DNA of 64,000 nt, taken from assembly GCA_905480425.1 (NCBI GenBank), contig CAJQQG010000013.1, positions 5,017-69,016 on the forward strand. The letters run 5' to 3'. Below, in pieces: positions 1 to 64,000 of the stretch. This DNA is from an uncultured Flavobacteriaceae bacterium (GTDB taxonomy: Bacteria > Bacteroidota > Bacteroidia > Flavobacteriales > Flavobacteriaceae). The translations under genes were made by a program, and so were the position numbers. The notes under the pieces were generated by a model. That model saw only the letters and a list, made by a program, of their open reading frames with translations. It had not been told where the DNA came from and did not search any database. Within the stretch, counting starts at the first letter, position 1, and every line of letters starts with the position of its first letter.

Positions 1-987
1 AGCTCTATAGCCTGCAGATTCTCCTACATAACAGGAACTAGCCATGTATCCTAATTTTTCTTTAATAGCTCCAAACTGAGCAATAGGAGTGTTAAACTGA
101 ATACGTTCATTTGCATATTTAACTGAAGCTGAAATAACTCTTCTTTGAGCATCTAAACATGCGATTCCTAATTTAATTCGGCCCACATTTAAGGCATTCA
201 TAGCAATTTTAAATCCTTCGCCACGTCCTGCTAGCATTTGATCAACGGGAACTTTAGTTTCACTGAAAAATACTTGGCGAGTTGAGGAAGCGTGTATTCC
301 AAGTTTATTTTCTTCGTCTCCCATAGTTATTCCATTCGAAGGATCATTTGGAACAATAAAACCAGTAATATTTTTATCATTTTCTATTCTTGCAAATACA
401 ATTAAAACACTTGCAAATCCTGCATTTGAAATCCACATTTTTTGTCCTGTAATAGAATAATGGGTTCCATCTTCTGATAAAACTGCTTTTGTTTTTCCAG
501 AATTTGCGTCTGAACCAGCTCCTGGCTCGGTTAAGCAATAAGAACCAAACCATTCACCTGTTACAAGTTTTGTAACATATTTCTTCTTCTGTTCTTCTGT
601 TCCGTATATTGAAATAGGAAGTGTTCCTATTCCAGTATGTGCTCCAAAAGCTGTTGACAATGATCCAGTAGCACCAGATATATAATCACATACAAGCATA
701 GTTGACACAAAATCCATACCTAAGCCACCATAAACTTCAGGGACTGAAACACCTAAAAATCCCATTTCACCAATTTTTTTCATTAATTCTTCGGTGAATG
801 CATAATCCTTTTTTTCAAAACGTTCCTTGTTAGGCCATACTTCACGATCTATGAATTCTTGTACAGCTTCTTTCATCATGAGTTGTTCTTCTGAAAAATC
901 TTCAGGAGTAAATACTTCGTCTGGTTGAGGGTTGTCAGTAATAAAACTCCCTCCTTTAATCCAGATTTGCTCTTTTAATTCTTGCAT
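1..987 (-). CDS. acyl-CoA dehydrogenase (N-terminal 329 codons; C-terminus runs off the window start)
   Basis: Not in the ORF track because there is no stop in the window. My reverse translation from ATG 987-985 gives MQELKEQIWIKGG...MGFLGVSVPEVYGGLGMDF...GEWFGSYCLTEPGAGSDANSGKTKA...KMWISNAGFA...GEGFKIAMNALNVGRIKLG, typical ACAD N-terminal and middle-domain motifs. Confidence 0.85.
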   Translation of the reverse strand, partial: MQELKEQIWIKGGSFITDNPQPDEVFTPEDFSEEQLMMKEAVQEFIDREVWPNKERFEKKDYAFTEELMKKIGEMGFLGVSVPEVYGGLGMDFVSTMLVCDYISGATGSLSTAFGAHTGIGTLPISIYGTEEQKKKYVTKLVTGEWFGSYCLTEPGAGSDANSGKTKAVLSEDGTHYSITGQKMWISNAGFASVLIVFARIENDKNITGFIVPNDPSNGITMGDEENKLGIHASSTRQVFFSETKVPVDQMLAGRGEGFKIAMNALNVGRIKLGIACLDAQRRVISASVKYANERIQFNTPIAQFGAIKEKLGYMASSCYVGESAGYRA

Positions 988-998
988 TTTTGTGTTTT

Positions 999-1451
999 TT
1001 AAATTTGTTTTAGTGTGTCTTCTTTAAAATATTCAAACCGAAGTGTTGTTTCTCTAATACCTTCAATTACTTCAAAAAAATGTTTTACTTTTTGAGTAGA
1101 TAACTTGTTGTTTAATTCTTCATTAAAGTTTAATACGACAGCTTTTGAATCCTCTCTTTTTTGTCTCCCAAAAGGGGTAAGGTGAATGAGAACACTACGG
1201 CCATCATTTGGATTTTTTGACCTAATTATTAATTCTCTTTTTTCCATTGCATTTAATAAACGTGACAAACTAGTTGGCTCCATACCCATTTTGGGACCTA
1301 AGTTTGTAGAGGGTGTGCCTTCTGGATCAATGCTAAGTAAAGCAAAACCAGTAGCCATTGTTGAATCAAATTTCGAGGCCTCTTTATTATACATTCTACT
1401 AACTAGTTGCCAGGTTGATCGTAACGCACTATCAAATGTTTCATGTTTCAT
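999..1451 (-). CDS. MarR-family transcriptional regulator
   Basis: Small winged-helix protein (..LGPKMGMEPTSLSRLLNAMEKRELIIRSKNPNDGRSVLIHLTPFG..). It lies 11 nt upstream of the acyl-CoA dehydrogenase on the same strand. The ORF track starts at TTG 1460; I prefer the in-frame ATG at 1451 (MKHETF). Confidence 0.8.
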   Translation of the reverse strand: MKHETFDSALRSTWQLVSRMYNKEASKFDSTMATGFALLSIDPEGTPSTNLGPKMGMEPTSLSRLLNAMEKRELIIRSKNPNDGRSVLIHLTPFGRQKREDSKAVVLNFNEELNNKLSTQKVKHFFEVIEGIRETTLRFEYFKEDTLKQI

Positions 1452-1470
1452 AAATTTCAAATATATAAAA

Positions 1471-1494
1471 TTTTACTATGCACGCATAGTAAAA
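1471..1494. promoter_or_regulatory. candidate MarR operator: 11-bp perfect inverted repeat TTTTACTATGC-ac-GCATAGTAAAA
   Basis: Read directly from the sequence. The repeat sits about 20-43 nt upstream of the MarR start, the usual position for MarR autoregulatory palindromes. Confidence 0.45.
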
Positions 1495-1519
1495 CATATT
1501 ATTTTATAAAAGAAATAAT

Positions 1520-1550
1520 AAAAAACCGTCTTTTAAATATTAAAAGACGG
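1520..1550 (-). terminator. rho-independent terminator after the fatty-acid-CoA ligase gene
   Basis: CCGTCTTTTAA / TTAAAAGACGG stem (1526-1550) preceded by A6 on the + strand, which is a T-run on the - strand. It lies 40 nt downstream of the stop at 1590. Confidence 0.7.
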
Positions 1551-1589
1551 ATTATGAATAAATTTTTTTATTTGGACGGAATAAATACT

Positions 1590-3359
1590 CTATGAGGAAT
1601 ACATTTTTTCAATAAGAGCAATATATTTTTCCTTAACAACTTTACGTTTAAGTTTCATAGTAGGAGTAAGATGACCTGCATCAATAGACCATTCTTCAGG
1701 AACAAGTTCAAATTTTTTGATACGTTCCCAAGACCCAAATTTCTCATTATAATTTTCTATTTCTTTTTGTAACGCTTTTAAAAGTGATTCTTCTTTGCAA
1801 GCTTCTTCTAATGATTTTGATGGTGTTCCATTGTCAGCAAGCCATTTCATTACATATTCAATATTAGGTTGAATTAATGCTGTTGGCATTTTCCTTCCAT
1901 CACCCACAACCATAATTTGTTCAATAAAAAGTGATTGCTTCATTATATTTTCAATAACCTGAGGTGAAATATATTTTCCTCCGGATGTTTTAAACATTTC
2001 TTTTTTACGATCTGTAATTTTCAAAAAGCCTTGTTTATCTATTTCTCCAATATCTCCTGTGTGAAAATAATCATCGGTCATGACTTCAGCTGTTTTTTCA
2101 AGATCCTTATAATACCCCATCATAATATTTGGCCCTTTACATAGAATTTCACCGTCTTTAGCAATTTTAACATGTACACCATCAATTATCTGCCCAACGC
2201 TTCCGATTTTAAATTTATTTTTCCGCATATCGTTTACTGAAATAACAGGAGAGGTTTCTGTCAATCCATATCCTTCTACTAGAGTCATTCCGGCTGCCGT
2301 AAATATTCTTGCAAGTCTAGGCTGAAGAGCTGCGCTACCTGAGGCAATAAGTTCTAAATTTCCGCCTAAGGCTTCTTTCCATTTTGATAAAATAAGTTTT
2401 TTAGCAATTTTAAGTTTAAACTCATACCAAGCACCATTTTCACCATAAGGTTCATATTGTAATCCTAAATCAACTGCCCAATAAAATAGTTTTTGTTTAA
2501 TACCAGTAAGTTCAGCACCACGAGCATATATCTTATCGTACACTTTTTCAAGTAAGCGGGGAACCGCTGTCATTACGTTAGGCTTAATCTCTCTGAGGTT
2601 GTCTGCAATCTTTTCAAGTGATTCAGCATAATATACAGACACACTATTTTGCATATAGATATATAGAATTACCCTCTCAAAAATATGGCAAATAGGAAGA
2701 AAACTTAAAGCAGAGGCTTGACCAATATTTAATGGGAGTCTTTTTGAGCTTGAGATCACATTGGAGACTACATTATCATGACTTAGCATAACACCCTTTG
2801 GTATTCCCGTGGTTCCAGAGGTATAGATAATGGTAGCTAAATCTTCTGGAGCTACTGCTATTTTTCTTTCTTCAAGAACAGTATCATGTTCTGAGGAAGT
2901 TCCCAATTCTATTAATTCTTTCCAGTTTGAACAGCCTTTGATGGAGTCAAAACTATATACTTTTTTTAATGACTTTACTTTGTCTTTTATTGCGATTACT
3001 TTATCATAAACCTCTTGGTCAGAAACAAAACAATACTCACTCTCCGAATGGTTAAGGATGTATTCATAGTCTTCTGAGGAAATAGTTGGATAAATAGGAA
3101 CATTTACAGCACCAATAGTCAATAGACCAATATCTACGATGTTCCATTCAGTTCTATTTGTAGATGAAATCATGGCAATTTTATCTTGCGCTTCAATTCC
3201 TAGGGATATTAGTGCCCGACTTACTTTTTTAGCTTGATCACAAAACTCTTCTGTAGAGATACTGGTCCATATCCCGTTATATTTTGTGGTAAAGGCTTTT
3301 TTTAATGGAGCGTTCTTTCTTTGATGTTCTATAAAATCGAATAATCTAGTTGGTGTCAT
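1590..3359 (-). CDS. long-chain-fatty-acid--CoA ligase (AMP-dependent synthetase/ligase)
   Basis: 589 aa with the AMP-binding motif IIYTSGTTGIPKGVMLSH, plus GYGLTETSP and the TGDIGEIDKQGFLKITDRKKEMFKTSGGKYISP core. Confidence 0.9.
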   Translation of the reverse strand: MTPTRLFDFIEHQRKNAPLKKAFTTKYNGIWTSISTEEFCDQAKKVSRALISLGIEAQDKIAMISSTNRTEWNIVDIGLLTIGAVNVPIYPTISSEDYEYILNHSESEYCFVSDQEVYDKVIAIKDKVKSLKKVYSFDSIKGCSNWKELIELGTSSEHDTVLEERKIAVAPEDLATIIYTSGTTGIPKGVMLSHDNVVSNVISSSKRLPLNIGQASALSFLPICHIFERVILYIYMQNSVSVYYAESLEKIADNLREIKPNVMTAVPRLLEKVYDKIYARGAELTGIKQKLFYWAVDLGLQYEPYGENGAWYEFKLKIAKKLILSKWKEALGGNLELIASGSAALQPRLARIFTAAGMTLVEGYGLTETSPVISVNDMRKNKFKIGSVGQIIDGVHVKIAKDGEILCKGPNIMMGYYKDLEKTAEVMTDDYFHTGDIGEIDKQGFLKITDRKKEMFKTSGGKYISPQVIENIMKQSLFIEQIMVVGDGRKMPTALIQPNIEYVMKWLADNGTPSKSLEEACKEESLLKALQKEIENYNEKFGSWERIKKFELVPEEWSIDAGHLTPTMKLKRKVVKEKYIALIEKMYSS

Positions 3360-3408
3360 AATATCTATTATAGATGCAAAATAAGAAATATTTTAAACAC
3401 TTTGTTGA

Positions 3409-6400
3409 TTATTTATCAAGCCAATCATAAGCATTTTCAAATGCCATCAGCCAGGGACTAACTTTGTCTTTATGATTTTCAGGATAATAACCCCAATTCC
3501 AGGGAAAGGTAGAGCGCTCTAGGTGGGGCATCATTACCAAATGTCTCCCATCTTGTGAGCTAAGCATAGCCGCATTATAATCGGATCCATTGGGGTTGGC
3601 AGGGTAGCTATCGAAATGATAGGTAGCAGGTATTTGATAAGAAGCTTCTTGTTTTGGAAAATGAAATTTTCCTTCTCCGTGAGCTGCCCAAATTCCTAAT
3701 CGACTTCCCTCAAGTCCTTTTAGCATAATTGCAGATGATTTTTTAATATTTACGGCAGTAAAGTGACATTCAAATTTCCCTGATTCATTATGAAGCATTT
3801 TAGGTTTTTCCTCGTGTTCAGGTGTCAATAGCCCGAGTGTTACAAACAATTGACATCCATTACAAACCCCTATCGAAAGAGTATCTTCACGTTTAAAAAA
3901 ATTATCTAAACTTATTTTCGCTTTTTCGTTGTATAAAAAAGAACCAGCCCATCCTTTGGCGGAGCCTAAAACGTCAGAATTAGAAAATCCTCCTACTGCA
4001 GCAATAAACTGAATGTCCTCTAGTGTTTCTCTGCCCGTTATTAAGTCTGTCATATGCACATCAATTACTTCAAAACCGGCAAGTTGAAGTGCATATGCCA
4101 TTTCACGTTCAGAATTACTTCCCTGTTCCCTAATTACAGCAGCTTTAATTTTCTTGGATTTAATTTTATTTTTTGGTGAACCTGAAAATTGTTCAGGGAA
4201 TACGTAGGTTAACGCTTGATTTTTATAGTTTTTAAACCGTTCTTGAGCGAGTCCTCTTAGGGTTTGATTGGCGTCTAATGCAACAGAGGTAGAATACCAG
4301 ACATCTCGTAAAGTTATTACATCAAATTCATGTCTAGCAGTATAATAAGTTAGTTCAATCTTTTGATTTTCAGTAGTAGATCCAATTTTATTACAAGTTA
4401 TTCCATGCTGTCCAAGAAGCATTTTCAAATCATGGTTTGACTGGAGTATAATACCACTGTTTTCAGAAAAAAGAAGAGTAATTATATCTGGAGATTTAAG
4501 GCTTGTTAGATCAAGATTCATTCCAGCAGTAACCGTTGGAAAACACATTTCGAGAAGAGTTGTGATTATCCCTCCAGAAGAAATATCGTGCCCTGCACTT
4601 ATTTTATTTTCACCAATAAATTTTTGAATTAAATTAAAAGAGCGTTTGAAGTAATCTGGATCTGAAATAGTTGAAGTTTCAGATCCTATTTTATTTTGTG
4701 TTTGAGCAAAAGAAGAACCACCTAGTGAAAAAGGTCCTCCAGATAAATCAAGATAAAAAAGATCGCCTCCTTTTTCTTTGAGATCTGGAGTAACAACCTT
4801 TGTAATATCAGAACAAGGAGCGCCTGCCGAAATAATCACAGTTCCAGGGGCGGTAACTTTTCCTTGTTTATATTCTTGTTTCATGGAAAGTGAATCTTTC
4901 CCAGTGGGAATATTAATCCCTAGAGCTATCGCAAAGTCAGAACAAGCCTCTACGGCATCGTAAAGGCGAGCATCTTCTCCTGGATTATTACAAGCCCACA
5001 TCCAGTTAGCAGAGAGACTTACTGAGCTAAGACCCCCTAATATAGGAGCCCAAATTATATTAGTTAAACTTTCTGCAATTGCTAAAACACTTCCTTTTGC
5101 TGGATCAATAAGTCCAGGGATGGGGGCGTGACCAATTGCGGTAGCGATTCCCTTCTTTCCTTTATAATCCAATGCAACTACCCCACAATTACTTAATGGA
5201 ATCTGGAGTTCTCCCACCGTTTGTTGTTGGGCAACACGCCCGCTAACGCATCGGTCAACTTTGTTTGTTAACCAATCTTTACAAGCAACCGCTTCAAGAC
5301 TAAGTACTTTTTCTAGATAACTATGTAATAGCTTTTCATCCAAAGCAATTGATTCAAAATTTATTTTTTGATGCTTGTCTTTCATAATGGTTTTGGGAGA
5401 ACTACCAAACAAAGCATCTAAATGAAGATCTATGGGCTTACATTCATTTTTATCATCAATAAAAACAAACTGATGGTCTTCAGTTACAGACCCAACAATA
5501 TAAATAGGTGCTCGTTCTCTGGCTGCTATTCTTTGAAGAAATGCTTGATCTTTCGGATTTATTATGAGCCCCATTCGTTCTTGGGATTCATTGCCAATAA
5601 TTTCTTTAGAAGAAAGGGTAGGATCTCCAACAGGGAGTTGGTTTATATATATAGTTCCTCCGGTTTCCTCTACCAATTCAGACAGACAATTTAAATGTCC
5701 TCCTGCTCCATGGTCATGAATAGACACGATTGGATTTTCTCCTGTTTCTACGAGGGCACGAATCGTGTTAGCTACTCTTTTTTGCATTTCCGGATTGGAA
5801 CGCTGTACCGCATTTAGCTCTATGGAATTATCAAGAGTACCAGTATTAACAGAAGAAACAGCTGCACCTCCCATTCCAATTCTGTAGTTATCACCTCCTA
5901 AAATAATAATAAGGTCCCCTGCGGTGGGTTTTTCTTTTAATGCTTGATTTGCAATTCCCATTCCAACACCTCCTGCTAACATAATTACTTTGTCATAGCC
6001 CCATTGCATTTCTTTTTCTTGGTGCTCAAAGGTGAGCAATGATCCTGCAATTAGTGGTTGTCCAAATTTATTTCCAAAATCAGAAGCTCCATTTGAAGCT
6101 TTAATTAAAATATCAAGAGGTGTCTGGTAACGCCAAGGGCGTTCTGGAAATGCATTTTCCCAGGTTCTATTATTTGATACCCTAGAGTAAGGAGTCATAT
6201 AAACAGCGGTTCCTGCAAGAGGTATAGAACCTTGACCGCCTGCTAAACGATCTCTAATTTCACCTCCAGATCCTGTAGCTGCACCATTAAAAGGTTCTAC
6301 AGTAGTTGGAAAATTATGTGTTTCTGCTTTTAGCGAAATGATGCTTTTCACCTCTTTAGTAATATAGCTACTAGGCATGTCAGGTTTGCTTGGAGCAAAT

Positions 6401-7056
6401 TGCTCAATAGTAACTCCTTTCACAAATGCTACATTGTCTTTGTAGGCAGAAACAATGGTGTTAGGATGTGCCTTAGATGTTTTTTTGATTAGCTTAAAAA
6501 GACTATCAGGTTTCGTTTCACCATCAATAATAAAGGTTCCATTAAAGATTTTATGACGACAGTGTTCAGAGTTCACTTGAGAAAAACCAAATACTTCAGA
6601 ATCGGTGAGCGATCTTTTTAAATCAATTGATAAAGACTCTAAATAATTCACTTCCTCTAAATTTAAAGACAAGCCTTCTTTTTTGTTGTAGGTGCTAATA
6701 TCTTTAATCTCAATAACAGATTCGGGATCTATATTAACATCGAAAATTGTCGTTGAAAGCCCCTCGTACTTTTCAAAAAGCATTGGGTCAAATTGATTGT
6801 AGTTTTGAGAGGGGGTAAATTGTTCAATTCTAATGATACCTTGAATCCCCATATTTTGAGTAATTTCAACAGCGTTCGTACTCCATGGAGTTATCATTGT
6901 TGCACGAGGCCCAATAAATCTGCCAGAAATTGATTCTTTATCTAACCAAGGAGCATCTAATAGCCAAGCTATTTTTTTAATTGCTACATCTTCAAGTTTT
7001 GTTTCGATTTGCAGCGCAGTAATAGGATTTTTTGGTTTACCAAAAAACAGGATCAT
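3409..7056 (-). CDS. purL: phosphoribosylformylglycinamidine synthase, single-chain large type
   Basis: 1215 aa with FGAM synthase AIR-synthase-like repeats (SEHCRHKIFN, ETHNFPT, DHGAGG) and a C-terminal glutaminase domain (GVCNGCQ...HGEG). Confidence 0.95.
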   Translation of the reverse strand: MILFFGKPKNPITALQIETKLEDVAIKKIAWLLDAPWLDKESISGRFIGPRATMITPWSTNAVEITQNMGIQGIIRIEQFTPSQNYNQFDPMLFEKYEGLSTTIFDVNIDPESVIEIKDISTYNKKEGLSLNLEEVNYLESLSIDLKRSLTDSEVFGFSQVNSEHCRHKIFNGTFIIDGETKPDSLFKLIKKTSKAHPNTIVSAYKDNVAFVKGVTIEQFAPSKPDMPSSYITKEVKSIISLKAETHNFPTTVEPFNGAATGSGGEIRDRLAGGQGSIPLAGTAVYMTPYSRVSNNRTWENAFPERPWRYQTPLDILIKASNGASDFGNKFGQPLIAGSLLTFEHQEKEMQWGYDKVIMLAGGVGMGIANQALKEKPTAGDLIIILGGDNYRIGMGGAAVSSVNTGTLDNSIELNAVQRSNPEMQKRVANTIRALVETGENPIVSIHDHGAGGHLNCLSELVEETGGTIYINQLPVGDPTLSSKEIIGNESQERMGLIINPKDQAFLQRIAARERAPIYIVGSVTEDHQFVFIDDKNECKPIDLHLDALFGSSPKTIMKDKHQKINFESIALDEKLLHSYLEKVLSLEAVACKDWLTNKVDRCVSGRVAQQQTVGELQIPLSNCGVVALDYKGKKGIATAIGHAPIPGLIDPAKGSVLAIAESLTNIIWAPILGGLSSVSLSANWMWACNNPGEDARLYDAVEACSDFAIALGINIPTGKDSLSMKQEYKQGKVTAPGTVIISAGAPCSDITKVVTPDLKEKGGDLFYLDLSGGPFSLGGSSFAQTQNKIGSETSTISDPDYFKRSFNLIQKFIGENKISAGHDISSGGIITTLLEMCFPTVTAGMNLDLTSLKSPDIITLLFSENSGIILQSNHDLKMLLGQHGITCNKIGSTTENQKIELTYYTARHEFDVITLRDVWYSTSVALDANQTLRGLAQERFKNYKNQALTYVFPEQFSGSPKNKIKSKKIKAAVIREQGSNSEREMAYALQLAGFEVIDVHMTDLITGRETLEDIQFIAAVGGFSNSDVLGSAKGWAGSFLYNEKAKISLDNFFKREDTLSIGVCNGCQLFVTLGLLTPEHEEKPKMLHNESGKFECHFTAVNIKKSSAIMLKGLEGSRLGIWAAHGEGKFHFPKQEASYQIPATYHFDSYPANPNGSDYNAAMLSSQDGRHLVMMPHLERSTFPWNWGYYPENHKDKVSPWLMAFENAYDWLDK

Positions 7057-7143
7057 AAGCTTAAAATTGTATGGTAAAAATAATTTATTTTGTACCGTAA
7101 TTCATCCTCAATCTTTAACCTTTTTACCTTATTTATTCACAGG

Positions 7144-8355
7144 TTATTGAGCAATTAAACGAGCAATATAAAACCCATCAAAACCTGTTTTATGAGCCAA
7201 ATAAGTTTTTTCCTTTTCTAATGAAAACCGTTTTCCTTCAGGGGTTTTTAAAAAGGCTTCAATTTGAGATTCATTTTCTTGTTTTAAAATAGAGCAAGTT
7301 GCGTAAACTAATGCTCCTCCCTTCTTAACAAGAGATGCATTTTTTTTTATAATTTTTTGTTGAAGAAACGCTAATGATTCAATTTTATTAAGATTCATAT
7401 GCCATTTTGCAGCTGGATTACGACGTAGCACCCCCAATCCGCTACAAGGAGCATCAACTAAAACAACGTCAGCTTTATTCATGTTTAACTTAAAAATTTC
7501 AAGTTTTTCAGAACTGTGAGTTTGAATAATATTTACTCGATTACGATTTGCACGTTTCACTAATTGTGTTAGTTTTTCATCATAATTATCAAGCGCAATT
7601 ATATTCCCCTTATTTTCCATAAGTGTGGCCATGTGCAAAGTTTTACCACCAGCTCCTGCACATGCATCAATTACCTTCATTCCAGGCTTTGGGTCTGCCC
7701 ATTGAGCTACTAATTGTGAATTTGCATCTTGGATTTCAAAAAACCCCTTTTTGTAGGGGTCAAGATCGGTGATTTTATAATGCTCTTTGAGAAGTAAAGC
7801 ACTTGGATAACCTTTTATTTTTGAGGCTTGAATCTCAAATTTATTATTTAATATTTTAATTAGTTTCTCTGGTGTAGTTTTTAGATCATTTACTCTAATA
7901 ACTAGTGGAGCAATTGTATTTAAGACTTTAATTTCTTTTTCCCACTCTGCTTCCCCAAATGTTTCAACGGCACTCTCATCTAACCAATCTGGTATAGAGT
8001 GTCTGATTTTTCTTTCGTTTGTTTTTAGATCAAGTGGAAGACTGATGGCAAGTTTTTCAAGGCCTTTTAACTCTTCCCAATTAGGTAGTTCTTCTCCCTT
8101 AAGCAAAAGCCATACACCAAGTAGTTTCCAGTTATAATGAGTATTGTTTTCCTTAATTTCACCTAAGTAAGCATAGGTTCTTTTCCAGCGAATACAGTCG
8201 AGAAGAATTTGGCCTAAAAGACGTCGGTCTCTTGAGCCCCATTTGCGATTCTGCTTTAAAAGGCGAGATAGTTCTATTCGAAGCGCAACTTTATCTGTAA
8301 AAATATGCTGAAGCCCTTCAACGATTCCCAATGCTAAATTTCTGTGTAATTTCAT
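7144..8355 (-). CDS. RsmB/NOL1/NOP2/Sun-family RNA (cytosine-C5)-methyltransferase
   Basis: SAM-binding DACAGAGGKT, catalytic-Cys motifs DAPCSGLGVLRRNP and YATCSI, and an N-terminal NusB-like region. Confidence 0.8.
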   Translation of the reverse strand: MKLHRNLALGIVEGLQHIFTDKVALRIELSRLLKQNRKWGSRDRRLLGQILLDCIRWKRTYAYLGEIKENNTHYNWKLLGVWLLLKGEELPNWEELKGLEKLAISLPLDLKTNERKIRHSIPDWLDESAVETFGEAEWEKEIKVLNTIAPLVIRVNDLKTTPEKLIKILNNKFEIQASKIKGYPSALLLKEHYKITDLDPYKKGFFEIQDANSQLVAQWADPKPGMKVIDACAGAGGKTLHMATLMENKGNIIALDNYDEKLTQLVKRANRNRVNIIQTHSSEKLEIFKLNMNKADVVLVDAPCSGLGVLRRNPAAKWHMNLNKIESLAFLQQKIIKKNASLVKKGGALVYATCSILKQENESQIEAFLKTPEGKRFSLEKEKTYLAHKTGFDGFYIARLIAQ

Positions 8356-8373
8356 CGGGTCAAAGGTATTCTT

Positions 8374-8850
8374 TTATTCTTTCTTTTTTTTCACTTCTTT
8401 TTTCTTGTCACGATCTCTAATACGCTTAAACATTTCTTGATCAAAACGTTGTTCTTGCGAAAGAAAATTTAAAACCTCTTTCGTTCTGATTTTATTCAGC
8501 ATTTTTTGATTTCGTTCGTTTTTTATTGTGAGTCCAAGTTTTTCAAGTTCATGATATTCAGTAATGTATTTAGAAGCACTTTGTGATTTGATAGTGTCAA
8601 AAGATTCTTCAACTTGTTTTTTTATTTGACGTTCTTTAGTCCATACCTTATTATGATATTCATCTTCATAAGTATTGAAAATACAATGAAAATGTTCTTC
8701 CTCATCGGGAGTTAATTCTAAGTTATCTAAAATAAAATTTAACTTCCACTCTTTAAATTTTTCGTGCCTAGAATTTTCGTCTTGAGCCAGTCCTGACAAA
8801 GAAAAAACAAAAATAAAAAAGGTCAGAAAAAAAAAATAAGATTTTTTCAT
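8374..8850 (-). CDS. secreted Lys/Glu-rich helical protein, third gene of the ECF sigma module (function unknown)
   Basis: N-terminal signal peptide (MKKSYFFFLTFFIFVFSLSGLAQ) and a charged helical body with a K-rich tail. It starts 3 nt after the putative anti-sigma gene. Confidence 0.5.
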   Translation of the reverse strand: MKKSYFFFLTFFIFVFSLSGLAQDENSRHEKFKEWKLNFILDNLELTPDEEEHFHCIFNTYEDEYHNKVWTKERQIKKQVEESFDTIKSQSASKYITEYHELEKLGLTIKNERNQKMLNKIRTKEVLNFLSQEQRFDQEMFKRIRDRDKKKEVKKKKE

Positions 8851-8853
8851 GTT

Positions 8854-9264
8854 TTAACGTTTTAAGCTTGAATTTATAATTTTTTCAATTTCAGAATTTT
8901 CAATCATAGAAAGCATTTCGTAACTATCTAAATCTTCAAGGTAGTAACTTTCTAAATAATCATTAAATGCCTGATCTTCAGTAATTTTTTTTGGGACTTC
9001 AAAAGTGTTTAAAATGAATAGAATTGACAATGAAGCTGCAATACTAGTAAAGCTTATTATAATTTTCCTAACGTTAGACAATGATTTTTTTTCAGGATAT
9101 ATTTCTTTTAAGATCTCTTTTTCTAGGGTATTAAAATAGTCTTTAGGGATAGATAAGTTATTTTTCACACTAGTATTTTTTGTATTTTCAATAAGTAAAT
9201 ATTCGAGTTCTTGAAAATAATTTTCGGGTATCTTAAATGGATTATTTTTGTTAAAATTAGTCAT
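8854..9264 (-). CDS. putative membrane-anchored anti-sigma factor
   Basis: 136 aa with a single central TM segment (IIISFTSIAASLSILFIL). It overlaps the ECF sigma gene stop by 8 nt. The call rests on context only. Confidence 0.45.
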   Translation of the reverse strand: MTNFNKNNPFKIPENYFQELEYLLIENTKNTSVKNNLSIPKDYFNTLEKEILKEIYPEKKSLSNVRKIIISFTSIAASLSILFILNTFEVPKKITEDQAFNDYLESYYLEDLDSYEMLSMIENSEIEKIINSSLKR

Positions 9265-9799
9265 TAAGTTTATTTTTAATTTTCCTCACCGCATGGTGGT
9301 ATGAAGCTTTTAGTGCTCCGATACTTGTATCAAGTATTTCTGAAATAACTTGATATGTCATTCCGTCAAAATATCTCATATTAAAAACAATTCGCTGTTT
9401 TTCTGGAAGTTTAGCAACTTCTTTTTGTAAAAAAAAAGCGGCTTCATCACCATCAAAGTATGGATCTGCAGTTAATTGATCAGCTTTAGCCTCTATCCAT
9501 TCTTGATTTTGGAGCCCCATTTTTGAGCTTTTACTGTTTATGAAGTTTATTGCTTCATTCGTTGCAATACGATACATCCAAGTATAAAGAGTACTATTAC
9601 CCTTAAATTTTTCAATATTTAAATGAATTTTAATAAAGGTATTTTGCACTACATCATTTGCATCATCATGATCAAGAACTAGCTTTCTAATGTGCCAATA
9701 TAAACGTTCTTTATATTCACTAACTAAACGTTTGAAGGCTTCTTCACGCGTTTCAGGTTCCTTTAAGGAGTTTACGAATAATGATTGTTGAATTTCCAC
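9257..9799 (-). CDS. ECF-type RNA polymerase sigma-70 factor
   Basis: Region 2 (DANDVVQNTFIKIHLNIEKFKGNSTLYTWMYRIATNEAINF) and region 4 (RIVFNMRYFDGMTYQVISEILDTSIGALKASYHHAVRKIK). The apparent start is GTG. Confidence 0.85.
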   Translation of the reverse strand: MEIQQSLFVNSLKEPETREEAFKRLVSEYKERLYWHIRKLVLDHDDANDVVQNTFIKIHLNIEKFKGNSTLYTWMYRIATNEAINFINSKSSKMGLQNQEWIEAKADQLTADPYFDGDEAAFFLQKEVAKLPEKQRIVFNMRYFDGMTYQVISEILDTSIGALKASYHHAVRKIKNKLND

Positions 9800-9845
9800 G
9801 TTTAATTACTATTTCAATCTTTTGACAACAACTAACGCAAAAAGT

Positions 9846-11669
9846 TTAATCCATGCGTTGAATTTGTACCCAATTTTTATATTGTTTATTGGAAGATAAC
9901 AATTTTTGATGATTCCCAGAGGCTATGATTTTACCTTTATCAAGTAATAAAATCACGTCTGCTTTTTTAATGGTAGAAAGTCGGTGAGCAATTACTAGTG
10001 AAGTTCGATTTTGCATTAATTTTTCAAGCGCTATTTGAACCTGTTGTTCAGCTTCTGTGTCAAGAGCTGAGGTTGCTTCATCTAAAATCAAGAAAGCAGG
10101 ATCTTTAAGCAATGCTCTTGCTATTGTAAGTCGTTGCTTTTGACCTCCTGAAAGTTTATTACCTAAATCACCAATAATAGTTTCATATTGGTTTGGAAGT
10201 TCTTTAATGAAATCATGAGCATTAGCAGCAATAGCAGCATTTTCTATTTCATCATTACTAGCATCGGGTTTTCCGATTTTCAAATTATTATAAACACTAT
10301 CATTAAATAAAATGGATTCTTGCGTTACCATACCGATGTGTTTGTAAAGACTCTTTTTTTGAATTAAATTAATGGGAATATCATCTATTGTTAGTATGCC
10401 ATTATCAACATTATAAAACCTATTAATTAAATATGTTAGTGTTGTTTTCCCACTGCCAGAAGGACCTACTAGGGCTACCATTTCACCTTTTTTTATTTCA
10501 AAAGAAATCTTATTGAGTACTGGATTTTTTTCATAACTAAAGGATACTTTATCAAACACAATACGATCTTTAAATTCAGAAAGTTTTTGAGCGTTTTTAT
10601 CATCCTCTAAATGATCTTTTACATTTAATATTTCTAAAACTCTATCAGCTGCTGCATTTCCTTTTTGAATACTATAACTAGCCTTACTAATAGATTTTGC
10701 AGGAGTAAGAATATTATAGGCTAAACCCATATATACAATAAAAGAAGTTCCAGTTATGCTTTCATCTATAAGGACCATTTTTCCTCCAAACCATAGAAGA
10801 ATACCAATGGCTGAAATACCTAAAAACTCACTTGTGGGACCTGCTAAACTTGCACGATGTAACAATTGATTTGAGAAGAGATAGAAACGATCTGTGGCTT
10901 TAAAGAATCTGTCTTTAAAATGTTCTCCTGCCGAAAAAGTTTTGATGATCTTTTGACCATTTACAGTTTCATCAATAATGGATAAAAAATCGCCTTGTTC
11001 TTCTTGTATTCTGGCTGAATGTTTTTTAAGTCTTTTTCCAATACTTGAAATCACTAAGCCTGAAATAGGGATAAAAAGTATCACAAAGAGCGTGAGCTTA
11101 AAGCTAAATAATAGCATGGCTGCTAGAGAGAAAAGAATTGTGAGGGGCTCTCTAACTAATAGTTCTAGAATTGATAAAAAAGATTGTTGAATTTCAGTTA
11201 CATCACTGGTCATTTTAGCCATTAAATCTCCTTTTCTTTTTTCATTAAAATAGGAAATAGGTAGGCTAATGATTTTAATGTATAATGCATTTCTGAGGTT
11301 TTTAAGAATTCCATTTCTCAAATAGGCAATAAAGAATAAGGCTAAGTAATTACTGATATTTTTCAATAAAAACAAGCCCAATACAAGGCTAATAACAAAA
11401 ATTAATGTTCCTTCGATGTCTTGTTCTAGTTTTGAAGAGACATAATAATTTAAACTGTCTTTCAGATACTTCTGAAGGCTTAAAATTCCCGAATAAGTTG
11501 CTGGAGTAGACTGCTTTTCGGTTGTTTTAAAAAGCACATTTAGCATAGGAATTAACGATACAAAAGAAAGCGCACTAAATAACGCGTAAAAGGCGTTGAA
11601 TAAAATATTCAAGAGTGCATAACCTTTAAAAGGAATCCCGAACTGAATTATTTTTCTGAATGGCGACAT
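9846..11669 (-). CDS. ABC exporter, fused permease/ATPase (MsbA-like)
   Basis: 607 aa with an N-terminal 6-TM domain, Walker A GPSGSGKTT, signature LSGGQKQRLTIARAL and Walker B FLILDEATSALD. Confidence 0.9.
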   Translation of the reverse strand: MSPFRKIIQFGIPFKGYALLNILFNAFYALFSALSFVSLIPMLNVLFKTTEKQSTPATYSGILSLQKYLKDSLNYYVSSKLEQDIEGTLIFVISLVLGLFLLKNISNYLALFFIAYLRNGILKNLRNALYIKIISLPISYFNEKRKGDLMAKMTSDVTEIQQSFLSILELLVREPLTILFSLAAMLLFSFKLTLFVILFIPISGLVISSIGKRLKKHSARIQEEQGDFLSIIDETVNGQKIIKTFSAGEHFKDRFFKATDRFYLFSNQLLHRASLAGPTSEFLGISAIGILLWFGGKMVLIDESITGTSFIVYMGLAYNILTPAKSISKASYSIQKGNAAADRVLEILNVKDHLEDDKNAQKLSEFKDRIVFDKVSFSYEKNPVLNKISFEIKKGEMVALVGPSGSGKTTLTYLINRFYNVDNGILTIDDIPINLIQKKSLYKHIGMVTQESILFNDSVYNNLKIGKPDASNDEIENAAIAANAHDFIKELPNQYETIIGDLGNKLSGGQKQRLTIARALLKDPAFLILDEATSALDTEAEQQVQIALEKLMQNRTSLVIAHRLSTIKKADVILLLDKGKIIASGNHQKLLSSNKQYKNWVQIQRMD

Positions 11670-13375
11670 TAGTTATTGCTTAATTCGTTTACCAAATGAT
11701 CCAATCTTTCTTCAAGAATTATCTCTTGTTCTTTCCAGGAGAGCTCATGATTGTAGTTTTCATTTACACTGAAGTAATATTTTATTTTAGGCTCTGTTCC
11801 GCTTGGACGAAATGCAATCTGAGAACCATCTTCTAATTTAAAAAGTAATACGTTTTCTTTAGGCAACAATAATTTGTGTTCTTTTTTTGAAGTCAGATCA
11901 TAAAGAATACTTGTTTGATAGTCTTCTAAAACGCTTACTTTTATACCTGCAATAATGGCTGGCGGACTATCTCGATATCGCTCCATCAAATCATTGATTT
12001 CTTGTTTTCCAGACTTTCCAGGTTTGTTAATTGAAATTAAACGTTCTTTATATACTCCATATTTTTTATAACTCTCAAGGAGTAATTGATGTAATGTTAA
12101 ATTTTTTTCTTTTGCTTCAACGGCTATTTCACAAGCTAAAAGACTGGCCGAAATAGCATCTTTGTCTCTAACAGTGTCACCAACCAAATACCCATAACTT
12201 TCTTCTCCACCACTGATAAATTTAAGTTCCGGGAAATCTTTAATCAATTTTGCAATCCATTTAAAACCAGTCAGGCATTTTTTAAATTGTATGTTATAAT
12301 GGTCAGCCATTTTCGCAATAACAGGAGTTGAAACAATTGTGCTGGCAATAAAATGATGAGGAGTTAATTCCCCTTTGGCAGCTTTTTTACTAAGTAAATA
12401 TTCTGTTAAAACTATCATTACTTCATTTCCATTTAAAAATCGCCATTCATTTTTTAAATCCCTAGCAACTACTCCAAAACGATCAGCATCTGGATCTGTT
12501 CCGATTACCAGGTCAGCATTTTTTTTATTTCCTAAGTCTATTCCCATTTTCAGGGCTTCCTTTGTTTCTGGGTTTGGTGATACAACTGTTGGAAAAGCTC
12601 CATTTGGTTTTTCTTGTTCAGAAACAACATATACATTTTGATAACCTGCTTTTTTTAAAACTTGGGGAAGTGCAGTAATTGAGGTTCCATGAATAGGGGT
12701 GAAGACCAGTCTGAATTTATCTTTTGAGAGTTCATGCATTTTTGCAACTGCCAATACTGTTTTATGATATGCTTCATCAATTTCATTATCGATATAGTTA
12801 AGAAGGCTGTCATTACCTTTAAAAAAAATTTCTTTAAAAGAGGTTTTTTGTATTTCTTTAATTATTTCAGAATCTTGAGGTGGCACTAATTGGCCACCAT
12901 CTTTTCCATAGACTTTATATCCATTGTATTCTGGTGGATTATGAGATGCTGTAATTACAATACCACAATGCGTGTTTAGGTGGCGCACCGCAAAAGAAAG
13001 TTCCGGGGTGGGACGCAAATCACTAAACAAAAAACATTGAATACCATTGGCTGTAAAAACATCAGCAACTACTTTCGCTAGTTGCTTACTATGGTGCCTA
13101 GAATCGAATGCAATAACGGTTTTTATAGTCTCTGCTGGGTATTTTTTTAGTAGATACCTTGAAAGTCCTTGTGTACTTTTACCTAAAGTATATTTATTTA
13201 TTCTGTTTGTACCTACTCCCATTATTCCACGCATACCACCAGTTCCAAAATCTAGATCCTTATAAAATGCATCTTCAAGCTCCTTTGGATATTGTTGCAT
13301 AGCTTTAACTTTTGAATGAATTTCTTCATCAAAAGGAGTTTTTAGCCATGGATTAATGCGATCTTCTATGTTCAT
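11669..13375 (-). CDS. phosphoglucomutase/phosphomannomutase-family phospho-sugar mutase
   Basis: Active-site TASHNPPEYNGYKV, metal loop GTDPDADR and sugar loop GGEESYG. Confidence 0.9.
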   Translation of the reverse strand: MNIEDRINPWLKTPFDEEIHSKVKAMQQYPKELEDAFYKDLDFGTGGMRGIMGVGTNRINKYTLGKSTQGLSRYLLKKYPAETIKTVIAFDSRHHSKQLAKVVADVFTANGIQCFLFSDLRPTPELSFAVRHLNTHCGIVITASHNPPEYNGYKVYGKDGGQLVPPQDSEIIKEIQKTSFKEIFFKGNDSLLNYIDNEIDEAYHKTVLAVAKMHELSKDKFRLVFTPIHGTSITALPQVLKKAGYQNVYVVSEQEKPNGAFPTVVSPNPETKEALKMGIDLGNKKNADLVIGTDPDADRFGVVARDLKNEWRFLNGNEVMIVLTEYLLSKKAAKGELTPHHFIASTIVSTPVIAKMADHYNIQFKKCLTGFKWIAKLIKDFPELKFISGGEESYGYLVGDTVRDKDAISASLLACEIAVEAKEKNLTLHQLLLESYKKYGVYKERLISINKPGKSGKQEINDLMERYRDSPPAIIAGIKVSVLEDYQTSILYDLTSKKEHKLLLPKENVLLFKLEDGSQIAFRPSGTEPKIKYYFSVNENYNHELSWKEQEIILEERLDHLVNELSNN

Positions 13376-13377
13376 GC

Positions 13378-14343
13378 TTAAAGAGTTTGCTCTTTTATCA
13401 TGTAGCGCTTAGTTGATCTTTGGTTTCTTAAAATGATTTCACCTAAAAAACCAGCAATAAAAAATTGACTTCCTAAAAGCATTAAAGTTAGGGCTACATA
13501 AAACTCAGGTCGCTCTGTTATTAGTCTTGCTTCTGTGTTTAATAAAAGCTTATCAATGCCAAGGTATACTGTGAAACCAAAGCCTAAAAGAAGCATTAGC
13601 GTTCCCCAAAGACCAAAAAAATGCATCGGTTGTTTCCCAAAACGGTTAATAAACCAAAGTGTTATTAAATCTAAAAACCCCTTAAAAAACCTGTCAGCTC
13701 CGAATTTAGTAGTACCAAATTGTCTTGCTTGGTGCTTTACAATTTGTTCTCCGATCTTATTAAATCCCTCATGTGCAGCAAGTACAGGAATGTATCGGTG
13801 CATTTCTCCATGAACATCAATGGTCTTAATAACTTCTTTTGTGTATGCTTTCAATCCACAATTAAAATCATGAAGATCAATACCTGACACTTTTCTAGCT
13901 GCCCAATTAAATAGTTTTGATGGGATGTTTTTAAACAGTATGGAATCATATCGTTTTTTTTTCCATCCAGAAATTAAATCAAGTTTTTGATTACTTAATG
14001 CATCAACTAACCTTGGAATTTCTTCTGGAGAATCTTGTAAGTCTGCATCTAAAGTAACAATATGATTTCCTTTTGCAATTGCAAAGCCCGCATGTAAGGC
14101 CTGAGATTTCCCGTAATTTTTAAAAAACTTAATGCCAAACACATTTAAATGTTTTTTAGTAAGTTTACTAATTATATTCCATGAATTATCACTACTTCCG
14201 TCATCAATAAATATGACTTCATAAGTACGACTATCTTTATTGAAAACATCCAAAATCCACTTATGCAATGGCAGTAAAGATTCTTCTTCATTAAGTAAGG
14301 GAATGATAAGTGAAATATCTGGTGTGTTTTGCATAACAAACAA
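13378..14343 (-). CDS. family 2 glycosyltransferase (polyprenyl-phosphate sugar transferase-like) with C-terminal TM helices
   Basis: GT2 motifs: SLIIPLLNEE, IFIDDGSSD, TLDADLQD. The C-terminus is hydrophobic. An alternative start is at 14334. Confidence 0.85.
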   Translation of the reverse strand: MFVMQNTPDISLIIPLLNEEESLLPLHKWILDVFNKDSRTYEVIFIDDGSSDNSWNIISKLTKKHLNVFGIKFFKNYGKSQALHAGFAIAKGNHIVTLDADLQDSPEEIPRLVDALSNQKLDLISGWKKKRYDSILFKNIPSKLFNWAARKVSGIDLHDFNCGLKAYTKEVIKTIDVHGEMHRYIPVLAAHEGFNKIGEQIVKHQARQFGTTKFGADRFFKGFLDLITLWFINRFGKQPMHFFGLWGTLMLLLGFGFTVYLGIDKLLLNTEARLITERPEFYVALTLMLLGSQFFIAGFLGEIILRNQRSTKRYMIKEQTL

Positions 14344-14359
14344 AACTACAAAATTTGCT

Positions 14360-14884
14360 TTATTCTGGTCTTGATTTTTTCACTATTAGTCCTCCGATTA
14401 GTGAGATTATAAAACCAATAAAAAGAGCTCCTATAAGCTGAAACGCTGAACTAATCATTGGATTTGAAAATTTTTCAGACATTTCTCTAGCAGTATCAAT
14501 TGCATCTTGTGGCATTTCAGGGTTTTCTGCACGCATTTTGTCAAACGTAAAATCCAATGTTTTTTGCATAGTGTCAGGATCTAAAACATTAGTAAGGATT
14601 AGTGAATATACTATTCCAATTAAAGCTGATATTAAAGAAATCCCTAAACCAATTTTTATAGCTTCCGATAAAGAGAGAAATCCTTCATTTATTTTCTTAA
14701 ATTGTATAAATGCAAATAGTAACAAACCTGTCATAATAAGAAGAGATACTATTCCAACCGCTGGAGGTTGTTGGTAATGCATGTTTAGAAAGAAAAGCAT
14801 AAGCTGAAATACTATTGAAATACCACCTAATATAACACCATAGGTTATCATGGTTGACTTTATAGAATTAGTTTGGGTTTGCAT
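14360..14884 (-). CDS. small multi-pass membrane protein, DUF4199-like (family recalled from memory)
   Basis: 174 aa with about 4 hydrophobic segments. This is a common Bacteroidota neighbour of GT2 genes. Confidence 0.55.
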   Translation of the reverse strand: MQTQTNSIKSTMITYGVILGGISIVFQLMLFFLNMHYQQPPAVGIVSLLIMTGLLLFAFIQFKKINEGFLSLSEAIKIGLGISLISALIGIVYSLILTNVLDPDTMQKTLDFTFDKMRAENPEMPQDAIDTAREMSEKFSNPMISSAFQLIGALFIGFIISLIGGLIVKKSRPE

Positions 14885-14965
14885 ATTGACAATTATTTTA
14901 TGGTTAATTTAGTTACAAATTAAAAAAAAACTATTGAGTTAGTGGGGTTTTAAAAAAAATAAATT

Positions 14966-14973
14966 TAAATTTG
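14966..14973 (+). promoter_or_regulatory. Bacteroidota-type -7 box TAAATTTG (TAnnTTTG) upstream of rpmE
   Basis: Motif read from the sequence 18 nt upstream of ATG 14991. No well-spaced -33 TTG was seen. Confidence 0.35.
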
Positions 14974-14990
14974 CATCCGATTTAAGAATT

Positions 14991-15248
14991 ATGAAAGCAG
15001 AAATCCATCCAGATAATTATCGATTAGTTGCCTTTAAAGACATGTCAAACAACGATGTTTTTATTACTAAGTCTACGGTAAATTCAAAAGAAACTATTGA
15101 TTTTGAAGGATCTGAATATCCGTTGATCAAATTAGAGATCTCTAGAACCTCGCACCCTTTTTACACTGGAAAATCTAAATTAGTAGATACAGCCGGTAGA
15201 ATTGATAAATTCAAGACTAAATACGCTAAATTCAAGAAAGAAGATTAA
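14991..15248 (+). CDS. rpmE: 50S ribosomal protein L31 (type B, no CxxC zinc motif)
   Basis: MKAEIHPDNY...SHPFYTGK...VDTAGRIDKF, the canonical L31 sequence. Confidence 0.95.
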   Translation: MKAEIHPDNYRLVAFKDMSNNDVFITKSTVNSKETIDFEGSEYPLIKLEISRTSHPFYTGKSKLVDTAGRIDKFKTKYAKFKKED

Positions 15249-15267
15249 TCTTTTTTTAACAATATTT

Positions 15268-15293
15268 AAAAGTCGTTTTTAACGACTTTTTTT
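15268..15293. terminator. bidirectional rho-independent terminator
   Basis: AAAAGTCGTT-ttt-AACGACTTTT hairpin flanked by an A-run and a T-run, between the convergent rpmE (+) and SBP (-) genes. Confidence 0.75.
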
Positions 15294-15297
15294 ATGC

Positions 15298-16905
15298 TTA
15301 ATTTTTCGATACTGTCTTGAGAACTAATAAGTTAATTGGATTTATTTCCATTCCTGTGACATCTTTTTGTAAAAAACGAATTACTTGATCATAGTAAAGT
15401 GGAATAATAGGGAATTCCTTCATCGCCAATGCATCCATTTCACGATATTTTTCATAGCGCAATGAATTTGAAACTGTGCTTAATGCTTCTAGATATAGTT
15501 CATCATATGTAGGATTTTTGAAGTGAGTATAATTGGGTCCGTTAGGAGAGAAGTTTTTACTGTTAAAGAGGGATAAATAGTTTTCGGCATCTGGATAATC
15601 AGCAATCCAGCTGGCTCTAAATAATTCTAATTTACCAGATGATTTTGCTTGTCTTAAACTAGCCGAAGGCATAACCTCAATTTTTAAATCAATACCAATT
15701 TTTTGTAACTCTTGTTGAAGGTATTCACATAAATCAAGATAATTGGCATCTGTGGATAAAGTTATCGAGGGTTTATCCTTATTTTCTAGTTGATAATCAT
15801 GAACAAGTTTTTTTGCTTTGACAACATTAAAAGGACTTGGTTCTAAACTTCTTCCTTGAAGTCCTTTAGGAATAAATCCTTTGTTTGCAGGATATCCAAT
15901 ATTATTTCTCAAATAAGCGATCATTAATTTTCGATCAAAGCCAATGTTTATTGCTTCACGTATTTTTTTAGATTGAATAGCTGGGTTCGAACTTTCAAGA
16001 TAAAAGCCTATGTATTCTGTATTCAAATAAGGGCCTTTAAGCATTGTTAATTGTTCTTCATATTTTGGTTGAAGTTCGCCAATAGGGGTAAGTAATTCGT
16101 CTTTATATGATGAATCTAGCGAATTGATGAAGTCTAATTTACCTTGTAGAAATAACATGAATTCACTTTGGATATCTGGAATAAATTGAATGGCAACTGA
16201 TTCTAAATACGGGAGTCTTTCTCCTTGGGAATCAAATTCAAAATAAGTTGGATTTTTACGAAGTACCAGTTTAACGTTTTCATCCCAACGTTTTAAGTAA
16301 AAAGGACCTGTTCCAATAGGGTTACTTCTAAAGTTTGTGCCAAAATACTCAACAACTTCTTTTGGCACTACAGCACAATAACGCATACTTAATAGACCTA
16401 GAAATGCTGGGAAAGGTTTTTTTAATTTTATTAAAAGAGAAAATTCATCTAGAGCTTTATATTCTTTAACTTGATGAAGTACCCAGCTTCCTGGTGAGGC
16501 TAGTTTAGGATCAGAAAGTCTATTAAAACTATAAATAAAATCACTAGCCTTAACCTTACGTGTTCGGTTTTTACCAAAAACAGGAGATTCATGAAAATAC
16601 ACATCTTTTCTTAGATAAAAAATATATGTTAGACCATCTGGACTAATCTTCCAGGAAGTTGCGAGTTCAGACTTAATGTTGAGGTCATTGTCCAATTGAA
16701 CCAGACCATTAAATAGTTGATTTATAGGCCAGATATTTTGAGGATTTCTTGCAAAGGCAGGATCTAATGATGTAACATTTCTGTGTTCATTGTATCGAAA
16801 CACTTTTTTTGTATTTAGATCAATATTGTCGTTACAAGCATTAAAAAACAATACTATGAATATAAAAAAAGAAATTATATAAGCGAAATGACGGCCTGTA
16901 ATCAT
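15298..16905 (-). CDS. ABC-transporter family 5 (peptide/nickel-type) substrate-binding protein, orphan
   Basis: 535 aa with an N-terminal signal/lipobox (FFNAC) and SBP_bac_5-like core sequences (LATSWKISPDGLTYIFYLRKDVYFH, GTGPFYLKRW). Confidence 0.8.
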   Translation of the reverse strand: MITGRHFAYIISFFIFIVLFFNACNDNIDLNTKKVFRYNEHRNVTSLDPAFARNPQNIWPINQLFNGLVQLDNDLNIKSELATSWKISPDGLTYIFYLRKDVYFHESPVFGKNRTRKVKASDFIYSFNRLSDPKLASPGSWVLHQVKEYKALDEFSLLIKLKKPFPAFLGLLSMRYCAVVPKEVVEYFGTNFRSNPIGTGPFYLKRWDENVKLVLRKNPTYFEFDSQGERLPYLESVAIQFIPDIQSEFMLFLQGKLDFINSLDSSYKDELLTPIGELQPKYEEQLTMLKGPYLNTEYIGFYLESSNPAIQSKKIREAINIGFDRKLMIAYLRNNIGYPANKGFIPKGLQGRSLEPSPFNVVKAKKLVHDYQLENKDKPSITLSTDANYLDLCEYLQQELQKIGIDLKIEVMPSASLRQAKSSGKLELFRASWIADYPDAENYLSLFNSKNFSPNGPNYTHFKNPTYDELYLEALSTVSNSLRYEKYREMDALAMKEFPIIPLYYDQVIRFLQKDVTGMEINPINLLVLKTVSKN

Positions 16906-16919
16906 GAATAATTTGTTGG

Positions 16920-16927
16920 TATATTTG
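16920..16927 (+). promoter_or_regulatory. Bacteroidota-type -7 box TATATTTG upstream of mtaB
   Basis: Motif read from the sequence 23 nt upstream of ATG 16951. Confidence 0.35.
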
Positions 16928-16950
16928 TAATAAAATTACAGTTTATTATT

Positions 16951-18297
16951 ATGGAAAACATCCTTACATCTGTAAAAAATAAAACTGAAGCTTTGCCTCG
17001 TGTAGCGTTTCATACTTTGGGATGTAAGCTTAACTATTCTGAGACAGCTACTATCGCTAGGGACTTCGATTCGCAAAATTTTCAAAGAGTTGATTTTGAT
17101 AGCCCTGCTGAAGTTTATGTAATTAACACCTGTTCTGTAACAGAAAATGCTGACAAGCGATTAAAGGATATTGTGAAGAAAGCTCTAAAACTAAATTCTA
17201 AAGGTTTTATTGCTGCTATTGGATGTTATGCTCAATTACAGCCAGAAGAGATTTCTAAATTAGATGGAGTTGATCTAGTGCTAGGAGCTAATGAAAAATT
17301 TAAGCTTATTGAATATGTTGAGGATCTTTCTAAAAACGAAGAGGCTAAAATATATTCTTGTGAAATTGAAACAGCAAATCATTTTGAAAGTAGTTTTTCT
17401 TTAAACGATCGTACCAGAGCTTTTTTGAAAATCCAAGATGGTTGTGACTATAAATGTACGTATTGTACCATTCCTCAAGCTCGTGGAATTTCTCGGAGTG
17501 ATTCCCTAGAAAATGTTATTGCTAATGCCAAGGTAATAGCTGCTTCCGGTATTAATGAAATTGTACTTACTGGAGTAAATATTGGTGATTATGGCAAAGG
17601 AGAACAGGGGAACAAGAAACATGAACATACTTTTTTAGATCTAATTTCAGTTTTAGATAAAGTAAATTTAATTGATCGAATAAGAATATCATCCATAGAG
17701 CCCAATTTGCTTAGTAATGAAATGATTCGATTTGTAGCTCGAAGTAATAAATTTGTCCCTCATTTTCACATACCCCTTCAAAGTGGCAGCGATAAAATTT
17801 TAAAAAGTATGAGGCGTCGTTACATGACCTCCCTGTATGTCGAGCGCGTCACAACTATTAAAAAAACAATGCCACATGCTTGTATTGGGGTAGATATAAT
17901 TGTAGGTTATCCTGGTGAAACTGACGAAGATTTTTTAACATCTTATTATTTTTTAACAACTTTAGATGTTTCATATTTACACGTCTTCTCCTATTCAGAA
18001 AGACCTAATACTGAAGCAATTTCTATAGAAGGAGTTGTGCCGATACTAGTGAGAAGTAAAAGGAGTAAAATGATGCGTGCTTTATCCGTTAAGAAACGAC
18101 GCGCTTTTTATGAATCTCAGTTAGGAAAAAAATACACGATTTTATTTGAAGGGGAAAATAAAAAAGGGTATGTCACAGGATTTACTGAAAACTATATAAA
18201 AGTCCGAGCACCGTGGAATCCAAAATTGGTAAACACGTTTCAGGTTGTCACTTTAGAAAAGATAGATGAGGAAGGATATGTCCGTTTTACTTTATAG
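16951..18297 (+). CDS. mtaB: tRNA (t6A37) methylthiotransferase MtaB (radical SAM)
   Basis: UPF0004 N-terminal domain (FHTLGCKLNYSE...INTCSVT), radical-SAM CDYKCTYC and a C-terminal TRAM-like region. Confidence 0.85.
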   Translation: MENILTSVKNKTEALPRVAFHTLGCKLNYSETATIARDFDSQNFQRVDFDSPAEVYVINTCSVTENADKRLKDIVKKALKLNSKGFIAAIGCYAQLQPEEISKLDGVDLVLGANEKFKLIEYVEDLSKNEEAKIYSCEIETANHFESSFSLNDRTRAFLKIQDGCDYKCTYCTIPQARGISRSDSLENVIANAKVIAASGINEIVLTGVNIGDYGKGEQGNKKHEHTFLDLISVLDKVNLIDRIRISSIEPNLLSNEMIRFVARSNKFVPHFHIPLQSGSDKILKSMRRRYMTSLYVERVTTIKKTMPHACIGVDIIVGYPGETDEDFLTSYYFLTTLDVSYLHVFSYSERPNTEAISIEGVVPILVRSKRSKMMRALSVKKRRAFYESQLGKKYTILFEGENKKGYVTGFTENYIKVRAPWNPKLVNTFQVVTLEKIDEEGYVRFTL

Positions 18298-18299
18298 AA

Positions 18300-18593
18300 T
18301 TAAAGTTTAATTCCTACGGGGAGTAATTTTTTGAATCGTCTGTTTCTTCGAACAAAACTTGCAATTTTCGGAGAGGTAGGAACAACTCTAAGATTTTTAT
18401 TTTCAATAAACTCGAGTACTTTAATAATAAAAGCTTCTTCAAATTCTTGATTTTGTATTTCTTCGGGGATTGATAATTTTGTAAGAAAAATTTTTCTTTC
18501 TTGTTCAGAATATTCAATACGAGCTAATTTTTGTTCAATTTTAATCTCAAATTGTCTTAAAAACTCATTGTTAACCAAAGTAAGCTCATTCAT
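18300..18593 (-). CDS. small GNAT-like (YjdJ-type) N-acetyltransferase-fold protein
   Basis: 97 aa; the pattern ..FEIKIEQKLARIEYSEQERKIFLTKLSIPEE...VVPTSPKIASFV resembles the short Acetyltransf_CG family (from memory). Confidence 0.5.
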   Translation of the reverse strand: MNELTLVNNEFLRQFEIKIEQKLARIEYSEQERKIFLTKLSIPEEIQNQEFEEAFIIKVLEFIENKNLRVVPTSPKIASFVRRNRRFKKLLPVGIKL

Positions 18594-18706
18594 GATAGGA
18601 AGAATTAGTTAAGGTCTAGAATATATGATAGTTTAGTATTAATATTCCAAGAAGATCACAAAAATACAATATTTTAAGATCAACCACTTTAAAATAATGA
18701 TCAAAT

Positions 18707-19363
18707 ATGAAAATAGTTAATCTTTATTGTATGCCAGGGATGGCAGCAAGCCCCAAAATCTTCGAATTCATTAGTTTACCTAAACCTATTAAAATTCATT
18801 TACTAAGCTGGATACCCCCATTAAAAGATGAGCCGTTAACTGATTATGCTATTCGAATGTGTGAGCGTGTTACTCAAACTAATCCTATTTTATTAGGAGT
18901 TTCATTTGGTGGGGTATTGGTTCAGGAAATGTCAAAATACCTTCCTGGTTGTCAAGTTGTAATTGTTTCAAGCATTAAGTCGAAAGATGAATTACCATTG
19001 TCAATGAAAATGGCAAAAAAAACAAATGCACATAAATTATTACCAATGCAGTGGATAAATAATTTGGACAATTTATCTCTTTTTGTTTTCGGTGAAGGGA
19101 TTCAAAAACGTTTAGCACTTTATCAGAAATATTTATCAGAGCGAAATCCAGACTATTTAAGTTGGGCTATAGACTCTTTAGTGAATTGGGATAAAACTGA
19201 GATATCAAATAACATCATTCATATTCATGGGGAAAAGGATACTGTTTTTCCAATTAAAAATTTATCTCATCCCTTTATAAAAATAAAAGGAGGGCATGCT
19301 GCAATTATTACTCAAGCGCATTGGTTTAACAAAGAATTATCAAAGATTTTACTTAAAGATTAA
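18707..19363 (+). CDS. alpha/beta hydrolase
   Basis: 218 aa with a nucleophile elbow GVSFGG and a C-terminal HGEKD...GGH pattern. Confidence 0.65.
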   Translation: MKIVNLYCMPGMAASPKIFEFISLPKPIKIHLLSWIPPLKDEPLTDYAIRMCERVTQTNPILLGVSFGGVLVQEMSKYLPGCQVVIVSSIKSKDELPLSMKMAKKTNAHKLLPMQWINNLDNLSLFVFGEGIQKRLALYQKYLSERNPDYLSWAIDSLVNWDKTEISNNIIHIHGEKDTVFPIKNLSHPFIKIKGGHAAIITQAHWFNKELSKILLKD

Positions 19364-19397
19364 GTAAATTGTAAAACTAATTTATAAAACTATTTCA

Positions 19398-20306
19398 ATG
19401 AAGTTTAGATCGATTTACCTTTTAACTTTTTCATTTTGTTTTCTAAGTGCTACACAAATCCATTCTGATAGGTTTACTGCTTTTAAAGATAATGACGAGG
19501 GACAAGCATCAAAAGTATATGCATTAAAATTACCTGAAATCATAGATTTTGCTGGTGAAATAGTTCCAATAGAATTTCCAGATATAAAAGAACGATTTGA
19601 TAAAGAGCTTTTAGTGAATACTTATTGGCAATCGAATATGTTGTTGCTGTTGAAACGAGCAAATAAATATTTTCCCTTAATAGAAAAGATATTAGAAGAA
19701 GAGGGTATCCCGGATGATTTTAAATATTTAGCTGTTATTGAAAGTGCCCTGGAAAATGCGAGATCTCCCAAAGGTGCTAAAGGTTTTTGGCAGATAATGC
19801 CTAATACAGGACGTGAATATGGTCTTGAAGTTAATGCAAATGTTGACGAGCGCTACCATCTTGAAAAATCAACAAGAGTGGCCTCTAGTTATCTTATCAA
19901 GGCCAAAAAACGCCTAGGGTCGTGGACTCTAGCCGCTGCTTCTTACAATAGGGGAATGTCTGGCATCAGTCATTTATTAAAGAAACAATTGGCAGATAAT
20001 TATTATGATTTATTATTAAATAATGAAACAAACCGCTATATATTTAGAATTTTAGCAGTTAAAGAAATCATGTCACATCCAGATCGTTATGGGTTTGTTT
20101 TTTCAAAAGAAGATCTATATAGACCCATTCCATTGAGAAAAATTGGATTGGATACTGCCATTGGAAATTTAGCGGCTTTTTCTAAGGCGCAAAAAATAAA
20201 TTATAAAATATTAAAAACTCATAATAAATGGTTAATTGAAAATCACCTGAACAATAGGTCTAGGAAATTTTATGAGATTTCAATTCCAGAAGAGAGTTAC
20301 TACTAA
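19398..20306 (+). CDS. lytic transglycosylase (SLT domain) protein
   Basis: Signal peptide and an SLT catalytic region (AVIESALENARSPKGAKGFWQIMP...AAASYNRG). Confidence 0.8.
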   Translation: MKFRSIYLLTFSFCFLSATQIHSDRFTAFKDNDEGQASKVYALKLPEIIDFAGEIVPIEFPDIKERFDKELLVNTYWQSNMLLLLKRANKYFPLIEKILEEEGIPDDFKYLAVIESALENARSPKGAKGFWQIMPNTGREYGLEVNANVDERYHLEKSTRVASSYLIKAKKRLGSWTLAAASYNRGMSGISHLLKKQLADNYYDLLLNNETNRYIFRILAVKEIMSHPDRYGFVFSKEDLYRPIPLRKIGLDTAIGNLAAFSKAQKINYKILKTHNKWLIENHLNNRSRKFYEISIPEESYY

Positions 20307-20872
20307 ATTTTCTTCATTTGCTGCTGCATCATTTTTATTTGCCCTGATAGCATTCCTTGTGTATCTAATTTTTTAGCTTCTGTCAGTAATTGTTGAGACT
20401 CTCTTTTTCTTCTTTTCTGAAGGTAAATTCCTGCCAAGCTCATTTTTGCCATTGCTAAATCATGGTTCATAGATAGGCCAAGTTTTAGTGCTGCTTTAAA
20501 ATATTTTTCCGCTTTGGTGAGGTTTTTCTGTGATTGAATAATTCCCATTAAGTAATTATAATAGCCCTGTTGTTTTCTTACAAGGTTGCGTTCTATATTG
20601 GGAATCCGAATAAGCCATTTTTCAGTCCCTTCAAAATCTTGTTTACGTAACCTAAGGAATGAAAGAAAAATAAGTTCATTTTTAAAATAAAGAAGGATAA
20701 ACATTCCCGCGAGCAAAATAAACATGACGCCATTGCCGATGTAGTCATCTATGATTTGGTAAATACCATAACTTATTGATAATAGGGCAAGAATAATTTT
20801 TAAAACTTTAGGAAACATGATTTTGATTTTTTTCAAAGATAAAAAAATCATTCTTGAAATGTTTATTATCAT
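20303..20872 (-). CDS. membrane-anchored TPR-like protein (unknown function)
   Basis: Two N-terminal hydrophobic helices followed by TPR-like helical repeats (AEKYFKAALKLG...). The likely true start is the internal ATG at 20818 (MFPKVLK). Confidence 0.5.
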   Translation of the reverse strand: MIINISRMIFLSLKKIKIMFPKVLKIILALLSISYGIYQIIDDYIGNGVMFILLAGMFILLYFKNELIFLSFLRLRKQDFEGTEKWLIRIPNIERNLVRKQQGYYNYLMGIIQSQKNLTKAEKYFKAALKLGLSMNHDLAMAKMSLAGIYLQKRRKRESQQLLTEAKKLDTQGMLSGQIKMMQQQMKKI

Positions 20873-20874
20873 CT

Positions 20875-20904
20875 TTGAAAGACAAAAAACTTATTGTATA
20901 TTTG
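20875..20904 (+). promoter_or_regulatory. Bacteroidota sigma-A-type promoter for rpmH (-33 TTG, 19-nt spacer, -7 TATATTTG)
   Basis: TTG at 20875-20877 and TATATTTG at 20897-20904, matching the TTG-N19-TAnnTTTG consensus. It lies 37 nt upstream of ATG 20942. Confidence 0.55.
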
Positions 20905-20941
20905 CCCGGCTTTTAGGAACAATTATCCAGAGCAATATATT

Positions 20942-21100
20942 ATGAAAAGAACATTTCAACCCTCTAGAAGAAAACGAAGAAATAAACACGGTTTTCGTGA
21001 ACGTATGGCCTCTGCCAATGGCCGTAAGGTGTTAGCTGCGAGAAGAGCTAAAGGCAGAAAGAAAATATCTGTATCTTCTGAACCTCGTCACAAAAAATAA
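20942..21100 (+). CDS. rpmH: 50S ribosomal protein L34
   Basis: [41 protein letters not shown]. The ORF-track start at 20894 is an upstream extension. Confidence 0.95.
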
Positions 21101-21120
21101 TGGTATTATTCAACCATATT

Positions 21121-21158
21121 AAAGGTGTTACTTTCTTGAAAGTAACACCTTTTTTTTT
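21121..21158 (+). terminator. rho-independent terminator after rpmH
   Basis: AGGTGTTACTTT / AAAGTAACACCT stem followed by a T9 run. Confidence 0.85.
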
Positions 21159-21184
21159 ATATTCATAAATTATAATTATTAGCT

Positions 21185-24034
21185 ATGCCAAAAGCAGACT
21201 CTATAAAAACTATTTTAATTATTGGTTCTGGACCTATCGTAATTGGACAGGCATGTGAATTTGATTATTCTGGTACTCAAGCACTAAGGTCTTTAAGAGA
21301 AGATGGAATAAAAACTGTTTTGATTAATTCAAATCCGGCAACTATTATGACAGATCCAACGATGGCAGATCATGTTTATTTAAAGCCGCTTAACACAAAA
21401 TCTATTGTTGAAATATTAAAGAATCATGACGTAGATGCTGTATTACCCACAATGGGTGGTCAGACTGCTCTAAATTTATGTATTGAAGCAGATGATAAGG
21501 GAATCTGGAAAGATTTTAATGTAAAAATTATTGGAGTAGATATTGATGCGATTCAAATTACAGAAGATCGTGATAAGTTTAAAAAATTGTTAAAAACAAT
21601 TGACATTCCAGTAGCACCTGCAGAGACTGCAAATTCAATGTTAAAAGGAAAAGAAATTGCTCAAAAATTTGGTTTTCCTCTAGTAATTCGTCCATCCTTT
21701 ACATTGGGCGGTTCTGGTGCTTCTTTTGTTCATAAAGAAGAAGACTTTAGTGAGTTATTAACCAGAGGCTTGGAAGCTTCTCCGATCCATGAAGTTCTAA
21801 TTGATAAGGCATTAGTTGGTTGGAAGGAATACGAACTTGAGTTATTGCGTGATGGAAATGATAATATTGTGATTATTTGTACCATTGAGAATATGGATCC
21901 TATGGGAATCCATACAGGTGATTCAATTACAGTAGCACCTGCGATGACTCTCTCTGATAATACTTTTCAACGTATGCGTGATATGGCCATCAAAATGATG
22001 CGAAGTATTGGTGATTTTTCAGGAGGCTGTAATGTACAGTTTGCGGTAAGTGCAGACGAAAAAGAAGATATTATCGCGATTGAAATTAATCCTAGAGTTT
22101 CTCGTTCTTCAGCTTTAGCATCAAAAGCAACAGGGTATCCTATTGCAAAAATTGCTGCAAAACTAGCCATAGGGTATACCCTAGATGAATTAGAAAATCA
22201 AATAACTAAATCTACTTCTGCCCTTTTTGAACCTACATTAGATTATGTAATTGTAAAAATACCAAGATGGAACTTCGATAAATTTGAAGGTTCAGATCGT
22301 ACTCTTGGACTTCAAATGAAATCAGTTGGAGAAGTTATGGGAATTGGGCGTTCTTTTCAGGAAGCACTTCATAAAGCAACGCAATCGCTTGAGGTTAAGC
22401 GAAATGGTTTGGGTGCTGATGGAAAAGGACTAAAAGATTATGATCAGATTATTGAAAAATTAACCTATGCAAGTTGGGATCGAGTATTTGTTATATATGA
22501 TGCTATTTCAATTGGAATACCCTTGAAAACAATCCATGAAATCACAAAAATTGACATGTGGTTTCTTAAACAATATGAAGAATTGTATCTATTAGAAAAA
22601 GAAATATCAAAATTTTCAATTGATTCAATAGATAAGCCTCTACTACTTGAAGCCAAACAAAAAGGTTTTGCAGATCGTCAAGTTGCTCACATGTTAAAAT
22701 GTTTCGAGAGTAAGGTACATTCTAAAAGAAGTGAATTAGGAATTCAGCGTGTATATAAATTAGTAGATACTTGTGCGGCTGAATTTTCTGCTAAAACACC
22801 CTATTATTATTCCACTTTTGAAGCACAAATTCAAAAAGAAGGAGGTATTCCTTATTCGGAAAATGAGAGCAAATCATCTGATCGCAAAAAAATCATAGTA
22901 TTAGGCTCTGGCCCCAATCGAATTGGACAAGGAATTGAATTTGATTATTGTTGTGTTCATGGTGTTTTAGCAGCGAGTGAATGTGATTATGAAACCATCA
23001 TGATTAATTGTAATCCTGAAACAGTTTCTACTGATTTTGACATTGCCGATAAGCTATACTTTGAGCCTGTTTTTTGGGAACATATTTATGATATTATTCA
23101 ACATGAAAAACCAGAGGGAGTCATTGTTCAGTTAGGGGGACAAACAGCTCTTAAACTTGCTGAAAAATTAGATCGTTATGGTATAAAAATTTTAGGAACA
23201 AGCTACAAAGCACTTGATTTAGCAGAAGATCGTGGTAGTTTTTCTAATCTTTTAAAAGAAAATAATATTCCTTATCCAGACTTTGGTGTTGCACAGACTG
23301 CTGATCAAGCTCTTGAATTAGCAGATGATTTAGACTTTCCTATTTTGGTTCGTCCTTCTTATGTATTGGGTGGTCAAGGAATGAAAATTGTTATTAATAA
23401 AGAAGATTTGGAAGCTCATGTTGTAGATTTACTTCAGAAAATACCAAATAATAAGCTTCTTTTAGACCATTATTTAGATGGTGCAATTGAATGTGAAGCA
23501 GATGCTATTTGTGATGGTGAAAATGTTTATATCATTGGAATTATGGAGCATATTGAGCCTTGTGGGATTCATTCTGGTGATTCAAATGCCATGTTACCTG
23601 TATTTAATTTAGGAGAATTTATTTTACAACAAATAAAAGACCATACCCATAAAATTGCTCTTGCGCTCAATACCGTTGGGTTGATTAATATTCAATATGC
23701 AGTAAAAGATGACAAGGTCTATGTTATAGAGGCCAATCCAAGAGCTTCTAGAACAGTTCCTTTTATTGCTAAAGCTTATAAAGAGCCTTACGTCAATTAT
23801 GCAACTAAAGTAATGTTGGGTGAAAAGAAAGTAACTGATTTTAAGTTTAACCCTCAACTAGAAGGCTATGCTATAAAACAACCTGTCTTTTCTTTTGACA
23901 AATTTCCAAATGTTAATAAGCAATTAGGTCCTGAGATGAAAAGCACTGGGGAAAGTATCCTTTTTATAGATAGCCTCAAAGACGATACCTTTTATGATTT
24001 ATACGGAAGACGAAAAATGTATTTAACGAAATAA
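21185..24034 (+). CDS. carB: carbamoyl-phosphate synthase large subunit
   Basis: 949 aa with duplicated ATP-grasp halves (IIGSGPIVIGQACEFDYSG.. and VLGSGPNRIGQGIEFDYCC..). No carA is adjacent. Confidence 0.95.
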   Translation: MPKADSIKTILIIGSGPIVIGQACEFDYSGTQALRSLREDGIKTVLINSNPATIMTDPTMADHVYLKPLNTKSIVEILKNHDVDAVLPTMGGQTALNLCIEADDKGIWKDFNVKIIGVDIDAIQITEDRDKFKKLLKTIDIPVAPAETANSMLKGKEIAQKFGFPLVIRPSFTLGGSGASFVHKEEDFSELLTRGLEASPIHEVLIDKALVGWKEYELELLRDGNDNIVIICTIENMDPMGIHTGDSITVAPAMTLSDNTFQRMRDMAIKMMRSIGDFSGGCNVQFAVSADEKEDIIAIEINPRVSRSSALASKATGYPIAKIAAKLAIGYTLDELENQITKSTSALFEPTLDYVIVKIPRWNFDKFEGSDRTLGLQMKSVGEVMGIGRSFQEALHKATQSLEVKRNGLGADGKGLKDYDQIIEKLTYASWDRVFVIYDAISIGIPLKTIHEITKIDMWFLKQYEELYLLEKEISKFSIDSIDKPLLLEAKQKGFADRQVAHMLKCFESKVHSKRSELGIQRVYKLVDTCAAEFSAKTPYYYSTFEAQIQKEGGIPYSENESKSSDRKKIIVLGSGPNRIGQGIEFDYCCVHGVLAASECDYETIMINCNPETVSTDFDIADKLYFEPVFWEHIYDIIQHEKPEGVIVQLGGQTALKLAEKLDRYGIKILGTSYKALDLAEDRGSFSNLLKENNIPYPDFGVAQTADQALELADDLDFPILVRPSYVLGGQGMKIVINKEDLEAHVVDLLQKIPNNKLLLDHYLDGAIECEADAICDGENVYIIGIMEHIEPCGIHSGDSNAMLPVFNLGEFILQQIKDHTHKIALALNTVGLINIQYAVKDDKVYVIEANPRASRTVPFIAKAYKEPYVNYATKVMLGEKKVTDFKFNPQLEGYAIKQPVFSFDKFPNVNKQLGPEMKSTGESILFIDSLKDDTFYDLYGRRKMYLTK

Positions 24035-24055
24035 TTAAATTTACAAAACACACCA

Positions 24056-24550
24056 ATGGAAATGAATAAAGTAGAATTGAACGCTTTTTTTGGACTTGTG
24101 ATTCTTGCTTTATGCACAAGGTTATTACCTCATCCACCTAATTTTGCTCCAATAACTGGTATAGCACTTTTTACAGGCCATCATTTTGCTAATAAGCGTT
24201 TAGCACTATTTATTCCTATTTTCTCTATGTTTATTACTGATCTTTACCTTGGGATCCACTCCTTAATGCCAATTATATATCTTTCTTTTGTAATGATATC
24301 AATGTTAGGTATTAAGACTAAATCTATTTCCTTGGGAATTGTTCTCACGGCTTCTTCATTATTTTTCATTCTTAGTAACTTAGGCGTTTGGTATTTTTAT
24401 TATCCACTTAATTGGGCAGGTTTTACTAGTTGCTTTATTCTGGCTATTCCCTTCTTTGTGAATTCATTAATGGGTGATCTATTCTATACTTCTGTACTAC
24501 AGTTTTCATATAAAAAATTTATAGAATCATCTTTTACACTAATTAAATAG
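24056..24550 (+). CDS. small multi-pass membrane protein (DUF6580-like putative transport protein, from memory)
   Basis: 164 aa with about 5 hydrophobic segments and the motif RLLPHPPNFAPITGIALF. It starts 21 nt after carB. Confidence 0.45.
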   Translation: MEMNKVELNAFFGLVILALCTRLLPHPPNFAPITGIALFTGHHFANKRLALFIPIFSMFITDLYLGIHSLMPIIYLSFVMISMLGIKTKSISLGIVLTASSLFFILSNLGVWYFYYPLNWAGFTSCFILAIPFFVNSLMGDLFYTSVLQFSYKKFIESSFTLIK

Positions 24551-24796
24551 ATTTAATATTTACTTCGAAGGTTTTTTAATAAAGATTAAAAGAAAATTTG
24601 GTAGAAATCCTAAAATGAATCCCCAACTCCTGACTTAGTTCCAAAGGAGTTCTTTAAACACTTCTTTTGTCACTATTACTTTTTAATTTGGAGTTAGTTT
24701 AAAGGTTTAATTCAGCAGACCAACTGATAGTATTAGCGTGCTTTAAACCTCGAAAAAAAATTTTATAAAATACATTTTGAAATCTAATAGTGAATC

Positions 24797-26317
24797 TTAG
24801 TTATTCTTTTGAATAAAACTTAATGGAATTACTTTATCTGAAAACATACGCCGACGTTTTAATAGTTGAGGATCTTCAATAAGAAATTTTCTGGATAACA
24901 ATGCCTTTGGAATATTGTATTTATCTGTTGTGCCCTCAATTAAATTTAAGACAGTTGCTAAGAAGGGTTCGTTTTTGTCTCCAAGGGTTCCCATATTTTG
25001 TAAATCTTCTTCTATTAATCTTGAGGGTTCTAGACCGTCTGCATAATCAGCAAATCCCTCACTATTTGCAATTTTCAGAACAATGGGTTGCATAGCATAA
25101 CGATGATCAGGATTTCGTGTACCATCATTATCTATATAATCATAAACAGTTATTGACCCTACATTTTTACCAACGGTTTGCTCTCCAATGTGAATGACTT
25201 CAATTAGTGGTGCAAGGCCGTTAATTAATAATTCACTTGCAGAAGCAGATTCTGAAGTTGTCAAAATAAAAACTCTATTTAATTCTAATGAATTAATAGG
25301 TTCTCCGTCAGAAAGAACATTAACAAAACGATTTTTTTGACTATCAGAACCGTATTTCTCTAAAAAATATGCATCTAGTTTTGAGTTCCATAATTCATTG
25401 GAAAATACTTCGCCAGTTAATTGCCCAGTAATCATACTGGCAAGCTCGACACAATTTCGAACAGATCCACCACCATTATATCTTAAATCAATCACTAAGT
25501 CAATGATTCCAGTTGTTTTAAATTCAGCAAAAATTTTATTTAAATCATTGCTTTTAGTGGCTACAAATTGATTGTACATTAAATAACCAACATTTCCAAC
25601 ATCTGTAGAAACAATTTTCGAAACTTGAATAGGGTTAGTTTCAAAATTTTCTTCTTTAGTTAATTCAACTACTACTCCATTATTTGATATTATTCCGTTT
25701 TTAATAGAAACCATATTTAGAGAGTATGTTAAGTTATCACTAAACAATAAATCTCTGTAATTATTAACGGTTAGTGATGTGCCATTAACACCATTAAAGA
25801 AATCTCCACGGCGGATATTTTTTTCAGAAGCATTAGATCCTTCTAAAATATATTTTACAAAACCAATTACTTGGTTACAATTTTCACAAGCCAGAAGTAA
25901 TCCAAACTCAACACCATTTGAGGCAACAATACCTTGTAGACTATTTTCCAGCTCTAAATAATCGTCTTGAATCCAACTAAAGCGATCGTCGGGATGTTTT
26001 AAAGATTCAAAAAAAGTTTCAGGCACTAAATTGTTATTAATATATTTTGCATACCCTTTTGAATCTTGAAGTAGAGTGTCAGAAAGAGCATCAACTTCTT
26101 CTTGCCAATAATAGAACTCATTCAACCCTTTCCATACGAAATCACTTATTTGTAAGTCTCCCTCAAGGCTTATGAAATTATCATCAGAATCTCCATTGGA
26201 ACTAAGTGAGGAATCTTCTGAATCTATAGGGTCTTTTTTACATCCTTGAAAAGTGAATACAAGTAAGGACAAGGATAAAAAAAAAGAAGTCACTAATTTT
26301 AGATGCTTATACATCAT
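24797..26317 (-). CDS. S41-family (C-terminal processing) peptidase lipoprotein
   Basis: Lipobox FQGC and an S41 core (VIDLRYNGGGSV...TSESASASELLINGL). Confidence 0.8.
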   Translation of the reverse strand: MMYKHLKLVTSFFLSLSLLVFTFQGCKKDPIDSEDSSLSSNGDSDDNFISLEGDLQISDFVWKGLNEFYYWQEEVDALSDTLLQDSKGYAKYINNNLVPETFFESLKHPDDRFSWIQDDYLELENSLQGIVASNGVEFGLLLACENCNQVIGFVKYILEGSNASEKNIRRGDFFNGVNGTSLTVNNYRDLLFSDNLTYSLNMVSIKNGIISNNGVVVELTKEENFETNPIQVSKIVSTDVGNVGYLMYNQFVATKSNDLNKIFAEFKTTGIIDLVIDLRYNGGGSVRNCVELASMITGQLTGEVFSNELWNSKLDAYFLEKYGSDSQKNRFVNVLSDGEPINSLELNRVFILTTSESASASELLINGLAPLIEVIHIGEQTVGKNVGSITVYDYIDNDGTRNPDHRYAMQPIVLKIANSEGFADYADGLEPSRLIEEDLQNMGTLGDKNEPFLATVLNLIEGTTDKYNIPKALLSRKFLIEDPQLLKRRRMFSDKVIPLSFIQKNN

Positions 26318-26481
26318 GATGCAAAGGATTTAATACAAATAAACATTCAAATTTATTGAAAAGTATTGATTTTACATTGTTTTTTTTTAATGGTGTAACA
26401 AAATAGACGTTAAATTCGTCTGTAAATTATAAAAACAAAAATGTGCAGTTGATTGCTGACAAAAATATTAAATAAATAATC

Positions 26482-27093
26482 ATGAAAAATCTATCACTTG
26501 TATTAATTGTGTTTATGTTAAGCTTATCGGTAAAAGGGCAATCCATTTTTGAACGTTTTGCCGACTATGATGATGTTTCGCTAGTCTCAATAAGTCCTAA
26601 AATGTTTAAAATGCTGGGGCAATTGAGTGTTAGTTTAGATGATCCTGAAGCACAAGAATATATAGATATGGTTTCAAGTATAGAGAATTTTAAAGTTCTA
26701 ATTTCAGGGAATGATGAAGTTACTGATGCAATGTCAAAATGGGCAGCGGAACAGCTTTCTTCAAAAGATTTAGAAGAACTCATGACCATTAAAGATGCGG
26801 ATGCAGATGTTGCGTTTTATGTGAAAAGTGGAAAGTCGGATGATCGTGTTGAAAAATTAATCATGTATGTAAATGGTGTTAATCCAAAAATCATGAAAGA
26901 TTCACCCCTTGGTGAACGTACGGTGGAAACTATAATATTGTTAATTGAGGGTAATATTGATTTAAAGCAAATTTCGAAACTTACAGATCAAATGAGCCTT
27001 CCAGGTGGAAAACAATTAAGAAAAGCTTCTGGTGTTCCTCCATTTACTCCAGCTCCACCTAAGATAACCATCAAACCTAATAAATCATTATAA
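26482..27093 (+). CDS. DUF4252-family secreted protein with Pro-rich C-terminal tail
   Basis: Signal peptide, then FERFADYDDVSLVSISPKMFKML and a C-terminal ILLIEGNIDLKQISKL pattern typical of Bacteroidota DUF4252. Confidence 0.65.
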   Translation: MKNLSLVLIVFMLSLSVKGQSIFERFADYDDVSLVSISPKMFKMLGQLSVSLDDPEAQEYIDMVSSIENFKVLISGNDEVTDAMSKWAAEQLSSKDLEELMTIKDADADVAFYVKSGKSDDRVEKLIMYVNGVNPKIMKDSPLGERTVETIILLIEGNIDLKQISKLTDQMSLPGGKQLRKASGVPPFTPAPPKITIKPNKSL

Positions 27094-27655
27094 ATGAAAA
27101 AGATATCACTATTGTGGATTCTATTAATTTTAGGTATAGTAACATCATCATGTAATAAAAGAGTTATCCTTTAGTCTTATTATGTTGACAAAATGGAAGA
27201 TGCTTCGTTTTTAATTGTCAATGTCCCTTTTAAATTAGAAAGTTTTTTTAAACAAAACTTATCTGAAGATGAGCAGTTGACTGTTTCTAGTATTGATAAG
27301 CTTAATTTGTTGCTTTTTCGCCCTAAAAAAGATCAAATTGAAAATTATCAAAAGGAGTTAGTTGTGATATCGGAAATTCTTGATCAAGAACGTTACCAAC
27401 ATTTAATGAATTTTAGAGCTTTTGAAAAAGCAGAAGGAGCTTTTCTATTCGAGGGAACAACCCAAGCAATAGAGGAAGGAATTATATTTTTAAAAAATGG
27501 GAGAAAAAGGTTTCGGAGTACTAAGAATTTTAGGCAGTGATATTAATCCAGCCTCTTTAGTGACTTTAGTAAAAAAAGTTGAACCAAATTTATTTAAACA
27601 ACAACTAAAATTTTCTTTTGGATCTAAAGAAGGATTGTTTTCTGATGAAAAGTAA
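27094..27655 (+). pseudogene. disrupted DUF4252 paralog (in-frame TAG at 27172-27174 plus a 1-nt frameshift in the A6 run 27492-27497)
   Basis: A lipoprotein signal (MKKISLLWILLILGIVTSSC) is followed in frame by TAG, and the same frame continues into track ORF 27193-27540. After A6, the next frame reads GEKGFGVLRILGSDINPASLVTLVKKV...*, parallel to the C-terminus of the neighbouring DUF4252. Removing 1 nt restores about 186 aa. Confidence 0.6.
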
Positions 27656-27657
27656 GA

Positions 27658-29001
27658 TTAAATTCCAGTATAATTAAAAGGAGTAATTGTTTTAAGCTGA
27701 GATTTTAAATTTTCATCTATTTCAAGACTTCCAATAAATTGTTGAATAGCATCTCTATTAATGGCTGAATTAGTCCGTGTAAGTTCTTTTAGTGCTTCAT
27801 AAGGATTTGGATAGCCTTCTTTTCTTAAAATAGTTTGGATACCCTCAGCAACTACAGCCCAATTTGCATTAAGATCATCTTCGATTTTAGTAATATTCAC
27901 TAATAATTTTCCTAAACCTTTTTGAGTTGATTGAAATCCAATAAGAGTATGTCCAAAGGGAACTCCAACATTTCTTAGTACAGTACTATCGGTAAGATCA
28001 CGTTGTAGTCTTGATACAGGAAGTTTTGCTGCTAAAAATTCAAATATTGCATTGGCCATACTTAAATTCCCTTCTGAATTTTCAAAATCTATTGGATTTA
28101 CTTTGTGAGGCATTGCAGAAGAACCAATTTCATTAGCAGTGATTTTTTGTTTAAAGTAATCCATAGAAATATACTGCCATAGATCTCTGTTTAAGTCTAT
28201 GATAATAGTATTAATTCGCTTCATATTATCACACAAAGCAGCAAAAGAATCGTAATGTTCAATTTGTGTAGTAGGGAAAGAGTAGTTTAATCCTAATGTC
28301 TTTTCTACAAAATGTGTTCCAAAGGCTTTCCAGTCATAATTAGGATAAGCTACTTTATGAGCATTAAAATTACCAGTAGCACCAGAAAATTTTGCGCCAA
28401 AATGAAGTGACAACAACATTTTTTTCTGTCTTTTTAAGCGTTCTGAAAAAACATCAATTTCTTTTCCAAGGCGAGTGGGAGAGGCAGGTTGTCCGTGTGT
28501 TCTAGCTAATAAAGGAATATCCTTATATTCAACAACTAATCCATCTAATTGAACAATTAGTTCTTCCAAAAGTGGAAGGTATACTTCATTTACTGCATTT
28601 TTAATAGACAGTGGTATTGCAGTATTGTTAATGTCCTGTGATGTTAACCCAAAATGAATAAATTCTTTGTAAGGTTGTAGTTCAAGTTTATCAAATTCTT
28701 TTTTGATAAAATATTCTACCGCTTTAACATCATGATTAGTAGTACTTTCAATTTCTTTAATATCTAGAGCATCTTCTGGACTAAAGTGTAAATAAATACT
28801 ACGTAGTTCCTCAAAAAGTGAGGGGTTAAAGTCAGCTAATTGAGGAAGAGGTAATTTACACAGCTCAATAAAGTATTCAATTTCAATTTGAACACGATAT
28901 TTTATTAGTGCTTCTTCGGAGAAATAGCCAGCAAGTGATTTTGTTTTAGATCGGTACCGACCATCAATTGGCGAGATGGCGTTAAGTGCGGTAAGTAACA
29001 T
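27658..29001 (-). CDS. purB: adenylosuccinate lyase
   Basis: 447 aa with the fumarate-lyase signature GSSAMPHKVNP and an N-terminal ISPIDGRY. Confidence 0.95.
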   Translation of the reverse strand: MLLTALNAISPIDGRYRSKTKSLAGYFSEEALIKYRVQIEIEYFIELCKLPLPQLADFNPSLFEELRSIYLHFSPEDALDIKEIESTTNHDVKAVEYFIKKEFDKLELQPYKEFIHFGLTSQDINNTAIPLSIKNAVNEVYLPLLEELIVQLDGLVVEYKDIPLLARTHGQPASPTRLGKEIDVFSERLKRQKKMLLSLHFGAKFSGATGNFNAHKVAYPNYDWKAFGTHFVEKTLGLNYSFPTTQIEHYDSFAALCDNMKRINTIIIDLNRDLWQYISMDYFKQKITANEIGSSAMPHKVNPIDFENSEGNLSMANAIFEFLAAKLPVSRLQRDLTDSTVLRNVGVPFGHTLIGFQSTQKGLGKLLVNITKIEDDLNANWAVVAEGIQTILRKEGYPNPYEALKELTRTNSAINRDAIQQFIGSLEIDENLKSQLKTITPFNYTGI

Positions 29002-29158
29002 GTTATTTTATTAGTAAAGCAAAGATACGTTGAAAATAAGAGGAGATGAAATTAATTTTTAAAAACGGTTCTATTTGATGGATATATTTATCAAGTTAAG
29101 GATCATTTCTAGAAGTCAACAAGGAATTTAAGTGAGTTTAATTTTTTTAAAAGTATGT

Positions 29159-29911
29159 TTAAAGTTGAAAAATTTTATATTCTTCATAACATTTACTGAT
29201 TCCTTCAAGAATTTGAAGGTCATTTCCTTCTTTTATAAATGCATCTGAATAATTACAATTTCTCAATATTTCATCAATATCAATTCTTTTTAGTCCCAAA
29301 AGTTGCATCAAAACTTGGCGATCAAATTTTGAAGCTAAAAGATTATTAATTTCATTATCCTCACGCATTTTTTTGAGTTTCCTCATTTGCGCTGGATTTT
29401 TACCGAAAAGATTATGTAGGAAATCAGCGGGATTAAAAACGTTTCCTAAAACTTTTGAAATAGCACTTGGATTTCTTGATCCTGATTCATAACCTCTATT
29501 AGGCAAACCTGAAATACTATACCTTCGAGCTGTATTAATGGGGGCGTTTCTAACATCAATATCAAGGTATCCTGTAAGCTTGTATGGTCGTATAATGATT
29601 TCTTCTAATGCAAATGCCAATTCAGTCATTTTAAAGCTGGCATTTCCAAACTTCAGCATGTCGTTAGTTACAGCTATTTTAAGAGGTTTATATCCAAGGT
29701 ATGACAGGTATAATGTATCTTTTACTTTTACCTCAATTTCAAAGTTTCCCTTTTGATTAGTTATCGTTCCAATTACCTGTGTTAAATTTAAAACATGAAC
29801 ACTTGGCATTGACAAACCTGTTGTTTCGTTTTCTACTCGTGCACTGAAAGTTTCTTGACCTTTGGAATTGAAAAACACCAATAAAAAAAAAGCAACCCAA
29901 ATCTTTTTCAT
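29159..29911 (-). CDS. CarboxypepD_reg-like domain protein (secreted, unknown function)
   Basis: Signal peptide and a beta-sandwich motif (VHVLNLTQVIGTITNQKGNFEIEVKVKDTLYLSYLGYKP). Confidence 0.6.
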   Translation of the reverse strand: MKKIWVAFFLLVFFNSKGQETFSARVENETTGLSMPSVHVLNLTQVIGTITNQKGNFEIEVKVKDTLYLSYLGYKPLKIAVTNDMLKFGNASFKMTELAFALEEIIIRPYKLTGYLDIDVRNAPINTARRYSISGLPNRGYESGSRNPSAISKVLGNVFNPADFLHNLFGKNPAQMRKLKKMREDNEINNLLASKFDRQVLMQLLGLKRIDIDEILRNCNYSDAFIKEGNDLQILEGISKCYEEYKIFQL

Positions 29912-29967
29912 GTTATAAAATTAACTAAAAATCGGTTAAAATATTCTCACTAAGACCCTTAATATTA

Positions 29968-30552
29968 TTATAATTTTAAAGTAGTTAGTAGTTCTGTCAA
30001 AAATTTTTGAGTAGCCAATGCCCGATGACTAATTTTATTCTTTACGGTATCGCCCAATTCTGCGAACGTTTTCGTATATCCTTCTGGAATGAAAATTGGA
30101 TCATAACCAAAACCATGATTACCACGTTTTTCAAAAATCAAATTCCCAATTACTTTTCCTTCATAAATAGTAGTCTTAGAGCCAAATGAAGATGCTATGA
30201 CGGTTCTGAACTGAGCTTTTGTTGATTCTTTATTGCTAAGTTCTTTCCATATTTTCTTGATGTTATCTTCATTATTTTTTTTATCACCAGCATATCTGGC
30301 TGAGTATACGCCTGGCGAACCACCCAAAGCATCTACTTCCAATCCAGAATCATCTGCAAAGCAATCTAAGCCATATTTATATTTTATAAAGTTTGCTTTT
30401 AATTTGGCATTTTCTTCAAGAGTAGTACCTGTTTCCTCAATTTCTTCATGACAATTAATATCGGTCAAGCTAAGTATTGAGATATTTGAAGGTAAAAGCT
30501 TTTTAAGTTCTTCTACTTTGTGTTGATTGTGGGTAGCAAAAATTAATTTCAT
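29968..30552 (-). CDS. rdgB: non-canonical purine NTP (dITP/XTP) pyrophosphatase
   Basis: HAM1 family motifs: FATHNQHKVEE, ADDSGLEVDALGGSPGVYSARY, GFGYDPIF. Confidence 0.9.
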   Translation of the reverse strand: MKLIFATHNQHKVEELKKLLPSNISILSLTDINCHEEIEETGTTLEENAKLKANFIKYKYGLDCFADDSGLEVDALGGSPGVYSARYAGDKKNNEDNIKKIWKELSNKESTKAQFRTVIASSFGSKTTIYEGKVIGNLIFEKRGNHGFGYDPIFIPEGYTKTFAELGDTVKNKISHRALATQKFLTELLTTLKL

Positions 30553-30559
30553 TTATAAT

Positions 30560-31033
30560 CTAGTTGTTGTGATAAGGATGGTTATTTATAATAGTAAAGG
30601 CCCTATATAATTGTTCACAAAAAAATAAGCGTGCCATTTGGTGTGAAAAAGTCATTTTCGATAAACACATAAGCTTAGGGTATTTTTGATACAGCTGATC
30701 TGTAAAACCATATGCACCACCAATAACAAAAACAATTCTTTTAGTACCTGAGATCATATGTTGTTCAATCTGTTTTGAAAATTCAGTTGAAGTGTATGAT
30801 TTCCCTTTTTCATCTAACAAATAAACTTCATCTTCCACTTTTATTTTTTGTGTAATAAGCCGAGCTTCTTCAATTTTAATTTCTTTTGGGTTTACCTTCT
30901 TTTTGGCTTTAGCATTAGGTAGATAATGTATTGAAAATTTAACATAATGTTTTAAACGTTTTGTATAATCATCAACAGCAGATGTCCAAAAAGTACGATC
31001 TGTTTTTCCAACACATAGCAATTGAATTTTCAT
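30560..31033 (-). CDS. rlmH: 23S rRNA (pseudouridine1915-N3)-methyltransferase
   Basis: SPOUT family: MKIQLLCVGK..., FVIGGAYGF, LSKMTFSHQMARL..EQLYRA. I chose the ATG at 31033 (the track starts at 31048). Confidence 0.9.
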   Translation of the reverse strand: MKIQLLCVGKTDRTFWTSAVDDYTKRLKHYVKFSIHYLPNAKAKKKVNPKEIKIEEARLITQKIKVEDEVYLLDEKGKSYTSTEFSKQIEQHMISGTKRIVFVIGGAYGFTDQLYQKYPKLMCLSKMTFSHQMARLFFCEQLYRAFTIINNHPYHNN

Positions 31034-31126
31034 TATACAAAGATACAAAGCCTTCGGATTTTTTAAGGATTTATATCCTCATATGATTTTGCGGTCTATC
31101 TTTGTAGAAGATAAAAAAATGACTTA

Positions 31127-32062
31127 ATGTCAAAAATCATTCAAAATCCTGTGATTAAATCAATTATAGCTTTTTTGAAAGCCATAAAACTCCCTGGTTT
31201 TCGTGGATTTTCTATTTATGATTTATTCGAGATGTATTTTAAAGGAATTATTGAAGGGGCTCTTTCTTACAGAGCAGGTAGTATCGCTTTTAGCTTTTTT
31301 ATGGCCTTATTTCCTTTTTTGTTGTTTATTCTTAATTTGATTCCTTTTGTTGATATGATTCCTTTTATTAAGATTGACAACTTTGATCAAACTTTTTTAA
31401 GTTACATTGAATTGTTTCTTCCCTCAGAAACACAAACGTTTTTTACAAGTATTTTCGACGATATAAAAAACAAACCACGTGGTGGACTACTTTCTTCAGT
31501 TTTTTTACTTTCTATTTTTCTTTCTGCAAACGGTGTTTCCGCTATTTTTGGAAGCTTTGAGGTTTCGTATCATGTTGCTTTTTCAAGGAATTTTTTTCGT
31601 CAATACCTTCTTTCTGTTGGGGTAAGCATCGTTCTTGCTTTCCTCTCTTTATTTGCGGTTATCATCTTTTTTTATTTTGAATTTTATATACTAAACAATC
31701 TGGAATCTTTAGTCCCATCTGAAATAAGATTAACCCGAATGGGTCAGTTTGCCTTTTTTGGTCTTTTTGCTTATCTGACCGTTAGTATTCTTTACTTTTT
31801 TGGAACAATAGAGGGTCGAAAAATTCGTTTTTTCTCACCAGGTGCTCTTATGACCACATTATTATTTTTTTTAACTACTTATGGTTTTGGTATTTATATT
31901 GATAATTTTTCAACCTATAATCAGCTCTATGGATCCATTGGTGCTCTTTTAATTTTTCTTCTTTATATCTGGATGAATTCAAACATTCTTCTTTTGGGTT
32001 TTGAACTCAATGCAACCTTAACTCGATTTAAGAGAGAGCCAAAATTAAGTCCAAATGAATAA
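31127..32062 (+). CDS. YihY/BrkB-family membrane protein
   Basis: 311 aa, 6 TM, with motifs AGSIAFSFFMALFPFLLF and YGSIGALLIFLLYIWMNSNILLLGFELNA. Confidence 0.8.
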   Translation: MSKIIQNPVIKSIIAFLKAIKLPGFRGFSIYDLFEMYFKGIIEGALSYRAGSIAFSFFMALFPFLLFILNLIPFVDMIPFIKIDNFDQTFLSYIELFLPSETQTFFTSIFDDIKNKPRGGLLSSVFLLSIFLSANGVSAIFGSFEVSYHVAFSRNFFRQYLLSVGVSIVLAFLSLFAVIIFFYFEFYILNNLESLVPSEIRLTRMGQFAFFGLFAYLTVSILYFFGTIEGRKIRFFSPGALMTTLLFFLTTYGFGIYIDNFSTYNQLYGSIGALLIFLLYIWMNSNILLLGFELNATLTRFKREPKLSPNE

Positions 32063-34532
32063 TAAAATAGAAGTTACTTCTAATGGTTTTTTAGACGTTA
32101 TTCTTCCTTTGGCTTTGCCAAAACCCTACACTTATAAAATTACAAAAGCTCAGTTTAAAAATTTAGGTCCAGGGTATCGTGTGGCTGTTCCTTTCGGGAA
32201 AAGAAAAATATATACGGCCTTAGTAATTAAAGTGCACAATGTAGCTCCCCAGACATATGAGGCTAAACCTATAGTCACGATTTTAGATAAGGTGGCAACG
32301 GTTACTTCTTTTCAATTAGATTTTTGGAAATGGATGGCTTCTTATTATATGTGTACTCAAGGGGAAATAATGCGCGCTTGTTTACCTGCGGCACTTATGA
32401 TTGAAAGTGAGACCTTGTTGGTAAAATGTGAGGCTTCTGAGGAACAGCTGGCGATTCTTTCTGACGCTCAATATTTAGTATATGAGGCTCTTCAAAAACA
32501 ATCTCTTACGTTGGATGAAATTAGTAAGATAATAGACCGTAAACAAGTAATGGCATTGGTTATGGGGATGCTTAAAGAAGGTGTTGCTCAGATACACCAG
32601 CGTTTAGAAGAAAAGTTTAAACCGAAAAAAGTTCGATATGTTAAGCTTTCAGAATCGTATCATCAAGAAGACAAACTACAAACTCTTTTTAAGCAACTCC
32701 AGAAAGCACCGAAACAATTAGCCCTAATCATTGGAATTTTTTCTGAACGAGAAGCAATAAAAGATTGGAAAAAAGTATCTGATTTAAAAGCCAAAACAGG
32801 AGCAACAAGTGGACATATTAAATCTCTTTTGGATAAGAATATATTTGAAGAAAATTATCAAGAAGAACACCGTATTTTGATCCGAAAAACACAAAATGAA
32901 CCCGAATTAAAGACATTGTCTACAGCACAGCAAATTGCTTTAGATAAAATTAAAGTGGCCATTCAATATAAAAATGTAGTGTTATTTGAGGGAGTTACTT
33001 CTTCTGGAAAAACAGAGGTTTATATAAAACTGATTGAAGATTTATTATTAAAAGGGAAGCAAGTGCTATATCTTTTACCTGAAATATCACTTACTTCTCA
33101 AATTGTAAATAGATTAGCAGCAAGATTTGGCTCACAAGTGGAGGTATACCATTCTAAATTTTCAATTCATGAACGAACAGAAGTCTGGCAGAAAGTTCTT
33201 GATAATGAAGGAAAGGGTCAGGTAATTGTTGGTGCACGGTCTGCTGTTTTATTACCTTTTCAATCTTTAGGATTAGTGATTGTAGATGAAGAACATGAGA
33301 ATTCTTATAAACAATTTGATCCTGCACCGCGCTATCAAGCTCGTGATAGTGCTATATATTTAGCAAATTCAATGAAGGCTAAAGTCCTTTTAGGATCTGC
33401 AACTCCTTCTTTAGAAACGGCAGAAAATGTCAGAAATAAAAAGTATGGTTGGGTTACATTGACCGAACGCTACGGAGGGGTAGCGCTTCCTGCAATTAAG
33501 TTAATAGATTTGAAAGAGGCACATCGAAAAAAAAAAACGAAAGGGATGTTTTCAAGCCAATTAATTCAAGCAATTAAAGAAACTTTATCTGCTGGAAAAC
33601 AAGTCATTTTATTTCAAAACCGACGTGGGTATGCACCTATTTCTGAATGTACAAGTTGTGGTCACTCTCCGCAATGTGTTCAATGTGATGTGTCACTTAC
33701 TTATCATCAAACACAACAAAAATTACGATGCCACTATTGTGGTTATAATTTACCAATGCCCGTTCAATGTCACGCTTGTGGAATGCCCTCTTTAACAACC
33801 AAAGGAGTTGGTACACAACAAATCGAAGAACAAGTCAAAGAAATTTTTCCTGAAACTAACGTAGGTAGGATGGACTGGGATAGTACACGTGGTAAATGGG
33901 GTTTTGATACAATTATTGATGCTTTTATGCAAGAGCGTATTCAGGTACTTGTAGGAACACAAATGGTAGTTAAGGGCTTAGATTTTAAAAATGTATTGTT
34001 GGTAGGGGTTATTAATGCAGATCACGTATTAAATTTCCCTGACTTTAGAGCACATGAAAGAAGTTATCAAATGCTCTGTCAGGTTGCTGGAAGGGCAGGA
34101 AGATCTGATCAAAAAGGACAGGTTTTAATTCAAACTTATCAACCCGAGCATCCAACATTAAAACAGGTAATTAGTCATGATTATGAAAGTTTATATCTAA
34201 GTCAACGTATAGAACGACATAAATATAAATATCCTCCATATTATAGAATGATTCGAATTACGTTTAAAAGCAGACAATTCGAAACTGTAAATATGGCCTC
34301 TGATTGGTTTTCAAATGTGGTAAAACAATCATATAAAGGAACTGTTTTAGGTCCAGTTTTTCCTGCAGTTGCTAGGGTAAGAAATTTATATATTAAACAA
34401 CTCTTGGTGAAGATCGATCATGATTTACCTTCTAAAGAATTGAAAAGACTTTTGGAAAGAACCCACAAAAGCTTTCAAGCTATTGCCGCCTTTAGAAATA
34501 CTAGAATAAACTTTGATGTAGACCCCTATTGA
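32055..34532 (+). CDS. priA: primosomal replication protein N' (PriA helicase)
   Basis: 825 aa with Walker A GVTSSGKTEVY, DEEH (VIVDEEHE) and a Cys-rich zinc cluster (CTSCGH..CVQCD...CHYCG...CHACG). Confidence 0.95.
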   Translation: MNNKIEVTSNGFLDVILPLALPKPYTYKITKAQFKNLGPGYRVAVPFGKRKIYTALVIKVHNVAPQTYEAKPIVTILDKVATVTSFQLDFWKWMASYYMCTQGEIMRACLPAALMIESETLLVKCEASEEQLAILSDAQYLVYEALQKQSLTLDEISKIIDRKQVMALVMGMLKEGVAQIHQRLEEKFKPKKVRYVKLSESYHQEDKLQTLFKQLQKAPKQLALIIGIFSEREAIKDWKKVSDLKAKTGATSGHIKSLLDKNIFEENYQEEHRILIRKTQNEPELKTLSTAQQIALDKIKVAIQYKNVVLFEGVTSSGKTEVYIKLIEDLLLKGKQVLYLLPEISLTSQIVNRLAARFGSQVEVYHSKFSIHERTEVWQKVLDNEGKGQVIVGARSAVLLPFQSLGLVIVDEEHENSYKQFDPAPRYQARDSAIYLANSMKAKVLLGSATPSLETAENVRNKKYGWVTLTERYGGVALPAIKLIDLKEAHRKKKTKGMFSSQLIQAIKETLSAGKQVILFQNRRGYAPISECTSCGHSPQCVQCDVSLTYHQTQQKLRCHYCGYNLPMPVQCHACGMPSLTTKGVGTQQIEEQVKEIFPETNVGRMDWDSTRGKWGFDTIIDAFMQERIQVLVGTQMVVKGLDFKNVLLVGVINADHVLNFPDFRAHERSYQMLCQVAGRAGRSDQKGQVLIQTYQPEHPTLKQVISHDYESLYLSQRIERHKYKYPPYYRMIRITFKSRQFETVNMASDWFSNVVKQSYKGTVLGPVFPAVARVRNLYIKQLLVKIDHDLPSKELKRLLERTHKSFQAIAAFRNTRINFDVDPY

Positions 34533-34673
34533 TATCTGGCAACAGATTCATGAAATTATTTTTTCAAAAAAATGAGTTAGATAAAATCCTTATATAAAAT
34601 TTGAATCAATGTTTATATAGTCTAGAAGTGTTTTTGAGGTGTATTAAAAACTTTATTTTAAATGTATCTTTAT

Positions 34674-34704
34674 TTGGTTTACTGTACTTATTACTCTATT
34701 TTTG
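34674..34704 (+). promoter_or_regulatory. Bacteroidota sigma-A-type promoter for rpsF-rpsR-rplI (-33 TTG, 20-nt spacer, -7 TATTTTTG)
   Basis: TTG at 34674-34676 and TATTTTTG at 34697-34704, 18 nt upstream of ATG 34723. Confidence 0.5.
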
Positions 34705-34722
34705 CCGATCAAAATTAAAGTT

Positions 34723-35067
34723 ATGAACCAATACGAAACTGTTTTCATTTTAAATCCCGTTCTCTCTGAAACTCAGATTGAGGAAGCAGTTCAAAAGTTT
34801 ATAGAATTTATTAAGTCTCACAAAGGTACTATCACAAGCCAAGAAAATTGGGGACTTAAAAAACTTGCTTATCCTATTGAGAATAAGAAAAGTGGCTTCT
34901 ATCATCTTTTTGAATTTGCTATACCAAATGAGGCTATAACACCCTTAGAGATTGAATTTCGCCGAGACGAACGCATCATGCGTTACCTTACTGTTAAATT
35001 AGATAAGCACGCTTTAGCGTGGGCAGAAAAAAGAAGAAAAAAAAACAAAGCAAAATCAAAAGCATAA
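34723..35067 (+). CDS. rpsF: 30S ribosomal protein S6
   Basis: MNQYETVFILNP... The track ORF begins at an upstream TTG (34702). Confidence 0.95.
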   Translation: MNQYETVFILNPVLSETQIEEAVQKFIEFIKSHKGTITSQENWGLKKLAYPIENKKSGFYHLFEFAIPNEAITPLEIEFRRDERIMRYLTVKLDKHALAWAEKRRKKNKAKSKA

Positions 35068-35070
35068 GTA

Positions 35071-35367
35071 ATGTCTAAGATAGAAGAACAAAACTCAGGG
35101 AAAAAAGAAGGTGAAATCAGATATTTAACACCGTTAAATATTGATACAAATACTCAGAAAAAATACTGTCGTTTTAAACGTTCAGGTATTAAACATATTG
35201 ATTACAAAGACCCAGATTTTTTAATCAAGTTTGTAAATGAGCAGGGTAAAATTTTACCAAGAAGATTAACAGGTACTTCGTTGAAATATCAACGTAAAGT
35301 TTCTGTGGCCGTTAAAAGAGCACGTCATTTGGCTTTAATGCCTTATGTTGCTGATATGTTAAAATAA
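35071..35367 (+). CDS. rpsR: 30S ribosomal protein S18
   Basis: [15 protein letters not shown]...[32 protein letters not shown]. Confidence 0.95.
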
Positions 35368-35379
35368 AAAACTCTCATC

Positions 35380-35847
35380 ATGGAATTAATATTAAAAGAA
35401 GACGTTCAAAACCTTGGATTTAAAGATGAAATAGTGAGTGTAAAAAATGGTTACGGTCGTAACTTTCTTATACCTAAAGGGAAGGGAGTAATGGCTACCG
35501 TTTCTGCTCGCAAAGTTCTCGCTGAAAATCTCAAGCAACGTGCGTTTAAAGAAAAATCAATTATTGACGAAGCTAAAGCAAGAGCAGAGAAAATTAAAGC
35601 CCTTGAAATTAAGTTACCATCCAAAGTAGGTTCTGGTGACAAATTATTTGGATCAATATCTAATATTGATCTTGCTTCAGCCATCAGTTCAAAAGCTTTA
35701 GAGTTAGATAAGAAATTCATTACTTTACCAGGAAAAACAATCAAACGTTTAGGTAAATATGAAGCGACTATTCGATTACATCGTGAGGTAAGTTTTGAAT
35801 TACCGTTTGAAATTATTCCAGATACAAAAGCAAAAGCAAAAGCATAA
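35380..35847 (+). CDS. rplI: 50S ribosomal protein L9
   Basis: MELILKEDVQNLGFKDEIVSVKNGYGRNFLIPKG... Confidence 0.95.
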   Translation: MELILKEDVQNLGFKDEIVSVKNGYGRNFLIPKGKGVMATVSARKVLAENLKQRAFKEKSIIDEAKARAEKIKALEIKLPSKVGSGDKLFGSISNIDLASAISSKALELDKKFITLPGKTIKRLGKYEATIRLHREVSFELPFEIIPDTKAKAKA

Positions 35848-35855
35848 TTATTTAT

Positions 35856-35881
35856 AAGCCCACATTTATGTGGGCTTTTTT
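35856..35881 (+). terminator. rho-independent terminator after rplI
   Basis: AAGCCCACA-ttta-TGTGGGCTT followed by a T-run. Confidence 0.85.
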
Positions 35882-35898
35882 ATTCCAAACATGCAGGG

Positions 35899-36381
35899 AT
35901 GAAATTCCATCGACTTTCTGAAGCTCAATTTCATGAAATGCATGAAGAATTTTCTGTATTCCTCGCAAGCAATAGTATTGACAAAAAAAAATGGGAACGA
36001 ATTAAGTCCGAGGTACCTGAGAAAGTTACTTTTTTACTTGATAAATTTAGTGACTTAGTCTGGGAGAAAATTTTGAATCAATGTAATTATTTAGAATTCA
36101 GTACCCCCTCACAACTTTTTTTGTTTCATACCAAAAAAAACAGTGTCGATGTATTAGTAGTTAAATCATTAGATATAGTCCAAGACTTATCAACCCCTAT
36201 AGGTTTTCAATGGATGCTTAAAAATATATCCTCAGATTATATTTCGTTATTTAATGCTTCCAAAATCTATACGCCTAATCGTACTGACTTTATTTATTCT
36301 TATTTAAAGAAGGGGGCTGTTCTTTCTGATGGTCAATATTTTAAGCATCTAAAAAGTTATTTTCCCAATTCGATAAAATAG
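35899..36381 (+). CDS. conserved hypothetical protein (DUF6495-like, from memory)
   Basis: 160 aa, soluble. The N-terminus (RLSEAQFHEMHEEFSVFLASNSIDKKKWERIK) resembles a family widespread in Flavobacteriia. Confidence 0.4.
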   Translation: MKFHRLSEAQFHEMHEEFSVFLASNSIDKKKWERIKSEVPEKVTFLLDKFSDLVWEKILNQCNYLEFSTPSQLFLFHTKKNSVDVLVVKSLDIVQDLSTPIGFQWMLKNISSDYISLFNASKIYTPNRTDFIYSYLKKGAVLSDGQYFKHLKSYFPNSIK

Positions 36382-36407
36382 AAGATATTTACAGTACATT
36401 ATTCATT

Positions 36408-37778
36408 ATGGCAATTAAACCAGGAACATTAAAAGGAACTCGAGATTTTTCTTCATCAGAAATTTCTAAAAGAAATTATATAAAGAAAATTCTTCAAAAT
36501 GTTTTTGAAAAATTTAGTTTTCAGCCTATAGAAACCCCTTCTTTTGAGCGATTAGAGACATTTACAGGTGTTTATGGTGAAGAAGGAGATCGTTTAGTTT
36601 TTAAGCTATTAAATTCCGGAGAAAAGGTAAAAAATGCTGATACAGAAGCGCTTGCTGCTGGACACTATCAAAAATTCTCACGCTCTCTTTCTGAAAAAGC
36701 TTTACGATACGATTTAACGGTTCCATTTGCACGTTACGTTGCTCAACATCAAAATGAGTTATCCTTTCCATTTAGGCGCTACCAGATACAGCCTGTTTGG
36801 CGAGCAGATAGACCACAGCATGGAAGATTTCAGGAATTCTATCAATGTGACGCAGATATAGTTGGTGATCGTTCTTTATGGCAAGAGGTCGAGGTTTTAT
36901 CATTATATGACAGGGCTTTTACAGATTTGAAAATTGAAGGAGTTCATTTAAAAATAAACCATCGAAAAATATTGGCTGGAATTGTTTCAAAACTTGGAGC
37001 TAAAGAACGTTTAGTAGATTTTACAATAGCTTTAGATAAAATTGATAAAATCGGAAAAGAGGGTGTTTTTAAAGAGTTAGTAGCAAAAGGATTTTCTCAA
37101 GATGCACTTGCTTTATTAGATAAGCTACTTTCAATATCAGGAAGTAATTCGAAACAGTTAGCAGCACTCAAAGATATATTATCTGAAGAACCCGAAGGTC
37201 TTGAAGGAATTCAAGAATTAGAATTTATTTTAAAACATTTAAAGAATACATCACTATCCACAGTTCTATTAGATTTTGATTTAACCCTTGCTAGAGGCCT
37301 GCATTACTACACCGGAATGATAGTTGAAGTAAGTGCTCCTGAGGCTGTTAAAATGGGCTCAATTGGTGGAGGTGGACGCTATGATGACTTAACATCTGCT
37401 TTTGGGTTAAAAAACATGAGTGGTATTGGTGTTTCTTTTGGTTTTGAAAGAATTTATTTAGTTATGGAAGCTTTAAATCTTTTTCCAAAGGAATTATTAT
37501 TTACAACCGAGGTGTTATTTACTAATTTTGGTTCAAAAGCTGCTACTATTTCATACTCTTGCGTTTCAATACTTAGGAAGCAAAATATATCATGTGAATT
37601 ATATCCTACAGAAGCTAAATTAAAAAAGCAACTAGGTTATGCAGATCAAAAAAATATTCAAAAAGTTGTGCTCATTGGTGAAGCAGAAGTAAGTCAACAA
37701 ACCTTTATTTTAAAAGATATGGAAAGTGGAGTACAAAGTTCACATCCCATTAAAGAATTAATAGCTATTTTTTCTTAG
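36408..37778 (+). CDS. hisS: histidine--tRNA ligase
   Basis: Class II motifs: RYDLTVPFARY, FRRYQIQPVWRADRPQHGRFQEFYQCDAD, GGGGRYD. It also has a C-terminal anticodon-binding domain. Confidence 0.95.
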   Translation: MAIKPGTLKGTRDFSSSEISKRNYIKKILQNVFEKFSFQPIETPSFERLETFTGVYGEEGDRLVFKLLNSGEKVKNADTEALAAGHYQKFSRSLSEKALRYDLTVPFARYVAQHQNELSFPFRRYQIQPVWRADRPQHGRFQEFYQCDADIVGDRSLWQEVEVLSLYDRAFTDLKIEGVHLKINHRKILAGIVSKLGAKERLVDFTIALDKIDKIGKEGVFKELVAKGFSQDALALLDKLLSISGSNSKQLAALKDILSEEPEGLEGIQELEFILKHLKNTSLSTVLLDFDLTLARGLHYYTGMIVEVSAPEAVKMGSIGGGGRYDDLTSAFGLKNMSGIGVSFGFERIYLVMEALNLFPKELLFTTEVLFTNFGSKAATISYSCVSILRKQNISCELYPTEAKLKKQLGYADQKNIQKVVLIGEAEVSQQTFILKDMESGVQSSHPIKELIAIFS

Positions 37779-38211
37779 CCTTTATTTTCAGTAGATAATG
37801 TAGGTTTTGAACAGGGCTGGAATGGCTATTTAAGTAATGTGCTTAATTTTCCATTAGCTCTTTTTTTTTGAATATATATAAGATTTACGACTTTTAAAAT
37901 CACTTGTTCTCTAATAATCCAAATGCTTTATTTAATTTTAACAATCAAATTTACTCAACCAACAGTAAAACTGGTGTAGAAATAAAAGCAATGTCTTTCA
38001 CCATTTTTTTAATCTTGTTTTAGTGTAAAATCAGCTAAAAATTAAAGGAACCACAGGATATATTTGGCATCGAAGAAAGTCAAGGGACTTTAGTAACAGG
38101 TAATGACAAAAGAAGAAAAATGTTATAGCCTTTTACTTAAGGGTCAGGACGATTTAGTTAATTACATAAACATTTAGGCACAAAAACTAAATTAGTATTC
38201 GCTAAAATAAT

Positions 38212-39903
38212 CTAGTTGAATTTTTTCTTTTTAAAATTTTTCTTTGGAGAAAATGTTTTGCCTTTTTTCGTAAGTTCAACACTTACCTTTCTATCATCCA
38301 TTATAAGATTATCAAAAGCTTTTAGAACTAAATCTCTGTGTTTTTTATGGGTGGAGAAAAATGAAAAATTCTTCATTACTTCTACTTGAAATACATCATC
38401 TTGCTCTAAACTCAAGAAGGATCTAAGAAAATCTTTTAATGTGGTCCATTCGTATTGATCTCGTGCACCAACATTAATAAAGAATCGGTCTTTATCTTCT
38501 GGTGCATTTATCTTACGATCACTTCTTTCAAAGCTTCTGTCAGAACTCCTGTCGGAGCGCCTAGAACTTCTCTCAGAACGCCCTTCACCACTAAACTCTA
38601 GAGCCTTTGGATGCAGATCAAAGGATTTAAACTCTTTAGACAAGATTAACTCGATTAATGTTTCCTTTGTTAACTCTTCAAAAGCATTTATTACCTTGGG
38701 TAAGTGGTTATGTAAATCACTTTTAATAGGTGTAGTTTTAACTTGTTCTACCCAGTGGTTTATTTTAGAGGTGAAGACTTCTTCAGCAGAGGGCATTTGA
38801 ATCTCTGAAAGCTTTGTTTGTAATTTGTTTTCAATTGACTTAATTTTTCTACGGTCAGATTTGGTAACAAAAATAATTGAGGTTCCTTTTTTACCAGCTC
38901 TACCAGTACGTCCACTTCTGTGGGTATACACTTCAGTCTCATCTGGAAGTTGATAATTTATTACATGAGTAATATCATCTACATCAATTCCTCTTGCTGC
39001 TACATCGGTAGCAACCAAGAGCTGTATTCTTTTCTTTCGAAATGACTGCATTACAATATCACGTTGGTTCTGACTTAAGTCACCGTGAATAGCTGCTGCC
39101 TTATAACCGTCTTGGATTAATTTATCAGCTACTTTTTGAGTTTCAATTTTTGTACGACAAAAAACAACTCCAAAAATATCTGTATTCATACTTACTACTG
39201 CTCTTAAAGCAGCATAGCGCTCTCTTCCAGGAACAATAAAATATTGGTGTTCAATATTCTTTGCACTTGAGTTTTTAGTCCCAACAGTAATTTCTTGTGG
39301 GTTATTCATGAATTTTTTAGCAATTCTGTTTACCTCTGGAGGCATTGTTGCTGAAAAAAGCCATGAATTTTTATCGTTTGGTGTGTGTGTTAAAATGTCT
39401 TTTATGTCTTCATAAAAGCCCATATTAAGCATTTCATCAGCTTCGTCTAACACGCAATATTTTATAGCACTAATATCAACAAGTCTTCGCTTGATCATGT
39501 CTTTTAAACGTCCAGGAGTAGCGACTACAATTTGGGCTCCCCTTTTAATCTTATTTGCTTGTTCTTGGATATTTGCACCTCCATAAATTGCAACAACATT
39601 TACTCCTTTAATTGCTTTTCCATATTCTACCATATCATTTGTGATTTGGATACACAATTCTCGGGTGGGAGATAAAATAAGTCCCTGTGTCCTTCTATTA
39701 GTAGAGTCAATTCTTTGGAGCATTGGAAAGCCAAACGCAGCAGTTTTACCAGTACCAGTCTGTGCTAAAGCAACTAGATCCGTGTCTTGTTCTAGTAATA
39801 TTGGAATTACTTTGTCTTGAACATCCGTTGGAGTTTCGAATCCTAGCTTTTCAACGGCTTTTAGAAGTTCTGCGTTGAGTCCTAGAGACTTAAAAGTTGT
39901 CAT
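38212..39903 (-). CDS. DEAD-box ATP-dependent RNA helicase (DeaD/CsdA-like) with Arg/Ser-rich linker and C-terminal DbpA-type RNA-binding domain
   Basis: Q-motif, Walker A AQTGTGKTAAF, DEAD (VLDEADEM), SAT, HRSGRTGRAG. The C-terminus has a FFINVGARD... fold pattern. Confidence 0.9.
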   Translation of the reverse strand: MTTFKSLGLNAELLKAVEKLGFETPTDVQDKVIPILLEQDTDLVALAQTGTGKTAAFGFPMLQRIDSTNRRTQGLILSPTRELCIQITNDMVEYGKAIKGVNVVAIYGGANIQEQANKIKRGAQIVVATPGRLKDMIKRRLVDISAIKYCVLDEADEMLNMGFYEDIKDILTHTPNDKNSWLFSATMPPEVNRIAKKFMNNPQEITVGTKNSSAKNIEHQYFIVPGRERYAALRAVVSMNTDIFGVVFCRTKIETQKVADKLIQDGYKAAAIHGDLSQNQRDIVMQSFRKKRIQLLVATDVAARGIDVDDITHVINYQLPDETEVYTHRSGRTGRAGKKGTSIIFVTKSDRRKIKSIENKLQTKLSEIQMPSAEEVFTSKINHWVEQVKTTPIKSDLHNHLPKVINAFEELTKETLIELILSKEFKSFDLHPKALEFSGEGRSERSSRRSDRSSDRSFERSDRKINAPEDKDRFFINVGARDQYEWTTLKDFLRSFLSLEQDDVFQVEVMKNFSFFSTHKKHRDLVLKAFDNLIMDDRKVSVELTKKGKTFSPKKNFKKKKFN

Positions 39904-39920
39904 ATATTGTATTCTGCGTG

Positions 39921-39928
39921 CAAAAGTA
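39921..39928 (-). promoter_or_regulatory. Bacteroidota-type -7 box TACTTTTG upstream of the helicase gene
   Basis: The reverse complement of CAAAAGTA at 39921-39928, 17 nt upstream of ATG 39903. Confidence 0.35.
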
Positions 39929-39990
39929 GTCTAAATTAAGTAGTTAGAACTTCTTTTGTGACATATTTTAAATTACAATATACTTATAAC

Positions 39991-40022
39991 AAAAAATCCT
40001 ACTGTTAAAGCAGGATTTTTTT
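39991..40022 (-). terminator. rho-independent terminator after the Gfo/Idh/MocA oxidoreductase gene
   Basis: AAAAAATCCT / AGGATTTTTT arms around an 11-nt loop. The symmetric A/T runs mean it reads as a terminator on the - strand. Confidence 0.7.
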
Positions 40023-40042
40023 AGTTTGTATTTTAATAGTTA

Positions 40043-41497
40043 TTACATAGTAAAGCCTTCTCGATAGTCTCGAGTTACAAACTGATTTGCGGCATCTAGG
40101 TTTGTGACTCTCATTTTTTCACCATCCCATAGGAGCTTTTTACGTGCATAGTAATCCATTTTTCCATTTTCTTTTTCTTCACGAAGCATAAAACTTCTAA
40201 TGGCTAAATTCCCCATCAAAACAGTTTCTGTCATAGGTCCAGCATAATCAAAAGAAGAGGTTAGCCCCATATGTTCCTTACTATTAAAACCAGCTTTACA
40301 TGCATCTACCCATTTCCGCTGGTGACCATATTCTGGTTCTATCATTTCTTCAACTTCAGGGCCAAATTCTGTAGTACCGTCATAACGATATAATTTTGGC
40401 ATTAAGGGTGAACTGTCGTTAATGTTGGTAGTAATAATACCTTTCTCACCAATCATCATAACCCCATTAGCACTATCATCACCTCCAATATCACTATTTG
40501 CAGGAATAATATCTGGGTGAGGGGGGCGAATTCCACCATCGCTCCAGCTCATTTTAATAGGTGATTTGCTTTTCTCTGTTGCACCAAAATTTATGCTAAT
40601 TAAAGAGGAGGGAGGACATCCTTCTGGAAGATAGTCAGCCGTCCACATTTTAGAATAAACACTTCCAATACTACATTCTGCAGAGGTTGGATACTTTAAT
40701 CCTAAAGTACGGAACGGAATGTCTATAAGATGACATCCAACATCTCCTAGGGCACCAGTTCCATAGTCCCACCATCCACGCCAGCTGAACGGGTGCATGT
40801 TAGGAGTATATGGTTTTTCTTTTGCAGGTCCGAGCCATAAATCCCAATTTAAGGCATCAGGTTTCATACTAGAGTTTGATTTTGGCATGGCAACTCCTTG
40901 AGGCCAAACAGGCCGATTAGTCCATATTTTAACTTCAGAAATTGCACCGACAGCATTAGTGTCAATCCAATTTTGGACCATATTTAACAGTGGATTTGAC
41001 CCACCTTGGTTCCCCATTTGAGTAACAACTTTTTGATCACGTGCCATTTTTGTCAGGATTCTTGCTTCACTAATGTTGTGCGTCATAGGTTTTTGAACAT
41101 AAACATGCTTTCCACGTTGCATAGCAAATGCAGCAGCAGGTCCATGTAAATGATCTGGAGTTGATATAGTTACTGCATCTATATCTTTTTCTTTATCGAG
41201 CATTTCACGATAATCGGCATAATGTTTTGCTTTAGGAAATTTTTTGGCCGTTCTTGAGGCACTACCCGAAAAATCAACATCACAAAGTGCGACTACACGT
41301 TCTCTTCCCTTTACAGAGGCATTGCTAATATCACTAGCACCTTTTCCTCCAGAACCAATAGCGGCAAGATTAAGTTGATCACTTGGTGCAATAAAACCTG
41401 GACCACCAAGAACGTTCCTTGGAACTATCATGATAGATGAGGCGACTAATCCCTTTTTAATAAAATTTCGTCTTGAATCTTTTTTATTCTTTTTCAT
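40043..41497 (-). CDS. Gfo/Idh/MocA-family oxidoreductase with twin-arginine (Tat) signal
   Basis: N-terminal DSRRNFIKKGLVASS Tat motif, a Rossmann segment (LAAIGSGGKGASD) and the Gfo/Idh/MocA core (DAVTISTPDHLH). Confidence 0.8.
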   Translation of the reverse strand: MKKNKKDSRRNFIKKGLVASSIMIVPRNVLGGPGFIAPSDQLNLAAIGSGGKGASDISNASVKGRERVVALCDVDFSGSASRTAKKFPKAKHYADYREMLDKEKDIDAVTISTPDHLHGPAAAFAMQRGKHVYVQKPMTHNISEARILTKMARDQKVVTQMGNQGGSNPLLNMVQNWIDTNAVGAISEVKIWTNRPVWPQGVAMPKSNSSMKPDALNWDLWLGPAKEKPYTPNMHPFSWRGWWDYGTGALGDVGCHLIDIPFRTLGLKYPTSAECSIGSVYSKMWTADYLPEGCPPSSLISINFGATEKSKSPIKMSWSDGGIRPPHPDIIPANSDIGGDDSANGVMMIGEKGIITTNINDSSPLMPKLYRYDGTTEFGPEVEEMIEPEYGHQRKWVDACKAGFNSKEHMGLTSSFDYAGPMTETVLMGNLAIRSFMLREEKENGKMDYYARKKLLWDGEKMRVTNLDAANQFVTRDYREGFTM

Positions 41498-41708
41498 TTT
41501 CCTATTAATTTTTCGATCTATAAATATAGATATTTTTATGTAAATTAATATTGAAGGGTTTTTATATTATTTAGATGAATTCATCATTTTTTATTGAGGC
41601 TGATTTAGTCGTAATATTTAAAAAAATAATTTTTCATAACATAAGAAAGATGATAATATTTTAGGACCTCTTTCAAACCTAACTTTTAATTTCTGAGAAT
41701 TTATATGC

Positions 41709-41716
41709 TATATTTG
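41709..41716 (+). promoter_or_regulatory. Bacteroidota-type -7 box TATATTTG upstream of the S10 peptidase gene
   Basis: Motif read from the sequence 18 nt upstream of ATG 41735. Confidence 0.35.
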
Positions 41717-41734
41717 AGTATACAATTCTAACTC

Positions 41735-43243
41735 ATGAAAAATTCCCTTAAACTTATTACACTTTATCTTGTTGCTTTCTCTTCAACATTAAATGCACAG
41801 AAATTTACAGATACAATTTTAAAAGCAGAGGTTTTTTCAAGTATTCAATCACTTAAAATAGGGTCTCAAAATTTAAAATTTCATGCAAAAGCTGGCACAA
41901 TGGAGCTACGAGATGAAATGAATAAACCAATTGCTTTACATGGTTTTACAGCTTATTTTAAAGAAGACGGTAATAAAGATAGGCCTATTATTTTTTCTTT
42001 TAATGGTGGACCAGGGTCTTCATCTTATTGGTTGCACATGGGTATTATGGGGCCTAAAAGAATTGTGGTAGACGATCCTAATTACAATAAAGCTTCACCA
42101 TATATTTTAGAAGATAATCCCTATTCTATTTTAGATATAGCAGATGTAGTAATGATGGATCCAATTGGTACTGGATTAAGTGAATTATTGGGAGAAAGTA
42201 AAGGCAAAGATTTTTGGGGAGTAGACCAAGATATTAGAGCTACAAGTTTGTTTATAATGCAATTTCTAAAAAAATACGATCGTTTACAGTCACCAAAATA
42301 CCTTTTAGGAGAAAGCTACGGAACCTTCAGAAATGCAGGTGTAATGAATTATCTATTAGATCGAGGGTTCGCAATGAACGGCGTAGTAATGGTTTCAGCA
42401 GTTTTTGACTTAAGAACGTTAACCTTTCCTCCAAATGATGACCTGCCTTATATTGTTCACTTTCCAACCTTCGCGGCAACGGCACACTATCACAAAAAGT
42501 TAAATGATGCTATGCAGTCAAAAAAAATCAAGGAATTTCTTGACGAGGTTAGAGAATTTACTGAAAATGAATATACCCCTGCCTTGTTTAAAGGCACAAG
42601 ATTAACACAAAAGGATAAAATTAAAATTGCTGAAAAGATGGCAGAATATGCTGGCGGTACACCTCAATTTTGGATACGTGCAAATCTTAAGATTAAAGCA
42701 AGTGAATATTTTAATGAACTATTACGAGAAGATGGAAAAACAGTTGGAAGATTAGATTCAAGATATATTGGAATTAATGAAAATCCTAACAGTCAATATG
42801 GAGGCACAGACCCTCAAAGTGATGCAATTTCTCCTGCATATACTATTGGTTTTTTAGATTATTTATATGGCTCACTTGGGGTTTCAAAAGAATTGAACTA
42901 TAAAACAAGTGCTAGAGTAGACAAAGATTTTAAGTGGGATTGGAGTCACCGAGGTAATCAAGGATGGGGAACACAAATTGCAATTAACACTTCAATTGAC
43001 ATGGCTAGTGCTATGACTAAAGATCCCAATATGAAGGTTTTGATAATGAATGGATATTATGATCTAGCTACTGTTTTTTATGGTGTTGAACATACGGTTG
43101 ATCATATGAATTTAGCACCAGAACTTCAAGACAATATTATAATGAAGTATTATGAGTCTGGACATATGATGTACATTCATCCGCCATCTATGAAAAAATT
43201 TAAAACGGATTTAGATAATTTCATTAATCTTACCTTAAGATAA
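41735..43243 (+). CDS. S10-family serine carboxypeptidase (secreted)
   Basis: Signal peptide, NGGPGSSS oxyanion region, catalytic GESYG (LLGESYGTF) and a C-terminal SGHMMY histidine motif. Confidence 0.8.
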   Translation: MKNSLKLITLYLVAFSSTLNAQKFTDTILKAEVFSSIQSLKIGSQNLKFHAKAGTMELRDEMNKPIALHGFTAYFKEDGNKDRPIIFSFNGGPGSSSYWLHMGIMGPKRIVVDDPNYNKASPYILEDNPYSILDIADVVMMDPIGTGLSELLGESKGKDFWGVDQDIRATSLFIMQFLKKYDRLQSPKYLLGESYGTFRNAGVMNYLLDRGFAMNGVVMVSAVFDLRTLTFPPNDDLPYIVHFPTFAATAHYHKKLNDAMQSKKIKEFLDEVREFTENEYTPALFKGTRLTQKDKIKIAEKMAEYAGGTPQFWIRANLKIKASEYFNELLREDGKTVGRLDSRYIGINENPNSQYGGTDPQSDAISPAYTIGFLDYLYGSLGVSKELNYKTSARVDKDFKWDWSHRGNQGWGTQIAINTSIDMASAMTKDPNMKVLIMNGYYDLATVFYGVEHTVDHMNLAPELQDNIIMKYYESGHMMYIHPPSMKKFKTDLDNFINLTLR

Positions 43244-43280
43244 TTAAGGATCGATTTAACCACTTTTAAACAATAATACC

Positions 43281-43694
43281 ATGAGAAACTCACTAATTTT
43301 TTGTTTTATTATAGTTTCTTCTCTTGCTTTTTCTCAACGGGGAAAAACTGGTGACAAAACATTTGCAGATAGATTTCCTCAAGACGCACAAACTCTTTCT
43401 AGTGCATCATTAAAAATGGTAAATGAAGTTGATCATGATATTATTGTATTAGTAAGAGATCAAGAAAAGAAATATTTACGGCATGTATATATTCGGAATA
43501 ATGATGAATATACTTTTTCAGATCTTCCCATTACACGATTATATGTTCAGTTTAAGTCTAAAGAATTTTACTATGAGGATAAAGAATTAACGGTTATAAA
43601 TTTTGGAGAAAAACATACCTTTAACTTTTTCTTTGATCCTTCAAAAATTCAAAATTATATAATGATTTCGGAAGAAGAATTTTTTAAACCATAG
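43281..43694 (+). CDS. small secreted hypothetical protein
   Basis: 137 aa with a signal peptide (MRNSLIFCFIIVSSLAFSQ). I recognise no family motif. Confidence 0.4.
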   Translation: MRNSLIFCFIIVSSLAFSQRGKTGDKTFADRFPQDAQTLSSASLKMVNEVDHDIIVLVRDQEKKYLRHVYIRNNDEYTFSDLPITRLYVQFKSKEFYYEDKELTVINFGEKHTFNFFFDPSKIQNYIMISEEEFFKP

Positions 43695-43793
43695 TTTTTC
43701 AGCAAAGAAATTTTATTTTCTGTCAGACATATAAATTGGTATTTTTTGTAATAAGCTTAAAATTGCAAGAAGAAAAATTTTATAAATGGGTTT

Positions 43794-45338
43794 TTAATGA
43801 AAAATAATATGTAATAATATTAATGAAATTAACATTCCCAACCCTAGCTTTTTAATCTGATTAGAATCAGAATGAATAAGACTTTTTATCCTTTTAAATT
43901 TAGTTTTCGAAAATAACTTTATCATAAAAAAACTTATTAAAATAACCCACATAGCTCTTACAAAATAATTCATATCAGGGAATATGAATTTAAGTATAAG
44001 TTGCAAAATAATCGTAGCGAAAAAAGCAACTAAAGTTATTTTATGTTTAGGAGCTACTAAAAATATTGCGGCACATATTAGAACAACAATACCACAGTTG
44101 ATATAATATCTTAGTTCGTTAAGTGTGTGAGTAAAAGCATCATCAGGATTCGAAAATTTTAAGTTTAATAAAATAATACCGATGGTTGCGCCAGTTGTGA
44201 AGCCGAACAAAATTGCTCGTTTTCCAGCATTTATAGTTTGAAGATCTGTAGCGTTTTTATTGATGTATTCTTTATAAATATCAATTGACCACAGTGTAGC
44301 CAATGAGTTGAAAGTAGAATCAACTGTACTCATTAGGGATGCAAATAATGCACATAATACCAGCCCTTTAGCTCCCATTGGTAGGTAAGTATTAACAAGA
44401 TATGGGAATGCCATATCAGGATCAGAGAGGCCATTCTGGCCTAATATACCAACTAATGCAATTCCTGGAACCACAATAATTATGGCCATAAAATATTTCA
44501 TCAAGCCACCTACAATAAGTCCAATTTGAGCATGTTTAAGACTTTTTGCTGCAAGTGAACGTTGAATCACAGATTGATTAGCACACCAATAATTAATATT
44601 CAAAAGGAAGAGTCCGAAAACATGGGTCCACGGTAATTTTTCATGATCCGAAGGGAGATGAAGGTGCATCATTTCTGGAGTTTTTATGTATAACTGAGAC
44701 CAGCCACCTAATTGGTGCACTGCAATGAACATTACAATTATACCTCCAATAAGTAAAACAACGAATTGAATTATATCAGTCCTTACAACTGCAGTTAGGC
44801 CACCAAGATATGTATATATAGTTGAAAAAATACCTAAGACCAAAATTAGAATAGCAATTCTAGTAAGTCGATCTCCATGAATTATAGACAAGTATTTCCC
44901 AAAAACGATATCAGCAGCATATGCGCCCCAGAAAAGGGCAGCACCAATAGTAATTGTAGAAAATAAAAGAATATTTGATAGCGAGTATACTAAAGCCACT
45001 TTTTTACCTAAACGACTTTTTATAAACTGGGTAATGGTTACTATTTTATCTTTCAAATAATAGGGAACAAAAATGAAAGCTGCAAATAGTATACCTTGTA
45101 TTGCATTAATTTCTAAACTGGCTTGCGCTAGTCCATAGAGATATGCAGATCCCATCATACCCAAGAATTGATACCCCTGAATATTAGTTGCAATAGTGGA
45201 AAAAGCAATAGATGGCCACTTTAAGCTTCTAGAACTCAAAAAGTATTCCTCAGTTGTTACTTCTTTTGTTTGCTTTCCAGATATGGCTACTATAATCACC
45301 ACTGTAAAATATAAAGCTACTATTAGTAAATCTATCAT
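43794..45338 (-). CDS. sodium:solute symporter (SSF/SGLT-type) family transporter
   Basis: 514 aa, about 13-14 TM, with the N-terminal YFLSSRSL...TIATNIQGYQFLGMMG pattern typical of SSF. Confidence 0.8.
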   Translation of the reverse strand: MIDLLIVALYFTVVIIVAISGKQTKEVTTEEYFLSSRSLKWPSIAFSTIATNIQGYQFLGMMGSAYLYGLAQASLEINAIQGILFAAFIFVPYYLKDKIVTITQFIKSRLGKKVALVYSLSNILLFSTITIGAALFWGAYAADIVFGKYLSIIHGDRLTRIAILILVLGIFSTIYTYLGGLTAVVRTDIIQFVVLLIGGIIVMFIAVHQLGGWSQLYIKTPEMMHLHLPSDHEKLPWTHVFGLFLLNINYWCANQSVIQRSLAAKSLKHAQIGLIVGGLMKYFMAIIIVVPGIALVGILGQNGLSDPDMAFPYLVNTYLPMGAKGLVLCALFASLMSTVDSTFNSLATLWSIDIYKEYINKNATDLQTINAGKRAILFGFTTGATIGIILLNLKFSNPDDAFTHTLNELRYYINCGIVVLICAAIFLVAPKHKITLVAFFATIILQLILKFIFPDMNYFVRAMWVILISFFMIKLFSKTKFKRIKSLIHSDSNQIKKLGLGMLISLILLHIIFH

Positions 45339-45364
45339 TTTATATAATTAGTTTAAGCTTTATG

Positions 45365-46519
45365 CTAAACTCTAGTCCCTGCAGCCAAAGGTGTCAATGG
45401 CTCATTAATTGGCATTTTATTTTGTTCTTGAAGTAAAGAAATTGTTTTTAGTTTTGGAAGTACAAGTTTTGCAAATATTTTACATTCCTCTTTATGGGGA
45501 TATCCAGATAAAATAAATGACCTTATTCCCATTTTCATGTATTTATTTAACTTATTAATGATTTGATCTGGATTACCAACTATGGCTGCACCGCATCCAG
45601 ATCTGCCTTTACCAATACCTGTCCACAAGTTAGGTTCAATATAGCCATCCTTTTTTGATAAATCTCTCATTTTTTTTTGTCTACTAACCCCTAAGGATTT
45701 TGAATCAAGAGCTCTTTCTCTTATTTCCGTTCCCTTTTCAATTTCAAGTTTTGAAATAATACTGTTTGCATATTCACGGGCCTCCTCTTCTGTTTCTCTA
45801 ACAACCACATGAACACGTAGTCCAAAATCAATTTCACGGTTGAATTTAGCTGCTTTATCACTCAAATTCTCCATTAAAGATTTCAAATTATCTTCTGTTT
45901 CAGGCCACATTAAATACACATCACAATGTTCTGCACACAAATCTAAAGCACTTGGAGAATAACCACCAAAGTATAGCATTGGTCCACCATTTTGATAAGG
46001 CTTAACGGGGTTTGTAGGTAATTTTAAATTATAGAATTGTCCTTTAAAATTAATTTCTTCTTTATTCCAAGATTGTTTCAGTATTTCGATGACTTCCCTA
46101 GAACGCTGATATCTATCCTGTGATGACATATCTTCACCGGGTAAGTTAGATGAAATTATATTTATGGTTAATCTTCCTTTTAAGATGTGATCTATTGTAG
46201 ACAATGTACGAGCCAACATTGGGGGATGAATTTCTCCACACCGTATTGCGGCTAAAATATTTATATTTTTTGTTAACGGGGATACAGCAGAAACAAATGG
46301 CAAAGTGTCCTGGCCAACTTGATATGATGAAGGACATAGAATATTTCGATATCCTAGATCATCTGCTGTAAGTAATATATCAGAGGTATTTTCCCAACTG
46401 CTTTTGTACTTTCCATTTCGTTCTCCTAAATATCTATCATCACCATCACAAATCGGTGCAAACCAAGATATTTCAGCTCCTATAAGTTCTTTTGAGCGAA
46501 TTTTTATTTTTTCTTCCAT
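45365..46519 (-). CDS. LLM-class flavin-dependent monooxygenase, SsuD (alkanesulfonate monooxygenase)-like
   Basis: By-eye colinearity with E. coli SsuD: YFGGYS...DVYLMWPE, FGLRVHVVVRETEEEA, EPNLWTGIGKGRSGCGAAIVGNPDQI, SFILSGYPHKEE. Confidence 0.75.
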   Translation of the reverse strand: MEEKIKIRSKELIGAEISWFAPICDGDDRYLGERNGKYKSSWENTSDILLTADDLGYRNILCPSSYQVGQDTLPFVSAVSPLTKNINILAAIRCGEIHPPMLARTLSTIDHILKGRLTINIISSNLPGEDMSSQDRYQRSREVIEILKQSWNKEEINFKGQFYNLKLPTNPVKPYQNGGPMLYFGGYSPSALDLCAEHCDVYLMWPETEDNLKSLMENLSDKAAKFNREIDFGLRVHVVVRETEEEAREYANSIISKLEIEKGTEIRERALDSKSLGVSRQKKMRDLSKKDGYIEPNLWTGIGKGRSGCGAAIVGNPDQIINKLNKYMKMGIRSFILSGYPHKEECKIFAKLVLPKLKTISLLQEQNKMPINEPLTPLAAGTRV

Positions 46520-46529
46520 GCAAAATTAT

Positions 46530-47459
46530 TTAATTACTATTTATAAAATTTAATAATAAATTTAAACTTTCAAGGGGTCTTTCTTCCATTGGTATGTGAC
46601 CTGTTTTTTGCATTATATTAATTACTGTATTTGGTAATTCTTTTTCAAAAAGTGTAGCATTTGAAACAGGGATCCAAGCATCCTCATTCCCCCAAATAAT
46701 TTGTGTTGGAGTTGAGATAAACTTTAGTCTATCAGTATAATCTTGGGGTTTTAAAAGCGACCGATCAATAAAAGATTCTCTATTATTTTCTCTTAATACC
46801 ATATCTCTGTAAGTGTCTATTTTTTTATTAGTTAATTTGGTCTTATCATAGTAAACTTCTTTTAAAGTGTTCTTTATAAAAAACCTTGGTGTAACATACC
46901 TAAGCAGTTTATTAATTATTGGAGTTTTTGCTAATTTAATTACAAATGGACTTCCTTTATCCTTATTTATAAATCCTGATGGATTTAAAAGGCATAGCAG
47001 TTTAATCTTATCTTGATATTCCGAGGCATAAAACCACGCAATTGCTCCGCCTAAAGAATTCCCTGAAAGAATAAAGTCATCAATTTGAAGGAGTTCAACA
47101 AACGAATTAAGAAAATTAGAATAATCTGAAATCAAGTATTTTTTTTCGGGATGGGGTCCAGTCAAACCATAAGCTGGAAGATCTAAACGAATCACCCTAT
47201 ATTTTTTTTTCAACTCTTTTGTCCATTTGTCCCATGTATGTAAAGAAGCACCAGTACCATGTAATAAAACAATAACTTGACCAATTCCTTCGTCACGATA
47301 ATGGACATCCATTCCATCAATCTGAATAAATTTTGAAAATTGATTAGTATATTTTATTTTTAATTCAGAAACGGGAATATCAGGCGAATGTGAAGCCAAT
47401 CCTAACAAAAAGGTTACACATAAAAGAATCAGGATTAATGAAGATTTTTTAATTTTCAT
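46530..47459 (-). CDS. exported alpha/beta hydrolase
   Basis: Signal peptide (MKIKKSSLILILLCVTFLLG), HGTGAS oxyanion region, nucleophile elbow GNSLGG and a C-terminal TGHIPMEE. I chose the start at 47459 (the track starts at 47483). Confidence 0.75.
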   Translation of the reverse strand: MKIKKSSLILILLCVTFLLGLASHSPDIPVSELKIKYTNQFSKFIQIDGMDVHYRDEGIGQVIVLLHGTGASLHTWDKWTKELKKKYRVIRLDLPAYGLTGPHPEKKYLISDYSNFLNSFVELLQIDDFILSGNSLGGAIAWFYASEYQDKIKLLCLLNPSGFINKDKGSPFVIKLAKTPIINKLLRYVTPRFFIKNTLKEVYYDKTKLTNKKIDTYRDMVLRENNRESFIDRSLLKPQDYTDRLKFISTPTQIIWGNEDAWIPVSNATLFEKELPNTVINIMQKTGHIPMEERPLESLNLLLNFINSN

Positions 47460-47561
47460 ATTGAAAAAATTTAACAAAATCATTTTTTATTAAGATACTA
47501 AGTTTGTTGTAAATATCAATTCTCTATTTTTACTTTAATATTTTATGAATATTTTGGAGTT

Positions 47562-49175
47562 ATGAGAAAATCTTTATTGTCGATAGTATCTTTTTTTGGA
47601 CTATTTACGGTAAGCTGTTCTAATATTGAATTCAATGAGATAACATCAAAAGTTGTTATTGTTCAGCCAATTGTTATACAATCTGACAATGGCAATCATC
47701 CAGCTAAAATCAATTTATCGGAAAAATTAGTAGATAGAGCATATTCAAAAGCGGATATTGACTTTCTGTATTTAGAACCTTTGTATTATAATAATACTAA
47801 AGCTAGAGAGGGTAAAATAAATTTAGACAGTATAGTTTCCCTTGCTAAAATAAACAATATTTTAAGAGGGCAAAATGATATAGTTAACATGTTTTTTGTA
47901 AATGCTATTGATGGTAATTCAGGACCCACAGGAAGAGGAATGATGAATGGGAATATAGTTTTTATAGCGCTTGGTAATGATGAAAAATCAAATAGTGGGG
48001 ATTTGGATAGTATGAATGCTTTCGTAGTTGCACATGAGGTCGGCCACAATCTTGGCTTAAAACATGTTGTTGATGATCCAAATATAAATGATTCACTTCC
48101 TAATATTCAAGGTGATGGAGATTTTAAAGACAGAATTGATCCAAAATATAGCCTTACAGATTTTCAGATTAAAGAAATATATAATAGTCCTCTAGTTCAT
48201 TCTAGGATTAGTTTTCTCAGTAAAAACGAAGCAAGTATTGCAATTTTAGATGAATCTTTTGAACCTTATTTTTCTAACCTTCAGGTTAAAGAAATATCAA
48301 CTTTTGTTCAAGAAAAAGCACCAATAGATATTGATTCTGCAAGAGTATTTGCTAAAAAGAAATTTTCTTCTGCAGTTTTAGATTTTAGCCCTGACGAAAA
48401 AGAGGTCTTGTTTTTTGTTGTAAACAAAACCAATAAATGGTTATTGGATAATGAAATTAACTTAATGGCAAATCAACCATGGAGGTTCATTAAAATCGAC
48501 AATTGGCTTTGTGGAGGTTTTGCTCATACAAGGGGTTCTTTTATCATTATAAGTCAAGCTTATCTTGATCGGTTGACAGTTGACTGGAATGCCGTTATGA
48601 GTAAAGAAAAAGAATCAAGATTAGTAACTTCATTAGGAGGTCTATTGGTTCATGAACAAATGCATTCATTACAAAGAACTTTTAAATCTAAATTTGATAG
48701 ACTTTATTCTAAAAACTGGAATTTTATAAAACATCAAGTCAAAGCCGAAAATGAAATTATAATTGATCAAGTATCGAATCCTGATGCACCAATAGCAGAA
48801 TGGATAATCCCCGACCCTAAAGACAAAAAAAAATTCTATTGGATCCGAACTTTAATTACAAAAAATGTTGATATTCCTATAATGGGAAGAGATTTTGTCG
48901 ATATAGCGTTTGAAATAAATAATAAAAACAATACTTATTCAGTGTCAAAGGTAAATGACACGTTGTCATCTATGCCTCTTTCAGATCTTGATTTTTATAA
49001 TAAATCTTTTCCTGTAAAAAGAGGTCTTGATCATCCAAATGAAATATCAGCTTATATGTTTTCTGATTTTTTTAAAGCTAGATATAATTCAAAGACCCCC
49101 TTTTTAAATAAAGATTCAATCTCAAATAATAATTCTAATTTTTTTTTAAAATGGATAAAATCAGAAATGAAATAA
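47562..49175 (+). CDS. lipoprotein with an N-terminal metzincin-like zinc protease domain (HEVGHNLGLKH) and a C-terminal domain carrying a second HExxH (HEQMH)
   Basis: Lipobox FTVSC. HEVGHNLGLKH is at nt 48033-48065 (HExxHxxGxxH) and HEQMH at nt 48651-48665. Confidence 0.6.
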   Translation: MRKSLLSIVSFFGLFTVSCSNIEFNEITSKVVIVQPIVIQSDNGNHPAKINLSEKLVDRAYSKADIDFLYLEPLYYNNTKAREGKINLDSIVSLAKINNILRGQNDIVNMFFVNAIDGNSGPTGRGMMNGNIVFIALGNDEKSNSGDLDSMNAFVVAHEVGHNLGLKHVVDDPNINDSLPNIQGDGDFKDRIDPKYSLTDFQIKEIYNSPLVHSRISFLSKNEASIAILDESFEPYFSNLQVKEISTFVQEKAPIDIDSARVFAKKKFSSAVLDFSPDEKEVLFFVVNKTNKWLLDNEINLMANQPWRFIKIDNWLCGGFAHTRGSFIIISQAYLDRLTVDWNAVMSKEKESRLVTSLGGLLVHEQMHSLQRTFKSKFDRLYSKNWNFIKHQVKAENEIIIDQVSNPDAPIAEWIIPDPKDKKKFYWIRTLITKNVDIPIMGRDFVDIAFEINNKNNTYSVSKVNDTLSSMPLSDLDFYNKSFPVKRGLDHPNEISAYMFSDFFKARYNSKTPFLNKDSISNNNSNFFLKWIKSEMK

Positions 49176-49331
49176 ATCTCCTAAATGGATAATCATTTTT
49201 AAATAATAAAATTTTGATAAAAGAATTTTTTAAGCCACTAAGTCAATGATTAATGTCAATTTTCTATTTCACTTTAATAATTTTGTTAATAGCCACCCAA
49301 CTTAATCTTAGAATGCAAAATATTATTATGA

Positions 49332-49364
49332 TTTTTTTTAATTCAATTATTGAATTAAAAAAAA
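49332..49364. terminator. bidirectional terminator (T8-AATTCAA-tta-TTGAATT-A8)
   Basis: A perfect 15-bp palindromic stem read from the sequence, between convergent genes. Confidence 0.6.
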
Positions 49365-49395
49365 CTTCACTAAAATTAATTAGAGAAGTTTTTTT
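49357..49395. terminator. second bidirectional terminator (A8-CTTCACTAA...TTAGAGAAG-T7)
   Basis: An imperfect 8-bp stem flanked by an A-run and a T-run. It shares the A8 run with the preceding hairpin. Confidence 0.5.
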
Positions 49396-49433
49396 GAGTT
49401 AATAAAAAAAATGAAGGATTTAATAAATAATAT

Positions 49434-50354
49434 TTATTCTAAAAGAGAAGCATTATAATAAACATCTTCACGAACAATATTACCTTCTTGGTTAAAAGAC
49501 ATTTGACTGTGAACGGGCATCACTTTTATTTCTCCAGATTTTTTATCTTTCAAAGTGAATTTCATCCAAGTTAATGTAACTCCACCGTTTCCTTCGTAAT
49601 CCAAATAATCTGGATATCCAACTTCGTCAAGTGATACTATATCAAATTGGCTAAATATATTTTTTACGTTTTCAATGTGCTCATCTAATGTTTTAAAATT
49701 CTTGTCTATTAAGTTACTGTCATAGATTCTAGCTTTTTTACTAAAATCTTTAAAAGTGGCCTCCATGTCTCCATGTTCAAGATTGTAGTAAATTTGTCTT
49801 ACTGTCCCAATATTAGGATGGTCTTTATATATAGTTCCATTTTTTATAGTTTCCCTAGATAAACTCCATTTATTCCATGCTGCCTGATTATCAGACCAAA
49901 GTAACAGTCTGATTTTCTCACCACTTTTATCAAATATAAAAGTACTGTTTCTAGGTGTTTTAAGTTTAAATCCATTGTTCTTATCCCAAGCTGTTAAAAC
50001 TTGATAAGTAACAACGTGTAATCCATCTTTTTTATATTCAATTGCATCAGGATATGAAGCCCCTCTGTTTTTAAGTGATATATCAACAAAATTATTATTT
50101 ATGTATGTTGATTGCCCAACTAAATTATTAATGTCACCAGCTTTGTTGTTGGGATTGTTTGACATTGAATTCCACATTTTAAAATCTTTGGAAACTAAAG
50201 ATTTTAAAATGGCTATATCTCCTTGTTCATATGCTTTATTAAATTTTTCTGCAATATCAATAGCTGGATGTTTATCAAAAACTTTTCCATTATTCTTTTT
50301 TTGTGAAATTCCTATAATTGGAAATAAAATAAGAATTAATAATATTTTTTTCAT
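49434..50354 (-). CDS. secreted protein with two tandem NTF2/SnoaL-like domains (unknown function)
   Basis: Signal peptide and two repeats of the SnoaL-like opening pattern (IAEKFNKAYEQGDIAILKSLVSKDF.. and VRQIYYNLEHGDMEATFKDFSKKA..). Confidence 0.45.
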   Translation of the reverse strand: MKKILLILILFPIIGISQKKNNGKVFDKHPAIDIAEKFNKAYEQGDIAILKSLVSKDFKMWNSMSNNPNNKAGDINNLVGQSTYINNNFVDISLKNRGASYPDAIEYKKDGLHVVTYQVLTAWDKNNGFKLKTPRNSTFIFDKSGEKIRLLLWSDNQAAWNKWSLSRETIKNGTIYKDHPNIGTVRQIYYNLEHGDMEATFKDFSKKARIYDSNLIDKNFKTLDEHIENVKNIFSQFDIVSLDEVGYPDYLDYEGNGGVTLTWMKFTLKDKKSGEIKVMPVHSQMSFNQEGNIVREDVYYNASLLE

Positions 50355-50474
50355 GTTAAGTGATTTATGATTAATTAAGTTTAAATGTATTAAATAATAA
50401 TTTATTTTAAAGTAGTAAGTAGATTATTATACTTTCATTAAACAAGTATATATTTGTCAAAATCCGAATTAACT

Positions 50475-51350
50475 ATGAGAAACTTAGTAATAGAAAATAT
50501 TTCAAAAACTTACCCCAATAACGTAAAAGCATTAAATAATGTGTCTATTAAAATATCTAGTGGTATGTTTGGTTTACTTGGACCAAATGGAGCTGGGAAG
50601 TCATCCTTAATGAGGACTATAGCAACATTGCAGGAAGCAGATTCAGGATCAATCTTTTTTGATGACTTAAATGTTTTAGACAGCAGTAAAGAGTTTCGTC
50701 AGCAATTGGGATATCTTCCTCAAGAATTTGGAGTATACCCAAGAATAACTGCAGAACAATTATTAGATCATATTGCAACTTTGAAGGGTTTCTCCTCAAA
50801 AAAAGAAAGAAAAGAATTAGTTGACTTTCTACTTCAAAAAGTCAACTTATATGACAAGAAAAATAAAAGTGTAAAAGGTTTTTCTGGTGGAATGAAACAA
50901 AGGATTGGGATAGCACAATCATTGATAGGTAATCCTAAAATTTTAATTGTTGATGAACCAACTGCTGGACTTGATCCAGGTGAAAGAAATCGATTTTATG
51001 ACTTACTATCTGATGTTGGGGAAGATGTTATTGTAATTCTTTCAACCCACATAGTAGATGATGTTAGGGAGTTATGTACTCAAATGGCTATAATGAATCA
51101 TGGTGAAATTGTTTTTAATGGATCTCCTGATGAGGGAATAAATTCTTTAAAGGGTAAGGTTTTTCAAAAACATATATCAAAATCTGAACTTGAAACATAC
51201 AAGCAAAATCATCAAGTCATTTCAAATAAATTAATAGCGGGTAAGCCAATTATTCATGTGTTAAATAGCACTATTCCAGATAAAACTTTTAAGAAGATTG
51301 AGCCATCTCTTGAAGATGTTTTTTTCACTAAGATTCAAAACAAAAAATAA
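50475..51350 (+). CDS. ABC transporter ATP-binding protein (ABC-2/DrrA-type)
   Basis: Walker A GPNGAGKSS, Q-loop, signature FSGGMKQRIGIAQSL, Walker B ILIVDEPTAGLD and an H-loop STH. I chose the ATG at 50475 (the track starts at TTG 50454). Confidence 0.9.
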   Translation: MRNLVIENISKTYPNNVKALNNVSIKISSGMFGLLGPNGAGKSSLMRTIATLQEADSGSIFFDDLNVLDSSKEFRQQLGYLPQEFGVYPRITAEQLLDHIATLKGFSSKKERKELVDFLLQKVNLYDKKNKSVKGFSGGMKQRIGIAQSLIGNPKILIVDEPTAGLDPGERNRFYDLLSDVGEDVIVILSTHIVDDVRELCTQMAIMNHGEIVFNGSPDEGINSLKGKVFQKHISKSELETYKQNHQVISNKLIAGKPIIHVLNSTIPDKTFKKIEPSLEDVFFTKIQNKK

Positions 51351-51355
51351 TAGAT

Positions 51356-54300
51356 ATGTTCAAGATTTTTTTCCTTTCTGAACTAAAGTATAGTTTTAGA
51401 AATCCAATGGTTTATTTATTTTTTCTCATTGTTTTTTTACTAGTTTTCTTTGCAAACGTTTCAGATAATGTCTCAATTGGAGGTTCAATAGGTAATGTTT
51501 ACAGAAATGCACCAAATGTCATAACTACCTTTTCAATAATTATGACTCTTTTTGGATTATTGTTTGCCGCTGCATTTTTCAATAATTCTGCTTTAAGAGA
51601 TCACAAAAATAATTTTCAAGAAATTATTTTTTCTAAGCCCATAGATAAGTTTGGATATTTTATGGGTAAGTTTTCAGCCTCCTTACTGCTCTCTACCATT
51701 CCTTTAACTGGAGTTTTTTTCGCGGTTATAATTGGATCAAAAATTGCTCCATTAATGGGTTGGATTGAGCCTGAAAGATATGGCCCATTATATTTTCAGA
51801 CTTTCGTTTCTAATTATTTTATTTTTATTCTTCCAAATATGTTTATTGGAGGGGCAATAATTTATTCTTTAGCTCAACAATTTAAAAATACTACAGTCTC
51901 GTTTGTTGGAGCAATGTTGATTTTAGTTGGGTATTCAATAGCAGGAGAATTAACTTCAGATATTGATAATGAGAAAATTGCAGCTCTAGTTGATACTTTT
52001 GGAATCGGGACTTATAACATTACTTCTAAATATTATACCCCACTTGAGAAAAATACTCTAAATCCCTCATTATCAGGATTACTTTTATATAATAGAATTA
52101 TTTGGATTGGTCTCGCCTCTCTAATATTATTGGCTTCATATTCAAGATTTACTTTTTCTACTAAAAAAACCAAAAAGAATAAGATTAAAGCTGAAACCGT
52201 AAATAATGAATTACTAGTTTCTGTAAAATCACTTCCAGAATCTGAGATAAGTAAAGACTCTATGTTTACTCATTTTAAAAGTTTTTTTAAACTCAACATG
52301 AGTAGCGTATTTAAACATGTAACTTTTAAAATATTATTTGTCTTTAGTATTATTCAACTAATCGCAGGACTAGCTTCAGGTTATGAATATTTTGGTCTCA
52401 AATCATATCCTCTTACCAACTTAATGATTGATCAAATTAGTGGTTCTTCGGGCTTATTTATAATCATCATTTTAGTCTTTTTTAGTGGGGAATTGGTTTG
52501 GAGGGATCGTGATGTACAAATAAATGAGGTCATTGACTCAACTCCCCATTCTTCATTAGTCCCACTTTTCTCAAAAGCTTTATCACTACTTTCTTTATCT
52601 ATATTAATTCATTTTGCCCTTGTTTTTGTAACTATAATTTATCAATTAGTAATGGGCTATACTGAGATTGAATTTGCTTTATATCTCAAAGACTTTATGT
52701 ATAATTTATTTCCTTTTTACTTTACTACATGTGCATCTGTTGTTGCAATTCAAGTGATTGTGAATAATAAATATATAGGTTATGTCGTGTCAGTCATTGT
52801 CCTATTAGTCTTGGATATCATATTGGTAGTTTTAGACATAAGTTCTAATATGATTTCATTTGCCGCGACTCCATATATGATATATTCTGATTTAAATGGT
52901 TTTGGGCCAAGCAATATAGGAGTCTTTTGGTTTAGTGTTTACTGGATGTTATTTGCCATGTTTTTATTTACTTTATCAGGATTTATTTGGAATAGGGGTA
53001 CAGTAAAAAATTTTATAGAACGACTTAATGGTTTTAAGAGTAATACCAGTAGGCCTTATGTAATTATAGTTTCCTTAATAGGAGTGTTTTGGATAACTGT
53101 ATCTTTTTTTGTGTATTATAATTCTCAGATATTAAACACATATAATTCAATCGATAGATCGGAAGAATTGGCTGTTTCTTATGAGAACATCTACAAAAAA
53201 TTTAATACTCTTCCTCTTCCTAAAATAATTGAGGCAAAATACAATATTGATATTTTTCCAAAAAAGAAAAGTGCTGATGTATTAGCCCTGCTAACTGTTA
53301 TAAATGACAGTAAAAAACCAATTGATAGTATTCTTTTAAACGTAAACAAACAATGGGATCTGACTTTTGATTTCCCTAATGCATCCATAATTAGTAAAGA
53401 TGATGATCATGGTGTTCATTTTTATGGTATTAATCCTCCTATGCTTCCAGGTGACACATTGATTTTGAAAATCAATAATAAGTTTGAAACTAAAGGCTTT
53501 TCTAATGGTGGTGAGACAACTAGTATAGTTAAAAATGGTTCTTTTTTAAATAATTTTGAAATTTTGGCTGACGTAGGTTATAATTCAAATAAAGAATTAA
53601 GTGATAAAAATAAAAGAACTAAGTCTGGTTTACCTTCAAAGGAACGAATGCCAGAATTAGAAATTGATTGTGGTGTGAATTGTAACAAAAACTACTTAAC
53701 GAATGGTTTTTCAGATTATATTAATGTAGAAACTATAATTTCTACAAGTAGTGACCAAATCGCGATAGCTCCCGGATCATTAATTAAAGAGTGGGTTCAA
53801 GATGAAAGAAAATATTATCAGTATAAAGTTGATCATCCATCTCAAAACTTTTATTCTTTTATATCAGCAGATTATAAAATAGCTAAACGAAAATGGAATG
53901 AAATCGATATTGAGATTTATTACGATTCAAAACATTCCGTAAATATTGAAATGATGCTAGATGCTGTTGAGAGATCTCTTGAGTATTACACTGAAAATTT
54001 TGGACCCTATTACCATAAGCAATGTAGAATAATTGAATTTCCAAGATTTTCTAATTTCGCACAAGCTTTTCCTGGAACCATGCCTTATTCTGAATCGTTT
54101 GGTTTTATAATTGACCTTGAAGATGAAGAGGATAATAATGTGATTGATGCTGTAATTGCCCATGAAATGGCACATCAATGGTGGGCTCACCAAGTAGTTG
54201 GAGCAGATATGCAAGGTGGTACTCTTTTAAGCGAGGCCTTTTCAGAATATTCATCTTTAATGACTCTCAAGAAAATGGCAAAAACACCAATGAAAATGCG

Positions 54301-54934
54301 GGAAATGTTAAAATATGATCACGATAGATATTTAAGGGGCAGGTCTGGTGAACGTGAAAAGGAATTACCTCTATATAAAGTAGAAAACCAAAGCTATATT
54401 CATTACGGAAAAGGGAGCGTTATTCTTTACGCTTTACAAGATTACATAGGAGAAGATAAAGTCAATAGTTCAATGAAAGATTTTTTAGAGAAGTACAGGT
54501 ATAAAACTCCTTATCCAACCTCATTAGATTTTTTAGATATATTAGAATCAAAAATCCCAGATTCTTTGAATTATTTAATTGATGATTGGTTTAAAGAAAT
54601 CACCCTTTATGATAATAGATTAAAAACAGCTACCGCAAAAAAACTAGAAAATGGGAAATATGAAGTTAAAATTGAAATTGCTGCATCAAAAATAAAGGCT
54701 GACTCTTTAGGTAATGAAATAGCAGTAACTTTAAATGAATGGATTGATATAGGTGTCTTTTCAGATATGGATGAAAAAGAGCTTATTTATCAAAAAAGAG
54801 TTAGGGTAAATGATACTTTGATGAATTTTTCTATGGTAGTCGATTCATTACCATTAAAGGCAGGTATTGACCCTAGACATATTTTAATTGATAGAGTATT
54901 TGATGATAACATAAAAACAGTTAATATCCAATAG
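51356..54934 (+). CDS. fusion protein: internally duplicated ABC-2-type permease (about 13 TM) + C-terminal M1-family (gluzincin) zinc peptidase domain
   Basis: 1192 aa. Residues 1-590 contain about 13 hydrophobic segments in two halves split by a K-rich linker (STKKTKKNKIK). The C-terminal half carries HEMAHQWW (nt 54161-54175) with a downstream Glu (LLSEAFSEY), as in M1 peptidases. It starts 5 nt after the ATPase gene. Confidence 0.8.
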   Translation: MFKIFFLSELKYSFRNPMVYLFFLIVFLLVFFANVSDNVSIGGSIGNVYRNAPNVITTFSIIMTLFGLLFAAAFFNNSALRDHKNNFQEIIFSKPIDKFGYFMGKFSASLLLSTIPLTGVFFAVIIGSKIAPLMGWIEPERYGPLYFQTFVSNYFIFILPNMFIGGAIIYSLAQQFKNTTVSFVGAMLILVGYSIAGELTSDIDNEKIAALVDTFGIGTYNITSKYYTPLEKNTLNPSLSGLLLYNRIIWIGLASLILLASYSRFTFSTKKTKKNKIKAETVNNELLVSVKSLPESEISKDSMFTHFKSFFKLNMSSVFKHVTFKILFVFSIIQLIAGLASGYEYFGLKSYPLTNLMIDQISGSSGLFIIIILVFFSGELVWRDRDVQINEVIDSTPHSSLVPLFSKALSLLSLSILIHFALVFVTIIYQLVMGYTEIEFALYLKDFMYNLFPFYFTTCASVVAIQVIVNNKYIGYVVSVIVLLVLDIILVVLDISSNMISFAATPYMIYSDLNGFGPSNIGVFWFSVYWMLFAMFLFTLSGFIWNRGTVKNFIERLNGFKSNTSRPYVIIVSLIGVFWITVSFFVYYNSQILNTYNSIDRSEELAVSYENIYKKFNTLPLPKIIEAKYNIDIFPKKKSADVLALLTVINDSKKPIDSILLNVNKQWDLTFDFPNASIISKDDDHGVHFYGINPPMLPGDTLILKINNKFETKGFSNGGETTSIVKNGSFLNNFEILADVGYNSNKELSDKNKRTKSGLPSKERMPELEIDCGVNCNKNYLTNGFSDYINVETIISTSSDQIAIAPGSLIKEWVQDERKYYQYKVDHPSQNFYSFISADYKIAKRKWNEIDIEIYYDSKHSVNIEMMLDAVERSLEYYTENFGPYYHKQCRIIEFPRFSNFAQAFPGTMPYSESFGFIIDLEDEEDNNVIDAVIAHEMAHQWWAHQVVGADMQGGTLLSEAFSEYSSLMTLKKMAKTPMKMREMLKYDHDRYLRGRSGEREKELPLYKVENQSYIHYGKGSVILYALQDYIGEDKVNSSMKDFLEKYRYKTPYPTSLDFLDILESKIPDSLNYLIDDWFKEITLYDNRLKTATAKKLENGKYEVKIEIAASKIKADSLGNEIAVTLNEWIDIGVFSDMDEKELIYQKRVRVNDTLMNFSMVVDSLPLKAGIDPRHILIDRVFDDNIKTVNIQ

Positions 54935-55026
54935 TTTTTTTATAACTAATGGTTTTAGACTTTATTCAACAATTTAATTTGCTGACACATAGAATTTCTT
55001 TAAATTAAAAGTTAAAAAATATTGTT

Positions 55027-55944
55027 ATGAAATTAATCCCTTTTACACTTTTGATTATACTAACCCATACAGCTGTTATGGGTCAACAAATTATCTCTCT
55101 CTGGCCTGAAGGTATTCCCAATCAAAACGTTTCCAAGGAAGAAGAAAAAATAATACACACTAATATTGTCAAAATAGAAAACATTCAGGCGCCCTCCCTA
55201 GAAGTTTATCTTCCTTCAAAAGCTAATCATACCGGAAAAGCAGTGGTCATTTGTCCCGGAGGAGGATATAGATTTCTTGCCTATGACTGGGAGGGTACGG
55301 ATATTGCAAAATGGTTTAATTCAAAAGGAATTGCAGCTTTTGTTCTTAAATATCGACTCCCAACATCACCCACCTTAATAAATCCCCAATGGGCACCCTT
55401 GCAAGATGCACAACGCGCAATCCGTATTGTGCGTCAAAATGCAGAACAATGGAATATTGATGGTTCTCAAATTGGCGTTATGGGTTTTTCAGCAGGAGGT
55501 CATCTGGCTTCCACTTTAGGCACGCACTATAATGAAGACACCTTAAAAGGAATTAATACCGATCCCATCAATTCAATAAGTGCTCGCCCTGATTTTATGA
55601 TGCTTATTTATCCAGTTATTACCTTTGATAAAAAATATTATCATGGTGGATCAAAAAATGCACTTGTTGGTGAAAATGCTAAGCAAGAAACCGTTGATTA
55701 TTTTTCCAATAACCTTCAAGTTACTAAAGACACACCTTCTACGTTCTTAGTTCATACTGCAGATGATAAAGCAGTCCCTGTAGCAAACAGCATATTGTTT
55801 TATGAAGCTTTAATAAAACAAAAAGTCCCTGCTGAGATGCATTTGTACCCCGAAGGTGGACATGGGTATTCTTTTGCAATTGGAAAGGGTCGCCTTGAAG
55901 GATGGACCGATCGTTTATATGAGTGGATTCGTGAATTAGAATGA
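55027..55944 (+). CDS. secreted alpha/beta-hydrolase esterase (Abhydrolase_3/BD-FAE-like)
   Basis: Signal peptide, oxyanion CPGGGY, nucleophile GFSAGGH, then a C-terminal D..H (TADDKAV..., GGHGY). Confidence 0.75.
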   Translation: MKLIPFTLLIILTHTAVMGQQIISLWPEGIPNQNVSKEEEKIIHTNIVKIENIQAPSLEVYLPSKANHTGKAVVICPGGGYRFLAYDWEGTDIAKWFNSKGIAAFVLKYRLPTSPTLINPQWAPLQDAQRAIRIVRQNAEQWNIDGSQIGVMGFSAGGHLASTLGTHYNEDTLKGINTDPINSISARPDFMMLIYPVITFDKKYYHGGSKNALVGENAKQETVDYFSNNLQVTKDTPSTFLVHTADDKAVPVANSILFYEALIKQKVPAEMHLYPEGGHGYSFAIGKGRLEGWTDRLYEWIRELE

Positions 55945-56130
55945 TAAAATAGTAAGGATTTTTCAGTTCAGTAAATTATCCTAAAATTAAAGAGGTAAGT
56001 ATCTTAGTCAAAGAGACGCTAGCCTAAAAAAACTTCAAAAGAATATTAGATAAGGGTAATGGTGCTCAGCAATAGAGTTGAGTTAGACCATTACATTAAT
56101 AATTAAAGATGATACATTATAGTAGACACA

Positions 56131-56664
56131 CTATAAATTTTTGCTAAATGATTCAATACGTGCGTTGAACTCAATTTTCATTTTTTCGTCTATTAGACCT
56201 ATTTTAGAATCAAAATTTTGATAAAAATTTGGAAGGGAAAAACTAGGAATATCTAATTGACCACCTTTTGAAATCCTATCATGTGCCATTTTAAGAACAG
56301 TAATTGCTCCTCTTGCTCCATCGGAGGTAGCTAGTAAAAACATCGGTTTGTTGAACCAAACTATTTTTTCAACTCTTGAAATCCAATCAAAGATATTTTT
56401 GAAAGCGGCAGTATAAGCCCCATTATGCTCAGCAAAAGAAATTATAATCCCATCAGCAGAACTCAATGTCTTTTTGAACTTAAATGCTTGTTTTGGAATA
56501 CCGAATTCATTTTCATAATCCACACTGTAAATCGGCATTTCAAAATCATTTAGATCTAATAAATTAACTTCAGCATCTTCAATTTGTTTTGCTGCAAAAT
56601 TCGCTAAAATTTTATTAATGGATTTCTTTGATGAACTAGCACCAAAAGCAATAATTTTTTTCAT
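56131..56664 (-). CDS. NADPH-dependent FMN reductase-family flavoprotein
   Basis: MKKIIAFGASSSKKSINK..., a flavodoxin-like NAD(P)H:FMN reductase pattern (EHNGAYTAAFKN). I chose the start at 56664. Confidence 0.75.
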   Translation of the reverse strand: MKKIIAFGASSSKKSINKILANFAAKQIEDAEVNLLDLNDFEMPIYSVDYENEFGIPKQAFKFKKTLSSADGIIISFAEHNGAYTAAFKNIFDWISRVEKIVWFNKPMFLLATSDGARGAITVLKMAHDRISKGGQLDIPSFSLPNFYQNFDSKIGLIDEKMKIEFNARIESFSKNL

Positions 56665-56685
56665 CACGGTTAATTTTAATTTTAA

Positions 56686-56693
56686 CAAAAATA
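56686..56693 (-). promoter_or_regulatory. Bacteroidota-type -7 box TATTTTTG upstream of the FMN reductase gene
   Basis: The reverse complement of CAAAAATA, 21 nt upstream of ATG 56664. It abuts the inverted repeat GTGTAAA-ctt-TTTACAC (56695-56711). Confidence 0.35.
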
Positions 56694-56891
56694 CGTGTAA
56701 ACTTTTTACACTTGTAATATGGTTAAGCTAATTATTGAAGATTGACTAATTCTAATTAAAGAAAATATAATAATAAATAATTAACGAAAGAATGTCAGTA
56801 AATAGAACCAAAATACAGCGAATACTTTAGTAAATTTATTGGGGCTCGTATTTTGGTCACCCTACAATTTTTAATAATATCAAAAAGTCTA

Positions 56892-57042
56892 TTTTTTTAT
56901 CATTTTCACCTCATTTTATCACTTTTTAAGCATTTTTTACTCATTTTTGATCAATTATGAGTCATTTCAACTATTTTTTAAAATTATTTTTTAAGACTTT
57001 ACGAAGACATTTCACTTGCTTTAAATAGTTTTAATTACTTTT
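56892..57042 (+). other. helically phased T-tract array (probable intrinsically curved upstream DNA)
   Basis: 15 T-runs start at 56892, 56903, 56914, 56923, 56933, 56944, 56955, 56965, 56974, 56987, 56998, 57010, 57020, 57029 and 57039, a mean spacing of 147/14 = 10.5 bp, counted directly from the sequence. Confidence 0.6.
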
Positions 57043-57060
57043 CACTTAAATAAATTAAAA

Positions 57061-59511
57061 ATGAAAAATATTGTAATTACTTTATTAATAACGGGGACTT
57101 ATCTTTTAAATGCTCAAGAAGAATTAGGATTTCAGATTCCTAAGAAAGAGCTATTGGATCTAATAGATGTTGATTTAGCTCCAACTGTATTACGAAACAC
57201 GAAAAACACTGTTATGGTGCTTTTATCGCGTTCTACTTTCAAAAGTATAGCTGATTTATCAAGAAAGGAACTCCGCATTGCAGGGCTTCGAGTGGATCCA
57301 AAACGTTTTATTGGAAGTAGAACTACCTATTATAATAAAGTTGAATTAGTAGATTTTGAGAAAGGAGAGACACCTTTGCTTGTAGATGGACTTCCAAATA
57401 AACCTCAATTGACAAACTTTATCTGGTCACCAGATGAAAAAATGATTGCAATGACTCACACTTCAGATTCAAGTGTTGAGCTTTGGATTTTAGATGTTAC
57501 TACTAGAAAAGCAAAAAAACTGAGTTCCCAACCAATTAATGCAACTATGGGGAATAGTATAAATTGGTTCAAAAGTAGTAAAGAGTTGTTAGTGAAATTA
57601 ATACCTAAAGACAGAAAGGATATTATTGATCAATCTGTAGTTGTTCCAACGGGTCCAAAAGTCACTGAAAATAATGGAGAAAAAGCTCAAAACCGAACAT
57701 ATCAAGATCTGATTAAGAATCCTACAGATGCTAAAAATTTCACTCAACTGAGTAGATCAGAAATTTATAAGATTGATCTGAATGGCAATAAAAATCATTT
57801 TTTAGACGCACGGATGTATAGAGATATAAGTGTGTCTCCAGATGGAAAATACGTAATGGTATCGTTTGTAAAGGAACCTTTTTCTTATCTAGTTCCTTAT
57901 TATCGTTTCCCAACTGAAACTCGTGTATATGATTTGGATGCACAATTGATTAAATTAATATCTGATAATCCACTTCAGGAGGTCCTTCCAAAAGGATTTA
58001 TGGCGGTAAGTACCAATAAACGAGACATAGGATGGCGCAAAGATAAGCCTTCTACTATTTATTATGTGGAGGCACTAGACAAAGGGAACCCTGAAATTAA
58101 AGTTCCTTATAGAGATGCATTGTATGAGTGGGAAGCTCCTTTTGGCCAAAAGTCAATTTTATTGACAAAAACAATAAACCGATACGCTGGTATAATTTGG
58201 GGGAACGATTTTAATGCAATTATCTATGACAGATGGTGGAATAGTCGGAATTCAAAAACATATATATTCTCACCCTCTAAGCCTAATATTCCAGCTAGAG
58301 TTATTGTTGATCGGAATTATCAAGACAGATATAGTGATCCAGGTGACTTTGTCACTCGAAAGGGAAAGTACGATGAAAACATCTTGGCCTTAGATGGAAA
58401 TAACGCTTTTCTTTTGGGTGATGGTTTTTCTGAAAAAGGGCAATTTCCATTTTTGGATCAGATTAATTTGAAATCAAATAAAAAAAATCGCACCTATCAA
58501 TCGACCTATACAGATAAATTTGAACAGCTTTATGATTATGACATTATTGAAAAAAAATTGAGTATTCGAATCGAATCTAAAAATGAATACCCAAATTATT
58601 TCACGAGAAGTATTGATAAAACAAATACACTAAAACAACAAACCTTTTTTAAAAACCCATTTAAAAATCTTGAAAATGTTGGGAAAGAACTCATTTCATA
58701 TAAACGGAAAGATGGACTAGATTTAAGTGGAATTCTTTATACTCCAGAAGGTTTTGATAAAAATAATCCAAAACAATTACCCATGATTTTATGGGCGTAT
58801 CCAAGAGAATATAAAGATAAATCTAGTGCTGCTCAAAAAATAAATAATCCCAATCGATTTTTATATCCAAGTTGGGGTTCTCCCATTTATTGGGTAACAC
58901 AGGGGTATCTCGTTTTAGATCGAGCTACTTTCCCAATTATCGGAGAAGGAACGGATGAACCTAATGACAGTTTTCGGACACAATTAGTTGCCAATGCAGA
59001 AGCTGCGATTAATGCTGTTGTTGAGAAAGGGTATGCTGATAGAAATAGAATAGCTGTCGGCGGACATAGTTATGGAGCATTTATGGTAGCTAATTTGCTT
59101 AGCCATTCTGATTTATTTGCTGCAGGAATAGCAAGAAGTGGTGCTTATAACAGAACATTAACACCATTTGGTTTTCAAAGTGAATCTAGATCTTATTGGG
59201 AAGCCCCAGAAGTATATTATACTATGTCACCTTTTATGCATGCTGATAAAATGAAAACTCCATTATTATTAGTTCATGGTGAAGCAGACAATAATTCAGG
59301 AACTTACCCTTTACAGAGTGAGCGATATTATAATGCTCTAAAAGGTCTTGGAGCGACAACAAGATTAGTTATGTTTCCAAAAGAAAGCCACGGATATAGA
59401 GCGAAAGAAACAATTCTTCATCTCATTTGGGAACAAGATCAATGGTTAGAAAAATACGTTAAAAACAGAAAACCTTTTTTAAAATTAACAAAAATCAAAC
59501 CTAAGGGATAG
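57061..59511 (+). CDS. S9-family serine peptidase (prolyl oligopeptidase/dipeptidyl-peptidase type) with N-terminal beta-propeller region
   Basis: 816 aa with a signal peptide, nucleophile GGHSYGAFM, and C-terminal LLLVHGEADNN and SHGY motifs. Confidence 0.85.
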   Translation: MKNIVITLLITGTYLLNAQEELGFQIPKKELLDLIDVDLAPTVLRNTKNTVMVLLSRSTFKSIADLSRKELRIAGLRVDPKRFIGSRTTYYNKVELVDFEKGETPLLVDGLPNKPQLTNFIWSPDEKMIAMTHTSDSSVELWILDVTTRKAKKLSSQPINATMGNSINWFKSSKELLVKLIPKDRKDIIDQSVVVPTGPKVTENNGEKAQNRTYQDLIKNPTDAKNFTQLSRSEIYKIDLNGNKNHFLDARMYRDISVSPDGKYVMVSFVKEPFSYLVPYYRFPTETRVYDLDAQLIKLISDNPLQEVLPKGFMAVSTNKRDIGWRKDKPSTIYYVEALDKGNPEIKVPYRDALYEWEAPFGQKSILLTKTINRYAGIIWGNDFNAIIYDRWWNSRNSKTYIFSPSKPNIPARVIVDRNYQDRYSDPGDFVTRKGKYDENILALDGNNAFLLGDGFSEKGQFPFLDQINLKSNKKNRTYQSTYTDKFEQLYDYDIIEKKLSIRIESKNEYPNYFTRSIDKTNTLKQQTFFKNPFKNLENVGKELISYKRKDGLDLSGILYTPEGFDKNNPKQLPMILWAYPREYKDKSSAAQKINNPNRFLYPSWGSPIYWVTQGYLVLDRATFPIIGEGTDEPNDSFRTQLVANAEAAINAVVEKGYADRNRIAVGGHSYGAFMVANLLSHSDLFAAGIARSGAYNRTLTPFGFQSESRSYWEAPEVYYTMSPFMHADKMKTPLLLVHGEADNNSGTYPLQSERYYNALKGLGATTRLVMFPKESHGYRAKETILHLIWEQDQWLEKYVKNRKPFLKLTKIKPKG

Positions 59512-59644
59512 TCTTTCCCCCATGTGAACTTTTAGCCATAAGTCAAGCTATGCATTTCAAGAAAAAAAATAAAGATGGGAGACAACAAGAAGAAATGCAT
59601 CACACTAAAGAATACTGTTATTGATAATTTTTTATTAATTAAAC

Positions 59645-60100
59645 TTATGGACTTTTGATCATAAAGTTAAAATCATCTTCTTTTAGTTTTAAAATAATAT
59701 TTTCATCTTGCTTTATTCCTTCAATTTTAGGCATGAGTAATTCAAATAGATTGCTAATTTGATGGTGATCAGTTTTTGTTTTAGGGTCAGGCATATAGAT
59801 CAATCCTTTAAAAACACTTTCTTTAAATATTAATTGAACTTCGAAAAAATAAAAATTTTCTGGGGGTATATATTTTGACCAATTAATTTCTTTGAAATAA
59901 TATTTATAGTTTTTAATTGAGAATTGATAAGGAGATATATCGATATTAATTGTCCCAACGAAAAAAGCACTTAGATCAAGTCCTCTTTTTTTGAAAAATG
60001 GCATCTGTAGTCTTAATGTTCCCTTTGGATATCTAATATCATTTCCTTTCCCAGAAGCCACTCCATGTCCAGAGATTACTTTACCAGTAATTGAAATCAT
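59645..60100 (-). CDS. small protein resembling the archaeal CTP-dependent riboflavin kinase fold (tentative)
   Basis: 151 aa. The motifs ITGKVISGHGVASG, VGTINID and PDPKTKTDHH...FELLMP follow the GxVxSGxGxG / GT[LI]N / PxKTxH...E pattern I recall for PF01982-type kinases. This is a by-eye comparison only. Confidence 0.35.
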   Translation of the reverse strand: MISITGKVISGHGVASGKGNDIRYPKGTLRLQMPFFKKRGLDLSAFFVGTINIDISPYQFSIKNYKYYFKEINWSKYIPPENFYFFEVQLIFKESVFKGLIYMPDPKTKTDHHQISNLFELLMPKIEGIKQDENIILKLKEDDFNFMIKSP

Positions 60101-60103
60101 AAT

Positions 60104-60862
60104 CTACAAATTTGCACCACCATCTATGGCTAATGCTGTCCCAGTAACAAAAGAAGCTTCATCTGAGGCTAGCCAACAGATTGCATTTACGACCTCTGTT
60201 GCAGTTCCTAGACGCCCTATGGGGTGCATTGCAATTGCATGCTTCAATTTTTTTTCTGTATCGAAGGCTCTGTCGGCCATTGGTGTTTCAATTACAGCAG
60301 GGCAAACTGCATTTATTCTGATATTTTCTTTTGCATATTCCAGTGCGGATGCTTTAGTCATACCCACAACTCCAAATTTTGATGCATGATATCCAATTCC
60401 AGCACCTCCTGCTTGAAGACCAGCCAAAGACGATACATTAATAATCACTCCTTTTCCTCTTTTTAGCATTTCTGGAATTTGATATTTCATTGAAATCCAT
60501 ACTCCTTTGAGATTAATAGCAATAACATCATCCCATACAGATTCGTCGTAATCTGCAGTTTTAACCCCAGGAGTTCCTTCAATTCCGGCATTGTTTACTG
60601 CAATATCTATACCACCAAAGTGTTTAACTCCTTCTTTAACTACATTTTGAATATCTCTAGGTTTACTGAAATCAGCTTTTATAAATAAAGCTTCACCGCC
60701 ATTTTTTTTTATTCTTCGGACTAAGTCCAAGTTTAAATCCGCATTCCTTGATGATAAAATTATTTTAGCTCCTTGTTCAGCAAATGTTATTGCGACTTTT
60801 TCACCAATTCCAGAACTTGTACCACTAACTAAAACCACTTTATTTTGAAATCTTTGATTCAT
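60104..60862 (-). CDS. classical short-chain dehydrogenase/reductase (SDR)
   Basis: SGTSSGIG cofactor motif, NNAG, and the catalytic S...YHASK triad region. 252 aa. Confidence 0.9.
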   Translation of the reverse strand: MNQRFQNKVVLVSGTSSGIGEKVAITFAEQGAKIILSSRNADLNLDLVRRIKKNGGEALFIKADFSKPRDIQNVVKEGVKHFGGIDIAVNNAGIEGTPGVKTADYDESVWDDVIAINLKGVWISMKYQIPEMLKRGKGVIINVSSLAGLQAGGAGIGYHASKFGVVGMTKASALEYAKENIRINAVCPAVIETPMADRAFDTEKKLKHAIAMHPIGRLGTATEVVNAICWLASDEASFVTGTALAIDGGANL

Positions 60863-62199
60863 TTTTTATTTTTAATCATTATTTTTTCCAATTCTTCCAA
60901 AGATTTATTTTTGGTTTCTGGCATCATTTTCCAAACGAAAAGTAGTTGAAATACCATTATAATGGTAAAAATCGCAAAGGTAATTCCTCCACCCAAAGTA
61001 CTTGTGACAAAAGGAAAAACTGCAGCAATAAAAGCAGCAAATACCCAGTGTGTTCCACTTCCAAGGGAATTTCCATAGGAACGAACATTGTTAGGAAATA
61101 TTTCTGAGATAAAAACCCAAATGACGGCACCTTGTCCAACTGCATGCGAAGCTATAAAGGCAAATATTAAAACGGGAATTAATAAAGTCCCTTCACCAAA
61201 TCCAGTATAAAAAGTCAACGATATAAGACCTAGAGAGATAATATAGCCAAAAGAACAAATGTACATCAAGAATTTTCGTCCCATCCGATCAATCAAAAAT
61301 ATACCGATAAGGGTTGCTATTAAATTTATGAATCCAACTCCAACAGATGACAATAGTGAAGCACTTTCTCCCATTCCAGTTTCTGCAAAAATTCTTGGAG
61401 AATAGTAAATTACAGCGTTAATTCCAGAAAGCTGATTAAAAAAGGCAATTAAAAAAGCGAGTGAAATAGGAAGATTAAATTTGCCAGAAAAAAATTCTTT
61501 AAGCCCACCTCCTGATTCCCCATTCTCTTTACTTAATTGAATTAAAATAATATTATTTTCAACTTCACTTGGATCTATTTCTTTCAAAACACTTTTTGCT
61601 TCTTCAATTAATCCTTTTTTTAAAATCAACCATCTTGGACTGCGAGGAACAAATAAAATCAAAATTAGGAAGAGAGCAGCCGGGATTATTTCGATTCCTA
61701 ACATTATCCTCCAATTTCCGTCACTAGCACCACCAATAAAATAATTTGACAGATAGGAAATTAAAATTCCAAGAACTATATTGAATTGAAAAAGTGCTGT
61801 AAGTTGACCTCTTTTATTTGTAGGGGATATTTCTGAAATATACATGGGTGCAACAACTGATGAAGCTCCAACGGCAAGACCACCAATAAATCTAAAAAAC
61901 ATTAAAGAATAAACTTCTGGAGAAAATGCTGAACCAATCGCAGAAATAAGAAATAGAATTGCGACGATTAATAATGTTTTTTTTCTTCCAAAAGCTTCAG
62001 AGGGAAAGCCTCCAAGAAGGGCACCTATAATAGTACCATACAAAGCCATTGCAACTGTTTGACCAATCATAGTATCACTTAAATTCCAAAGATTTTGAAT
62101 TTCTTGTTCAGCTCCTGAAATAACTGCCGTGTCAAATCCAAAGATAAACCCTCCAAAAGCGACAATTACAGACCACAAAATTATCTTATTATAATTCAT
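60859..62199 (-). CDS. MFS sugar-porter family transporter
   Basis: 446 aa, 12 TM, with motifs GRKKTL, PRSPRWL and PETKNKSLEELE. Confidence 0.9.
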   Translation of the reverse strand: MNYNKIILWSVIVAFGGFIFGFDTAVISGAEQEIQNLWNLSDTMIGQTVAMALYGTIIGALLGGFPSEAFGRKKTLLIVAILFLISAIGSAFSPEVYSLMFFRFIGGLAVGASSVVAPMYISEISPTNKRGQLTALFQFNIVLGILISYLSNYFIGGASDGNWRIMLGIEIIPAALFLILILFVPRSPRWLILKKGLIEEAKSVLKEIDPSEVENNIILIQLSKENGESGGGLKEFFSGKFNLPISLAFLIAFFNQLSGINAVIYYSPRIFAETGMGESASLLSSVGVGFINLIATLIGIFLIDRMGRKFLMYICSFGYIISLGLISLTFYTGFGEGTLLIPVLIFAFIASHAVGQGAVIWVFISEIFPNNVRSYGNSLGSGTHWVFAAFIAAVFPFVTSTLGGGITFAIFTIIMVFQLLFVWKMMPETKNKSLEELEKIMIKNKK

Positions 62200-62489
62200 A
62201 TAATTTATTATAGTTTCTCATAAATATATAAAATGAATTAAAACTTATATTACATATGGAATAATATTCTTAATTAGAAGAATAGATCTATGATTAATAA
62301 CACTCAAATATAATTAATCCTCAAGCTTACTAAAGATTTTAAAGCTTAGTGATTACATAGGCCCTTGTAAATATTGAAAGAATTTTATAAAACTGCATAA
62401 AACCCAAAGAATAGCATATTTAATGAATTAAAAATTTTCAAGAAGCTATATGTCATTACATTTAGATATTATTAACTAAATTTTTTAAA

Positions 62490-63020
62490 ATGAAAAAATT
62501 AATACTATGTGTAGTACTTGCAGGGTCTTTAGTTTCATGCCAAGCTCCAGCTGAAAAAGAATCTGAACATTCCCACGAATCAACCGTTATTGGATACGAA
62601 TTTAGTGATGAAGGTGAAAAACAAAATCTAATTGCTGGAGACGTTTCTATAATTGATACTTATATGGAATTTATTCAGGCACACAACGACCGAGATATTG
62701 ATAAAATTATGGACATGGTTCAAGATTCGATTTTAATTAAGACTCAAGATGCTCAAGAATTAAAAGGAAAGTCAATCCATAGAGAAGTTTTGGAAAAGTG
62801 GTTTCCAGAAAGTAATCCGATGTGGACTGTAAGGTGGATGGCCACTAATACTGTTGAAGTTAAAGATGGAGAAAACAGACATTGGTTGACAACAGGCATC
62901 GAAATTACCGAGACGCTTGATGAAAAAGAAAGAAAAAGAGAGCAAATCCTTGATGTTAATTTTGTCGGTAAAATGATTAAAGAGGTAAGTATTTACGAAA
63001 GATCAAAACCTATAGAATAA
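62490..63020 (+). CDS. lipoprotein with NTF2/SnoaL-like domain (unknown function)
   Basis: Lipobox LVSC and a SnoaL-like opening (IIDTYMEFIQAHNDRDIDKIMDMV). Confidence 0.45.
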   Translation: MKKLILCVVLAGSLVSCQAPAEKESEHSHESTVIGYEFSDEGEKQNLIAGDVSIIDTYMEFIQAHNDRDIDKIMDMVQDSILIKTQDAQELKGKSIHREVLEKWFPESNPMWTVRWMATNTVEVKDGENRHWLTTGIEITETLDEKERKREQILDVNFVGKMIKEVSIYERSKPIE

Positions 63021-63030
63021 CCATATTCTA

Positions 63031-63058
63031 AAAACCCTCCTGATTGGAGGGTTTTTTT
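63031..63058 (+). terminator. rho-independent terminator
   Basis: AAAACCCTCC-tgatt-GGAGGGTTTTTTT. Confidence 0.85.
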
Positions 63059-63146
63059 AATTAAAGCCAACGATATTCTGTAATTTTAATTCTAAAGGCT
63101 TACACATACATTAATTCTCATAACAACCAGAATTAGCATCTAAATC

Positions 63147-64000
63147 TTATTCTAAGCGCACATTTCCTAATCCAACATCAACACCCTTTTTTGCTTTTAT
63201 AATCAAAGCAGATGTTATTTTAGACATGTTTATTCCTAATTTCTCAAAAGAGCTTAAACTAATTCTATACTCTTTCCAGTCTCCACTTATTTTAATATCT
63301 AGTGTTTTATCACAGCTTCCATCGAAATCGCATTGGCCAATTTGTATAACAGCATCAGAACCAGTAAATGTTTTTGCTGTAAAAGCTAATTTCATTGCAC
63401 CATTTGACTGACGAGCCATATCATTTGGTTTCTCTGAAGAAATACGAAAATAATCTCCATCGGATTTAGTCCAATTAATACGTAATGCATCTTCTTGCGC
63501 CATATGATCTGTTTTACTTATTATAAGTCCACCGACAGATGATGGGAAGCTTGCTATTTGTTTTATTAAATCTCCAGAACTTAGCCATAAGCTCCATGGT
63601 GCAATTGTAGAACCCATATTGAAGAATTTCCCTGATGAGGCTACTACGCTATTCTCTAGTCCTGATTTTTCAGATAACACATCAAGATTTTCTGTACTAG
63701 CGTAACTAAGTCCGTACCCTAATTTAAATAGCGCTTTATTTTTTTCTGAAACTACGGCGCTAGATGGCCATGTAAATGACAATCTTCCCACAAAATCATA
63801 TGATGGATCTTTCTGAAATAATAGGTCAGAAATCCCACCACCCTCACTTCCGGGTAACCATGCGGCAACAAATGCATCAGAATTATTAATCTCTGGATTG
63901 GTCCAGATTGGACGTCCCGATAGGAAAACTGAAACTACAGGAATCCCTTTGTTTTTATAGGCAGCTAATTTGTTAACGTCAAACCCGTTAGGAACAAAAT
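63147..64000 (-). CDS. glycoside hydrolase family 3 beta-glucosidase/exo-glucanase, C-terminal part (N-terminus beyond window end)
   Basis: The frame stays open upstream of the track's GTG 'start' at 63791. My translation of 63792-64000 gives ..GIPVVSVFLSGRPIWTNPEINNSDAFVAAWLPGSEGGGISDLLFQ.., a GH3 C-terminal domain, followed by an extra beta-sandwich-like tail as in ExoP-type enzymes. Confidence 0.8.
   Translation of the reverse strand, partial: FVPNGFDVNKLAAYKNKGIPVVSVFLSGRPIWTNPEINNSDAFVAAWLPGSEGGGISDLLFQKDPSYDFVGRLSFTWPSSAVVSEKNKALFKLGYGLSYASTENLDVLSEKSGLENSVVASSGKFFNMGSTIAPWSLWLSSGDLIKQIASFPSSVGGLIISKTDHMAQEDALRINWTKSDGDYFRISSEKPNDMARQSNGAMKLAFTAKTFTGSDAVIQIGQCDFDGSCDKTLDIKISGDWKEYRISLSSFEKLGINMSKITSALIIKAKKGVDVGLGNVRLE

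What the first reader, a model, noticed from the sequence alone, without database searches (positions are those of the whole stretch)
50475..54934. ABC ATPase + internally duplicated ABC-2 permease fused to an M1-type zinc peptidase: possible ATP-gated cell-envelope peptidase
The two genes are 5 nt apart. The second encodes one 1192-aa polypeptide. Its N-terminal ~590 aa read as about 13 hydrophobic helices in two similar halves, joined by a Lys-rich cytoplasmic-looking linker. Its C-terminal ~600 aa carry the gluzincin site HEMAH (nt 54161-54175) with a Glu about 19-20 residues later, as in M1 aminopeptidases. An odd TM count would place the peptidase outside the cytoplasm. I do not see the canonical GAMEN exopeptidase motif. 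A candidate equivalent upstream of the zinc site reads FPGTMPYSE, so substrate handling may differ from classic aminopeptidase N. A covalent link between a transporter-like engine and a hydrolase recalls mechanotransmission ABC systems (FtsEX, MacB, LolCDE), where cytoplasmic ATP hydrolysis drives extracytoplasmic work. Alternatively the protein could couple peptide trimming to export or import. I believe fusions like this are labelled automatically in Bacteroidota genomes, but I know of no experimental characterisation.
Basis: partly seen in the sequence, partly recalled or inferred. Interest (0 to 1): 0.7.

Follow-up and report, generated by a model that had tools for sequence, protein, structure and literature searches.

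The report
ABC exporter fused to zinc peptidase
Two adjacent genes encode an ATP-driven membrane transporter with a zinc protease built onto its outer (periplasmic) face; the design is conserved in hundreds of bacterial species and labelled by annotation pipelines, but nobody appears to have studied it, so its substrate is unknown.

Summary
An ABC ATPase gene (50475-51350) lies 5 nt before a 1192-aa gene (51356-54934). That gene encodes two six-helix membrane domains, a 13th helix, and an M1-fold zinc peptidase.

The fusion is native. It is full length in 80 of 80 genome loci, and at least 592 species carry it (Bacteroidota, Acidobacteriota, Planctomycetota, Gemmatimonadota). The ATPase sits directly upstream in 76 of 77 evaluable loci, and no other neighbour is conserved. 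Three apparent "split" copies are frameshifts at arbitrary positions.

Charge distribution, a co-varying Cys pair and the fold assignment all place the peptidase in the periplasm. It sits on a connector of fixed length (30 aa in 79 of 80).

- The membrane part has the type V (ABC-2) fold, closest to Rv1217c, NosY and PmtCD. It is not the MacB/FtsX/LolCDE type.
- The GAMEN position is FAQAF (residues 901-905), not FPGTMPYSE.

HExxH, the third zinc-binding Glu and the catalytic Tyr are near-invariant. The Glu that anchors the substrate N-terminus and the capping domain IV are both missing, so a classical aminopeptidase is unlikely.

Most likely this is an ATP-coupled machine that extracts a substrate and cleaves it. 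The coupling and the substrate are inferred, not shown. No publication was found.

The parts
50449..50456 (+). Possible Bacteroidota-type -7 promoter element (TAtaTTTG), 18 nt before the ATG at 50475. It overlaps the alternative TTG start at 50454.
   Evidence: Read directly from the sequence. This is a consensus match only, in AT-rich DNA. The sigma-70 scan was not above background: 38 sites against 30.4 +/- 6.1 in shuffles. The TAnnTTTG consensus is from my own knowledge.
50475..51350 (+). ABC ATPase (291 aa), the nucleotide-binding subunit, expected to act as a homodimer.
   Evidence: Pfam ABC_tran E=7.7e-32. The nearest NCBIfam models are drrA (1.9e-55) and GldA (7.3e-53), both below their cut-offs. 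The motifs are canonical: Walker A GPNGAGKS at 50580-50603, Q-loop at 50715-50726, signature FSGG at 50880-50891, Walker B plus catalytic Glu ILIVDE at 50940-50957, H-loop at 51042-51050, and C-terminal LEDVF at 51309-51323. An orthologue sits directly upstream of the fusion in 76 of 77 evaluable loci at 55-82% identity.
51351..51355 (+). 5-nt spacer between the two genes (TAGAT).
   Evidence: In the orthologous loci, the end of the ATPase tblastn match lies about 7 to 320 nt before the start of the fusion match, always on the same strand.
51356..54934 (+). Fusion gene, 1192 aa: TMD1, linker, TMD2, TM13, connector, M1-fold peptidase.
   Evidence: It is full length and colinear in 80 of 80 genome loci down to 32-37% identity.
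51359..52147 (+). Connecting helix 1 (aa 2-15) plus membrane domain 1 (TM1-TM6, aa 17-264). Includes the post-TM2 motif RD..x.E[IV]I.S.P (aa 81-95) and short periplasmic helices between TM5 and TM6 (aa 206-232).
   Evidence: Hydropathy. AF2 helices. Foldseek matches to PmtCD, NosY and CcmB with probability 0.94-1.0; TM-score normalised to the target is 0.55-0.70 for PmtCD and NosY and 0.49 for CcmB. Sub-threshold ABC2_membrane_3/4 hits.
52148..52258 (+). Lys/Arg-rich cytoplasmic linker between the two membrane domains (aa 265-301). Length is variable and pLDDT is low.
   Evidence: Mean net charge +6.3 for aa 265-321 (linker plus connecting helix 2) across 80 orthologues. The aa 265-301 segment is 32-53 aa long. 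pLDDT is below 50.
52259..52987 (+). Connecting helix 2 (aa 302-320) plus membrane domain 2 (TM7-TM12, aa 322-544), with the matching post-TM8 motif RDRDVQINEVIDSTP (aa 383-397).
   Evidence: hhalign aligns aa 77-262 with aa 379-542 colinearly, E=0.003.
52988..53131 (+). Positively charged cytoplasmic loop (aa 545-565) and the 13th transmembrane helix (aa 566-592), which carries the chain to the periplasm.
   Evidence: Loop mean net charge +4.7, and 21 aa long in 75 of 80. TM13 has hydropathy 2.44 and is 26-27 aa long in all 80.
53132..53221 (+). Fixed-length connector (aa 593-622, mostly one helix) from TM13 to the first beta-strand of the peptidase.
   Evidence: Exactly 30 aa in 79 of 80 orthologues. 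E610 and P622 are invariant, and N594 and Y609 nearly so; Y588 and N589, at the end of TM13 just before the connector, are also near-invariant.
53222..53926 (+). M1 N-terminal beta-sandwich domain (aa 623-857), with a CxxxC pair at C772/C776 (nt 53669-53683).
   Evidence: AF2 strands. Foldseek alignments to IRAP, ERAP and PepN span about 600-670 columns. C772 and C776 are both present in 51 orthologues, both absent in 29, and never present singly.
53927..54589 (+). M1 catalytic (thermolysin-like) domain (aa 858-1078). Key sites: FAQAF at the GAMEN position (54056-54070), HEMAH (54161-54175), zinc ligand Glu960 (54233-54235), catalytic Tyr1017 (54404-54406).
   Evidence: Pfam PF01433 at 62.3 bits. 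ERAP2 alignment. All these residues are near-invariant in 80 orthologues from several phyla. This is the most conserved region: 36% of columns are at least 90% conserved.
54590..54931 (+). C-terminal beta-sandwich (aa 1079-1192), corresponding to M1 domain III. The protein ends here, with no helical domain IV.
   Evidence: AF2 secondary structure. Solved M1 enzymes of 850-900 aa align over only about 600-670 columns.

Best explanation
This is a self-contained two-gene type V (ABC-2) ABC machine. Two copies of the ATPase dock on one polypeptide. That polypeptide supplies both six-helix membrane domains, a 13th helix that crosses back to the periplasm, and an M1-fold zinc metallopeptidase. The peptidase is held on a short connector of fixed length directly over the periplasmic face of the transporter.

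The enzyme is catalytically competent but is probably not a classical aminopeptidase. It lacks the GAMEN glutamate that grips a free N-terminus, and it lacks the domain IV lid.

Most likely mechanism (inferred): ATP binding and hydrolysis drive the membrane domains to expel a hydrophobic or amphipathic peptide-like substrate from the membrane or cytoplasm, and the substrate passes straight into the attached peptidase cleft. Export or extraction would then be coupled to cleavage at the outer face of the inner membrane.

Shown here: the architecture, the conservation, the partnership with the ATPase, and the intact catalytic residues. Inferred from strong indirect evidence: the periplasmic location. 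Inferred only: the coupling and the identity of the substrate.
For: Architecture and native fusion:
- ORFs and junction.
- 80 of 80 genome loci are full length, and at least 592 species carry the fusion.
- The membrane half alone finds 927 clusters (50% identity) at E<=1e-30. Among the best 150 listed, the long ones are about 1190-1210 aa.
- The three 'split' copies are frameshifts at aa ~615, ~519 and ~197, not at the domain boundary.

Dedicated ATPase:
- It lies directly upstream on the same strand in 76 of 77 evaluable loci, at 55-82% identity.
- Its motifs are canonical.
- No other neighbour is conserved.

Type V fold:
- Top Foldseek hits are Rv1217c (8k1p/8k1m, both halves, 611 columns), PmtCD, NosY and CcmB, followed by weaker matches to ABCA7, ABCH and ABCG2. 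No type VII hit appears.
- Rv1217c-Rv1218c has the same layout of one ATPase gene plus one double-membrane-domain gene (PMC11406275).

Periplasmic peptidase:
- 13 helices.
- Family-wide net charge is +1.7 at the N-terminus, +6.3 in the linker and +4.7 in the loop before TM13.
- C772 and C776 co-vary perfectly, 51 both present and 29 both absent.

Rigid mounting:
- The connector is 30 aa in 79 of 80, and periplasmic loop 11-12 is 27 aa in 80 of 80. The cytoplasmic linker varies from 32 to 53 aa.

Active but atypical enzyme:
- H936, E937, H940, E960 and Y1017 are near-invariant, and FAQ[A/S]F replaces GAMEN.
- The catalytic domain is the most conserved region.

Precedent for peptide substrates in this fold: PmtCD exports phenol-soluble modulins.
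Against: - No experiment and no multimer or PAE model links ATP turnover to proteolysis. I had no model coordinates, so I could not check whether the active-site cleft faces the transporter exit.
- Foldseek E-values for the membrane part are weak (0.02-0.3), although probabilities are 0.94-1.0 for the type V hits.
- The periplasmic loops of the transporter are not clearly more conserved than its helices. That test gave no extra support for an interface.
- There is no clue to the substrate. No neighbour such as a precursor peptide, regulator or outer-membrane partner is conserved. A LytTR two-component pair lies next to the module in only 4 of 80 loci.
- One locus (L039) lacks an adjacent ATPase.
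Confidence: 0.4

Rival explanations
1. Pure mechanotransmission. Nothing crosses the membrane. The ATP cycle only moves the periplasmic face of the membrane domains, which opens or closes (gates) the mounted peptidase. The transporter surface would play the part of the missing domain IV lid. The substrate would be a periplasmic or envelope peptide.
For: - Each half matches NosY. In NosDFY a type V engine acts on a periplasmic partner instead of pumping a solute (my own knowledge of that system).
- The connector has a fixed length.
- Domain IV is absent. In other M1 enzymes that domain forms the lid.
- The catalytic domain is very highly conserved, which suggests one universal envelope substrate.
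Against: - Most type V systems, including the closest whole-architecture match Rv1217c-Rv1218c and PmtCD, do move substrates.
- No partner or substrate is encoded nearby.
- No structural evidence was available on how the lid position would be filled.
Confidence: 0.25
2. The transporter and the peptidase work independently. The membrane part is an ordinary exporter, and it merely anchors an ecto-peptidase at the membrane surface, much as the single helix of aminopeptidase N or IRAP does.
For: - Membrane-anchored M1 ectoenzymes are common; IRAP and APN are among the fold hits.
- The periplasmic transporter loops show no conservation excess.
Against: - A 12-helix ABC transporter is a costly anchor.
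- The fusion is never split at the domain boundary across at least four phyla.
- The connector length is invariant while the cytoplasmic linker length varies.
- The ATPase is even more conserved than the fusion itself.
Confidence: 0.15
3. Nutrient uptake. The periplasmic peptidase captures and cuts imported oligopeptides, and the membrane domains import the products. The peptidase would stand in for a substrate-binding protein, in phyla that have few classical ABC importers.
For: - The hosts are protein-degrading heterotrophs, and the window neighbourhood is rich in secreted hydrolases.
- No substrate-binding protein gene is adjacent.
Against: - The fold matches are all exporters, extractors or mechanotransducers. 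To my knowledge, type V bacterial importers are not established.
- The N-terminus-anchoring Glu of GAMEN is lost, which argues against an amino-acid-releasing aminopeptidase.
- The window neighbours are not conserved with the module.
Confidence: 0.1
4. The fusion is an artefact, or the M1 domain is cytoplasmic or catalytically dead.
For: - A few database copies are annotated as two genes.
- Pfam does not call the membrane domains above its cut-off.
Against: - Those copies are frameshifts at arbitrary positions.
- 80 of 80 genome loci are intact.
- The catalytic residues are near-invariant.
- TM13, the charge pattern and the Cys-pair co-variation all argue for a periplasmic location.
Confidence: 0.03

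Closest known systems
Rv1217c-Rv1218c of Mycobacterium tuberculosis (type V ABC exporter; PDB 8K1M/8K1P series; PMC11406275)
   Same: - One ATPase gene (acting as a homodimer) plus one polypeptide carrying two non-identical six-helix type V membrane domains.
- It is the top Foldseek hit and spans both halves: 611 columns, probability 1.0, TM-score 0.43-0.48.
- It has connecting helices before TM1 and TM7 and coupling helices after TM2 and TM8. The model here has helices at the matching positions before TM1 and TM7 (aa 2-15, 302-320) and conserved motifs after TM2 and TM8 (aa 81-95, 383-397).
   Different: - Rv1217c has no 13th helix and no extracytoplasmic enzyme.
- Sequence identity is only 10-11%.
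- It is an actinobacterial drug (rifampicin) exporter.
- The loops between TM1 and TM2 are short here, whereas in Rv1217c they form a periplasmic gate.
NosDFY(L) copper-delivery ABC complex (PDB 7O0Y, 7ZNQ, 7QBA)
   Same: - The NosY fold matches each half: TM-score to target 0.55-0.70, probability 0.99-1.0.
- It is a type V engine whose output is work on a periplasmic protein domain (my own knowledge of the system).
   Different: - NosD is a separate beta-helix protein, not a fused peptidase.
- NosY is a homodimer.
- Its function is metal-centre assembly, not proteolysis.
PmtCD phenol-soluble-modulin exporter (PDB 6XJH, 9Q2N)
   Same: - Type V fold match: TM-score to target 0.58-0.67.
- Its substrates are amphipathic peptides (described as a PSM exporter in PMC11406275).
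   Different: - It has no peptidase.
- It is a homodimeric half-transporter from Firmicutes.
M1 family zinc aminopeptidases (PepN, ERAP1/2, IRAP, APN, PfA-M1)
   Same: - Pfam PF01433 is above its cut-off.
- The folds of domains I-III match: probability 1.0, about 600-670 columns.
- HExxH plus a downstream Glu zinc ligand, and the Y-x-K-G catalytic Tyr, are present.
- IRAP and APN are also membrane-anchored ectoenzymes.
   Different: - GAMEN is replaced by FAQ[A/S]F, so there is no N-terminus-binding Glu.
- The spacing is HExxH-X19-E instead of X18.
- There is no helical domain IV.
- Identity is 12-15%.
- It is anchored through a whole ABC transporter at its N-terminus.
PCATs, the peptidase-containing ABC transporters (for example PCAT1, ComA)
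   Same: A protease is covalently fused to an ABC exporter, with cleavage coupled to export. This is a resemblance of concept, from my own knowledge.
   Different: - The PCAT protease is a C39 cysteine peptidase on the cytoplasmic side, at the N-terminus.
- PCATs are type IV exporters with a fused ATPase domain.
- No C39 or type IV signal was found here.
   Same: The idea that cytoplasmic ATP hydrolysis powers extracytoplasmic work. FtsEX controls cell-wall hydrolases.
   Different: - Type VII proteins have four helices per subunit and a periplasmic domain between TM1 and TM2.
- Their hydrolases are separate proteins.
- No FtsX/MacB_PCD Pfam hit and no such fold hit was found.

Membership tests
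Peptidase family M1 (Pfam PF01433 / MEROPS M1) | Match to the family HMM above the curated cut-off | tested here: met
   PF01433 E=6.5e-17, 62.3 bits against a 27.7 cut-off, residues 868-1078 covering the whole 218-position model. NCBIfam pepN_strep_liv scores only 47 bits against a 591 cut-off, so it is not an aminopeptidase N equivalog.
Peptidase family M1 (Pfam PF01433 / MEROPS M1) | Zinc site HExxH-X18-E | tested here: inconclusive
   HEMAH at 936-940 and E960 are present and near-invariant. The spacing is X19, with a one-residue insertion relative to ERAP2. The ligands are present; the canonical spacing is not.
Peptidase family M1 (Pfam PF01433 / MEROPS M1) | GxMEN exopeptidase motif, whose Glu binds the substrate alpha-amino group | tested here: not met
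   The aligned position reads F901-A-Q-A-F905. Across 80 orthologues it is FAQ[A/S]F: A in 73 and S in 9 at the Glu position.
Peptidase family M1 (Pfam PF01433 / MEROPS M1) | Catalytic Tyr in the Y-x-K-G context | tested here: met
   Y1017-G-K-G aligns with ERAP2 'Y-N-K-G'. Y1017 is conserved in 82 of the 85 aligned sequences.
Peptidase family M1 (Pfam PF01433 / MEROPS M1) | N-terminal beta-sandwich plus thermolysin-like catalytic domain fold | tested here: met
   Foldseek against IRAP, ERAP1/2 and PepN: E about 1e-16, probability 1.0, 600-670 aligned columns.
Peptidase family M1 (Pfam PF01433 / MEROPS M1) | C-terminal helical (ARM/HEAT-like) domain IV capping the active site. It is typical of long M1 enzymes but not universal. 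| tested here: not met
   The protein ends after a 114-aa beta-sandwich (aa 1079-1192), and no helical domain is present.
Type V (ABC-2) ABC exporter membrane domains | Match to the ABC2_membrane Pfam models above their cut-offs | tested here: not met
   The whole protein gives no hit. The separate halves score 17-18.5 bits against cut-offs of 27-31.6. Some orthologues carry precomputed PF12730 or PF12698 hits.
Type V (ABC-2) ABC exporter membrane domains | Fold: six helices per domain, an N-terminal connecting helix, a coupling helix after TM2, and short extracytoplasmic helices between TM5 and TM6 | tested here: met
   The AF2 model (pLDDT 76, pTM 0.73) has helices at 2-15 and 302-320 before TM1 and TM7, and short helices at 206-232. 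The top Foldseek hits are type V proteins (Rv1217c, PmtCD, NosY, CcmB), followed by weaker matches to ABCA7, ABCH and ABCG2, with some MATE and other non-ABC transporters interleaved at low probability; the top type V hits have probability 0.94-1.0 and TM-score to target of about 0.5-0.7. The E-values are weak (0.02-0.3). The feature list comes from PMC11406275.
Type V (ABC-2) ABC exporter membrane domains | Partner ATPase of the DrrA/ABC-2 type with intact catalytic motifs | tested here: met
   The best NCBIfam hits are the drrA and GldA subfamilies, both below their equivalog cut-offs. Walker A, Q-loop, signature, Walker B plus Glu, and H-loop are all present. It is syntenic in 76 of 77 loci.
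Type V (ABC-2) ABC exporter membrane domains | ATP-dependent export of a substrate | not testable with these tools
   This needs reconstitution or genetics.
Type VII mechanotransmission ABC (MacB/FtsX/LolC/E) | Four-helix FtsX-type domain with a large periplasmic domain between TM1 and TM2 | tested here: not met
   There are six helices per domain, and the TM1-TM2 loop is only about 17 aa. There is no FtsX/MacB_PCD Pfam hit and no such structure among the fold hits.
PCAT (peptidase-containing ABC transporter) | N-terminal cytoplasmic C39 cysteine peptidase fused to a type IV exporter with an in-chain ATPase domain | tested here: not met
   No Peptidase_C39 or ABC_membrane hit was found. The peptidase is a C-terminal metallopeptidase predicted to be periplasmic, and the ATPase is a separate gene.
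Anti-phage defence systems (PADLOC) | Match of the fusion protein to any defence-system model | tested here: not met
   The fusion has 0 hits. The ATPase shows only generic P-loop/ABC similarity. No phage record carries the fusion.

The most novel reading that the evidence does not exclude
This would be the first ABC machine whose cytoplasmic ATP cycle directly feeds or gates a covalently attached extracytoplasmic protease. It would act as an inner-membrane 'extract-and-cleave' device. Examples of what it might clear or process are signal-peptide remnants, membrane-active peptides, or N-terminally blocked or lipidated peptides that need no free amino terminus. It would use an M1 fold re-purposed from exopeptidase to an open-cleft enzyme, and it would be conserved as a housekeeping module across Bacteroidota, Acidobacteriota, Planctomycetota and Gemmatimonadota.
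Probability: 0.3. Interest if true: 0.8.

Novelty: new variant of a known kind. Interest (0 to 1): 0.6.

Why it matters
ABC systems that do extracytoplasmic work (FtsEX, LolCDE, NosDFY, Lpt) have changed how envelope biogenesis is understood. In all of them the effector is a separate protein.

Here the effector, a protease, is part of the same chain. Stoichiometry and geometry are therefore fixed, and coupling can be tested cleanly with two point mutants: Walker B E161Q in the ATPase and E937A in the HExxH site of the fusion.

The module is widespread. At least 592 species genomes carry it, and the membrane half alone finds about 900 clusters at 50% identity. It is strongly conserved in phyla that dominate marine and soil organic-matter turnover, yet it has no known function.

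It also shows an M1 enzyme that has lost both features enforcing aminopeptidase behaviour while keeping its catalytic core under strong selection. That would widen the known chemistry or substrate range of a heavily studied protease family.

Tried and rejected
- **Literature.** Ten full-text searches ([rejected as an error], 22, 23, 34, 38, 40, 50, 56, 57, 59) found no paper on the fusion. I recall that the transporter classification database (TCDB) lists a 'peptidase-fused functionally uncharacterized ABC2' family, but I could not verify this. Treat it as unverified.
- **Internal duplication by sequence.** BLASTP was not significant. hhalign gave only E=0.003 with probability 10%. The claim is kept only on fold grounds.
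- **Conserved neighbours.** I looked for partners such as a precursor peptide, regulator or outer-membrane factor. None was found. A LytTR two-component pair is adjacent in only 4 of 80 loci.
- **Natural split-gene variants.** I followed up about 600-aa database proteins and plasmid loci annotated as two genes. All three cases examined are frameshifts.
- **Transporter-peptidase interface.** I tested whether the periplasmic loops of the transporter are unusually conserved. They show no clear excess.
- **Defence system or mobile element.** PADLOC gave no hit for the fusion, and no phage carries it. A few copies lie on large, mostly non-mobilizable replicons.
- **Promoter and terminator scans.** Not above background.
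- **Active-site orientation.** I could not measure it, because model coordinates and PAE are not exposed by the tools.
- **Second N-terminus-binding Glu.** I could not locate the domain I equivalent (E121 in E. coli PepN), because no alignment reached that region.

Full report
**1. Observation**

The window carries two same-strand ORFs at the stated place. The first runs 50454/50475..51350. The second runs 51356..54934 and encodes 1192 aa. The junction reads TAA-TAGAT-ATG, a 5-nt gap.

The ATG at 50475 is the more likely start of the first gene. Orthologues begin at the equivalent Met (one search shows the L001 ATPase, MSHLALKNLSKTY...). The alternative TTG lies inside a TAtaTTTG box (50449-50456) that resembles the Bacteroidota -7 promoter element. 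That is a consensus match only (the consensus is from my own knowledge).

Gene 1 is a canonical ABC ATPase:
- Pfam ABC_tran, E=7.7e-32.
- The nearest NCBIfam models are the drrA and GldA subfamilies, both below their cut-offs.
- Walker A, Q-loop, FSGG signature, Walker B with its catalytic Glu, and the H-loop are all intact.

Gene 2 has one Pfam domain above its cut-off. This is Peptidase_M1 at residues 868-1078, 62.3 bits against 27.7.

Glu960 lies 20 residues after His940.

**2. The membrane half**

Hydropathy finds 6 + 6 + 1 hydrophobic helices. A linker rich in Lys and Arg lies between the two sets, and a positively charged loop precedes the 13th helix.

Sequence evidence that the two halves are duplicates is weak:
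- BLASTP gives E=0.59.
- Profile-profile comparison gives E=0.003 over 159 colinear columns.
- Both halves carry the motif RD-x6-E-[IV]-I-x-S-x-P after their second helix (aa 81-95 and 383-397). This is where type V transporters have the coupling helix.

Pfam ABC2_membrane models are only sub-threshold, at 17-18.5 bits.

An AlphaFold2 model of residues 1-600 has pLDDT 76.3 and pTM 0.73. I searched it against the PDB:
- The best hit is Rv1217c (8k1p/8k1m), aligned across both halves.
- Each half then matches PmtCD, NosY and CcmB, followed by weaker matches to ABCA7, ABCH and ABCG2. All of these are type V (ABC-2) proteins.
- Probabilities are 0.94-1.0 and TM-scores to target about 0.5-0.7 for the leading type V hits, but E-values are weak (0.02-0.3).
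- No MacB/FtsX-type structure appears.

PMC11406275 confirms that Rv1217c is two type V membrane domains in one polypeptide, served by a homodimer of the separately encoded ATPase Rv1218c. That is the same gene architecture as here, minus TM13 and the peptidase.

**3. The peptidase half**

The full-length model has pLDDT 74.8 and pTM 0.65. It shows these elements in order:
- TM13 (aa 566-592).
- One helix (aa 599-616).
- A beta-sandwich (aa 623-857).
- The catalytic domain (aa 858-1078).
- A final beta-sandwich (aa 1079-1192).

Foldseek matches IRAP, ERAP1/2 and PepN at probability 1.0, over about 600-670 columns, at 12-15% identity. Those enzymes are 850-900 aa long, and their helical domain IV has no counterpart here.

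HMMER's alignment to ERAP2 places GAMEN opposite F901-A-Q-A-F905. The model has a beta-strand at 902-905, as expected for the GAMEN strand. The same alignment shows a one-residue insertion, giving HExxH-X19-E, and it matches Y1017-G-K-G to the catalytic Tyr.

In 80 orthologues reaching down to 32-37% identity, H936, E937, H940, E960, Y1017 and the motif FAQ[A/S]FPGTMPYSE are all near-invariant. The catalytic domain is the most conserved part of the protein. In it 36% of columns are at least 90% conserved, against 0-24% (mostly 5-15%) in the other regions.

From established knowledge of the M1 family, the GAMEN Glu binds the substrate's free alpha-amino group, and domain IV closes the cavity. 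Losing both while keeping the catalytic machinery points to an active enzyme that is not a classical aminopeptidase. That conclusion is an inference.

**4. Is the fusion real, and what goes with it?**

A protein search returned 684 hits. The best 120 are almost all 1169-1211 aa long and 56-97% identical. NCBI names some of them 'ABC transporter permease/M1 family aminopeptidase'.

The 80 loci retrieved all match colinearly, 77 of them over essentially the full length (query residues 1-9 to 1185-1192); the other three end earlier (at residues 1084, 1108 and 1169), at least two of them because the contig ends. They include Bacteroidota, Acidobacteriota, Planctomycetota and Gemmatimonadota.

The membrane half alone finds 927 clusters (50% identity) at E<=1e-30. 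Among the best 150 listed, the long ones are about 1190-1210 aa.

The ATPase lies directly upstream on the same strand in 76 of the 77 loci that have enough upstream sequence, at 55-82% identity. The exception is L039. There the flanks hold DUF4143, Abi_2 and SocA-Panacea genes, which looks like an insertion or rearrangement.

No other neighbour, from this window or elsewhere, recurs with the pair.

I checked three candidates, and each is a frameshift at an arbitrary internal position:
- L081, at residues 614-616.
- A Sphingomonas plasmid, at residues 517-521.
- A Spirosoma plasmid, near residue 197.

None splits at the TM13/peptidase boundary, and the ATPase is upstream in all three.

The module is absent from phages. 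It is found on a few large, mostly non-mobilizable replicons. It matches no defence-system model.

**5. Topology and mounting**

Type V membrane domains start with a cytoplasmic connecting helix, so the N-terminus is inside. Twelve helices return the chain to the cytoplasm, and TM13 takes it out.

Family-wide charge agrees:
- Mean net charge is +1.7 at the N-terminus.
- It is +6.3 in the inter-domain linker.
- It is +4.7 in the loop before TM13.
- The predicted outer loops are neutral or acidic.

In the ectodomain, Cys772 and Cys776 (CxxxC) are both present in 51 orthologues, both absent in 29, and never present singly. That is the pattern expected of a disulfide in an oxidising compartment.

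Segment lengths point to a fixed geometry:
- The connector from TM13 to the first beta-strand is exactly 30 residues in 79 of 80 orthologues. E610 and P622 are invariant, and N594 and Y609 nearly so.
- Periplasmic loop 11-12 is 27 residues in 80 of 80.
- The cytoplasmic linker ranges from 32 to 53 residues.

I infer that the peptidase is held in a fixed position over the transporter, not on a flexible leash. A direct test for an interface gave no clear signal, because the periplasmic loops are not more conserved than the helices. I had no coordinates or PAE to check which way the cleft faces.

**6. Mechanism**

Shown:
- A two-gene, self-contained type V ABC system.
- A dedicated, catalytically intact ATPase.
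- A catalytically intact but atypical M1 domain fused after a 13th helix.

Strongly inferred: the peptidase is periplasmic and rigidly mounted.

Inferred only: ATP-driven movements of the membrane domains are coupled to proteolysis.

I rank the explanations as follows:
- Substrate hand-over, meaning extraction or export of a hydrophobic or amphipathic peptide into the cleft: 0.40. Most type V systems move lipophilic or amphipathic substrates, PmtCD moves peptides, and the enzyme no longer needs a free N-terminus.
- Gating without transport, as in NosDFY: 0.25.
- Anchor only: 0.15.
- Uptake: 0.10.
- Artefact, or a cytoplasmic or dead domain: 0.03.

The substrate is unknown. The very high conservation of the catalytic domain across phyla, and the lack of any linked precursor gene, suggest a common envelope or housekeeping substrate rather than a lineage-specific secreted peptide. 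That is speculation.

**7. Comparison with known systems, and novelty**

By function, the system is closest in concept to ABC machines that do extracytoplasmic work. By membership:
- The membrane part is a type V exporter, with Rv1217c-Rv1218c as the nearest solved architecture. It is not type VII like FtsEX, MacB or LolCDE.
- The enzyme belongs to the M1 fold and Pfam family, but it fails the GxMEN criterion and lacks domain IV.
- PCATs are the only characterised covalent fusions of a peptidase to an ABC transporter. They differ in protease class, side of the membrane, position in the chain, and fold.

Annotation pipelines label the architecture. From unverified memory, TCDB lists it as functionally uncharacterised. 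No publication on it was found in ten full-text searches.

I rate it a new variant of a known kind. It is real, widespread and experimentally tractable, with the mechanism still open. Interest 0.6.

Noticed in passing
L028 (Aquimarina algiphila) 173-4715 and 7092-11615; also L025, L060, L065: Aquimarina algiphila carries two tandem ATPase-fusion modules. The second fusion is only 32% identical to the window protein. The two modules are separated by a divergently oriented LytTR response regulator and histidine kinase. The same two-component pair lies just upstream of the module in 4 of 80 loci, which hints at regulated expression in some lineages.
   Followed up: partly
L039 (Lewinellaceae MAG) 1-6800: This is the only evaluable locus without an adjacent ATPase. 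The fusion is flanked by a DUF4143 fragment upstream and by Abi_2 and SocA/Panacea (toxin-antitoxin or abortive-infection type) genes downstream. This suggests an insertion or rearrangement.
   Followed up: partly
L083 (Sphingomonas sp. R1 plasmid pR1a) 3110-7589: The module occurs in an alphaproteobacterium on a 257-kb plasmid, next to a TolC/RND efflux operon. The fusion gene there is frameshifted at about residue 519 and is annotated as two CDS. It may be a decaying horizontal acquisition.
   Followed up: partly
window 47562-49175 (+): A 537-aa predicted lipoprotein carries two HExxH motifs (HEVGH and HEQMH). Its only Pfam hit is a weak Reprolysin_3 match. It may be an uncharacterised double metallopeptidase. 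It is not conserved next to the module.
   Followed up: no
window 49434-50354 (-) and 59645-60100 (-): A 306-aa secreted-looking protein, divergently transcribed from the ATPase, and a 151-aa protein both have no Pfam match.
   Followed up: no
window 55027-55944 (+) and 57061-59511 (+): A signal-peptide-bearing BD-FAE/esterase and an 816-aa S9 prolyl-oligopeptidase-family protein lie downstream. The neighbourhood is rich in hydrolases, but none of these genes is syntenic with the module elsewhere.
   Followed up: partly
L078 (contig binned as 'Patescibacteria group bacterium'): A complete module (39% identity) sits on a 4.6-kb contig assigned to Patescibacteria. This is probably a binning error, since every other host is a diderm from other phyla.
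   Followed up: no
window 54161-54235 (fusion aa 936-960): The zinc-ligand spacing is HExxH-X19-E. From memory, that is the spacing of thermolysin (M4), not the X18 of M1. An extra invariant His (H945) lies in the motif HEMAHQWWAHQ. The meaning of either feature is unknown.
   Followed up: no
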